In this document: positions 1-64,000 of the stretch, one piece after another | How the letters are laid out: every line of letters begins with the position of its first letter | Numbering within the stretch: position 1 is the stretch's first letter | Source: Polymyxa betae A26-41 | Lineage: Eukaryota > Protista > Endomyxa: Phytomyxea | Reading direction: 5' to 3' | NCBI GenBank assembly: GCA_003693705.1 | Contig: RBZT01000499.1 | Coordinates: forward strand, 62,001 to 126,000 | Length of the DNA stretch: 64,000 nt | Notes under the pieces: generated by a model | The model's input: only the letters and a program-made list of their open reading frames with translations | What the model was told of the DNA's origin: nothing | Database searches by the model: none | Translations under genes and position numbers: made by a program

Positions 1-3000
1 ACATTCCTCATTGGGATTGCCTGAATCCGTTTCTTGATCTTGACATAAGGTCCAGAGTTGGTCCCAGACAGTACTGAAATCACCTGAAACGACTTGGATC
101 AATAACGAGATAAATCGTATAAAAACAGATTCAAAGAACCAGAAACTGATAAATTCAATGATAAATTTGTGAAGGAGTCCTGACCTGGTCTACTATCATT
201 ACTGTGCCCAGGTAATTGAACAAATTTATGGTGATCGGTGGAATTTGTTGTTGTGATCGCTTTCCTGTAAGTTCCTCGTGGACAATACCTAGACAAGAGC
301 ACTTTCAGAAGCAAACGATATGGTTTTAGACGGAAGATACCGATTTGGTGGACATCGATAGAGATTTCGTAATGAATATGGTGTGCCTTCAACACAAATA
401 TAACCAGGTGGACATAAAAATTCAAACATAGATTCCACTGTCGTCTCGAATGGGCAAGCATAACCTTCTGGGCATTTCACATCAAACTGAATGGCTGGAT
501 ACGTTGACTGATCGCAAACATATCTGTGGTATCATTTAGGTCATAACCCTAAAACCCTAAATCTTTCTAACCCTTCAACACAACTAGATGCTTGCGACAG
601 ACTATACATGCCCACGACGCCACAAACTTTACCAGATGGACATGGGCTACATTGTGATTGATCTACCAGCCCTAACACATCCGACCACGTCCCTATGTAA
701 TCATGATCATCAGACGGTGGTGTGGACCAGTACGCCGTCCAAGGCAGCACGTACCCGGAGGACATGGTTCACAGTCGATGCCTTCACCCTGTGTTCTATA
801 ATATCCACGTGGACAAACAATGGGTCTAATCATGCCGAAATATGGACATCTGAACATGTCTCAGCTCAGATAAACAACCGGACGTGAATTTGATAACGAA
901 CGTGTATCCAGATGGGCACATGTGACAGATATTAACACCAAAATCTGCTGAGAAGCGACCAGGTGGGCAATCCAGTGGACGTAACATGCCAGATTGTGAT
1001 ACAAACTGGCCCGGAACTGCAGGAATCGGTGCAGACGAGCCCACGGGGCAATACGACCCAGGCGGGCAGAACCCAGACCCATAGGCGTCAGGTGATTCCT
1101 CGTGGCACCAGGTCCCTGCCATACACGCCTGTAATATCGGTCAATAGTGTCCAGGAAGCAGCTGGTGGTTCAGTATGACCTGAGGAGAGCTGAACTTCCA
1201 TAGTTGTACAACTGAGGTCTGGACCCCAGCAAGGCAGTAAGTTCCGGATGGACATGGTACAGCAAATCCATTCTGACAATAGAAACCAGATGGACATTCT
1301 TGTAGTTCATCTGATTGACCCATAGCATCACATAACAGACCTGATTAGACAATCTATTTAGGAACAATGTTCACATTAATGGTGGATTACTCAAGATATA
1401 CCATTAGCACAGGCAATTGGTTGAGCCATTCCAGCATATGGACAGATATATCCTCGTGGACATGTCTTACAGAAAGAAAGACCAAATGCATCAGAATATG
1501 TCCCCCTACAAACCAACATCAATTACTAAAACCTCAAAAATCAATATCTAACCTTGGACAAGCTATGGGGACAGCATTACCACGTCCTGGGCAGAAATGA
1601 CCTAAAGGACACAGCGACTGCATCGCACCGGTCGGCGAGGGACTGTACGACCCAGGCGGTATTCCAGGCCCTGATACAATTCGTGAACATCAGCTTAACA
1701 ATACAGCATTGGACGAACCTTCAGGACGGAAGTCACCCGAGACACAATTGGCTCCAAGCTGGCATGGCAATTCCAGACCAGGATAGGATCCTTCGAGGCA
1801 GTACGACCCATTGCCACATGGGACCGGGATATTCGATACTATATCGGTCTGATGTGGAACGATATCGGTTCGGAACCTTCCATCTAATGTCAGCTCTGAT
1901 AATGCTATCTGGAGTGACGTATTCCTATCACTATAAAAGGCACGTTAGAATAATGTCGACTATGTAAATACATGTCTTACTCGGTAGAGAACGTATTAAA
2001 ATTACATGTGTAACCAGGTGGACATCGTGATGTTGGAGATATAGCAGAAGGTGTCTGACAAACATAACCAGGAGGACATGATTGGGGAGATCGCGTTCCA
2101 TAATCAGGACATATAAATGGAATAGGACATGGTAGACATCGACTTTGTCCAGATTCTGGTTGATACTGGCCAGGTGGGCATAATGTGAAATTTCCGGTAC
2201 GACGACTATCCGGACATGCAGCTCCAGCAGGGCAATCGAATTGTAATTCTGTAAAGCAGACCTTCCCACGATGGCACTGTATCATTGCATTATATATCTA
2301 TAGACGTATAGTAGAGACTCATTACCTTGCTGTTAAACTGAAATCGCAACTTGAGAACCGGAGCGTTTGTTAATGAGATATGTATTCCCATAAATTGAAG
2401 GGATAAGGGAAATGCAGATCCAGGTGGGATTTGGCAGAGAATCAGTTGGCTTGACAGGAACATGGTAAATAACAGGACCTGTGTTTCAGCTACAATACAT
2501 TTGGTAAGATCTGACCTAAATACGCCAGGACCCTATATAAATAGATCAGTCCATATATGTAGATAATGTACCAACAGGTAATACCCGAATGAATACAGCT
2601 GTTGGGCGCTCAAATGTCCCGGTTCCTGGCAACAAATCGAACGCTGATATCGGAAAATGATACTCGTAGGTGACATTTGTCTGACGAGAATGCTGGCCTA
2701 AACCTTGGACGTACAGGCTCACAGGGACCACGCCTACAAGATCAATTAAAAAAAAACTGTTTCAAGCTTATAGAGTAGAGCTGACCTGGCCCGTCAGCTT
2801 GCGGGCTAATACAGAATCCGGTTGTGGTGTTCCTGAGGGTGAATGTAGCAACCTGTTGTGATGTGCCAAACTGACACAGAATTTGAGTATTAGTATTGAT
2901 ATTAAGTGGTGTTGTGAGATGAATGTTAACGAAAGTGCCACCGGTGATCGGGCCTAAAGTTGGCCAGATTGATGCGATGATGGGAACATCCCACCACCAT

Positions 3001-6000
3001 ATTCTTTAGAGATAATTAGTCGCATAACAGCACGATATGGTAATACAACATACAAGAAATTGGTATCCATGAAATTCTGTTCATTTAGGCTGAGTGATAA
3101 TCTGTATGACCCTGGTGACATTATTGAAGGTGACGGACAGATGATTGTTGAATCTGATTTGAACGTCGCATTTGTAGCTGTTGTCAAGTTAAATCGACAG
3201 ATAACAGAGTAGGGAATTGCTGTGTTTGTAAGAGGGTATAGACCTGAGCCACGAATAACAAGATCGGGCCCAGCAATATCTGTGTAAAAGAGAGAAGGAG
3301 ATATCGATCTCACAACAGGATCATTCGTGTAGATAAACGTCAATGGTGCGGTTGCTGTTTTCGATCCTGAACAAAGTCAATCATGAACAGGAAAAAAATC
3401 GCCACGTTTTTACCAAGATATTCGATATTGAACTGAGCCGTTTGCGACGTTGATGGTGATGGAATTGGGAATTTGGGCGATATGCAGGTGAGCAGCGATG
3501 TGGAGACAAATGTAGCTGGGACTAAGGTTGGCTTCGAATGAGGAGCGGTAAAGCTGCAGCATAAACGTGATCGATTCTGAAATCGATATCCATGGACATA
3601 AAGTAAGGTTTGGCCCGCTACTGGACCATGATCGGGTGAAATACTGAACAATGTGAACGCCTCATCCAGCAGAAGAGTGAAGGTTAGATTGGTGGTAAAT
3701 GTTAAGCCGTCATTGCTTATATAAATCTGATAATCACCAGCAGGCAGATCAGGTCGGTCGCAGGTCGTCAATGTCGGTGATAATGGACGACCAGGAACGT
3801 CGAACATTTGAAGCTGTTTTGGATTCAGAAATCGGCAGACTGATTGCATACCCATGAATATGTCAGATCCTGAACAAACCAATGTGTAAACGTTTCAAAC
3901 TTGAGACGCCATGCCTACCTTCGATATAAATTGTTTGACGAGAAGCGACCGAGCCGGTAAGCGGATAAACATTGTTAATGGTGGCGTTAGCTAACAGATT
4001 TACCTCACCAAGGCCGCTGCTGATCACATTATTGGAGATTTGAAGGCCGATTAATGACGTTTTTGAAACACCGGAACCTAAATTCCAAAATAAATACGGT
4101 CATCTGGAGCTTCAACAAAACTCTTACCCGGGATACTGCAATTAACTGTTGAATTGGAGATGATATCACCAGCGACTCTACTCAGCTGCCCGTTCAGAGC
4201 GAACACACACGATATCGGTTGGGAGATATCCAGATTATGCTTAGAGACAACAGAAACAAATTGATTGGAATTGTAAACAATGGCGTTGGGGTGAACCGTT
4301 TCAACGTCAAAATCGACATAACTGAAGACAAATGACTTTGAATGTAAGCGCTGTTCACCTGAAGAGATTCAACACTCAAAGAACAGCATTTAATCAGTAT
4401 ACAGACCATATCGATTGGTTAAAAGAATCTGTAGCGTGACATCATGATGATGTCGTAAAGGTGGACTGATACAGACAACAGAACCAATTTCAGATGTTGC
4501 CTGATAAAGGACTGAGTATGTATCGATGATATTGACAGATGAGAACTGGCAGGATGTAATCGAATATGCATCATTGATATTGAATACACTGATATTAACT
4601 GCAGTGCCACCAGAAGATGGACCCCATAATGGCGAGGCATCCAACAGGTCAATCGATTCTGCACTAATTGCTATCGTCAATGGATTCGATGTGACCGAAT
4701 CCTGGACGATCTGCAGTGAGGAATTGCCCAGAGGTTTCTCGGGGACTTGACATTCAATCGAGTTCAGCGATCGGAAGATTGCTTTAGATGTGATCGATGA
4801 GCCGAATTGACACCTTGTTGTAGATGCAGATAGTAGTAGCCCAGTTGCAGTTATCGTTAATGTATCACCTGGAATAGGATAATATGGACGAGCACTACAA
4901 AATGAGGTTCAGTTTCTGATCTTGATAAAAAAAATTAAGATTACCTTGTTAATACAATATTGTTGTGATACGAGAAGGCATTAGACAGCGAGCTGATAGT
5001 AACATTGCTTGATGCATCTCGTAGACTGACAGTAACAATGCCAGCAGGTCGGATAGGAGCCTGACATGAGCAGTGAGTCGGAGATTCAAATGAACAGGCT
5101 CCTGCGAGAGAATTGCCAAAAAAGCAGAATATTCCATCATAGAATCCAGATCCATAGAAATGGACGGTTGTCGGTGCAGCTGATGACGATAATGTTGGTA
5201 AGATGTAGCTCAGAACTGTTACAAATCGTGATAGAAGTAGAGATTCTTGAGAGAAAGATTGTTGGTTGTCCAATGAGACAGTCACTAATGAGGATGATGT
5301 CAAGCTATCAACAGCTGGACACGTTAGCATCGTGGAATTTAACACAGTTGCAGGAGTCAGTAAGTCGTCAAATTTACAGAACGGATTGGCTTGGTAAAAT
5401 CCGGATCCAATGACGGTTATTACAGCTGAAAACGTTCTGTCAAGGAATTGTGGCAGCCTGGAAGGATGTAACAATGATATTGTTGGTCGTCCAGCCAGCA
5501 CATTCAGGGACAGCGAGTTTGACAAATCCACTTTGTTATTGGTGATGGCGACTAATACAGACCCTACCGAAGCATTTGAAGGAATCTGACAACGAACCAC
5601 TGACGAGCTTAAAAAGGTTACTTTTGATACGACACCATTAAACGCACAGAAGAGCGAAGGAGAATTAATGAAGTTGCTACCGCGAATTGTGATATGTTGC
5701 TGTCGAGCTGCATGATTTGGAGATACAGATATCAACACTATTTGGGGATAAAATCGAAATGCGAAAGGTCGCAAATAGTCAGTTAATACGACGTAGGCAC
5801 TTTGAGCTGAGCTGACAGGGGACAGACACGTAAATTGTTTGTTTGAAATTCGCTGCAGAGCAGAGCTTGCAAATGCAAGTGATGTCAAGCTGCTGTAGAA
5901 AGAGCAGCTACCGGTAAAACCGGGTGAAGCTTGATATCCGGAAACTGTCAAAATTGTTCCACCTAAAGAAAAAAACACTCAGACAAACGTTTAAAACACA

Positions 6001-9000
6001 AAAATTTTTGTGGAACCTTGCAAGGGCGCCATGTTTGGGCTCAGCGATACCAAAGGTGACACTGGCAGAATGCGATATTGAAGCGTCTTTGCTACGAACA
6101 GCGAATTGTCGGGATTCAATAAACGCAGCGATAAATTGCCAGCTGTGCTAGAGTAGGTCTGACATTTCAGCATCGTGGTGTTGAAAGTGATGGCACTTGT
6201 TATTAATGTGCTATTCCATTCGCATCGTAGACCCGATGAAAAAGATGCTCCTGATACAGTGACGAAGGCGATTTGAGTTTGTACGATCGGAGCCGCTGAG
6301 AAAGTTCTGGTTATATCCGATAGGGAACGAGTAACTGTGGCATTGTAAATAGTGATGCCAGATATCTGTAATTGTATAATAAAATGCCTCGATACAGCGC
6401 ATGACGGAATTGGACATTCTAAGTTAGACAAGTCGGATATAACAGAGATGGTTTGTTGAGCTCGTGATGGGAAATCGATTGGAAGGATGCTACAAGAGGC
6501 ATTTAGGCCCTGAGCGAAACCCGAACCAGTAAATCGCATTCTATCAGGCGCGGAACATTCAAGCGACGAAGCAGAAATTGAAGAGACCTGTGGAACAGGA
6601 ACAACGGCTAAGTTTGAATAGAACAGGCTTGTTGAGGTCAAGTCAACTAATCGGAAAGAAATTACAGAAATGCTCAATTTCGGTGTTGTGCATGATCCAC
6701 TTGAATCCGAAAGTCTGACAAAATCGGTCTTGGTTTGATTGAAGTAACAAGCAGTTGGAGCTGCAGATGGATTAAACCGCACGCTAATGACAGACACAGT
6801 GTTCTTAAGAATAACGACCGGATAAACAGAGGTGATAATGGACTTAGGTAGTCCAATGCTCAGCGATCGCGAGTAGAAAATTTGTCCATTAATCAAAACG
6901 TCAACTTGAGCCGATTCGCCATCGAAACCTATAAGTTTTAGTCAGAGCGATACTTAATGAGTGGTTTTGGCATGTACCTGTATTTGAGTTAAGAGAACAG
7001 GTTGCCAAATTTGAGTTGATGATAGTCGCTGGCGTAATAATATGTGACAGAGGAGGGCGAAATAGCTTGCAAGCAATTGTTGGGATGCTCCGAAAACCAT
7101 TTCCGTTGATAGTGATAACCCCTCCAGATGAAGAGAGATTGACTGCTTTAACAGAAACTTCATTGAAGACGTTGAATGTGACAGAATTGAGAGAGTACAA
7201 AGAGTTGTCTAAATCTAGAGAAACGTTTATGTACGCCGATGGTGTATCGGATACAGGGGGAAGTGAGCAATGCAGGAATGTGGAATTGATGACAATCGCT
7301 GGTGAACGCGTAATGGATGTTGTCATTCCTCTGTATTTGCAGAACAGTTGCCCATGAAGCCCTAGTGATGGCGAAACAGAAAGTAATACAGCGTCAGTCG
7401 AAGAAACTACCGATGGACTTGCTTTTGTTAAGTAGACCGGAGGAACAGCTTCGATTATCATAGCATTGGAATTAAGGGGAGCAGACTGAATCGACAGCAT
7501 TCGATTGGAAGACCGGATAGCAGGGGATAAAGTCAATACAGCCTTAGTTGAATTTGAAATGGATAGATTATTCTGAGACAGAGCGACTCCATTGACATGG
7601 AAGACGGTTGACGAAGAGAAAGAGCGACCCAAAACGGTCACAATCCAAGAGGCCTCAGTCGAAACAACGCCATAAAGCGGTGTGACATTTAAGATCTGCG
7701 GTGCAGCAATTAACGATAAAATTACAGAAGATGATTCTCCGGCAGAGTTCGAAACTGGTAATACTGAAACAGGAATAGAGCTGTGACCAGCAAACACTGA
7801 AGAAGTAAAGTTGCAGAGTAATTGGTTAGATGAGACATAAATGTTGCTTGTGCTCACGAAAGTACCATTGAATACGCAAGCCGAGGAAGTTGTGAACCCT
7901 TTTCCATAAATCGTCAACAATCTATCCTGCATTAAGATACCATTAGCAGGAGAAACGGAGACAACAGATGGAACAAATGATATCGGAAGCAGGTACTGAG
8001 AAGAGGAAGTAACTCCTAAATCGTTAGACACGCTAAGGTAGATACTAGCAGAGCTGCATTGCAACGTCGTGATCGTGCAAGTTACATGCTGCGAAGAGAT
8101 TACCGTTGCTGGAAATAGCATTTTGCCACCGGAACAGGTTAGTATACACATCGAGCTGCTTGATGAAAAGAAATTGGAGCCGAAGACGTGTAAACGGAAA
8201 GGAATTTGGTCCAGGTTGAACATTGCTGATGAAATATAACTGATTGTCGCAACAGATGGTAAAAGCTGGATTAATTGAGGAGTTGAAGATAAAAATCGCC
8301 CAGTCGAATCAACGATCTCCACCATGATCTTTCGCTGACCAGAATAATATGCCGATAATGGCAGACTACATGACAGCGATGTCTTCTGTATTAATGTGGG
8401 TTTGACTATCAGCGAATTATTCCTATCAAATCGACAGACGGAAGAAGATGAAAATCCGGTTCCAGAAATCGATACGGTTGTAGTAGGCAATGTCATTATT
8501 TGTGGAAAAACAGATTGGATGAAGGTCAATGGTTGGATTGCGACGAAGATTTGGCTATCCAGCACAATCCAGTTATTTAAAATCACAGAAACATTGGTTT
8601 TCTCAAGAACAGTAATGTATCCACAGTCAACAGTTGTGGAATTGAGCAGCATTGCAGAGTAAGTAATGCCATCGAATAGGCATGCAACACTTGAAATTGA
8701 AATATTCGGTTCAGTTGATAAACCGATCAAATAACGAACAGAGACGCCCCGGGTAATAAGCGAAGGTTGCACAAAAACTGGAGCTGGAAATGAGTGCGAG
8801 TACACAAATGAAGTGCTTTGAAGTTGAAATTGACTGTATGATAGACCGTCATCTGCTGATAGCGATAGCGATAAGGGAGCAGACTTTAAAGCTGTCAGAG
8901 AATTGAATTTGCAAACGGCCACTGTAGCAGACAGTATCAATGCTCGGCTCATGAAAACATCATTGACTTTGCACAACAAAATTTGAGATGAGGGAAATTG

Positions 9001-12000
9001 GACACCAACGACGGTTATCAGATTAACATTGGGGCTGTCAATGGAAGTATTCAGTACTATCGGAGCAGTAGAAGAAACGAAGCTCGTTTGAGAAAACGAA
9101 ATCCCATTGGAGTCTTGAATCTGGATAGTTCCACCAATCCTACTAGCCGAGCCATTAAAGGAGCAAAAAATGGTGCTGTGGGAGACATTAAAAGTAGGCA
9201 TCAGATGGCCGTTAATAACGCAGAAAGAGTTCGCTCTGAATCGTCCACCAGAAACCGAAAATACTGTGTCGGTTACATTTGACTGGACAATCGTCGGTGA
9301 CGATTTTTCAATGTAAGCATTCTGGATAAAGGTAATAATGGCCCAATGACCATCTTCCACTTGGTTATCGACAACAACAGTGACGACAGCTTCGTCAGAG
9401 AATGTTGACGGTAACGTACAAAATCCAGCTGAGCTATTTACGATCGATGCCGGAAGCGGTTCCCAACTGCCCTTTACAATTAGACAGCTGATTTCAGGGA
9501 AACAATATCTACCGACCCGTTGATAAGACAGAATACGTCTCCACTTGTTAGCGAAGTACCACTAAACGTCAATGTGAAATTATCAGCAGAGAACGGAGCA
9601 TTAAACCTATACATTAGTCAAAAAATTTCAAAGGTCGCGAAACGAAAGTGTCATACGTTGAACTCAGCGAGACGGATTGATATACTGGATTTGTGTAATT
9701 GATGATATTGCTAAGAGATAATCATTATCAGCACAGTGGCAAAGCGTTGTCTCTACCTCTGAGAAATTGACATTGACATCGGTACAAAAGAAGATAAGAC
9801 TTTCTGCGGACAGGATACTGAGCTCGTGGAAGTGTATTCTGCCAACTCAGTCGATCCGTCTTGGTAATAGCACAAACTGGAGACTGTATTCGAAAAGTTG
9901 GCTCCTTGTACAATAATATGGTTACGCTATGAGGTATCAGAACAAACTGTGAAATGACAAAATCGCGATTAACTTTAGGAGTAGCTTCGAACAGGACCGG
10001 AATTTTTGCAGTTCGAATGTCGTTTTCAAACAAAACGAGAACATTTGGCAGCCCTGAGGGTACAGCCTCAAATACGATACGAGAGTCCCTCATAGTATAC
10101 GGGATCTGTGAAAGGAAGCTTAAATGAACGTAATGCAGCAAGCGCATCTTGATTACCAAGCAAACGCAGGTAGTACTTGCATCGCATGTTGCAATAGAAA
10201 ATTCAGATAATAATGTGTCTCGCAATGTAAAACGGCACCCTGATGCCAATGATGGTAACAATCCATTCATAATTGTGAAATTGACTTCAGAAATGATGAT
10301 AGGGTTATTCAATTTAACACTCATAGAAGAGCCATAATCCACTCTAGATCGAACTTATTTAACTAAAACAGAACTGTGGTTACAGCTTCATACCTCGGTA
10401 AAGACACCTCTGAGGTTGTCAGCGTCACATTTTTCACAGAGCAGCTAACAGAAAGTCTAGTTAACCCCAGAGACTCACTCAGACCTGGTAATGAGCACAG
10501 AATTGAGGAAGAATTTACAACAGTTGCTGATTTAGCCCAATATGACTCAAATAGACATTCGCATGCAGATGTTGCCAGATTATCATAAACTGATCCGAAG
10601 TTGCCAATGATGACGGAAATATAATCGTGAGAAGACAACTGCCAAGAGAGGGAAACACTTTGAATTTGAATGCTGTTGATTACCTCGATCATGACAGGTT
10701 CTGGGCTTACAACGGATACCTCGTTGTTGGCAGTGATACCAATCTAGCTTCTTGTCAATATGACCCATATATAGAGAGAAATGATTTCCAACCTCCAGCG
10801 ATACATTCGAGCTAGTTGCCTTCAAAAGAAAATCATTCAGTTCGCAGGAAAGCGACGTATTCGACATAACAGAGGCAGGAATGACGTAAGTTGAATCAAG
10901 AACACACAACAATTGATCAGGAAAAAGAAAAGAAGATCCATAAACAGTGACAGCTGGATTGACGGAAGAAGCTGAAATCGTTGATGGGTAAACCGACTTA
11001 AGATCTGCCGACATCCAGTCATGAGACCATCCGAATAGATAGCAAAAATTACCTAAATCAACAAAGGTAAACGCAGCGGTAGTTGGAACAAACTTGGCGG
11101 GAACGATGGTAGAAACTGAGAAGTAATATGTTCCTATTAGAAATTGATTCGCGGGAATTGAAACTGTGATTGATTCCGAAGATAAGATATTGATGTTAGA
11201 AAGAAGAACACCTCCCAGTTTCAAATTGGTGTCGTGAGTGAAGCCACTTCCAGATAATGTAACAGAGGTTTGTGATGAGGTCAGACTGGAAACGTTTGGA
11301 TAACCCTAAGAATAGTGAGCAAAAAATTAAGAATTGCGACATGTTTACATGAATGATGGAAGGTTGTTCTTGGATATAAAGATTGACAAAATTGGACAGG
11401 AAGTTACCAGTAGCGATCTTTACTTCATTGGCTCCAAACCATCCTATTGAGCCAGGAACATTAGCAGAAACCAGACTGGGGTTAGTATTCGTCAGTAGAG
11501 ACTGCCTGATAAGGAGCGAAGAGGAAGAATTGCCCAATCCAGAACCAAGGATCGATAGAGAATTATTGGAACCAGATGCATATAAAATGTTGGGAGAGAG
11601 ACCATAAATCGATGTTCGTATTGGAGATGGGATGGAGATGCTATAGCGGGAAGCAGAAACAACATCAAATTGATCAGAAAGAGTAACAAACGATGCTTTA
11701 AACAAGGGATCAGGTGTTTGACACCATGATGTAGAGCTGTTGATCCATATTGCCACCGATTCCACAGTGGAATAACCGTCACCTGTAAATTAAATCAACT
11801 ACCATCAGTTGTTTCAGTTAAAACACAAACCAAAAGCACAGGTTAATCTAGGAGAGTTACGCAGGCCTCGTCCAGAAACATATAATGCTTGAGCCGGCAC
11901 ATCCAGACGAATGGACAAGATAAAGTTATTATCAAAGAAAACCACCAAGGGCAGCGAGTGCCTGGGGTCTTCAGAAACCGAGTTTGAAATTCCGAAAGAC

Positions 12001-15000
12001 ACAATTCCTGTTTGAGGGGTTAACAACAAGAATACTTTAGCGCTGTGTGATAGACCTAATGGCAACTTTTGTGGAACTGGGCATACCATGCTAGTTGGTG
12101 TGACCAAGTCAGGAGAGCTCATTAAACTTCCAAATCGGCAAACTGGTTCAAGAGCCGTATCGAATCGCCTAAATAACATCAACACAGAATAACTCAAAAC
12201 ACAGAAGACAGACCCAGAAACGGTAATCATGTTATTAGTGCTATTGGAAATAGCATTAGATGACAGACTTGACATTTGAGCTGTTCTAGCAATGGCGATG
12301 TCAAATGTGAGATAAGAATGTAAATCATCAACAAGATCAACAGTGACAGAAGGCGAGGATACTTGCAGAGGAGGTATTGGACAGACAACAAGTGTATCAT
12401 TATTGAAAAACGATTTGAGTATAACGTGAGTATCGAAGACACAGAAAAACGCTCCAAATGGCTGCAAACGCGTTCCTAATCAATAATGAGCACTTCTCAG
12501 CCAAAAACCATTGTCAAAGTCACCATGAAAAGAAACAGAAGCTGATTCGATTGACAGTTCAGAAATGACGCGGGGTTGAAGCTCCTCAATTAGCGCTGAG
12601 CGGAAAGTCGGCAGATCAAAACTATTCGATGAATATAATACGCCTTGCAGATTATCCCTCAAAACAACCTGAAGAAAGAAATCAGTTCAACAGAAAAATC
12701 ACTTGAATGTAATCTTACAGAGACTATCGAATATGGAGCTAAATTTGGAGGAGACAAACAAAGAATTTCTGTTTTAGAAATCCATACAGTGTTTGACAAA
12801 AATGACGATGTGGTGTTGCTGTACAGGCATTTATAAAACCAGGATTTTCCAGCATTAATCCCAAACCCAGAACCAAAGAGCTTCAGTGCTCGGCGAGATC
12901 CAGCTGATGTTTCGGTCAGCATCGGCTTGACAGATGATATTGTAGGAATGTTCACATAATCGAACAAGATGTGCCCAGAAGTTACGTTCCGGTTATCATA
13001 CAATAACTGAATAGTAACTGTAGCTGGAGAGGCATATTGAAGAGTTTGACAGATGAGCGCGGTTGACGACAAAAAATTGCAATGGCCTCTTCCAGCGCCA
13101 ATTCCAATTGTCATGTTCTGAAGGAATCCACTGCCTGAAATGGTAATAGATGCGCCTCCCGCAAGCAAGCCGAATTTGGGGATTATATCAGAAATCTGTG
13201 GGTCTTGTTTAACGATAAACTCTCCAGTATACGACACATTCATATTCGAAGCTAAGGTAACCTGAAGACTGTCGATATAATTAATCGGCAGAGGAGGAGC
13301 AACACAAGTTAAGGTCGTAGAATTGACAAATGCCGAAACGGCTGTGAATGCACCGAAAGTACAAGCAGCCTGATAAATGCTGTTGAAATCTTTCCCAGAA
13401 ATTGTGATGACCTGTCCACCGCTTTCGAAGCTCCATCGAGGGTAGAATGACACAATTTCAGGCAGGTTGATGGTTTGAGAAAGGACAAGCGAATCTAGGG
13501 TTTGGTTAGCAATTTTTCAGATGAGTACCGATATAATTACTCAAGCTAAATGCAGCTCCATCGTTTGACACCCTCACAGTAATGTTATTTCTTGTTGAAA
13601 TACCAGGTGTACGGCATTCAATAGCAGAACCATTTAGAAAATGAGCTTTCACTATGGATTGGCCAAATCGACATGACAGGTTCGGCGCATTCGTGAAGAA
13701 GGAGCCCAGAACCAATAACGTTTCGTTTCCCGGAATTCCAGTAACAACAGGCATCATCTAAATCATGTTAAAAATCAATCCGGAGACACACCAACAAACG
13801 CTTACTGATTTAAGAATGGGTCTCATATAAATTTCCACGAGTGCAGAGAGCTGATTCGTATAGACTGCATCATAATCAGCAACATAGAGCTGAGCTACTC
13901 CTGCAGTTAAATTGGGAAAGTTGCAAACTGTATAGGATGAAGTCCATATTGAAGACCTAACAGTAACATCCCCCATTCGACAGAGCGGACGCTGCGACAG
14001 TACAGGAAAATTACCAGACACGTTGAAGGTAAATAGATTCAAGTCGGATACAGATACGAGATGGACATCAATCAAAGACGGTCTTGGTACAACGGCAAGC
14101 GTTTTGAAAAGAGGAACGATATCGGTCCCCATGAAGATAGAAAATGAGTAGTTACCACTTGGAAGATGAGGGAACACACAGCACATTTGAGTGTTGTTAA
14201 GAAAAGAAACCTTAAGTATGACATCGCCTACTTTGCATCTTGGCGATATGAGCTGTGAGAATCCACTTCCGATCACGGTAACAGAGGCTTTGTAGATTTC
14301 GTTTTACTAAATGAGCAACAAGCAATGCAGCAAAAGTTCTTACCTGAAATTTGTTCATAAAGCTGAAGAGGCCATACATAGGATACAGTTGGAGGAGTGA
14401 TATAGCGAAAGTAAAGAACCTGGTCAGAGAAATCCCATCCGTTTTGTGAAAATTTCACAGGAAGGGTATCGTTGCTTCCAAATGATGGAGTTACGAATGT
14501 AATCTGATTGCTATCTGCAAATTGAGCGACCCAGAAACAGCATAGTACAAACGAACCTGGAAGTAAAAACGGGTTCCACACTCTGGTCACCAAGAGTAAC
14601 TCTCATGCGAGCGAGATTCCTGAAATTGGAGCCAATCATGGTTACGGTTGTGTTGCCGAAAGTGAACCCAGTGGATGGGATCAAGCTATTGACATCGACT
14701 GCCTCGTATATTGTGAAGGTTAACCGGGTGCTTAAAAACAAGTTGAGATCAATAGGATCGCTCACATATATTGGTAACTCTTCAAAACCTATTTAAGCAG
14801 CTTAAAGGTTGCCCACGAACCGGAAATATCAATACCATTGGAAGGAGAGTATGCAGGAGTATTCAAGAGTATCGTCGTAGAATTGATAATGATCGGTACG
14901 ACAGTGAAGCTTGTTAAACCTTGACCAAACCGAATAGTGGATATCACATCGGCTCTAAAACGGGACCCTTTTATGTACAAAGTAGACGTCCCATTTGATG

Positions 15001-18000
15001 GACCACTTTTTGGGAAAATTTCCGATAGAATCGGTGCCGAGAAGAAAGTGGCATTGGAAGGGAAAACGTCGATGGAGTACTTTCCTTCAAGGCCAAATCC
15101 GAAACGAACATCACCATCAATATGCAAAGGCGCTTTGCAATACGCGAACGATTGGTTGACGACCACTGCGTTCGATATTACTGAATCGAAACTGCAAACG
15201 GCGTTTGAAGAATTGTAGAATCCAGAGCCCCAGATATTAACTGAAGACAGTCAATGCGAGAATCGATGTGGACAGAATGCTCGGTTACCTATTGTCTCGT
15301 CAACAGCTGATAATTTTTGCGGATAAAATGTGGAAGGAATCGCATTAGCAATAAGTAAAATTGAGCTATTTGAAAATTCTTGCCCATTATTTGTAACTTG
15401 GACGGAAACGTTTCCAGGGCCATTTCGAGGAATTTGCACATGCAGTTCACTATCCGATACGAAAATCGGTGAGAGAACATCATTTCCAACTTTAGTACGA
15501 AGATAAGGAGAACTGAAGAACCAGCCGCCAAATATCGTTTGCCATCCACCAGAACTGTATAAGCGGCTTGGGAAAATGCCTTTGATGATGGGATCTCGAT
15601 TGAATTTATAGACAATCCACTGCATTGGAGAAAATATTACACCATATACGGATACATCAACGCGAGCAGAGCCAAGCGAAGCTGGCGGTGTGGTGCACAT
15701 TATTCGCTTGTTTGAGATGAAGGTTGCTGAAACAGTCAATATCTCACCTGAGCTGTCATTGAACCGACATTTCAGACTAGAACATTTCAGGCAGTTATTA
15801 GAACAAAGATGATACCACATTACCTATTGTCAGTAAAGCCAGAGCCTGTAAGATAGACGATGGTGCCTCCATTTACAGATCCACTGCTGGGCGTAATTCC
15901 TGTTATGCTTGGCCGAGAGACAACGTTGATGATTGCTGAGCTACCAGTCCATTCAGAATAACCATTCCGAATAGAAATTGAGAAAGGGCCAGCAGTAGCC
16001 CCTGCAGGAACAGAGCAAACGATAGCGGAAGAGTTGATGAATGTAACCGGGTAAACCTCTGATAGGTTGAAAATGCAAGCCGTCCAGTTAGAATTTACAA
16101 AGTTGTTCCCAATTACTGTGAACTGCCGAGATACAGTAACATACGAAGGGACAATCCTGTAGACATTTGCAACTGGATGTAAGTTCATGGTCAAAGGAGT
16201 TGTGAACTCAAGCAGGTTGTTAGTTATTCGAATAGAAACATTTGTATATGGGGATGATGCCGCTGGACTTGAGCACACCACTGTTTCAGGATCAACAAAT
16301 TTGGCAGGTATCAAAGCACTCTGATGAGTGAAACGGCATGACAAATATTTGCTGTTGATGAAATTTCTCCCTAATATAGCGCTCAGCGACATCTGATTCC
16401 ATGACCATTGCCCGTACCGAAAATAGTTATAATCGAGGATTTGTCCAAAGGAATAGAAGCCGGTGACCAGATTTTACGCAGCATTGGAGGCTTTGATATC
16501 AAGAGCTGCAAACCTGTAGCTGAGAAGTCGCAGTTGTTGTTCGACACTCGTAGATAAATAACGTTGAGAGCTAATATATCAAAAGTCAATTTCGGCAATC
16601 ATAGAAGCAAATGATAGTCCAAACCTCTAGCAGCTGAAGGAACGGGACATTGAACCATACTTGGAGATACAAATATCGCCTTGGAAAAGACATCGCCAAT
16701 CTGGCATGAAAGCAATGCGTTAGAAACAAATCCACTTCCGGTGACATTCACAGCAACGTAATTGCCTAAATTCAAAGTAAGTTGACTCGGTTTTCGTGGG
16801 AAAAGCATAGACGCTACTTGTATCAGTCGAAACTGTATTGGGAGAGACAGTGAACAGCACTGGTAATGGCAAGTATGCGAACAGCAAAGAGTTAGTGGAA
16901 TCTTGTCCATTGGTAGTGATTGAGAAGGACACAGTTGAATAATTTGTTGCAGAAGGTGAATAGCAAACTAACGAAGTGGAGTTGACAAACTGGGAAAATA
17001 CCCTTGAATTGCCAAATTGACACGCCAAGCGGCTTGTGCTTAGAAAGCCGTTTCCCGTCACTGTTATTGGTGTACGACCAGATAGAGAGCCTGTCAATGG
17101 CGATATTGACGTAATCGATGGTTGTGTGTAGTAAGTGAAGGGCACTTGATAATCAGTATAATCGCGACCGTTATTGCTCAGTTCAAGTGCGACCGAACCA
17201 ATCGACATTGCCGGAGAGATACAAATTATATGATTTTGATCGAGGACTTCAGCTCTAACAACCGAATTCCCAAATTTGCAAGAGATACTCCTGAAAAAAT
17301 TCGCACCAAAAACTGTAACCGTCGTGTTGCCCGTTGACGGTCCATAGTCAATAGATAAACGTTCGATCCAAATGTCTGGAATTATCTCTGCGAAAACTTG
17401 GTTAGTAGAAATTTGCTGGCCATTTTCACTGGTCGAGATAAAAATGGACCCCAGCACGATTTCGTCAGGAATCGAGCACACAACTTCCGTACTGCTAATA
17501 ACGACAGATGATTCCCAATATGTCGAATTAAACACGCATTGGGTCACCCCATAAAGAAATCCAGATCCAGTAATTAGAACAGTTCTGTTCAAAGATGACT
17601 GAGTTATGATGGACGGAGAGACAGAATAAACAGCCGAAGGCGTGCGATAAATGAACATAACAGCATTAGAGAAATCCTGGCCATTGTTTGCTACGGATAC
17701 CAGAACTGATCCTGACAATATATCAAGGAGTTTGCAAATAACCTAATATCAATAAGTTGAAATGCCAAATATGGCCGTCATCAACATACGAGTCTAGGGC
17801 TGATAAACCGTAACTCAGATTGGAGTGTCCCGATATTACAAGAAGCCAACGATGAACTTCTGAATCCGGACCCGAAAACTGACAGCAGCATCGCACCAGT
17901 TCCGTTTGTTGGGTGTAGCGATCTTAAGCAAAGGTGAGTCTTGCAAAAACATATTTTCGTGCTGACTTACTGAATAACAGGTTTGCTTTCCACATTTAAC

Positions 18001-20301
18001 ATCAATTTATCAGGACCGTAATGCCATCCCCCGTTAACTGAAACATCCACTGGTATAGCTGAAGGCACGTTAAAGCCAAATACGGGAGTTGGGCATCTGA
18101 GAACGGAGCTTGATAACCAGATTGCATTTACTGTGCTCGACTCATTGAATCTACACATTAACGAACTTGATCGAGGAAATCCATTTCCGTATATCAACAG
18201 GTTGGTGGTACCACTTCCAGAAATGAAGCTTGGTGTGGCCTATCAATAATAGTTATCATAAATTCAGATACAGTGCCTCAATAATAACCTTAAAGAGCTG
18301 TGGGGGTTGAAAGAAAGTAATGAAGTGATTAGAAGGCCAAAAGTCCCAAAGGTTGTCGCTCGCCGCGACTTTTACCGGGAGACCAGTTGCCACAGTAGTT
18401 GGCAGAGAACAGCTAATACTGTGGAACAGATTCAATAATTAGGGAGAAAATAAACAGATCCATACGTTGTACTGTTTATCATCTGAGCAGGAACAACTTC
18501 ATCATTGAACCTGCAGCGAAAGCCTCCGCCGTAAGTTCGAAAGTTATTGCTAATTAGAAGAATGGAAGTATTCAATGAAACGGGAATTGATGGCGGTGTA
18601 ATAGAGCTGATCTGGAGACATCTAGAAGAAGGAATTACTAACACACAGGCAGTGCAGCACATAATGTACCTATAGCAAAAATCGAAATAGACGTTCGTAG
18701 TCTGAAAATCTGCAGCGTTATTGGAGACCGCTAGCAAGACTGTTGACAGTGTCTGCAGAGGATTGGCTTGCCTAGGTGTGACACAGATGATGACCGAGTT
18801 GTTAATGAATGTTGCAGATGACGACTGAAACCCAAATCGGCAGGTTAATAAGGACGACTGGATGAATCCAGTACCAAATATGGATACGGGAGTTCCACCG
18901 GAGCTTGACCCAAACGAGGGCAAAATCCTCGAAACTGCAGGTATATCGTAGTAGAGGAACGTCGCATTAGTGACGGAAAAGTCCAAGCCATTGGACGACA
19001 CAGCTATTTGCACAGGGCCGACGGGAGCACTCGGCGAAGAGCAAACCAATGTGGTCGAGTTGATAACGGTCGCTGACACCAAATTTGAGCCGAATCTCAC
19101 ATAGACGTTGGGACCAGGGAAGAAGTTGTTGCCGATGACGGTTACAATTGTAGATCCAGTGATAGGACCCAATTCAGGATTAGCCGAAATGACCTGCGGT
19201 GATCGAAGACACAGCAGTGAGACAGAATTAGAAGTTCCCAGATTAGATCCAGTAAAGATTTGCAATCGCATCAAAGACGTCGTTGTCACCTGTTTGGGAG
19301 CAGAATCACATTGAAGATAGGTCGAATTCAGAAACTGGACAGATACAGAAGTGAGGTCGTCAAAGACACATTTGGTCGAGGAGTCCATAACAAATCCAGA
19401 ACCGATCACTGTCAGACGTGTACCACCGCCAGACATCACGGTTGATGGATAAACCGATGCGATTTGTATAGAAGGTGCTCTATTAACAGTAGCAGTGACA
19501 CTTTCTGAATAGTCAAATCCATTGAAGGATAATGCAATCGAAGAAGGCAAACGGTATAAATCCCAGCTTGACCTGCACGTGACTGCTGTTGAATTGATGA
19601 ACGTCCCTGAAATGAATGTGGTGAAGATTCGACAAGTTATAGTTCTTGACTTGAAAAATCCAGATCCCACAACAGTTATGATAGTTCCTGTTCTAAGCGG
19701 GGAAACCGCTGGATGAGCATACGAAATCGTCGGCATATTGTAGTAGAAGAACGAAATGTTGTCACTTGTATAATCAACGCCATTGTTGGAGACTTCAACA
19801 AAAACCGTCGCCGATGTGTTATGTGATGGAGCAAAACATCTTATGGCATTGGATGACAGAGAATATCCTAATGGTCAAATCAGTATAGAACGGTCATGCA
19901 AAAGCATTTACCAATAACGACACTAGAGCCGAATTTGCAAAGAGGGTTCGAGGCAAAATTCACCCCAAAGACTGTCACCAATGTTCCACCAGAAGTTGGC
20001 CCCAATGCAACAGAAACATTCTGCACTCTTGGAGGCTGAAAGTATTTGATGAGCTTCTGAGACCTTGACCAGGAAACATTGCCATTCGGAGACACCTCTA
20101 AAAGCACTAATTCAACAAAGATTGTGTTTGTAATTAGGGCTATAGAATAATACCGATGTGGTCGAATAAAGTCGAACGAGATGGCACTATACATTGCAGA
20201 GTGGTATCATTGATGGCGGTGGCCGGGGTCCAGATTGTATTTGCCGCTGCTATTGTCACACACAGCACTAAAATCGTCCAAACAATTTGACCGGTTTGCA
20301 T
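1..20301 (-). CDS. Giant multi-exon secreted/surface protein: signal peptide, dozens of tandem IPT/TIG (Ig-like) domains, then a Cys-rich GCC2/GCC3 (ephrin-receptor-like) repeat region; 3' end runs off the window
   Basis: ATG at 20301 gives MQTGQIVWTILVLCVTIAAANTIWT, a hydrophobic signal peptide. Successive minus-strand ORFs joined by ~50-nt GT-AG introns repeat the IPT pattern PxxGPxxGGTxVTVxGxxF...CxFG...C (e.g. 18432-19736, 16720-17718, 12659-13453). From ~2290 to ~280 the product switches to CPxGxYC repeats (CPPGQYQPESGQSRCLPCP, CPPGSYCPVGS). I cannot exclude that this is two adjacent genes. Confidence 0.8.
545..561. repeat. Short telomere-like repeat (AACCCTAAAACCCTAAA) inside an intron
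   Basis: About two CCCTAAAA/TTTTAGGG units within the minus-strand intron between ...SCVEG and YVCDQ... Confidence 0.6.
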
Positions 20302-20857
20302 TTATATTATGCAGTTAAATGCATGGCCAAAAGTATTCTTAAAAAGCAATTTAGATTGTTGCCTAGAAGGAGAATGGTGTAAGATAAAGCCAGTGTCAGT
20401 ATCCTCTATGATTTGTAGCATAAATCTTGAAGACGCAGCCCTATTTCATTTTATGCATTCCATCCATATTTCTGCAATAAGGCAATCCATATTATCACGA
20501 CCTGTACAAGTCTTCGCATATTACAGTAGAGACAGAATCTGGTTTCAAACAAACTCTTTGCAAAACAAAGTTGATCTCCCCCGATTCACACACACTACAC
20601 TGATATAAGCAATAGCATTCGGGCATTCCTGAAACCATGTGAAAGCAACTCTTAAGGTCAACGTATCGCCAATCGTTAGATGGTAGAAATGCGAGCAGGG
20701 AAATCGAGCAGCCGATCAGGCGAGCCTGTTTGCTTGGAGTAACATTACATATAATACTTTTTGACTTTCTCATTTTAAGTTGAATGTGCCTCCGTAGTGC
20801 ATAACCATTAAGGCTGATAGGCCGATAGCATAGTCATTCGGTACAGTCACTGGATTT

Positions 20858-23016
20858 ATGACATCGCAAGCGACGAAATGGAGGAATCGGGCCGTGCTTC
20901 TGCTATTCGTTGTCATCAACATTTTGTGCTATTTTGATCGTGGTGCCATGTCAGCTAGGTAGCAATTTCGTGCTGAAATGTGGCCATAAATCATAAATTA
21001 AACGTTTAATGTTAGCTTGATATCGTTGTCGAATTCTGCAATGGGCCTGACTGAGTTGCAGAATGGCTCACTTTCAACAGTATATATTGGCAAGGACATT
21101 TTTGACTCCAGAAATGAATTTGCTGCTGATGACCTTTTTAGTTGGATTCATGGTTTCAGCTCCCATATTTGGAAAAGCAGCAACCGTTTATTCTCCAATA
21201 TTCACAATGGCGGTCGGGATGTTACTCTGGTCGGCTGCAACAATTGCCACTGGTGCAGCAGGATCATATTCAACGCTCATTGTTGCTCGGCTTTTTACCG
21301 GCGTTGGAGAAGCCAGTTTTGTATGTATTGCAGCTGTAACTGTGCTCGACATCTAGATGATTCAATCTCTTACATTCCTCTAGCCAATCATTGACATCAT
21401 TGCTCCTAAAAGTCGGCGATCGGTTTGTTGCAAGCACTGTCCGCATGACCTTTGGAATTGCTGATTAATTCTATGCAAGACATGGCTCTCATGCTTTTAC
21501 CTCGCGATCCCATTTGGTTTTGCGTTAGGAATTGCTACCCAAGGATTGATTGGTAAGCGCCATTTTGGTTCAATGCGTGTCAGTCGGTGTAATCAGTCGC
21601 TTAGTTCAGTATGGAGAGCTTTCTTCGGACAACAATTGGCGAATCATTTTCGTTGTTGAAGGTAATTTTGTTTACCACAAATCTTGTATTTTCTTGAAAA
21701 AGTACTTCCGCAGGGCTTATGGTTTTACCTTTCATTGTAATATCTCTATTCATTCCTTCCAGAGCTGTTCGTCTCGAAACTGAAGTCAGTTCCTTCCGCG
21801 TGTGTCATTAAGTCTCAATTTATATGTAGCATCGCCATGACTTCAACATTGTGGCTGATGTCACTGCTATATTGTCCAATCCTGTATTCTTTTGGACTGT
21901 TTTTGGATATGCAATGCAGACGTTTGTCGTTGGAGGATATAGCAGTTTCGGTAGGACATTATCATTTCATGTCTAAACCGAACTTATTTAAATAGGCGAA
22001 TCGTTTTTGGAGGAGGCTGATGGCATTACAGCCTCAAAATCATCTTTGTGTAACCAGCTTATATATCCACTTATATTCAGCTAATAATCTGTCGACATTA
22101 GTATTCGGTGTGATTACATTCGTTGCAGGGGTTTCTGGCACAGCGTTTGGGGGGTTGCTGCTTGATCAATATAGCAAATCACTGATCAGGTAAATCTGCA
22201 AGTACTTATTGCAGTGAAGTAGTCTTATGATGCTATTGCAGCAACTCTGAATCTTGCCCTGAAATCGTTTGCCCGGATCCTACAACAGCATTACTTGCAG
22301 AAGGTGTCATACCTGAAAGAAGGTCCAGGATTCTTGATGCCGCTCGAACCGTTGCTGCCCTACGTATCATATCTGCTGCGGCTTGGATTGTATGGAGATA
22401 TAGAGAATTATGCTTTATTGACATTCTGCTCTTAGATTTTACCTTGCTTTGCATTATCTTTTATCTCGCTGAATCTACTTACTTTCCTCTTTGGAGCATT
22501 CCTTACTGAATTCTTCGTCTTCGCATGCTTGGTATTTAGTAATTGAAGCTTCAATAGAATTCTGGTGTTGAGACGTTTTGCAGTCACCTTGCAATAGTGC
22601 CATTATGTGGAGCCAAAAGGATGTACGGCTTAGGCCATTAGCGATGGTTAGCTTTTTCAACCTAGTTGCATTCTCCGAATTGAATGAGCTGTGTAGGCCA
22701 TATCAGCCACAATGATCCACGTTCTGGGGGATGCAATCAGCCCTACTGTTATCGGGGTACAGACAAGTCATCTATTTTTACCATCAAATTGTTCTAAACT
22801 CTTATATTACAGGCGTTAATAGATTACACGCATAACTGGTTATTTTCGCTTCGCCTTCTTGGGGTTTGGCTTGTGATCGCACTGGCTGTTTGGATCAGAG
22901 CGACCAGGTGGGTTAACATTAATTATTAGTTGTTGATATTGTACTGTGTCTAATAATTATATAGGCTAGGGGAATTGGAACTGCAGACGCTTATGTTCGA
23001 AACCAATTCGATATAA
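20858..23016 (+). CDS. Spinster-family MFS transporter (multi-exon)
   Basis: Spliced product MTSQATKWRNRAVLLLFVVINILCYFDRGAMS...ARLFTGVGEASFVCIAAPIIDIIAPKSRRSTWLSCFYLAIPFGFALG...IHVLGDAISPTVIG matches Spinster-type motifs. Stop TAA at 23014-23016. Confidence 0.85.
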
Positions 23017-23301
23017 TTGTATGCAGTAAATTTGGTATATAAATGTATACAGGATCCAATAAAATATTAAGTGTGATATCAACTTTGATAATGTAACCGG
23101 CAATTTTTTCCTGAGGTATATCGAGAGTTCAGCTTCTTATCTCACAATGCCTTTCATCACAACCATTCTTATTGACGGAATGAAAAGCACTCACTTTCAG
23201 TATAACGTTACTCGAACATCGAAAGAAAAGATGTTGTAACGGAGTTTTGCCTCAGCTTTTCAAATAGAGATCCATTCGTCGAACGTAGAATCTGATTCAC
23301 C

Positions 23302-23790
23302 ATGGTTTGTCGTGACATCGGATTTGCTCATTATTAAGCTAATACTGGTCTAGAGTAAGACCTCTAGTCAATCAGCAACAAAGCCCAAAGACATTGTGGC
23401 TTCGACAGACGATGAAGATAATCTTACCGTTTTTGTAACTATAAATTATTGGTGCATAACTTATGTTTACTGATTGATCGCTTAGGTTCAAGATCTGTTA
23501 GAGCAAATGGTATTATAACAGTGATTGTATCATTACTGCTTGCTAATGGATTCATCCAGCAATCGCGATTTCAACAAATGACCAATACTATTGTATCCAG
23601 AAGTCAGTGTACTGTCTTTCAGCTAAGCACTTTCTGATTTTATTGCATCGCAGTTGATGATATGGGAAGCCGCATTGACGAATTGGAAAAGTCTATTGGC
23701 GACCTCATGAGTCAAGCTGGAATAACTGACGATCGTGGGGTGCCAGGCCTTAGTGACGATAGTCGCCTCAAAAAAGATTCCAAAGCATAA
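23302..23790 (+). CDS. HSBP1: Heat shock factor-binding protein 1
   Basis: Not in the ORF track because the exons are short. Spliced product M|SKTSSQ...DNLTVF|VQDLLEQM|QSRFQQMTNTIVSRI|DDMGSRIDELEKSIGDLMSQAG carries the HSBP1 signature. The first coding exon is just ATG. Confidence 0.9.
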
Positions 23791-23884
23791 TCACCTCTGG
23801 ACCGTAATTTCAACTCAATACCATACGATCTGTACTGTCAATTGATATGCTTGGTTTCAAACCTTACCGATAAAATGTTGATGA

Positions 23885-25592
23885 ATGGCAGACACTAGAA
23901 AATCTTCTAACTTTTTTGAAAATTTGCGTAAAACTCGCGTCAATGTCAGTCTGCTGATTGACATGGAACCCGATGCAAAGCAGCTGCAACAGCCGAAGTC
24001 CTTGAATGATTCTACTGCGACTTCACAATGTAAAAAGGGTTTGGCCAGTGGACCTAGGAGATATGTTAGAGGCCCGGCTCAAGATATCCTGTCATCAGAC
24101 GAAATTTGCAAGCTTTCTCTTGCTGTTTCGTCTCGATTGCCGACAAATTATCAATTCGAAATTGAGAAAACTGTTCGAAGATGCAAACTAACCGATGTCA
24201 AACGTGTTGCTTTGCAGTTTCCGGAAGGTCTGCTGATGTTCTCCTGTACAATTGGTATGAAGCTCTCTAATATATATTTTGTTGTTCTGAGTGTGGTCAT
24301 TAGCTGATATTCTGGTTGAATTCGCCAATGTAGAAGATGTTATTGTTCTTGGTGACGTCACTTATGGCGCTTGCTGTGTAGATGACTACACTGCTTCGGC
24401 GTTAGAAGCCGATCTTCTCGTTCACTATGGCCATTCTTGTCTTGTACCTGTCTCAATGACGAAAATTCCATGCCTATACATTTTTGTCACAATTGAAATT
24501 GATGTGGCACACATTGTCGACACAATTTCGGCGACATTCTCCTCACAAACTCGACTGGCTATTGCAGGAACTATCCAGTTCGAATCGGCTATTAATCTGG
24601 TCTCCGAATCGCTGGAGAATTCATTTGTGCCACAATGCAAGCCTCTGTCAAGAGGTTTCGTCAATATTCTGGTCTTCTCTTCGTCTTCTTAATTTGTCTA
24701 CAGGTGAGGTACTAGGTTGCACAGCTCCCAAGATCTCACGTGAATCGACGGATGCACTGGTTTTCATTGCTGACGGTAGATTTCACTTGGAATCGACTAT
24801 GATGGCCAATCCATGGCTTCCAGCCTATCGTTATGATCCATACAGCAAAAGAATGACCATTGAAGTATACGATCATGACCAGATGAGGAAGAATCGCTTA
24901 TCTGTCGTTCAAAAGGTTCCTATTGTTTCGAGATGTGTCAATGTTGTGAACTGATTTGTGTCTAGGCTTCATCGGGCAAGCAATGGGGCGTCATTTTAGG
25001 TACCCTAGGTCGTCAAGGTAATGTCGGGATCGTATCCCGAATCGAGCAATTACTTCGTTCACGGGGCATTCCTTACATTCTCGTGTTGTTATCTGAAATT
25101 TTCCCGAATAAGCTGGATTTGCTCCCAGATGTGGATACTTGGGTCCAGGTTGCTTGTCCTCGTCTGTCAGTAGATTGGGGTATGGCTTTCTCTAAACCTC
25201 TACTGTCTTCTTATGAGGCTATCCAAGCTCTATCTGACGTAGGAATCTCAACATGTTTTTGTTACTATCTCAACTTGTTTTTGCCTCTCTTTGCAACGTT
25301 TTTGACTTTTCTGAAGTTTTCGATGTTACTTCTACTAGGCTCAACTTTATTGTTATCAGTTAGTTATGTTTCAAGATTGTGGCATCAAACATCTGAGTTG
25401 TTTCCATATTAGTGCTCATCGGGATATGACGGTTCGCATCCAATGGACTACTATTCAAAATCAGGCGGTATCTGGTCTAACTACTATTCGCTCGACTCGA
25501 CAGCTGCAAACAAAGAGTCGACACGGAAACGAGTCGAAAGGGCACTGCTCGCCAAGAAGAACTTATCAAAACCTACAGCAATGTCCAGCTAA
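23885..25592 (+). CDS. DPH1: Diphthamide biosynthesis protein 1 (start may be 23963)
   Basis: Motifs [72 protein letters not shown] and C-terminal PMDYYS. Confidence 0.95.
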
Positions 25593-25649
25593 CAGCTGGC
25601 CTTATATAATTCTAATTAAACCGAACCAAAATTTCGAAGCCAACTGTCA

Positions 25650-26668
25650 TCATCCGATGACTTTACGTTTATGAGCAGTATTCATATACGGTCGCAGAAC
25701 CCATTCGTTCTGGGCCTCTTTCATATCGGCTGTACCTAGCTTGATTTGATATAACCTCATCTCGAATCGTGGGCCAATTTCGCGAAGCTCCACGTCCTTT
25801 CCGTTTGGCTGTTCATATGTGTGGTGGCGGAACGAGATAAAGTCATTCTTGTTGACAAATGAGATGACACGCCTGCTATCGAGCTTCGGGACCGGGAACA
25901 AGTACTTTAATATCGTCTGAAGTCGTTTACCAAGAGCCGTATCGAATTTGTCAAATATTAGATGCGGATAAGCCTCCGATACGGTTCCTGATATGTTTGT
26001 TCAGAATAATGATGTAACTAAACCAAGCAAACTACCAATTTTCGAGTCTTTGATATCGTGACGAGTGACAACACCCGATAGATTGAAGTAAGCAGTCGGG
26101 CCAGATGGCATATGGCTAACAATCATAGCATCGGGTTCACCACGATGTTCGTGAACGATAACCAGATCGGTGATCTCGTTAGTCCGGCAGGCGGCTACAA
26201 GTTCCTGAAATCCCCATGTAAGTACAGATCGAAATAGTCAATATAGCATAGACCTTAATGACGGTAGCACCACGATTCATTCGTTGAGCATTGGGGAACA
26301 TGAGACGAACTTCAGAGGCAAACTGGATCAGTTTGCTGGAGGGATTTCTAGAGGTCGTCACGAGCACTTTCGGATCCTGAATCCCAGCTTTCTGATATTC
26401 ATCATCAATCAGCGACGGTGGTCCTGAACCCAGTATTAATAAAAATCTAAGGAGCAACTGATCTGAGTTGACCTTCCGTCAAAGCATCGTCAAATTTCAG
26501 ATCTTCTCGTAGATCGGCTTCCTGGGCGCGTAATTCGGTTGGAATTTTGGTTCCACTCTCAAGCGCCTCGCGAATTTGCTTTTTACGATCATACAGCGAG
26601 CGCTCTTTCGCTTCAAGATTCTTTCGATAGAGATACTCGCGACGTAATCGAGCATTACGACGTATCAT
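25650..26668 (-). CDS. IMP4: U3 snoRNP protein IMP4 (Brix domain)
   Basis: Motifs [63 protein letters not shown]. Confidence 0.95.
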
Positions 26669-28263
26669 GTTGGGCTTCGGATAGAGATTCTGATCAGATT
26701 TTTTCCTATGGAACTGGAAGACATTTCCCGCAAATCTCAACAGATTGAAGTCCGACTCGCACGCAGTTTTTCCAATTCATTTTCATGTTCGAATTCTGTT
26801 TCTAATTTCTGGTGAGGTTGGTGGTTGGGGAGAATGATCCTTGATCCCATGTCCTTTGGAAAGTACCTTTCGTTAACACTGAACAGATGCTGGAAATTCA
26901 ACTCATCGTTGTGAATTTCATTGCGATTCGTAATTTTTTGCCTTTAATCTTTCATAGACCACTACAACCAGTTTAAGGCGCATTCCCGCTCAACGTGCAT
27001 ATCAGCTTAACAAGGTTAAGCATTGTTAGTAGATATCAAATACGAGTTTGCTAGCGATGGAGACTTAGAATTCGGTAGCGCTGCAAGGGTATGGAACTTT
27101 AAGTAGCCTCTATTCACTTGATTGCCGATCTGGTTCCTGGTATTGTTCGTCATTGCAGAAGTTGTGATCGATCAAGGATTATCGTTTGTGCAATAACATA
27201 TCTAGTTTTAACAGCAATCAGTTTGCTATTGCATATTTTTTTAGGCGTTTGTGAATGTGAAGATCAGCGAAGCTTGCAAGAGACTTACATTAGCCCGCTT
27301 TACATACAATCTTTCTCTTTATCACCCGATTCATGATATTGCAAAAATCTAGCTTCCAACCTTTGATTACTCTCCGAATACTTAAATCGCCTATGAATCT
27401 ATCTGTGATGTGATTGAAGAGCGTATTGATCCAATAATGCCTATCATTTTATAGTTCTTATTAAGCATATGCTTTCCCCTACTGCTATTTGAGCTTCAAT
27501 GGCCGAGCCACAGTGCAATCGCTTCTCTAGTGAAGACTACAGTAAAGTTATTGCGTCATGAGAGCCAACCCAGAATAACGTGAATATTTCCAGTCGTTGA
27601 AGACTATTTCCCAAAACAATGAATCGGATGTATGGAGAGAGGGTTTCATTTTATAAAACTTGTAATCCACGTTACATGATCAATCCCCGAATCTCTTAAT
27701 TGACGACGGGTGAGTTCGATGCAGATTGCCATCCACGACGACAGTCCTTCGAAATCCACCATTCTGCCTCAATCAAACTTGGCCGCATGGGCATCGCTTT
27801 TACGTTTGATACGACTGCAACCCTTATGCATGTGGTTACATATCATGGGTGCATGGAAGGCCGCGGATACTCAAAGAAAGTTCTCAGAGAGGGTTGCGAC
27901 ATAACACGTTTGGCCAAACGAAACGTCCTTAGTAAGATGAGTCGTAGTGCCACAAGACAGGTGTAAATCCGCCAAAATAGTTCCCGACGACGGACGTAGC
28001 GAATCAGCCGAACGCGACAACGCGGTCGACGAAGGATTTCAGCGCGGCGATGCCAACAGAGGGTTTTCTGTTGACGCGGCCGTCAGAGCTAAATTTATCA
28101 AGCGACACAAAGTGCGCCGTGTGTGAGTGGCTGCGCCAGACACTGAACGTGTCGCATCCACATTAACGCCGGTCACCTCTATATCTGTGTCTCACATGAC
28201 CGAGTCGCCGACCTCCGTATCATTATTTATCTAAACGAATTGATCTCGGATTGAACCTTTGAT

Positions 28264-30282
28264 ATGACGCCACCGCCTAACAAGAACGACGACCTGCACG
28301 AGACTGTTGTCCATAGCTTTGGTCAGTACCTAATAACAATGATGACTCCCAAGCCGTATCCACTAATCAAAGATTCTACAACAGACGCCGTTAAGAGTAA
28401 AGATGGAGGCGAAGCCGAGTCTGTGTCCGCGTCGGACGCATCTTCGATGTCGGCTCCGGTCGACAAGAAACCACAGAACAATGGTTGGATTTGGATCTCC
28501 GCATTGCTTGTTCTATCGACATTATTCCAATCGGTGACACATATCAACTCGTGATTCTAACATTGGCGCTGAACGATGCGGTGTAGTTGAAACCTTCGGA
28601 ACCTTACATTCCCGGATATTGGACAAATGTCGTCGGTGTCACCAAAGAACAAACAAATGAGGGTTTGGGCCGTCCTTGCTTGCTGTTAATGTTTGTCTTA
28701 TTGCATTTCAGGCCCGCCTTTTAGAACTTATGCTATGACAGCTATGCTTCCCATTGTCTCCTATACTAGCGAATACTTTATTGGCTATGTCCCAGCAATT
28801 GGTACGTGATCATCATTTGAGGGCTGTTGCTTATATTGAGATGATTTACAGTCTTCGGTCTGCTGTGCCGTTGGCTTTGCCAATTTACCTACTACTTCGG
28901 AAACAGCCTGTTCTGGTTAAAAGCATCTTATGCCATCTTCGGCTTGTCACATTCTACCAAGACTATTTATTCAGCGTATGAAATGAAGTCTCTCGAACAG
29001 GATGATGGTCTAAAGTATGATTAGATTTACCTATACTATGGTTCCTGTTCATGTCTTCCACCGTATCACCTCCTACATTCGCAGTGCAAACTTGGTAGCT
29101 CATGTATTGGGTACATACCATATTTGACTTTTAATGCTCTTGGTTAATAATTCTGCAGGTGGCTCTCTTGGTAATTTGATCTATCACTATGCTGAGCCGA
29201 ATGTTGTTGACCAGCCAAAATACTTCTCGTATGCGTTAATGTTTTCGCTCTCTCAGGTGCCCATTTTCTTACAATGTGCCACATCAAGGGACTAAGTTTT
29301 CCATTCAGATATGTGTTGGCTTGGGTGTCCTAGCTTTCATTGTTGCCATTATCTTGAATTACTTCTATAAAGTCGGATCTAGCGATGCACTTGCTAAAAT
29401 TAAACCACCTGCTCCAAAATCTTTCCGAGAAGCTGGGCAACTGTTTCGTGTATGTTACTCTTCTCAATTACTATACATAATCGCCTAAAGGGGTTTTGCT
29501 CACAGCAAATCTACTACAACTCTGAAATATGTATCCTGTCTCTTTGGTTCATTTTCTCGTTTGCCTGTGTGGACGCTATTTGGGACTACCAGTCTATTCT
29601 GTTTGATAAATATACGAAAGGCCCAGATTTTAAAGGATATGTTACTGCTGTAAGTTTGTCGAATGATGTGATTGTTGAGTCTGATTTGCTGTTCCTTAAG
29701 GTTACTCGTCTTGGTTGTGCAGCATCAGCCATCCTTGCTGGTCGCTCGAAACACTTATATGGGAGGTGGGATTCTGCCATAATTGCCATATCTGGTGCTG
29801 CAGTGGCAGTCCTCCAAGGGTGAGCCTATGAGCTTGATATTGAAGTTCTTGTTTAATTCTTCTTTTAGCCTGAGCTCCTACACCAGTAACATCAACTGTA
29901 TTTACGTGTTATTCTTTATAACAATGGCGATCAACGAATTCTGCATATGTGGTGTCACTGCCCAGATCGCTGTAAGGACTCAACGTACGTCAGACTTCCA
30001 TATTGGCATTTGATCACGACTTAACCAAATTCAGAATCATTAAGAGGGATGATCCTGTTGTTGAATATGATCTTTGCCATGATATTCCAGTCAATACTGC
30101 AGGCATTATTTGCGTTTTTCCAATTTGGCGTCCAGGCCAAATACTTGGGACTCTCTGTGTGCATGTTCGCTTTCACAGCTGGAATGCTCATCTACATGTT
30201 TGGACATTGCGCCAACATGTACTTCAGACGCCTACTTGGTGGCGTGCAACCACCTGCAATCAACAACAACGCCAATGTCTAA
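28264..30282 (+). CDS. SLC19-family (reduced folate/thiamine) carrier, multi-exon
   Basis: TM1 is followed by LKPSEPYIPGYWT, the SLC19 'PSEP' motif. Also YIYTMVPVHVFHRITSYIRSANLVAHV, multiple TM segments and IFQSILQ near the C-terminus. Confidence 0.75.
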
Positions 30283-30394
30283 ATAAATAAATATTATAAG
30301 TTCCCATATGCTTCAGATCAATAATCACGAATTTTTTAAGGTTCCCATAATTAAACTCTTTTTAATCAATCTCGGACAATGTATTACATTCGTA

Positions 30395-31619
30395 TCAAAG
30401 TGCTTTTTTCTTCTTGGACTTTCTGTCGTGGTATTTGGATACAATATTCAAACTAAGGCCTGCAAATACGCCCGCAACGCCAACCCATTGTAAGGAATTG
30501 ATCTTGTTACCAAACCATAACACAGAGAAAAGGATAGTGAAGAACTTTCTAGTTGTGGTGATAGTCTGTTTAGCGCAGATGAATACTGAATCATCCTAGA
30601 AAATAGCCAGATTACCGTCAGAACGAGGGAATCGAACCGAAACATGGTCACAAATATGAAGTTCTGACCAAGCGCACTGAGTAAACAAAATTCAGCGATA
30701 TCCCTCAACACATCGGGATACAGCCTGACAAAATTGATTGCTTCAAAAAAAGTCCCTGGGACAATTCAACACAATCACCGCTTTTGAAGGCAGAAGCAAA
30801 CCTTGTGCGAGCATAGCACCCAGGCACATAGGAATGGCATAAACGTTGGTGCCCAACATCATCTCATGCATACTAGGACGGTGTTTGGCGATTGCTTGCT
30901 CCTACAAGACATTAAAGCAAGCAGCGGCTCTTCTACTAACATACCTGAAGTGGACCAGTAAAACCATCCAAAAGTAAAGAAATAAAAAGCAGCGCTACAC
31001 CTTCGACTCGCTGAATGGATTCGTTCTTACTTCCAGAGGGCTGAAAACCCATAAAGATGGATATGCCCAAAGTAATGAGGAACACCTGAGAGTATTCTCT
31101 TTTACGGTATCGCTTGCCATTAATTAGAACTCCCTAAGTGAAAGGTTCACAAGCTATTTGAAAGCTTCAACTTTTCTTACCATTAACATGACGGGGATCA
31201 TCTTACAAGATTTTCCAAGGACCTGGGTTGGGTAATTGACAAATCGAAGAGCCATATTACTTGAAAGCATTGCACCAATGTACGCAGCTGAAATCATAAC
31301 ATACTGCCTACATATACGTCAACTTGGCAACGATGGCCTTGCAGGATCCGGTTTACTTCATCGGAACAGGAGAAGAGCCTTCCGTATTTTTCGAGCCGCC
31401 AAGGACAGTCTTGATAACGCCGGCTGTGATCGAGTTGCAAATGCATTGAGAGAAGACAAGGAATAGTGAAAACGAGAATCGTTCATTATCAGGCCCGTGC
31501 GGTTTTGTATAAAGCCGCTCTTGAACAACAGCAAACGACAAGAAGCAAGAATAAATCGCTGCCGTGCATCCAACCAAATGCAGAACATCCTGCATATGGG
31601 TGTATGACGGTCGAGCCAT
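30395..31619 (-). CDS. UAA-family nucleotide-sugar/ATP transporter (SLC35B1/HUT1/UTR1-like)
   Basis: Motifs [69 protein letters not shown]. The C-terminus KKKKAL* is a dilysine ER-retrieval motif. Confidence 0.9.
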
Positions 31620-31850
31620 TTGCAAATTTCAATCTGAGGTAGAGAGACAGAACCAGAAATAAATTCGTTCTGATTCAGGTGTTAGGCAGATCAGATCAGC
31701 CTTGAAGAAATTCCGCAGGTAGAGGGAGAAGGCCACGCTCTCATCCGTCTCTCACTGATTGCTGACGTGGATTCCGCCTGATCTTGAGAATGTTCCGATT
31801 CTTTTTCTCTACATTATTCAGAGCCAATGCTTATTGAATAGGGTGCTGCA

Positions 31851-32176
31851 TTAACTCTTTGCTGCCGAGTCATCAGGTGTTGGCAGACTTGATTTTAACC
31901 TGCAACAGCATACAGATCAGCAAATACGACGAAGGAGCAGCGAACTTATTCACCATCGATTCATTGCAGCAACTGCGCGTACCAAAAGATCTGTTGCATT
32001 TAAATCTGGGTGGTCCTAGTCAGTCATTGTGACAGATACAAGCTACGATTTGCTAGAAAAGCATGAGCCCAATTCCCTCCCAAAAGACATTAAAGTGCAT
32101 GATCATTCCCAGATGGTCATTCACTGATTGTGACTGGTTTAAATACAGGAGAGCAGAAGATACCTAGAAACTTCAT
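31851..32176 (-). CDS. Possible small spliced ORF (hypothetical; 5' end unresolved)
   Basis: A minus-strand GT-AG intron at ~31900-31953 joins ...DHPDLNATDLLVRAVAAMNRW|LKSSLPTPDDSAAKS*. The upstream exons could not be put in frame. Confidence 0.25.
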
Positions 32177-32449
32177 AAAAATGAGCTGAATTTTGGCGCC
32201 ATTTTATTTGAGCAAAGAGGGAAGCTTGGTAGTAAGGTCTCTCCCTTCCTCTTTATACGGAGTTGCGCCCTCTCTATATTCCAGAGACGAAGACAGATCC
32301 CTCAGCCATCGGTGCTGCTCTCCTTCATTTCCCCCCGATATCCATTTCCTTGGCTAGGATTTAGTCTGACATACTCACATTTAATCGGTCCGTATATCTC
32401 TGCTGGGCAGAACAACGGGATTCGTTGGAAGCAACTCGAGTTGTTGCAG

Positions 32450-33934
32450 ATGTCCGCGCGTAGGGATCCTAGACGCAGGTAATAGAAGTTGAATAATTGG
32501 TTGTGGAGCTTGCACGAAATGTTTATCATTTAACATCTATCTTTCTTTGTTAGTTTTTAACTTATGGGAGTATTAGGAGCTTTTTTGATACACCGTCATC
32601 CCATGGGACTGCAGATGATGACTCTGACGAAGAGTCAGCGGTTCCACGAAGGCAAAAGTTAGTTGATTAAATTCGAAATTATTGAAATAACTGAAGCTGT
32701 CTTTTTAGAAGGACGAGACGTGTCAGTGCTGGAGCTAGTACAATCTTTACAACTGATGATGGGTTCCAATATCGTAGGCGGCAAACTCTAATCAATCCAA
32801 ATGTGAGCACATTTCCATATCATACCGACAAAATATCAATCGTTATCATCAGCCGCTAATCAATGTGGATCCGTCTCCAAAGACTTACTCCAAATCAGCA
32901 AACATTAAATCTAAGACACCAAGCAATAACAACACTAAAGGAAAGTCTCCGAAATCACTCAAAAGCCCGTTAAATCAAAACGATATTGAACGGAATGGGA
33001 CGCAGGAGTCTAATGTTGCGTTCGCCAAACGTTTGTCAGATTCAATCAAGTTCCAAAAAATCCCCAAGAAAGTCGACGAGCCCACTCTGTCTAGTTCTGT
33101 ATGTTGGCACATTTGTTTAAGCTGAACCTAAAGATGTTTTTGTGTAGCCGAGTGAGTATCCTGTATATCCGGACACATCTGAGTGGTCTCCAACAATGCC
33201 TGATGACGATGACAGTTCCGCAGAGGTCAAGTTGCTGAACTTCTTAAAACAGCTAGTCTCGTTTGAAATCTGTCAAGCTTCCTGTGTATATTTGAAAGAT
33301 GAACACAAATTCATTACGGATCGAATTGAATCAGTTTGCAAAGCCTCTCTTGCTAAAGCAAATGAAACGGTTCTGAAAATCCTTGACGAGAAGGGACCAC
33401 TAAAGAAACCGAAGGTAAATAGAATCAGTTCAAATTTCAGAGCAATGCTTACTTCTTTATCAGATCCTGCCTAATCCGGCAAATGATGCACTACGGGAAA
33501 AGCAAAAAATGTGGAATGACGTTATTGCTGCAGCTCGTGAAGAGTTGGCAGCTTGGGATGACCTCAAGAACCGGCCTTTGGTTACAGAAGTCGCCCATGA
33601 GGAGTCAGACTGCAAACTTGAAGATTATTTGCATCAGCAGAATTTGCAGCATTTACTAGAACCTATTGAATACCATGTATGCATGCATTAAGTTGTTATC
33701 TCATTTGTCTAACTGTAGCTACAGGAGCCCATTCTCAAAGGATTCCTATCAATCTCTGTAAAAGCCGATAATCTATACAAAGCGGCTCAGGCTTCATCAC
33801 AAGTTCTCACAGAAGCGATGTCGATCCAGGATCAGATAACAAGATGGGTGACACAAAGGGCACTGAAGCCAATACAGAAGACCATTGATCCTCAAGCTGC
33901 CTTATTAAATGTGATCAATTCTAGGGTTATATGA
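32450..33934 (+). CDS. Putative kinetochore Mis12-complex subunit DSN1/Mis13-like
   Basis: Spliced product has a basic N-terminus with RRRS/RRVS, then TDDGFQYRR, LPNPANDALREKQKMWNDVIAAAREELAAWDDL and C-terminal DPQAALLNVI. These resemble the fungal Mis13/Dsn1 DDGF, PNPxN-coil-W and DPxxLL elements. Confidence 0.55.
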
Positions 33935-33995
33935 TACGTAACTCAAATATTATCTATAATTTTTATAAATCACCAATAACATTTTATATCATCAG

Positions 33996-36628
33996 TTAAG
34001 CACCTGGTGCTTTCAGACCAAACGTGCCAGGCTGGATCAAATCCTCGATGACAATCTGAGTCATTAGTTTAAGCATAAACTCAGACTCAGCTTGCGATTT
34101 TCCTTTGCATTCGATGTAATACTTTAATTTTGGTTCAGTGCCCGAATTCCGCAATGTGATCATGGTTCCATTCTCCATTCGGTATGTTATCATCTAACAA
34201 CGTTCACTTTAAGTAAACCACGAGAGAAATTGCAACATACTTGGTCAAGAGGGGTGACAGGCAGCTTACTCTTCCCGTTCGGTTCTCCTGAATCAATTCC
34301 CATTGTCACGTCACGAACTGAGCGTATTGGAAAAACTTTAGATCCCATTCTACCAAACTACAGAGCATTATGTGGCAATCAACACAGTAAGTGCTTGAAT
34401 TACCTCAGCAGAACTGCGAAGGCGCTTGAACACATTATCTATTTGTTCTCTGCGGTCGCAAAAGAAGTAGCTGGGCTTCATGCAGAAATACCCATACCTA
34501 TATCAGAATTAACGACCACATCCAGTGTAGCAAAGGTCGCCAAACTTTTCCGATAGAAATTCGATCCGCTGAGAGCAAGTAACTGATTGATAATGATGGA
34601 AATTGGCTAATTCGGCAAACATAGCCGCCATACGAACGCCATCCTAGCGAAAGTTCTCAACACGATTTCACATTGCAGCAATAACGGCTAACCTTGTCGT
34701 AGCTCATATTGCCAGCGAGAAACCCAATCTCAACTTCGAATGCAAACAAGAAGCAATTTCCGGCTTTTTCCTGGTCGATGATTTTATTCCCAATCCATTT
34801 GAATCCAGTCAAAGTATCCTATGATATCGTTAATGTTAAGTGCACAAGCCCAAGTGAAAGTCAGTACAAAAAACTGGAATCCTTCTGATGAGGCCATTGC
34901 GGCTAGGAATTTGCTTGATACACAGCTTGCAACCATGAAAGCGCGCGAACGGTCACACTGGGGATTGTCTTTCAAGTAATTCATCTGCAGCCTAATCAGC
35001 AAGAAACGAGCTATTGAATAAAAAGCATCTCGAACCCAAATCCAATCAGCGAACAACATAGCGATCTCGTTGCCAGTGAAAATGCGCCATTTGCCATCTT
35101 CCCTGCAAAGCATTGATGGCAAACTCTTTCACAACGCACAGCTCACTGTAATTCAGCTACGGCTAAACGATCAGCATCTGGATCATTGGCGAGAATAAGA
35201 GTGGATTTGGTAGCCTTCGCTGTCTTAAATGATAGCTCTAAAGCCCCAGCACCTTCCTCTGGATTAGGAAAAGCAACCTTGCTAACATAAGCGTGCTGAT
35301 GTAATATTCGAAAACACACACTAGCTGACCGTAGGAAATTCAGGATCAGGATGCGCTTGCTCTGCAACCTGTTACATTGCAATTAGCTTTAAGCTTTAAG
35401 CAGAGTTTAAAGATCGAGATGACGAATACTTGGTAAAACGATTGTAGGTTCATGCTTTTGAACGCAGCAGAGGCAGCCTTTAAGCCTACTCCATGCATTG
35501 CTGTATAAGTGACACTAAGAAATCGGATTATTATCTATATAGAGTTGGAATATCGTTATACTTCAATTGAGGGCAATCTCTCGAAGTTGCTCCAAAGCAG
35601 TATGGTTTAGCTGAAATTGTGGAGAAATACTGATTCCACAATCTATCAGTAGGATCATGAACTGTGCAGGAATAAATAGTGGTATATTTAAAGAGAAGCG
35701 AACTATCACCTTTGGAGCTGTCAAAAGCTACGGTCGATGAATCAAACCATGGCTTAAGATTGTCCAGGATAAGAGCAGAAATGTTGCTATCGATAGGAGA
35801 AATGATCTGACAGCAACCTTGTAAACTGAAGTAGATTTGATTGAGATAGATACCTGAGCCCCATTATGCCAATATAGCTTAAATCCATTGTCTTGCTTGG
35901 GATTATGCGATGCTGTAATCATTATACCAATTGCAGTATTCAGGACGACAACACCTTTATAAAGTCAGGCCAATCATACTCTTTTCTAGCTCATTAACCA
36001 ACCAAAGGGTACAAACGGTGTTGGGATCACGTTTTGCATGAAATAAACCCGAACGCCTTGATGTAAAAAGAATTTCGCTGTCAGTTCAGCAAACTCCTGA
36101 TAAATTATACCAGTTTAACCTGCCGATATTACAATCCGCATAACTACCATTGAGTGACGTCTTCCATCAAATCCAATAATAACACCGCGTTCATGAAACG
36201 CATCTATTTCTGTCTGCAAACAATCCATGTTGATACGACATTATGGCATAAACGCGACGAGTACTTTAGCATATTGGTACAGTCCCTGGCAGGTTTGTAA
36301 AATAATTAGAGGATTGAGACAGGAGATTCCAGCTGCGAAATAATGTTGAGATACTTGATTTAGCACGTTTGTTTTGGCCAACCTCCCATTGCAGCGCGTA
36401 ATCCAGCAGTTCCAAATCCTACACGTTTCGAGAATCGCAGCAGCAACAAAGGATGAGTACCTCGCCAGAATTTCATACAGATTTTCAGAAATCGCAGATA
36501 AATTCGCAACCTTCTCGGGTATTATAGATTTCTAAAGCCTCTTTTTTCGACCATTCATCCGGAGCCCACTTAATGTACAGTTCGCATTGCCTTCTAGCAG
36601 CATCTATGATGTCATTCTGCGTCGACAT
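33996..36628 (-). CDS. PGM2: Phosphoglucomutase-2/phosphopentomutase (alpha-D-phosphohexomutase)
   Basis: Motifs [22 protein letters not shown] (phosphoserine loop), [17 protein letters not shown] (metal loop), [19 protein letters not shown]. Confidence 0.92.
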
Positions 36629-36815
36629 GACTCCTTTGCAAATGACGATACCCTGTAGAGCGATATACAGAATGAAGGCTGCGTGTTAAGTACAAAAGAT
36701 CATGTCAAGGACTCAAAGGGTGATGATTAAGAGGCAGAGGAGAGCGGCCTCCAGTCCGTGGGTCGAGCGCTTCATTTATCGCATTACGAGATCAACTGGT
36801 CATCGAGATATGGCC

Positions 36816-38582
36816 ATGTCTCAGGTAGACAGCTATCATGAGCGCGACCGTCATCGCGAGCGTGAACGTGACCGACATCATCGCCGGCCGCGTCGTAGTC
36901 GGAGCCGTAGTGGGGAACCTCCACGACGATCACGAACAGAAAATGGTGGCCGAGCATGGACGCCGCCACCTACTCGGGCGAATCGTGCTCATGCGTCTGG
37001 ATGGGATATTGCTGCTGATGGTTTCTGGCAACGATTTTTTATCATATCCGACGTGATTAACAGTATTGCTCTTAGGTAGTAAGGTTTCCAGCTCTATTGG
37101 TCTAGACTTGGGTCTGCTAGACCCGAATATGAACCCTGAAAGATTGGCTCTGCTCGGATTGGCCACGCCTTTGATCAAGACACCTGTAAACGCTATGGGA
37201 CAGCCAATTATCATCGGCCAGCCCTCCATGCAAGGCCCTGGTGGTGGGCCTAGAGCTGATCGTCAGATGCGACGATTATATGCTGGAAATCTTCCTCATA
37301 CGACTGAACATGATCTTATGCATTTTTTCAATGTCGCTATGAGGACAGCTCTTGGTATCAGCTCTAAGGCACTGCTGTTGGTTATTAATTGATTCAATGT
37401 AGTTGATCAACCCGCCGGCGACTCTGTCGTTTCCGTTTATTTAAACATGGAAAAACGATTCGGATTTATCGAATTCCGGACTGTGGAAGAAGCAACTGCT
37501 GCCTTGGCTCTTGATGGAATTGTATATGGAACCTATCCACTTAAAATTCGTACGTCTCTAGCCTTTCTTTCGAAGCTGTTTCTTAGCAGGGCCATCTCAT
37601 CAGGTCGTCCTAGTGACTACAATCCTAATGCATTTCCCAGTATCACTGGTCCAATTCCCGATATTGACGTGTCCAGGCTTGGTATATTTTGTCCATTTCG
37701 TCCACCAGAATTGAATTAAAAATTTTCCAGGAATTGTATCAACTCAAGTTCCAGATGGTCCTGGCAAATTATTTTGTGGGGGTCTACCCTATGAACTCAA
37801 CGAGGAGCAGGTTTGCTCAGTCGCAAAACGCCTTTTTAGCTATATATCGATTTCTGTCTAGGTCCGCGAACTTCTTGAAGCATACGGTCCTATTAAGGCT
37901 TTCCATCTGGTGCGAGAAAAGGATAGCAATATATCGAAGGGATACTGTTTTTTCGAATATCAGGACCATAGCATATCTGAGGCCGCTTGCCAAGGCCTTA
38001 ACAACCTGCCTGTCAGCTGAGCTCTATTATTTTTTTGTGAACTATGGATCTTACTGTCTGTTAGGTTGGTGATAGGGTGCTCACTGTTCGCCCTGCCTAT
38101 CAGAAGGAAGATGTTGCCCTGGAGCTAGGACTGCCTGTTCCTACAGAACCACCTCAGAACATCGTCAATTCCCGTAATTTGATCGATATAGTTGACATTG
38201 ATTGTCACACGATTGATTACTGTCTTTTAGCATCGAAAGTTATTATCTTGTTGGAGATGGTAACCGAAGCCGATTTAGCTGATGACGATGAATACCAGGA
38301 AATCAAGGAAGATATCGCAGAAGAATGTGGCAAATATGGTCCAGTTCATTCTTGCGTTATTCCTCGGCGAGGACAGCAAGGTACCTTTTTACAAGTCTTC
38401 CTTTTTGCACAGCTGTCCAATTTAATTATTTTTCAGGGTGTGGGAAAGTATTTGTTGCTTTTGATTCGGTTGCATCTGCCAGCAAGGCACGAGACGCCCT
38501 TGCTGGCCGCAGGTTCGCATCCCGAACTGTCATAGCTCAATTCTACAGTGAAGAGAAATTCCACGCAGGACAGTTCAGTTAA
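36816..38582 (+). CDS. U2AF2: Splicing factor U2AF large subunit
   Basis: N-terminal RS domain and SGWD motif, RRM1 (RRLYAGNLP...FGFIEFRTVEEATAALALDGI...RPSDY), RRM2 (KLFCGGLP...SKGYCFFEY), and a C-terminal UHM (EDIAEECGKYG...LAGRRFASRTV). Confidence 0.95.
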
Positions 38583-38665
38583 ATTGGAATATATCTTTAA
38601 GCATTAACAGTTTGTTATTCTTTCTTACACTTATTCTGTATTTAAGTATGCTTGTTACAATATTT

Positions 38666-41600
38666 CTATTCATTTAGGCATTTTTGATCAGGATTATTTG
38701 GTTGAACCTCTACTTGATTCAATGGATGATATCTTTCTGGTTGCATATCGTTTAGATACGTCGAATGCCTCAGTATGCCGAATATAAACACTTTAACTGC
38801 ATCCTGTATGATAAACCAGATGAAACAGTAAATCCAGACGAACAAGACGTGAGTAATGCTGATTCCTTGGCCGCCTTCGTCAGTGAATGGCCAAGTAATA
38901 GATAGGATCGTTGACGCCGACAATGCACACAAAGCAGCACCAAGAAGAACGATGCTGATGTTTGTTCAGCAGGTCCAATTACGTTACATATGCATTATAG
39001 ATACCTTGGTCTTGAAGAAAAGCATGGTTTCGTTCCGGTTCTTGCAGCGAAGATGGTCAAAAAATCGGACAGACTGATTTTCACTAATGCAACTTTAAGA
39101 AAAAGAATACTGGCAACTGGAAGATAGACTTACGATACATTGATGTGATGACAGCATCATAATTAAGCCCCGATAAGCCAAGTGATTGGTAGAACGAGCC
39201 CGATCTAATTGTAAGTAAGTATGAACAGCAAATTGGCAGTAATCTGAGCAGTGCCGAACCTATTTGACTCCAAGGCTAGATGCAATAAAAGTAGTGATGA
39301 TGCACATGCCACAGAGCCGAGTGTCAAAGCTAAAGCCCAGAGACGTTTCATATTCCATGTCTGTGGTGCTTTCGGCGCCACAACGCGATCATATGCGATG
39401 CTGACCTGAAATCATTTCCATTCAGATGTCATCAAACGACAGATGATCACTTTACAATTGTTCCATCATTCAACACTGTAATCACGATTAAGGCAATGAC
39501 AGGCATTTTCCAAAATTTCGGAAAGGTGGGGTTGTAGGATTCAGGCGGTAATGCAAGAACAGCGATAAAGAAGAAAACCAAGAGCTGGAAGGTAGCAGCG
39601 ACACGATATACCAGAAATGAGTGCATGCGGCAGAAGATTCGGCGAGCAATGATGATAGCCTAAACCCTGTGTCAACTGACAACCCACTCAAGCAATAAGA
39701 TTTGGGAACCTCAACGATAGCATTCAATCCCGGTGCTGTGAGGACAATGTGTGCCGCCGCCCTGGCAGCATCTGTCGCACCTTGTACAGCCTTCGCAGAA
39801 TGATATGGAATGGGTTTTCATGCAATTTAATGTGGAACTTACCACTCCAACACTGGCAACCTTCAAGGCTGGAGCATCATTGATACCATCCCCTGTCATT
39901 CCACAGATAAAGCCGGCTTGCTTCAAAGCTTCTACAATCACATATTTGTGTTCTGGCAAAGCTTGAGAGAACCCGTCTTTTGACCTTTGCACAAAATGAG
40001 TTTTGAGTTAGAGAACAGTCTCAAATCTTGAATCACAAGATCATTTGAGCATAGTCCCGGCCAAGAGTGGAAGGAACTTTGGCCTTTCCTTCTTCCATAG
40101 TAATAGGCGGTAATGTGTTTTTGTCACAATGAGCAATATTGGCTTTTCCTAGCTCCAAAGCCTTAAAGACCATTTAGCAACCAGAAATAATGCTTGTCGA
40201 ATGTCTACCTTGGCGGTCTCAATAGCAATCAGTTGATGATCTCCCGTAATCATTTTTATGGTGACCCCAAATTCTTTGGCTTTTTTTATAGTAGCCTTAG
40301 AATCAGGTCTAAAGGAACAAATGATTCATATGTCTAATGCCAGGGTCGCACAGATAAATGACCTTGGAGGGTCCAGAAAAGTCAGCAGTCCAAGCATCTC
40401 AAAACAGTCCTCTTGATTAGTCCTGGCGACTGCCAGCGTACGAACTCCTCGACCTGCTAAGTCTATTACAGTTAACTCTAACGCTTTCTGGAACCAATTC
40501 AGAACAAAGCCTGATGTAACTACAGTGACATCCTTACAGCAATTTTGTCCTTGTTATGACATAACGCAAGTAAGACGTGAGGAGCGCCTTTGGTCACACG
40601 AAATTTCTCACCTGGGCAGACAATGAAATTCCTGATGAGCGATCAAATCTAGCGGGAACCTGTTGCAATGTTGACAACAGTAGATTCTGTCCTCTTAATC
40701 GTGGCATCAAATGGTATATATGCAACCTGACTATATTTGTTACATTCTTCTAGATCCGCGGCTGTTAAAACCTAAACTAGATTAACTCGATTATGGACTT
40801 AGATAGAACACCACACCATAGTATCGAGAGCATCTTTCGGTGGCTCCTTCCATTTTGCTGCTAAAGCAGAAGAGAGCAGGACGTGATCTCTTGTTGTTGT
40901 TGGACTGAAGACAGGACATTCATTTTGAATGACCATTTTGTTTAGAGTTAAAGTGCCGGTCTTATCAGAACAGAGGATCTGCATTCCGGCCAACCGCTCA
41001 ATAGCAGATAAATGTGCAGCAATCGCCTATATGCGCCATAAGCAAGTGTATATCATCGAGCGGAATCTCTTCACCTTATGAGAAGACAATTCTCTACTAC
41101 CAAGCGCCAATGTTGCAGTAACAACGACTTCCATTGCCAGTGGAATTGAGGCGACCATAAGAACCACAACGAACCTGGCAAGAGAATTCAGTTTCAAGAT
41201 GAATGTCAGTTCAATATCATGTTTAACCCTATAGAGCTACGCCAGGGCTGGTCAGAGAGTAAAAGATAAACCAATGTGATTCCACAAAGAATGATAGATA
41301 AACTCAAGAGCACCCAGACAACGCGAAGCAAGAGTTTCTGCAATTCACCAAGTTCATTGCCGTGTGATTGCAGCAAAGCAGCCGTCTTTCCATAGAAAGT
41401 GTTCATGCCTGTGGCAACAACGGTCGCCTCGACCTCTCCTCTCGCTACTGTAGATCCCATCTGGGCCTGCTGCCCTTTCTCTAGGCGAACAGGAAGCGAT
41501 TCGCCTTTGTAAGACACTTAAAGACCGAAGTTGCTTTTTAACAAGAATATCACCTGTCAAGGCTGATTGATCAACATTGACAACGCCCTCATTAACAACG

Positions 41601-42496
41601 CAATCAGCAGGAACAGCTGAACCGCTTGACAGTACGACACAATCGCCTGGGACCACTAAGGCGGCATCTATAGTTTTCCAGCGACCGTCACGTTTTACTT
41701 GGGCGACTACAATAGCGTAAATCAATCCAGAATATATATAACGAAAGAGGCAGACTAACCCGGCTTGAGAGAAGCCTTTAATGCTGCAATAGCATTGCCA
41801 GCCTTATTAGCTTCAAGAAAACCAACACCACCGTTTATCATTTGCAGACAAAAGAGAATGATGCAATCCAGCCAGTTATCAAGGACAGCTTCAATTACAA
41901 TGGCGAACCATATTCCAATTGGCATTGGAGCTGTGAATTGCTCCACGAAAAGCTTCCATTTCGGCTTGACGTATTCTTTTAATTCGTTACGTCCATGTTT
42001 TTTGAGAAGCTCATCGGCATCATGCTGAGTGATTCCATGAGAGATATGGAATTCCTGAAGATTATCACCAAACATGTTACAAAGAGGCGAAGTAGTTTAC
42101 AGGTTGACTCAGCAGATCGTGGCTAGAGAGTTGTTGTTTGTCGCTACGTGCTGAATGAAACGTCTCTTGAATCTCATTCATTGGAACTCGTGGTGAAGCG
42201 GCATGTTGTGCAAGCTCTAATGAAACTTTGCTGTTTGTGACACGTTCCGTAGGGGATTCAGCAGGATCATCAGTAAGGAGGTCGAATTTGCTCGACCGAT
42301 GATGAAGTTGATAGAGAACGACCTCGTCTGAAAGATCTGCTGCACGGTCGACTGCATTCGAGGCGTTATTTGCATGCGCAAGGTTGGCATTCATATTCGA
42401 GGCAGCGCCGACATTTGTGGAGTGCAAGTCTGGTGAGTTTTGTTCATTGTCAGCTGCTATGTATGAATTCCGTTTCAATGAACCATCTGCTGCCAT
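38666..42496 (-). CDS. PMA1: Plasma-membrane P3A H+-ATPase, catalytically intact, intron-rich
   Basis: Spliced motifs [61 protein letters not shown]5 YRVAAT and TM6 VLNDGTI. There is a long low-complexity N-terminal extension. Confidence 0.93.
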
Positions 42497-42576
42497 GGCA
42501 GCGCAAAGACGGGATAGAACCGCCCAGCACAACCAAATCAGCAGGGTTCTTTAATTTAAGGCTCGTATCCAGTGAA

Positions 42577-42818
42577 ATGGTACTGCAAAAAGACCTGTGA
42601 CGATAATCTGTTTTCAGGCAAAACGCGTTTCTGAAGAGTGGAATGACGGATATTGGAAATTTGAACGTAGAAACTCCTCTGCATCTCTGAAAAAGAAAGT
42701 GGATTTCAGCCAGCCTTTCGAATCGCAGAGGCTATCAATCCCGGGTTCCACTTCCACTCTCAAGCCCGAAAGAGGTCTGGATGCAATGGCCATGCCGCCC
42801 AAACCAAGCTCAGCATGA
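42577..42818 (+). CDS. Hypothetical ~67-aa microprotein
   Basis: ATG, then a 39-nt intron (gtactg...ttttcag), then the open frame AKRVSEEWNDGYWKFERRNSSASLKKKVDFSQPFESQRLSIPG...PPKPSSA*. No homology recognised. Confidence 0.35.
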
Positions 42819-42965
42819 CTGGCTTCCAGCATGAATCATATTTCTATAAAATGATGTTATGAGAAGGTGTTTTGAGAATGACAACTTTTATGAGAGACGA
42901 AATGACGAATAACTAATGTGCGCCTCCTCCTCCTTATTAATCATTTCTCTATTGTATTTGTCATC

Positions 42966-44027
42966 ATGTCGTACGCCGGCGGGTATGGCATGAACACCAT
43001 GTCTCCCTACAAGGTTGATCGCTGAGTCCACCTTCGGTCTCATGCTGAAAGAATGCACAGGCTGGTCCCGGTGGATTTGACAATGCTGCTTCGTTCGCTG
43101 GAGGCGGCTTTTTCACATCGCCATCTGCTGGCGGTCAGATGCGCTTCTCTCAAGATCCATCTGGTGGACGACCGAACAACAATGAACGTACTCTTACCCC
43201 AGTCACGATTAAGCAGATTCTCAATGCTAGTCCATCACCAATGAATGACTGTTGGTAGTTTCTGTCATTTGTGGACTTTTGTCTGCTTACATGGGGTTTT
43301 TAGCGAAATTTCTTGTGGATGGCCAAGAATTGAACCAGATCAAAATCGTTGGAGCCATTATCAATGTCAATGTATCGACGCTGTAGATTTTGTTTCTTTC
43401 ACTTAAATTACATTTGTTCAGGTACAAAGTACCAACATTGCATACACTATCGATGATAGCACCGGATTAATTGATGTGAAAATTTGGCAAGGAGAGGCAG
43501 AGGACGATAGCGAGCAGCAAAAGCAGCGACAAAATCTGGTACCTGGAGTATATGCTCGCATTTTCGGCAAAGTTCAAGAATTTAACAATACTAAGACGAT
43601 CAGTGGGTTCTGTATTCGCCCACTCACCGATTTCAATGAAATTGCAAGCCATCTAGGTACTGAAATGGTGTCCGTCATCTGACAGCTGTTAACCGCTAAT
43701 GTAGCTCTTTGCGCTCTAACTCACTTGAAGCATACAAAAGGTGACGCAATCCAGGTCACTGACTCTTATGCGAATGGTGCTGTGGGGAATATCGCTCAGA
43801 CTAATCCGAATATGATTGGATTGTCGAACCTACAAAATGCAATCATGAACGTGTTTAGAGGAAATATTATTTCGGAAAACGGGTTATCAGTTTATGAAGT
43901 CAAGCAAAGGATTGGTGGCAGCTACAGTCATGATGAAATCAAAGCTGAACTATCATTCATGGCTCAAGAGGGTCATCTTTATTCAACATGCGATGAAGAT
44001 CATTTCAGTCCAACTGGGACGCTTTGA
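42966..44027 (+). CDS. RPA2: Replication protein A 32 kDa subunit
   Basis: Gly-rich N-terminus (GGFFTSP), LTPVTIKQI, an OB fold (YTIDDSTGLIDVKIW...IRPLTDFNEIASH) and a C-terminal winged helix (EGHLYSTCDEDHF). Confidence 0.93.
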
Positions 44028-44345
44028 ATAGGATTAAAGCCAATGAAAAGACATTGTTCAAATGCTATTTAACAAAGGTGTCGTTTACTTCTACAATGTT
44101 TTTCTAGAGATATGACACTTTTGTTGGGATATTTTAAACAGTCATTAGCGAAATTCACAATGCCAGAAATGATCTGTCGACCGCGAGAATCATGTGCAAC
44201 AAGGACGTACAGGACTTTCAAATACAGGTCTTTATGATTACCTTCAGTTTAACCACCATCACAAAACTTGTATATTTGTTAAACCCATCAATAGTCATGG
44301 ATGAAAACAGGACTTTATTGGATCACCGTATAGTACGAAAGTGAT

Positions 44346-45065
44346 TTACTGGGTGTTAGAAATGCGAGAAGTCTTGCGGCTGGCTTTTCTCTGAGCCTTG
44401 CGGTCCTTCTCTTCCTTCATACGCAGGTTAACCAGAGCATCGTATTCGTCAGCGGTAGCCTTGCTCTTCTCAATACGAGCACGGCGTTCAGCGATCCAGC
44501 GGCGCTTGCGCTGTAAACGCTGAGGAGTGACCAGACGCTGGATTTTAGGGGCCTTGGTGAAGGTTTTGTCACCCTTGGTGATCTTACGCTTGATAACGTA
44601 GGCGCGGACGTCATCCTCCTTGTCCAAGTTGAACAGCTTACGGATGCGGGTGGCACGCTTAGGTCCCAGACGACGGGGCTTGACGTCATCAGTCAGGCCT
44701 TCGATCTCCTTGTCGCCCTTCTTGGTGACGACCAGATGGACGACAGACAGGTCGGAGCTGACAATGCAACCACGAACCGACTTGCGCTTACGCTCACCCT
44801 TGGTACGGGGCCTGTAGCAGGAGCTGCCTTTCTTCAGCAACAAACGAACACGACCGTTAGTAAGGACACCCTGTTTCATGGGGAAACCCTGTTTGTCATT
44901 TCCTCCCATAATTTTGAAGCTGTATCCGGTGAATTCTTCACCCAAATCGTCACCGTTTACTTCATGGGAGATTCGCTTGTCGTACAAAGCAATCAGTTTC
45001 TTGTCGTCATCGATGGTGATGCATTTTTGCAAGCCCGTCGCCGGGTAAGAGATGTTGAGCTTCAT
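44346..45065 (-). CDS. RPS6: 40S ribosomal protein S6 (intronless)
   Basis: [15 protein letters not shown]...[16 protein letters not shown]...RKSVRGCIV...LGPKRA...[11 protein letters not shown], with strong codon bias. Confidence 0.99.
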
Positions 45066-45300
45066 GACGACGACGGAGATCTCTGTTCAAGCCAAACTGG
45101 ATAAGGCCTGGGAATGCGTGCGGAGTCCGTGGCATCCTATTAGCGCCTGTCTCATATAAAACTCCTGTGTTTTCGCCAGATATTAGATGATTTACTTGGC
45201 TTTACAGTTCTTCATTCTTATTCAGGATTTATTTAGTCTGGTTTAACAAACAATGGCTGGTTAAAATGTTTGGGCTTTTGACAATCAGATAGTTTCGTTA

Positions 45301-46595
45301 TTACAGTAACCCAATGTCGCTCAGAGACCTCCTTATAACAATGTCTTTTACAGCTGTAAATACATGCAGTATATTTTCGCTGTCTGTAGCACACGTTATA
45401 TGAGTGTATACAGGTTTGTTAGCGATCAAATTCCTAGCCTACAGAAACCTCAGGTTAAATGTAGTCCAGCATTTGCTGTTCACTTACTTCAAAGGCTTGC
45501 TTGATGTACTGTGCACATGGTTCAAATTCCTGCTGTCCAAAATATTGTGGAAAGCAAACGTTCAAATGCACAAGCTTAATCTTTTCAGCGAATAGGTCAC
45601 TTTTGTTAAGGAACAGTATGACTGGAGTCGATTGAAACCATTCCGAATTGACAATGTCGCCGAATAGCTGTAAGGCCTCTTGCATCCTATTGGTGGTACC
45701 ATCTTCATATAGCACTTGGTCATAATCATTCATGGCTGCAACGAATATAACCGCTGTTACAGAATCAAAGCAATGGACTAAAACACAAGAGACCCCGAAG
45801 TTAGAGAAATGAACAAGTATGATGCTGTCAACGTACTCCATTTTTTTCGTTCGTTGCGTTGACCACCAACATCAAACATCTGAAATCTGCTGTTCTCGAT
45901 TTCGAACTCGGTCTCAACAATTCCCGATGTTCTCACTCTTGACCTCAATATATCGTCTTCGGTAGGACAATAAGTAGGGCTACATACTTCATCGATCTTG
46001 TCAAAAAACCAGTTTGAGTTATCCGTCAGCTGGAATTTGCTTCTATTAATAAAGGTCATGCGAACCCCCGGATCAATCCATAACTGTTTGATATGGTATC
46101 CCATTTCAGGAGTTAGTATGCTGTCTGGCCTCAGGGACATAACAGCCTGAGCATGATCGCGGTTTTGAACTTTGATTTGGGTATCTAAATGGGGATATTT
46201 CTGTTTTAAACGTTCCGTATTCCTGACGAGAGTTTGAATAGCCGAGATGACATTAGCAAAAATGATATGGTCGTATTTCTGCCTTTCTTCTTTAGTATAC
46301 CCATGACCGTATAGTTTATTTATCTGCCTAGTAACAACATTGAGTTTGGCACATCAACATAAATGCGAAATAGAAACAATGGGTACGAACACAGTCCAAA
46401 TCAAAGATGAAAAAATGCATGAGCTTACTTGAACAGAGTGCTCTTTCCAGATTCACCTGCACCAAGCAGCAGAAGTTTTTTTACTTCTGCAGCGGCAGCC
46501 ATTTCTTTGGCAGCTGCAGACTCGATATCTTTCGAGTGAGCCTGCTCTCGCATCCATTCGGTTGCAAGACATGTCATGCCGCATATGCCAACCAT
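45301..46595 (-). CDS. Heterotrimeric G-protein alpha subunit
   Basis: G1 [18 protein letters not shown]2 [10 protein letters not shown]3 [13 protein letters not shown]4 FLNKSD, G5 TCATD, C-terminus SLSDIGLL*. Confidence 0.95.
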
Positions 46596-46973
46596 TTCTT
46601 CCTCGTGATCAACAATCGGGGAGTTACTTCGAGGTTTGGGCCCCTGAGGGCCCGACTCGATTCGATGCAGGATTGATGCAGACTACGCCAATACTTATTA
46701 ATTCTGCTGGAAACAGGGTGAGTGCATAGACTCCCCAGCTGCAATTGATCAAGCCCTTTGGCAATTTTCAGTCGCCACCCAATAGGAAATATCTCGGTCG
46801 ACGGATCGATCTAACTGATGGGAGGATCGTGCCATGGAAATCTGGAAGAAAGCTTATTTATATCCTACAGGTCTCTTATAGTGTTCTGTATGCAACCAAT
46901 AAAACTCTGCCTATATTATGTCATTACCTGTAATGAATATACCGCGTACACCAGCATTGTCTCTCTTTCTTCA

Positions 46974-48492
46974 ATGAAGAAGAGACATCAGGTCTTCGGC
47001 TCTAATGATAATGAACACCATCTGACATCTCTTGTTCGACTGCAAGAGTCGTATGGAACTGGTCTTTGGAAAAAAGAGATTACGTTCAGAATCGGCGCAG
47101 TGCATCCGGTCGAACGTTCCAGCTGGACCAAGGTTCTCTTCCCACAGATTTGTTTCTCTTGTTAGACTCAAAACGGAATCTGGGTGCTTAGGAGCTTCTC
47201 TCGCTTGTTTTGCCTCATGGATATCCGGATTCAGTAACTCCTGATTATGTTCCATTTCAGTTTTGGGATACAGTTCAGGCGTTATCGACTTATCTACGAG
47301 GCATTCTCTGTAGGATGGAATCAGCAATCTTTTTTTGAACTCGAGTTGATTCGGGTTAGGCCAGCAATCCTTGCTGTTAGGCCTTGGAGTTGGCGATGCA
47401 TCGGCTAGTGCCGTATCAGCAGCATTGTCGTGGACGTTCCTCTGTATTGAAGATGGCAAAGTTCTTTGGGTTGATAGCTGATTCGTTCTTAGCAGGAATC
47501 TCAATGCTAGGTGGAATTATCTTCGCTTTTCAGATATCGGTCGAATTTGGAGCAGATCCTAAACGCTGGAGACTGTTTGCAGAGTAGGCATCGATCTAAT
47601 GTATTCTTTTGGCTCTAATCTTTTTCTAAGCGTTATCAATGATGTGGGTTTAACTTTAACTTTATTTGCACCGGTTGCAGGGCCTTTGTTCTTGATATTG
47701 GCAAGTCTGGGGTCTGTCTGCACAGCTATTTGTGGCGTCGCTGCAGGCGCTACAAAGGCTGCTATCGCTCAGCATTTTGTAAAACAAAAGTCGAATGCCG
47801 CATTGATATCCGACCTTCATGCCAAGGAGGGCACACAGGAAACAATTGTCTCGATTTCTGGGCTGGTTTTAGGTTCTGCTTTAGCATATTTTATCGGCGA
47901 ATCGCTGCTTCTTCGCTGGATTGTATTCCTTTCTTTAACGGCGATTCACATTTTCGCTAATTACTATGCTGTTTTCTCTCTTTGCTTCAATACGTTGAAT
48001 GCACAGAGAGCGTTGATATTGATCGATCATTTCAGTAAAGTCGGCACTGTTTTGAATCCTTCTGAAGTATCCAGTCGCGAGCTTGTTTGGAGAAGGGCTG
48101 CATTAGCTCCAATCGCAATGGGAATACCTTTGCATTCATTAGTGTAAAAACGCCCACAGCAAATTTCATTCTATCTGATCTGTTGTAGATATAACGAAAA
48201 GACATATGAATGGTATCAAACTATAATTGCACAAGATCCTTCCAGGCGCTATATTGTGCATGAAAGCACAGGCAGAGTGAACGTTCTATTGCATGAGTAT
48301 GCAGACGCCACAGATATATTGCAGGCATATTTTGAAGCGAACCGTGCACAGAAGCTTGGGGTCAGTGCAGCTAGGAATGAGTTTGATTCAATTTTTCCTG
48401 TATTCTTCACCGAGTTAAAACAGAAAGGATGGGTCGTAGATCAGATGATGATTCCTGATGAAAGTTGGCGGTGTCACTGGAATAAGCAATAG
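46974..48492 (+). CDS. RUS1/RUSF1 (DUF647) family membrane protein; start uncertain
   Basis: Motifs LPHGYPDSVTPDYVPFQFWDTVQALSTYLRGIL, ADPKRWRLFA, CGVAAGATKAAIAQHF, DLHAKEGTQET, HIFANYYAV..L.FNTLN.QR. Confidence 0.88.
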
Positions 48493-48520
48493 TTTAATGA
48501 CTGCAAAGTACATCAGAATG

Positions 48521-49063
<543 letters not shown>

Positions 49064-50008
49064 TTACTCTTAGTTCAGGCCGTCCAGCGGTTCAGACTTC
49101 ACTCACTAGAGGCACACTGCACAGAGGGCAGCAATCATCCCAGGTAACGTTATCCAAGAACATACAGGGCCAGCATATCAGAGGCAGCGAGCTTCCTGTC
49201 AAATGCCAATTTGACGTCGGTGAGAACAGCAGAATTCAGCATAACCACGATCTGGGGACCAACGCGACACGAATAATTTGGAATCAGCAATTTCTAATGG
49301 TTCCCAGGAGCGGATCATCTTGCTTCATTGCTCCCGACTGCCGTTGTTTCTGAAAATTCTGGCTCCTGTATTCATTTGAATCGTGATAGATTCAGCTCTA
49401 GAAACTATTCCTTGAATCTAATCAGTTTAATACAATTTACTAAAATCTTACTACGTTCCTCCAGGCGAATGATTGGCATGATACTAGCATGTACTGTCAA
49501 GAATGACTTTCAGACTGACGATTTCTAATATAATGACAGACCCAAAGTGCAGTTACTGCATGAAAAAACACCAGGACCATGTTTTAACTAAAGCTTATCC
49601 AATCTAATGGATAATTGATCCGTAGAGCTTGCCTTATTTAATTGTTTTTTCTGAACGAATGATTCGACATTAATTAGCTGGCACTTTTACTGAGCTGAAA
49701 GCTTGCTCGTCTGAGCTTAATACAAGTCACTTCAATCAAAAACCGGAGTATTTCAGTTCTGCTCCAAAAACAGATTAAGATTTCACAGGTGAATTCAATA
49801 AAACGCTTCTCCACCAGTTGACTGAGCGCTCGTCTTTTTCTGAGAGCGCTCTGTCATATGATTTGCAAGTGTAATCATGTACTTCGGTCGCATGATTTGC
49901 AACCAAAACGAGGGTATTGTCCGAGTAAACGCAATCCAAGAAAAGTCTAAGCAAATAGCTCTTTTATTGAGAAGTTTCTTTGAATATTGAGTTGAGTGGA
50001 TTGTTTCG

Positions 50009-52854
50009 TTACGCTTCGTTATCAGTTTCGTTTGTGTCCGTAAATCTTGATACAAACATTTTGATAAAGTCCAGCGGTATGATGAGAAGAAAAGCCCAGA
50101 ACCAGGCGAAGATGGCAGTCGCTGGACCCACGCCTGCGAAGTACGTACGCGCTGAAAAGATTCTTCCAAAACCGAGCGTCCCCAACAAAGTCGAGATCAG
50201 CTGGGCAGCAAAAAAAGCGAAAATGAGCCAGTTGCTAGGTCGAGAACGCCACATGGAGCCTTTTGTTCTGGCCGAAAAAATGACTGCATGACCGGTAATC
50301 GAGACGACCAGATAGATGAGACTTCGAAGCTTAGCGAGCCGTGTTTGCTGGACACCACATACAGCTTGTGCTAATGCCGCAAGACAGACATTTGTCTCTG
50401 CACCGCCATTTCTCGTCTCCTGATAATATCTCCAAACATTGTTTTCATATGCGGCCTTGTTCGTCAGAACAGCACTATTCCGACATTCGCTCAATCCGAC
50501 CGGAACCGGACTGAACCAGAGCTCCCAGTTGCATACCGGATCACCACGTCCATCTGTTCGAAACGGGCTTCCATACGACTTCAATGAATCGAGTTTGAGC
50601 ACAGTGAAGATTGAGCTATGACGAGCGAGAACGAAGAGAAGCAATGTGCCTAATGACAACCATACACCGAGGGCGAACGCATGAATGAAAATTGAACGTA
50701 GGTTCCAGCGTTCAGGTTGAGAGGAGCGGGCGGTGTTATCCTTGGAGATAGTCATCAACGCACCATGATTCAGCACCGTCATAATCAAGATGCAGAACGC
50801 CGGGAAGTACCAATCGTAGAATAAAGTCAACAAACCGAAGGTTAATACGATTTGGACGGTGGCGACTAAGTTGAACAGAACGTACGCGTGAATACGACGG
50901 AAAATGGTTCGGCTCAGCATCACAGCTTCAATGATAACAGCCAGACCTAAGACAGAATGTTAGACCTGTTTGAGAATGTATTTAATTTGTCATTACCTGG
51001 TACTAACAAAACGACATCAGAGGCGGATCGAGCTGATACGACCGAACCAGGAACGGCGATGCCAATATCGGCTTTCTGCAACGCTGCACAATCATTGACG
51101 CTGGTCCCAGATATACCGACAATATGGTCGCGCTTCTGCAGACGATCGACGATCGAGAATTTGTGCTTCGGGAACAGTTCTGCGAATCCATCTGCATTCT
51201 CAACGGCAGCAGGCTCGGAGTTCTCTTCAACAGCTGCACCAGTTTGCAGGTTTGATGGGACTCCCAGAATTTTACACGTCTCGACGGCGCTGGCCAGCTG
51301 CTCGCCGGTAACCAGTTTGACGTCGACGCCAATCTCTTTGGCGTCTTGAAGCGAGTTGGCACAATCAGCTCGAAGCGGATCCTTCATGGCCAATAATCCG
51401 ACCAATTCCCAGTTCACTTTGTCAATAGGCATATCAGCAGGATCTCGAGATACTGCAACACCAAGTACACTGTGCCCGCGACCGGCAAGATCACTGATCT
51501 TCGTTTCAATTTCACTCTTGAGAAGCTCGGAATACTGGTCCATCATCATCATGACCCAAGGAGCACCTTTAGCAGCTCGGAACGTGTTGCCATTAGCGCG
51601 AACTCGAACGGAAGCGATGGTTCGTTTCTGGAGTGGATCGAAAGGAACGTAATGGAGGCGTTCGAGCTCAACCCAAAGCGTATCCTTCTGAGGACAGGAC
51701 TCGGTCACGACCTTGTCGATGTCGTCGGTAGGTTCAGGCTCAGCAGCGACGGCGGCATAGAACAGGACCTCTTCGACTTTGTGACCATTGACAGCAACCG
51801 TTTCCGATTCAACAATCTCAGCCTGGCCAGTACAGATTGTACCGGATTTGTTGGCGCAGAGAATATCCATGGACGCCAGCTCTTCGATTGCGGTCAAACG
51901 ACGAACAATGATATTTCTTTTGGCGAGGGCGATCGCACCAAGCGCCATAATCATCGACAATACTGTTGGCATGGCGATCGGTACAGCACCAATGATCAAA
52001 ACCATCACGTTGGCGACGGCACTTTTCCATGGACGGGCTCGAATAAAGACCTGGACCACGATCTCCAAAACGATCATAACGGCAATGAAACTGATCGAGA
52101 AGTTTCCAATGTTCGTCATAATGCTTTGTAGACGACCTTTGTGACGCTTACTGAGAAGCTCGACTGCTTTACCAAAGAAGGTTTCGTTGCCGATTGCAAA
52201 GACGACAGCCTCGCCGGTCCCCGTCTTAATTGCAGCTCCACTAAAGCAGACGTCTCCCTGATTTTTGTTCGATGATTTCTCTTGACCAGTAAGTGCTGCT
52301 TCATCACAACGTAGAACACCATTGGTAAGAAGTTTACAATCTGCAGGTACAACATCCCCGTCCTGAATTGATACGACATCGCCAATTGTCAGCTGTGACG
52401 CGTAGATCTCCCGCCAGGTACCGCCCCGTTTCACATGGCATTTCAATGCCAGCTGATCCTTGAGTTGTGAGGCGGCATTCGATGACGTATTATCGCCATA
52501 GAAACAGATTAGAGCGTTGATGACCAACATGAGAACAATGATGGAAGCGTCCATCCATTGGCCGAATATCAGGGCGACGAGTACGGCCAGCTCCAACATC
52601 CAGGCTAATGGGTTCCATAGAAACCACAACGTTGATCTCAGACGGCTCGGCTGATCAACGTTGATCTCGTTGGTGCCGTACAGCGATTGCCGGGCGGAGA
52701 TCTCCGACTCAGATAAGCCATCGGGCGACGACTTCAATTTGGCGAGGGCGTCCTCAACCGACATCTGCTGCCATTCGACAAAGTTTGCATTTGATTCGAT
52801 TTCGTTTTGACCGATGCTGTCGACGACGACGCTGTCCTTGTCGGCAGCCGTCAT
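50009..52854 (-). CDS. P3A H+-ATPase-like protein with substituted catalytic residues (predicted inactive pseudo-pump), ~931 aa, single intron 50947-50996
   Basis: Full P3A architecture (FLWNPLAWMLE, VPADC, TFFGKA, VPIAMPTVLS, LTAIEELASMDILC, PFDP, KGAP, DPLR, ADGFAELFPKHKF, PERWNL). Key motifs are altered: CANKSGT, LTGQE, VTGEQ, GISGTSVND and VLNHGALMT. Confidence 0.9.
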
Positions 52855-53175
52855 CGGACGCGATGATTTGGGGGTTAGATACGACTCAAGATCGTGACGC
52901 TGGACGGCGTCTCAGATTCAGGTGGAAATTTTCAGTGTTCGATGATGATGGTCCGTCGGAAGTGGACATGATGTCAGGAGTCATGCTTCCGGGTGTGTTT
53001 ATCCATTAATGATGATTTCAGGTTTTGTATACCTGAGACTATGAATGAAATCAGCTAAAGTCAATATGATGATGATGATCATGATGCTGTAAGTAATAAT
53101 GCCAATGAGAGGAGCTACGGACTCTTAGCAGTCCTGATTTCATCAGATTTCATTGAAGATCAGAATCTCATCGAA

Positions 53176-54846
53176 ATGGCCAGCGGGCTCAGTAATGATG
53201 ACTTCCGCAAGATTATGGCCACGCCTCGTCATGTCGACATCGAGGAAACGCCCAGGAGATCGACGATGTCGTCGGGATTTGCCAAGCCGACCGCTCCGAA
53301 GCCGACCAAGCTGCGACCCGTAAAGTCCAGCCAACCTGAAAGTCTTTTACCGCCTGGATATAGAGATAGGGCTCAGGGTCTCTTGCTAGTATTGTCAGCG
53401 ACTTGCAACTAATAGTCAATATCTAGAGAGGAGAGAGCGGGAGCAAGCTGGCATTGAAGTGGCTCCTATTGAAAATGAACAGATCACAGCCGAAGATATC
53501 GAGGCACTACCCGATCATATGAGCAAATATTTGGGAGGGGATGAGAATCGAACTCATCTTGTCAAAGGACTGGATTATCTTCTGTTAGAGCAATCACGTG
53601 AGAAAATACAGAAAGATGAAGAACTTAAGCTGGAGAAAGCGATGGCTCAAGCTGCAGCAACTGTTGACTCCAGTGTAAATTTTTTTGCTCATTCTACAGC
53701 GCTCTGATCCGTTTCCAGAAAACGGAGCCACAAGAATCGTCGGACTCATTAACATTTAAAACATCAATGGCAAGGAATATTTATAACAAATGCATTGAGC
53801 AAGCTGGGAATCGGGTGAACGTTGGCCATCAAACTTCGGCATTTCAGCCAGGTATCGAGAGTCAATCTGGTCAGTTGTGAGATTTTTGATTTACAAATAC
53901 AGGCAGAACTGTCTACGAATTCGAAACGGACACATTCGGAAGTGCAACAGTGCCGACTATTTTGTGTCGAAGTGAGGAAGATTGTGGCCCTATCATCCAT
54001 CAAGTTCCAACAAGTTAGTGGGAAAGGTTTGATTTTGCTGTTTCAAGTGATGCCTCGTTTATCTCTTCTCTTTCTTATCACTGCTCTAATATGATCACGT
54101 AGAGTTACCTCCTGAAACTTGGTCAAGACTAGAAGAGGCCATGAACTGCATCCGCTCCGGCGTGAAACCTCGAAAATCCGAGCCGATTGTGAATGCGCCT
54201 TTAGCAGCGCCAACCAAACCGTCGACTGTCACCTTCGATGATGACGATGAGTACTCAGTAGTTATTTAAATGGTCGCCGCTATCTAACTCTTTGAGTAGC
54301 ATTTTCGCTGATGTTGGTGATTACGTTTGTGAGCCTCGCGATGCTAATGCTGCCCCCCTCTCATCCGATCGAGTCGTATTCGCACCCGATGCAGACGCTT
54401 CCGGACCTGTTGAAGAACCGAAGGTATCCATGCGAGATGCAATTATGCAAGCAAGATCTACAGCCGGTCAATTTGGTGTCTTCGAAAAGAATCTTCAATC
54501 AGAAGAACCGGAAGCAGAAGAGAGCGAACAGAAAACAGAATCGGCAGCTCCTGATACGGAGAAGAAAGCTAGCAGATTGCTGTCTATGATGGATGACTAT
54601 GATGAATATACTGCTGGGGCTCAGATGGGCTATGATAGCGATGAAGAAATGATGACGACTGCTGAAAAGAAACCAGGACAACTGTCGGCCACGAAGATCA
54701 GCAAAGGGAAAGCCAGAGAAAAGCAGAAACTGAACTCGCAATGGCAGCAGATCAGCACCATGCTGGATAAGAAGAAAGATTCCAAACGTCGTAGTGAACC
54801 TGCAGAAGATACAGGACTACATAAGAAATCGAAATCTGATTATTAA
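53176..54846 (+). CDS. IK: Spliceosomal protein RED (IK) homolog
   Basis: Motifs LSNDDFRKIMATPR, YRDRA, SKYLGGDENRTHLVKGLDYLLL, SIFADVGDYV and C-terminal KQKLNSQWQQI. Confidence 0.9.
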
Positions 54847-55282
54847 ATATTATTAATTCATATTGAATTGATAAGAATGGGCTCAATGCTACTACAGTAC
54901 ATGTTTGCTGCTATTTCAGTATAACAAGTGAAAGTTCATAGTTTTACGATTCATTTGATGATGGCAATAATCTGTCAGAAGCACGACATTTCATTGTTTA
55001 TACAATGTATCATCTTCAATAATTCATTCCTGCAGCAACAGCTCGAGTTTCCAAGGAATGCAGGATCGAATGAATTTTTAAGTTCCAAAAGCCATTCGTA
55101 GAACAATTATTTGGACATCCGTTGGTAAAGAACTCAGTAGATCAGTTTTGCTTGCAACGATTATAACCACAATCTTTTCCTTTCTGGCTTCATCGAACAT
55201 CAATCTGCATCCGGGCCGATCTTCGCCGTGGACGGGGGCCAGTATCAATCGCTGGGCGGACTGCCACCCGCCCCTGGGTTCC

Positions 55283-56348
55283 ATGGAGGAACTGGACGTC
55301 CTATGTCAGGAGCGATGGCCCCATCTCATAACCCACTGCCCCGATTCTGATCCCATTCGACGTATGTAGTTAGTGATGGTGGCTGCTCTGTATTCTGCTG
55401 ATTGCTGACCCCATCATACATATATAGGCGTCCTGTTCTGTCTATCACATGCAGGATTATGTACGATCACAGAACTACAGCAACATGGAGCTACATCCAC
55501 CACCACCGCCAGTGATCGTACTGGTCCGGGCGCCGATCCCGACCTGATCGCCGACTTCCGCCAGCGTATCGAGTCGTATCCGATTCAGGTGTATGATTGA
55601 TGAGTATATAACAACCCCAACGTACTGGCCCCTGACCCCGACTTGTTTTCCAGAGATCGATCGAGACTGTCCTCATCGTTACATTTATTTAGTGAGATTA
55701 CGTCACCAGTTTCATTCAAGAAATCATTGATAGGTAATTATTATAGGAGAAGGTCGTAGGATATTGATTTACTAACAAGGTCGTATGATATAGGATCAGT
55801 ATTAGAGTTCCCATATGATGTAGTAGTGAAAGATATGAATTGTATGAAGATCAATGAGTTGGATATTCAGACATTAGAATCAGATCTACATTGTATAGAG
55901 ACACGTATGAAATGTAAGAAAGATATTATTGATATACCAGATAGTTGTGATCTATCAACACATATTACATCATTATATCAGATATTAGAACAGTTTATTG
56001 ATACATACAAGACTGCATTTCTATCAATATTACAGTCTAATAATTCACCTGTATTAAATCTACATGTAACATCTATTGGTATGTTATCATGTTATCGGAT
56101 ATTATATAACACTCATCAATGTATTAGGAGAACAACTGGGATCTACATGCAACAGTCTATCTCAACATCTCGCTACATTCCGTCGTCTATCAGGTTCAAT
56201 TCATGCAGTCCGGCAATTACTGGACGAGCTGGCCCAGATCCGCAGTCGTACTGGTCCCCAGCAGGAACACATCTCCGAGCAACACATTGCCCGTCTACGA
56301 CGATATGCTGCCATTCTGCAGAACGCCACTGAGAACTACGAGCCGTGA
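55283..56348 (+). CDS. Hypothetical multi-exon coiled-coil protein
   Basis: Exons joined by GT-AG introns read MEELDVLCQERWPHL...RRVLFCLSHAGLC...DLIADFRQRI...LDIQTLESDLHCIETRMK...LATFRRLSGSIHAVRQLLDELAQIRSR...NYEP*. Confidence 0.6.
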
Positions 56349-56443
56349 TCTCCAACAACCTGCTCGGCGGCGAGTCGTACTGGTCCCCGCCTCTTTACAT
56401 GTACTATAAACGTGAACAGATCGTTTGCATGGGTCATTGTTAT

Positions 56444-57687
56444 TTAAGTGGATATTGGGTCGGGATCAGTGGCTTTCATCCAGCCTTTACCACCAGGTCG
56501 TCTTCTGGCATCTCGACGGGTCCGCAGAGCCAGTACGGGACTGCCACAGATGATATCGCCGCGGGTCAGGTCGCTATTGGCTGATGCGGGGGCGGCCACG
56601 TCCATCGGTGACGGTTGCGGCTGTAGTCCGTCGTTGGCCGTCACCGTCCTCATGGACCTGTACGACCCCGACCTGGGCTGGATTAGAGAGAAAAATCAAC
56701 ACAGTATCGGTAGCGGTTCGTTACCCGGTCCGAATCCGTTCGACGATGGTGTCCAGGGCCTGTACGACGGATGGATCGGCGACAAGATCATGATGTTGAT
56801 GGAGGGTGTCCGTTATGGGATGATCATCCAGTATTTCTAGAGAGGGTGGTAGATGTAGACCGATCTCGGCCGGATTATACGTGGGCCAGTACGTGATCGG
56901 ATTCAAACAGAGATTTAGATAGTGCAGATGACGGAATGAACCCAGTGTAGAGATCTCGTTCATGCCATCAATGTTGTTCCTGAGAGAAACCTTGAAACCC
57001 TAAAACCCTAATCACGGTCGCACTCACCCCTCTAGATCCAGAACTTCCAATGTAGATTCCACGAATGTAATTCCTGCTAGATTACGTATATAATTATATG
57101 CAAGATATAACTCATTAAGCTGATAACATGCAGATATTCCATCTAAGTCGTATAATCCACATGCAGATAATGATAATATCCGAATATTACGTAATACACT
57201 CCCTAAATCACGTATACCGTTAATTCGACTACCAGATAGATTCAAATGTTGTAAATTTGGTAGATGCAACCCTAACAATATAATCAGTATGAGATCATAT
57301 CAGAATACTGTATATTGTCACTCACCTAATGACGTTAATGAATGCACTCTTGTATCTACTATAAGATCTAATATTCTCATAGAGGATGGATCATTACATT
57401 CTAATATATCTGACTACATAATCATGATATCAGTTAATTGATTACAATCACAACCAGCATGATCTCATTCATACGAGATTCGATTCAGATGCGAATACAT
57501 CAATAGTCTCGGTATCATCTTCACCAATACTACGTCGTAGTTCAATACATGGCCGGCCTCCATGCAGATCGTACTGGACCCATGGACCCCGATTTGATGA
57601 CGATGATACTGGTCGTGGTAACATTCTGCAACACTTAAAGATCGGCCGAATCCTACACGGTACCCTGGCATTAAATTCAATCAGCAT
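56444..57687 (-). CDS. LRRC56: Leucine-rich repeat protein 56 (ODA8-like, dynein arm transport/assembly)
   Basis: VDTRVHSLTSLGLHLPNLQHLNLSGSRINGIRDLG...CGLYDLDGI...LEVLDLEGNNI, plus the conserved distal motif SDLTRGDIICGSPVLALRTRR. Confidence 0.82.
56995..57011. repeat. Short telomere-like repeat (AAACCCTAAAACCCTAA) inside an LRRC56 intron
   Basis: About two CCCTAAAA units plus a degenerate AAACCTTG unit just upstream, within the intron splitting LEG|NNI. Confidence 0.6.
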
Positions 57688-57741
57688 TTTCTGTTTAGAT
57701 TGGGAGCCGAACGCATGACAAGTCTACATGAATGATTTTAA

Positions 57742-59487
57742 TCAGAATTTAACATGAGACTTTGCAGCCATCGGTCGATCATCAGCTCGGAAATGATTCC
57801 CATACAAAGCATGTTGTTTCTTCTTAACACCAGCTCCAAATTTCATGAGATCGTCAGGAACATGAGCACCAGCTTCATTCAATACATTGATTAGTTCACC
57901 AGAATGGGATTTATCTGCGGTTGTGAACAACGTATGAGCGGTGCCTTTGTTCCCAGCACGGCCAGTACGGCCAATCCGATGAATGTAATCCTCGATCGTC
58001 AATGGGAACGAATAGTTGATGACGTACTGGACCTGGGGAATATCCAGACCACGAGCTGCCACATCTGTAGCGATCAAGATAGGAACGCGGCCAGATTTGA
58101 ATTCCGCCAGAGCAGCAGTTCTTTCATTCTGATTTTTATCCCCATGTAATGAAGTACATGACCAGCCACGACGACGTAATTGGGCTTCAACACGAATAGC
58201 CTCTTTCTTGTACAGAACAAATACAATGAGACGTTGTTTCCGATCATGATATTGTCGTAGAAGCGCATCAAGACGGGAATCCTTTCCGTACGAATCGATC
58301 ACTTCCACAATCTGGGTGACGTTTTGACTTGCAGTTAATTGATCTGTACCAATAGTAACACGAACTGGTTCATGTAAGAATTCAGATGCTAATTTCTGTA
58401 TCTCTGTTGGCCATGTTGCAGAGAACATAACAGTCTGTCTCATAGGCTGTGTTATATCCGACACAATCGCACGAATATCCGGTTCAAATCCCAGATCCAG
58501 CATACGATCAGCTTCATCTAATACCAGATATGATACCTGATTTAGACTGATAACACCTTCTCTGATATATCCCAATAATCGTCCAGGTGTTGCCACAATA
58601 ATATGTGAACCTTGCTCTAATGCTTTCATTTGTTCATGTCTATCAGCACCACCATATACACAGACAGTACGTTGTCCACAACCACGTCCTGCATCTTTAC
58701 AGACATCAGCTGATTGCATAGCTAGCTCACGAGTCGGGGACAGAACCAGGACGATCGGGCCCCGATTCTGAACGCCACGACCCAGAGCAGGACGTGATTG
58801 AGCATGTGCTAGAGCCGGTAGAGCGAAGGCTAAGGTCTTCCCACTACCTGTCTCAGCAATACCAACACAATCCCGACCTGATAGCAAGATCGGCCAACAC
58901 TGTGATTGAATGGGAGTTGGACGTGTAAACCCGGCCGTACACGATAGCAAATCGGAGCTGAGACCTGAATCAGTAAATGATGATAGAGGTGGGAAATCAC
59001 TCTGCTTATATTGATCATCTATATGAGACTTGTTAATAGAGAAGGATGATAGAGAGAGGGATGTAACATTACCGATACTAATAGAATGTTCAGTTCTATA
59101 TTGTGATATCTCTGATGATGACATTGATGATCGAACTACGATGGGGGCAGGGGCGGTGCTGGTCGCCGCCGACTCATTCGTCTTCTTCTTCTTCACCTTG
59201 TTTCTCTTGTCCTTGTTCGAGCTGTTGCTGGCATTACTTGCTGGTTTAGCTTCTTTCTCAGGGTTTGGTTTTTTGGAGGTTTCCTTCGATTGCTCGACGT
59301 CCTGGATTAATTCGTTCTCTGGTTTGCGTTTCTTCGCTTTCCGTCTATGTTTGCGATCATTGTTCTTATTTTCAGCAACGTCAACGATGTTGGTCTCAGC
59401 GATATCAGTAGGGGGGCGTTTCGATTTCTTTTTTTTATCATGCTTCTTATCAGGTTTATTCTGAGAAGATTCGCATTCCACCGACAT
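57742..59487 (-). CDS. DBP3: DEAD-box RNA helicase DBP3/RH5-like
   Basis: Lys-rich N-terminus, PTPIQ, AETGSGKTLAF, SPTRELA, DEAD, SATWP, VFVLYKKEA, HRIGRTGRAG and a DBP3-type C-terminus KKKQHALYGNHF. Confidence 0.93.
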   Translation of the reverse strand: MSVECESSQNKPDKKHDKKKKSKRPPTDIAETNIVDVAENKNNDRKHRRKAKKRKPENELIQDVEQSKETSKKPNPEKEAKPASNASNSSNKDKRNKVKKKKTNESAATSTAPAPIVVRSSMSSSEISQYRTEHSISIGNVTSLSLSSFSINKSHIDDQYKQSDFPPLSSFTDSGLSSDLLSCTAGFTRPTPIQSQCWPILLSGRDCVGIAETGSGKTLAFALPALAHAQSRPALGRGVQNRGPIVLVLSPTRELAMQSADVCKDAGRGCGQRTVCVYGGADRHEQMKALEQGSHIIVATPGRLLGYIREGVISLNQVSYLVLDEADRMLDLGFEPDIRAIVSDITQPMRQTVMFSATWPTEIQKLASEFLHEPVRVTIGTDQLTASQNVTQIVEVIDSYGKDSRLDALLRQYHDRKQRLIVFVLYKKEAIRVEAQLRRRGWSCTSLHGDKNQNERTAALAEFKSGRVPILIATDVAARGLDIPQVQYVINYSFPLTIEDYIHRIGRTGRAGNKGTAHTLFTTADKSHSGELINVLNEAGAHVPDDLMKFGAGVKKKQHALYGNHFRADDRPMAAKSHVKF

Positions 59488-59646
59488 GTTTCAACCAGAA
59501 CAATCAAGAAATTCTGGTCGGAAAATCTTTCCGGACTTATCGCAGTCCGGGACAGAAAATCTGCCGCTGTTTTTTGAAATTTTTCAAAAAAAATCCCCAA
59601 TTCTCAACTTTTGCTACAATTCGATTTATTCAACACCAACAAACTT

Positions 59647-60365
59647 CTACAAAACAGTATATGATAGAATGATGATGGTGACGACGATCATAAATCCTGC
59701 ATATGTCCTTGCGATAGCAGCTGCTGAGACAAATGATCCCCGGAATGTGATCAAGAACCAGCAATACAGCACTGCACGTACACACAATCAGCGATCTTCA
59801 CACAACCAGAACCGAATCGCATGGTGTCATACTGGACCAGGGTTTGCCCATGAGCTGCAGGGCTTCCGATGCATGATGATGACAGTTCCTCGTCACGATG
59901 TTATGCTGGTCGAAATCATGGGATCAGGATGGGTGGATGAATGACGAACTCCCTGGTAGTACCGTCATGCTGCAGAATTTATCATCAGCGGCACGAATGG
60001 CGTCATCCCAGGCTTCATCAACAGTCGTGTCAGGGCGCCGATTCGGGAAGCCGCAGGTTTTCGGGTCGATTCGATAGTACCTGGTTGATCGTCAAAACGA
60101 GAGCTGGCAGGGGCGACGGCTGCCGACCTGGTCACCTTGCCGACCATGAAACTGTCGATACCGATATAGAAGGATCCAGCAAAGTCGTGTACACGACCCT
60201 GTGAATCAGCGATCCCCATATGGCCGATGAATGGCAAGAACCATCTATAGATTAGGCAGGTTAGAGAGCTGGACAGGATAGAGATCATATCGCCTGATAC
60301 GTGATGATAGGAAGGGGCCCAAATACTAAGCAATAGGGATAACGATTACGTCCTGGCTCCATCAT
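59647..60365 (-). CDS. TMEM222/RTE1-like (DUF778) membrane protein
   Basis: Spliced product RYPYCLVFGPLPIITWFLPFIGHMGIADSQGRVHDFAGSFYI...TRYYRID...AWDDAI...HNIVTRNCHHHASEAL, followed by C-terminal TM segments. Confidence 0.88.
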
Positions 60366-60585
60366 CACACTATCAATATAATTCAATAGAATATTCTACT
60401 TCACATATTCTATAACACATATATACACGTCTCTCTCTATAACTGCATGAACAAATTTTAAAAACATGCACAAGTTTTTGAAAGGTTTACGAATTCGATG
60501 AGTTAGATTGGGACAATGGTTAATTCGTATTCATGCAATCTTATTAGGAGTAGAAAATTTATTACGATAGCAATTGGCCAAACGA

Positions 60586-61082
60586 TCAGGCTTCGAATCG
60601 TTCCGAGAAGAAATCGCGAAGCTGTTTTTCAACCCAGCTCATGATCGACTCGGTCTGGTTCAAATTATATGACATCATGATACGTCGACCACGCTTCAAG
60701 GCTATTAGACAATGGAATGTTAATATGATGAATACAAATCTATAATTGTTTGGGATTGGTTACCAAGACGTCGGCAAAGTGCCGTCTTCAGATCCTGCCC
60801 GGGTGTCTTGGAACCTAATAGCTGACTACACATTGGTATTGGATCCTAATTGTCTATTAACAAACAAGTAATACAACCTGGTGATCCGAGTACATAAGGA
60901 GTTAATGAGGCAATGGTTAGATCACACATCGGATATGGAGATATTCCCATATAAATGAAATCGGTCTGCTTCATGTTGATGATACGGAAGTCAACGTCGA
61001 ATTCTGCAACACCATCTGAGTAATGTCGTTGGAACTCGACGGTCGGGATGGAGCAGGACGTCGTACTGTCCCTGTCATCCAT
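60586..61082 (-). CDS. PSMG4: Proteasome assembly chaperone 4-like
   Basis: Spliced product FRIINMKQTDFIYMG...DLTIASLTPY|DPIPMCSQLLG...ALCRRL|ALKRGRRIMMSYNL...WVEKQLRDFF resembles PAC4. Confidence 0.7.
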
Positions 61083-61220
61083 ATCGGATTATATGCGTGC
61101 AAGTAAACATCACATGGCGCCATCGACCAAGTTCAACTACCGATACAGAGACCGAATTCTAAGCGTTCATAAATCTACACGAATGTTCTTATATATGTAG
61201 AGACAATATCAAACGAATGT

Positions 61221-64000
61221 TCACGATTGTAAATGGTTACAAAATGCGTCCAGAGGAATGGCGTTTGCGAACGGAGCTGGGACAGCAACTTCCTGAATAT
61301 GGGGAATCTTGACCAAGTCGGGATATTCAACGGCACCTGGGCTGACCTCCATCGACACAGTATACTGCATGCCCAATGCTGTTTCTGAATATCCACCTCG
61401 TTAAAACCGATCGATAACTGCGATGATACAATGTAATGTGTTTTACCTTCTGAGTACAGCTTGAATAGCACGTGCGAACAATAAGCTAATGGCATCAGTT
61501 CGAAATTGTCAGCAACGACCCGGTTCTGAGCAAATCCGGACCACAGCATTTTGTTGCGAATGATATGCAGGTGAGATTCGTTCAGGAAATAGAACATCGT
61601 GTTGACAGAATCGGGATTGTGGCATATCTACTGAAATTCAGAACATTCAAGCGTTAAGGGGTTGCCCATACAGAAGTACAATCATGAGCAAGACGACGAA
61701 ACAACCGCTGACCCAACATAGTTGAAATTTCGATCTTGTCTTCAACAGTTAAGCCATATCTACACGAATATCAGAGGAAATCGACCGCAAGCCATCAGCC
61801 CCAAACTCTTGTGGAATAACAAAATCACATAGTATTCGAGATAACTGAAGCACCGGAGCCAGCATAGTACGGAATCCAGATAATAAATCTGCATTATGGA
61901 GCATATCGTAAACGGCCTGACCAATTATGATGGCTGGTATCATTATTTAGTTGAGATACTCCATACCGAATCAAATATATCAGGAACTTTTGTGACATCC
62001 CAACTTGTATCGTTTTCACATTTTAAACTTCTATATAGCTTCTGCCATCTTCGATAAACAAGTGGTACCGATTCACCATGATACAGTAACATCGGAGTCA
62101 ATACCGAGTAAGCATCTAGCGTCATTGAGCTAGAATTTTGCTGCTTTCGTAGAAACCTATTTATCACTGATCAGACGGACGAAAAGCGATGCGATTGACA
62201 CCACATACAAAACAAGCGCTTCAAGTGCAGAATTAAGTGATTGCAGACGTTCTGATGGATTATCAATACCGTGCAGGGAGGTCGAAGGACCGACTGATCG
62301 AAAATGAGCAGATGAGAACTGAAAAGCGCCCGTCTTGTAATTCAGTAGTAAATCGCGAAGACGTGTTTTGGAATGTTCGATTGAGTTCTAAATCTTTTCA
62401 AAACGGATTTAGCCGATTACTGATAACAGCCGCGTACCTTGCTTTCATTTGAAGATAAATCTGCAACATCACATTCAGAAATGCCCTTCATCAGAGCATC
62501 ATTTCCGCTAGCAAAGGCCATGGAGAATTCTTCAGCTGATTTTCTTACCCTGCATAAGAATATCATTAGGATCGTTTCTGATATCGCATCGCTGCATCGA
62601 CCTATCCATTGGACTCGAATAAACTTGCACGCATGGATCAAAGGTTTCGCCATCTCTTGTGATCTCTTCATCAATATATCTCCGAATCTGCATCCCCAAG
62701 CTCCTGGATTGCTGAACTCCAGCCTCCGTTATCTGTCCGCCCCATTTGCAAACGATTAATACAGCATCCTCTATATCTCCAATGAAAATCCATTCCGAAT
62801 AACTTTTGACGGTAGGGCACAATACGTTTGTCGTCCTGTCGAATACGAATATTAGTCTCAAAGATATCGCTAGCAAGAAGAGCAGATAGACGTCTGAGTG
62901 CAATCAGATGCTTCTCGTTGGTGATGTTATTCCGGCTGAGAACAGAACTAACAGCTGCAGAAAGAGCGGCCTTATCAGAGGGCGTCTGCAGGAAAACATC
63001 AGACAGAATTCCGCCCTATGTGTTATAACATGCCTTGAATTTTCCGATTGGGAGGAGATCAAGGATCTCCTGTTCAGTGGAAATAACTTTGATTTTCTGC
63101 TTCGGGCTGCGATCTGCATGCCTAAATACTCCCATGATACCAATCAGCCTTCGAGCAGAGCCTATATATGGAGCTCCTGTGTATGGGTCCTACAACCATA
63201 ACAATCTGCCAGCGGTTTTAACGCCAAATGAAAACTGACCACTTTCGCTTGAGGACACGACCTCGATATCTGACGAAGGATTCTCGCACATCTATCGTAA
63301 TACAGCGAGTTTCCTTTAACGAAAGACCACCCATTAACCTAAGCATAAAGCGCTTAGATCTGATAAAAAGCCAGATATCAACCAACATCGATAACGAACG
63401 AATGGTTTCCATTTCTGAGAATATCCAGGCCGCAAACCACTTGCTTGAAACATTTGGTGACCAATGCAGCGAACTGTGTCTCTTCAGGCGTGAGACGTTC
63501 CGTTTGACGACGTTCTCTACCGAAACGGTTACGTTCGACAATACCGTCGACCGTGGGCGACTTTCTTGATTCGCTGTGAGCATAGGATCTGGAGACAATT
63601 CTCTTTCAAAAATCGCATAACCAAAATGCAATCGGATGCAACATTACGTGCCAACTGCAAAAACTTTAATGTCTCTTCCGGTTTCAACGAACTTCTCGTA
63701 GATATACGATCCAGTTCTACGAACCGAATTATGCGGGCAGAATTCCGACGATCTGTAAATGTTCAGAAGATTGAGGCAAGCTGGAAGTTTAGAAACGGAC
63801 CTGTTTTTCACTTTTCTGAAAAGTCGTCGACATCCGCCTCCGTCTGCAACCCGTGTCATTGTTTAGTTTACAATGTTTGCCATACAAACCTGGATAATAA
63901 AGATAAATGTTGTGGTCGTCGCCCGAAACGGGTTTCTCAACGAACGGCTTGTACATTGGCTTTCCATCAATAACAATACGATCATCATACTCCTCCAGAA
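61221..64000 (-). CDS. VIP1: Inositol pyrophosphate kinase/phosphatase VIP1/PPIP5K (5' end outside the window)
   Basis: Kinase domain [42 protein letters not shown]|VNGWSFVK. Histidine-phosphatase domain [32 protein letters not shown]. Confidence 0.92.

What the first reader, a model, noticed from the sequence alone, without database searches (positions are those of the whole stretch)
50009..52854. Intact but catalytically disarmed P-type H+-ATPase: a candidate conserved 'pseudo-pump'
Seen: an uninterrupted ~931-aa ORF with one clean 50-nt intron and codon bias resembling nearby RPS6. All four motifs needed for the phosphoenzyme cycle are changed. DKTGTLT becomes NKSGTIC (AAC at 51850-51852), actuator TGES becomes TGQE (~52280), P-domain TGD becomes TGE (~51305) and hinge GDGVND becomes GTSVND (~51100). 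The N-domain motifs (PFDP, KGAP, DPLR), the TM4 motif PIAMPTV and the membrane scaffold are kept. Established: the Asp of DKTGT is the obligatory phosphorylation site of P-type ATPases, D->N abolishes pumping, and the TGES Glu drives dephosphorylation. Inference: targeted loss of catalytic residues with no stops or frameshifts argues against a decaying pseudogene or a single sequencing error. It suggests a repurposed protein such as an ATP-sensing membrane receptor, a passive conduit, or a regulatory subunit of oligomeric PMA pumps.
Basis: partly seen in the sequence, partly recalled or inferred. Interest (0 to 1): 0.92.

Follow-up and report, generated by a model that had tools for sequence, protein, structure and literature searches.

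The report
Conserved dead proton-pump homologue in plasmodiophorids
Three genera of root-parasitic protists (Polymyxa, Spongospora, Plasmodiophora) keep an intact copy of a plasma-membrane proton pump that has lost the residues needed to split ATP, so it probably now serves as a membrane docking or sensing protein instead of a pump.

Summary
Confirmed and extended. The window is almost certainly Polymyxa betae (assembly size match). The 931-aa, two-exon gene is a P3A H+-ATPase homologue lacking the phosphorylated Asp (NKSGT), the TGES Glu, TGD and GDGVND. It also lacks the proton-site Asp/Arg and the N-domain ATP-binding Arg. Orthologues in Spongospora (same D-to-N and E-to-Q; from a transcriptome) and Plasmodiophora (further eroded, two assemblies) are dead too. 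They form one clade (99/99), sister to an intact environmental gene that is also linked to RPS6. This excludes a sequencing error and makes a decaying pseudogene unlikely. P. betae has no active pump of this subfamily in the assembly; it has four intact pumps of a distant P3A subfamily. Conservation is inverted: P-domain and TM1-6 erode, while non-pocket N-domain residues, TM7-10 and a four-Cys outer loop are kept. This favours a docking/sensing scaffold over ATP sensor or proton leak. Function is untested; P. betae reads and expression could not be checked. No description found in the literature searched. The scan had not noted this on other DNA.

The parts
50997..52854 (-). Exon 1: TM1-4, A-, N- and most of P-domain
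   Evidence: (AHA2 5ksd E 5e-129)
50947..50996 (-). 50-nt GT-AG intron
   Evidence: removal restores frame and alignment to the Spongospora protein
50009..50946 (-). Exon 2: TM5-10, outer loop, stop
52495..52497 (-). G120, replaces TM2 Glu at the proton entry (AHA2 E113); lost in all three orthologues
52279..52284 (-). TGES>TGQE; E>Q shared by all three orthologues
51844..51852 (-). DKT>NKS, phosphorylation Asp lost (Spongospora NKS, Plasmodiophora motif gone)
51388..51819 (-). N-domain (res 346-489): 51/144 positions invariant in the three dead orthologues, 35 of them clade-specific
51469..51471 (-). S462, replaces the nucleotide-binding Arg (AHA2 R456; SERCA R560 by motif)
51301..51303 (-). 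TGD>TGE
51076..51105 (-). GDGVNDAPALK>GTSVNDCAALQ
50852..50854 (-). Q651, replaces TM5 Arg (AHA2 R655); Polymyxa only
50765..50767 (-). H680, replaces TM6 proton-site Asp (AHA2 D684); Polymyxa only
50339..50614 (-). TM7-TM8 outer loop, about 92 aa, four Cys and a DPxCNWELxF motif kept in all three
38702..42066 (-). Neighbouring intact P3A pump of the SIPxAxE subfamily (16 introns in the modelled part)
44346..45065 (-). RPS6, linkage marker shared with the intact environmental orthologue

Best explanation
A single-copy pseudoenzyme descended from a plant-type (PIAMP) P3A H+-ATPase. Catalysis was lost once, before Polymyxa, Spongospora and Plasmodiophora split (shown by tree and shared substitutions). 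It cannot form or hydrolyse the aspartyl-phosphate, so it does not pump (follows from established P-type chemistry). Pumping is left to four intact pumps of another P3A subfamily (genes shown, activity inferred). The protein is still selected (shown indirectly). Inferred role: a ten-helix membrane scaffold or sensor that binds partner proteins through its N-domain and faces outward through the TM7-10 block and a probably disulfide-bonded four-Cys loop. These parts were largely present in the active ancestor, so a side function outlived the pump function.
For: Shared lesions E191Q, D335N/T337S, E120G, R462 loss, K593Q. Tree (ENA active,(Plasmodiophora,(window,Spongospora))) with 100/100, 99/99, 99/98; alternative with the active gene inside rejected, p-AU 0.012. 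Open frames in four independent sequences; window vs Plasmodiophora pS 0.74 (saturated), dN 0.74, dN/dS about 0.25 or lower; a 932-codon frame survived 5% random substitution in 0.3% of simulations. N/P identity ratio 1.89 in the dead trio against median 0.40, max 0.72 in 4060 active trios; TM7-10/TM1-6 ratio 1.52 against max 1.16. Family-conserved columns kept in all three: P1 3/21, P2 18/73, TM1-2 5/25, TM8-10 9/10. Spongospora protein folds as a full P3A (pLDDT 88.6, pTM 0.86; TM 0.77 to AHA2). Single copy in G000; four intact paralogues.
Against: No partner, localisation or phenotype is known. The active sister shows the same N/P ratio against the window protein (1.04) as Spongospora does, so part of the N-domain signal is inherited and the strong inversion rests on Plasmodiophora. 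The Plasmodiophora branch is very long (3.07), which also fits partial relaxation. dS is saturated and GC3 differs (0.54 vs 0.93). The model's confidence owes much to active homologues in the alignment. That the kept N-domain residues are surface-exposed was not measured.
Confidence: 0.5

Rival explanations
1. Non-pumping regulatory or trafficking subunit of the parasite's active P3A pumps, working like petunia PH1 with PH5.
For: PH1 has no H+ transport of its own yet boosts PH5 across subfamilies; P3A pumps oligomerise (PMC10654040). TM7-10 are well kept. An active pump lies 7.5 kb away.
Against: No same-subfamily active pump in the assembly; the four active ones are about 30% identical and far away in the tree. 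The Plasmodiophora orthologue shows no such neighbour.
Confidence: 0.2
2. Passive channel or leak (H+ or another small ion) built on the pump's membrane domain.
For: Ten-helix fold and the TM4 proline motif are kept; Spongospora keeps N106, R655 and D684 equivalents.
Against: Polymyxa lost D684 and R655, Plasmodiophora lost N106, all lost E113; TM1-6 are among the least conserved parts.
Confidence: 0.1
3. Relic under weak selection, slowly decaying after the other P3A subfamily took over.
For: Progressive, lineage-specific losses; very long Plasmodiophora branch with low-complexity insertions in the P-domain.
Against: No stop or frameshift in any of four sequences despite saturated dS; invariant Cys/Trp motifs; Spongospora sequence comes from a transcriptome project.
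Confidence: 0.08
4. ATP or nucleotide sensor using the N-domain pocket.
For: D380, F405, K429, L464 are kept in Polymyxa and Spongospora; N is the best kept cytosolic domain.
Against: The Arg equivalent to SERCA R560 (important for nucleotide binding, PMC11977196) is lost in all three; Plasmodiophora lost D, F and K as well.
Confidence: 0.07
5. Still an active pump (RNA editing, assembly error or alternative chemistry).
For: Spongospora protein passes the TIGR01647 cut-off (752 vs 615.5 bits); raw reads not seen.
Against: Same D>N and E>Q in a transcript-derived protein of another genus; at least eight separate catalytic or transport positions changed; published assembly coverage 225x.
Confidence: 0.04

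Closest known systems
P3A plasma-membrane H+-ATPases (AHA2, Pma1; TIGR01647), plant-type PIAMP subfamily
   Same: Ancestry, domain order, ten-helix fold, about 40% identity to plant pumps; nearest active relative 46% (P0002).
   Different: Phosphorylation Asp, TGES Glu, Mg-site and ATP Arg lost; in Polymyxa also D684 and R655; long four-Cys outer loop; short C-terminus.
Degenerate flippase module of P4-ATPase-guanylate cyclases (Plasmodium GC-beta, Cryptosporidium, Tetrahymena)
   Same: Natural loss of the DKTGT Asp and A-domain Glu with the fold kept; supporting role suggested (PMC13466520).
   Different: P4 family and fused to a cyclase that explains retention; here a stand-alone P3A with no attached output domain.
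Petunia/citrus PH1 (P3B) in the PH1-PH5 complex
   Same: P-type protein without its own H+ transport that acts through another pump (PMC10654040).
   Different: PH1 is P3B; from memory it keeps DKTGT and lacks the TM6 Asp (not checked here); partnership is shown for PH1, untested here.

Membership tests
P3A H+-ATPase (by descent) | Best match to P3A profile and structures | tested here: met
   Exon 1 alone 594 bits on TIGR01647; Spongospora orthologue over cut-off; PDB best AHA2/Pma1
P3A H+-ATPase (by descent) | TM4 PIAMP-type motif and ten TM helices | tested here: met
Active P-type ATPase | Phosphorylated Asp in DKTGT | tested here: not met
   NKSGT
Active P-type ATPase | TGES Glu in A-domain | tested here: not met
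   TGQE
Active P-type ATPase | TGD and GDGxND P-domain motifs | tested here: not met
   TGE, GTSVND
Active P3A pump | Proton site N106/R655/D684 | tested here: not met
   N kept, Q651, H680
Active P3A pump | ATP hydrolysis coupled to H+ export | not testable with these tools
   needs biochemistry
Pseudoenzyme | Fold kept, catalytic residues lost | tested here: met
   (model made of the Spongospora orthologue)
Pseudoenzyme | Purifying selection across orthologues | tested here: met
   open frames, saturated dS, dN/dS about 0.25 or lower; estimate is rough
Pseudoenzyme | Expressed | tested here: inconclusive
   Spongospora entry CRZ06243 most likely from the 2015 transcriptome; P. betae runs not available; six supplement searches for the gene ids blank
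PH1-like accessory subunit | Binds and boosts an active P3A pump | not testable with these tools
   candidate partners exist
P4-ATPase-guanylate cyclase | P4 family, fused cyclase | tested here: not met
   P3A family; ORF ends about 12 residues after TM10

The most novel reading that the evidence does not exclude
The first conserved, stand-alone pseudo-pump family of the P3A class: a proton pump turned into a receptor-like or scaffold membrane protein at the origin of plant-parasitic plasmodiophorids, without a surviving active twin, with parallel cases in Agaricomycete fungi and bacteria.
Probability: 0.45. Interest if true: 0.88.

Novelty: new variant of a known kind. Interest (0 to 1): 0.74.

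Why it matters
Pseudoenzymes are well known among kinases, but natural stand-alone P-type ATPases with no catalytic Asp are hardly described; the literature searched gave only fused flippase modules and PH1. Three orthologues at graded stages of erosion plus an intact sister give a natural series that shows which parts of a P-type pump have a pump-independent job. It also corrects annotation: UniProt lists the Spongospora protein as 'Plasma membrane ATPase'. A lineage-specific membrane protein with a conserved outer loop is a useful lead for the cell biology of clubroot, powdery scab and the rhizomania vector.

Tried and rejected
The joined two-exon protein was never sent to a search tool; searches were exon by exon or with the Spongospora protein, and the joined model was used only in local scripts. 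JGI metagenome scan gave one unrelated 26% hit. No DNA for the Spongospora gene or the ENA contigs, so the ENA organism is unidentified and no close-range dN/dS was possible. First structure model with six sequences was poor (pLDDT 62). Atlas search of the outer loop gave no usable match. Gene ids were not found in papers or supplements. Rejected: recent duplicate of an active paralogue (none of this subfamily in G000); gap artefact in P. brassicae e3 (the N-run is closed by an independent contig with the same erosion); codon bias as evidence.

Full report
Source. The window is G000:C574:62001-126000 of a 27,085,814-base, 1001-contig assembly. The published Polymyxa betae draft has 1,001 contigs, 27,085,946 bp and 225x coverage (PMC6328671). 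With the protein's sister position to Spongospora, the organism is almost certainly P. betae, a plasmodiophorid.

Observation. The gene runs 52854 to 50009 on the minus strand with one 50-nt GT-AG intron at 50996-50947, giving 931 aa with no stop. It is a P3A homologue: best PDB match AHA2 at E 5e-129, 594 bits on TIGR01647 for exon 1 alone. All four motif changes are as reported. Each lost residue is present in 29 of 29 active comparators. Further losses: the TM6 proton-site Asp (AHA2 D684) is His, the TM5 Arg (R655) is Gln, the TM2 Glu (E113) is Gly, DPPR is DPLR, and the xRxL Arg of the N-domain (AHA2 R456) is Ser. D684 is indispensable for transport and R655A does not complement (PMC5387105). 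The matching SERCA R560 matters for nucleotide binding (PMC11977196; the equivalence is by motif, from my own knowledge). The codon-bias argument is weak.

Orthologues. The top hit is Spongospora subterranea A0A0H5QW77/CRZ06243, 59% identical over exon 1, with NKSGT, TGQI, TSD and GDGVHD. It most likely derives from the 2015 transcriptome. Plasmodiophora brassicae PBRA_007898 is a third member. Its e3 model spans an assembly gap, but a 99% identical, intronless 1064-aa protein from an independent run closes it: TSQT for TGES, no DKTGT, no DPPR or TGD, GTSGSH for GDGVND, PWSP for PFDP, IGTP for KGAP. The nearest intact relative is an ENA assembly protein (P0002/P0121) with every motif present. 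Its gene lies next to RPS6; RPS6 lies 4.9 kb from the window gene, in a different orientation. This suggests the same ancestral locus. The P. brassicae locus shows no synteny with the window.

Tree. IQ-TREE with LG+C20 gives (ENA active,(Plasmodiophora,(window,Spongospora))) at 100/100, 99/99 and 99/98 (wider quick tree). Placing the active gene with window plus Spongospora is rejected at p-AU 0.012, with the caveat that the Plasmodiophora branch is long. Shared E>Q, a shared deletion in the TM3-4 loop and a shared outer-loop motif agree with one loss. Rows were chosen by me from search hits; fungal Pma1-type and many SAR sequences are thinly sampled.

Paralogues. The gene is single copy. No second PIAMP-type gene appeared in four searches of the genome, though the draft is about 91% complete by CEGMA. 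Four intron-rich P3A genes (C839, C252, C992, and one in this window) give 844-879-aa models without stops and with TGES, DKTGT, DPPR, TGD and GDGxND intact (the C252 model is the least certain). They belong to the distant SIPxAxE subfamily. No intact PIAMP-type protein from Spongospora or Plasmodiophora appeared among the top hits either, which is weaker evidence.

Selection. Window against Plasmodiophora: pS 0.74, fourfold sites 74% different (saturated), dN 0.74, so dN/dS is about 0.25 or lower. A frame this long stayed open in 0.3% of simulations at only 5% random substitution. A neutrally decaying gene would be broken.

What is kept. In active P3A pumps the P-domain is the most conserved cytosolic part and the N-domain the least. 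In the dead trio this is reversed: N 0.35, P 0.19, ratio 1.89, against median 0.40 and maximum 0.72 over 4060 active trios; TM7-10 over TM1-6 is 1.52 against a maximum of 1.16. Of 51 invariant N-domain positions, 35 are clade-specific and most are shared with the active sister, while the nucleotide-pocket residues are not invariant. The TM7-8 loop has four Cys and 22 invariant positions; the active sister and some holozoan pumps also have a Cys-rich loop here, so the loop predates the loss. An AlphaFold model of the Spongospora protein has a full P3A fold (pLDDT 88.6; TM 0.77 to AHA2).

Mechanism. Shown: catalytic residues absent, one origin, intact frames, inverted conservation, other intact pumps present. 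From established chemistry: no phosphoenzyme, no pumping (about 95%). Inferred: the protein works by binding. I favour a membrane scaffold or sensor that docks cytosolic partners on the N-domain and faces the outside through TM7-10 and the loop (0.5). Rivals: accessory subunit of the other pumps (0.2), passive leak (0.1), slow relic (0.08), ATP sensor (0.07), still active (0.04).

Known systems. Natural loss of the Asp and Glu is described for flippase modules fused to guanylate cyclases (PMC13466520). PH1 is a non-pumping helper of PH5 (PMC10654040). Ten full-text searches found no description of this protein or of a stand-alone dead P3A family (notably); the library lacks most subscription journals. 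Other motif-dead P3A proteins occur independently in Artomyces, Trametes and two bacteria-like contigs, so the route may recur.

Limits. The joined spliced protein was left out of all database searches. Two earlier first-reader notes on this window (membrane-site changes and loop; neighbouring active pump) agree with what I had already found.

Verdict. Real, conserved, apparently undescribed P3A pseudo-pump of plasmodiophorids; a new variant of a known kind; interest 0.74.

Noticed in passing
window 38702-42066 (-): Intact SIPLAMEVV-type P3A pump with 16 short introns, 7.5 kb downstream of the pseudo-pump; three more such genes on C839, C252, C992.
   Followed up: yes
P0273 (Artomyces KAI0061826), P0305 (Trametes KAI0632034): Motif-dead plant-like P3A proteins (EKTGT/GKTGS, TGEP) forming their own long-branch clade beside a Dissophora pump; a possible second pseudo-pump family in Agaricomycetes.
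   Followed up: partly
P0302 (L055:5001-7487), P0340: Two prokaryote-type P3A proteins with TGQS/TGQW and DKQGT/NKTGT that group together; P0302 follows a two-component system.
   Followed up: partly
ENA ERZ27279858 and ERZ23498364 (P0002, P0121): Unidentified eukaryote, probably a phytomyxid, with an intact orthologue next to RPS6 and an apparent 54-nt intron near the 5' end.
   Followed up: partly
L040 (G000:C818:20.7-23.2 kb): P-type ATPase whose motifs look MgtA/P3B-like; unusual in a rhizarian if confirmed.
   Followed up: no
G000 C889, C68, C959, C890, C439, C628, C208, C738: Several expanded sets of other P2-like ATPases, some in tandem or inverted pairs, with intact motifs where checked.
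   Followed up: no
window about 4900-20200 (-): Long run of ORFs with IPT/TIG repeats, likely one giant surface-protein gene.
   Followed up: no
window 44346-49039: RPS6, a G-alpha, a RUS/UVB-sensing family gene and a centrin-like EF-hand gene lie between the two P3A genes.
   Followed up: partly
L054 / P0404 residues about 520-680: The P. brassicae orthologue carries Ser/Gly/Asp-rich insertions inside the eroded P-domain, and both it and the window protein have G-T-S at the GDG position while Spongospora keeps GDG.
   Followed up: no
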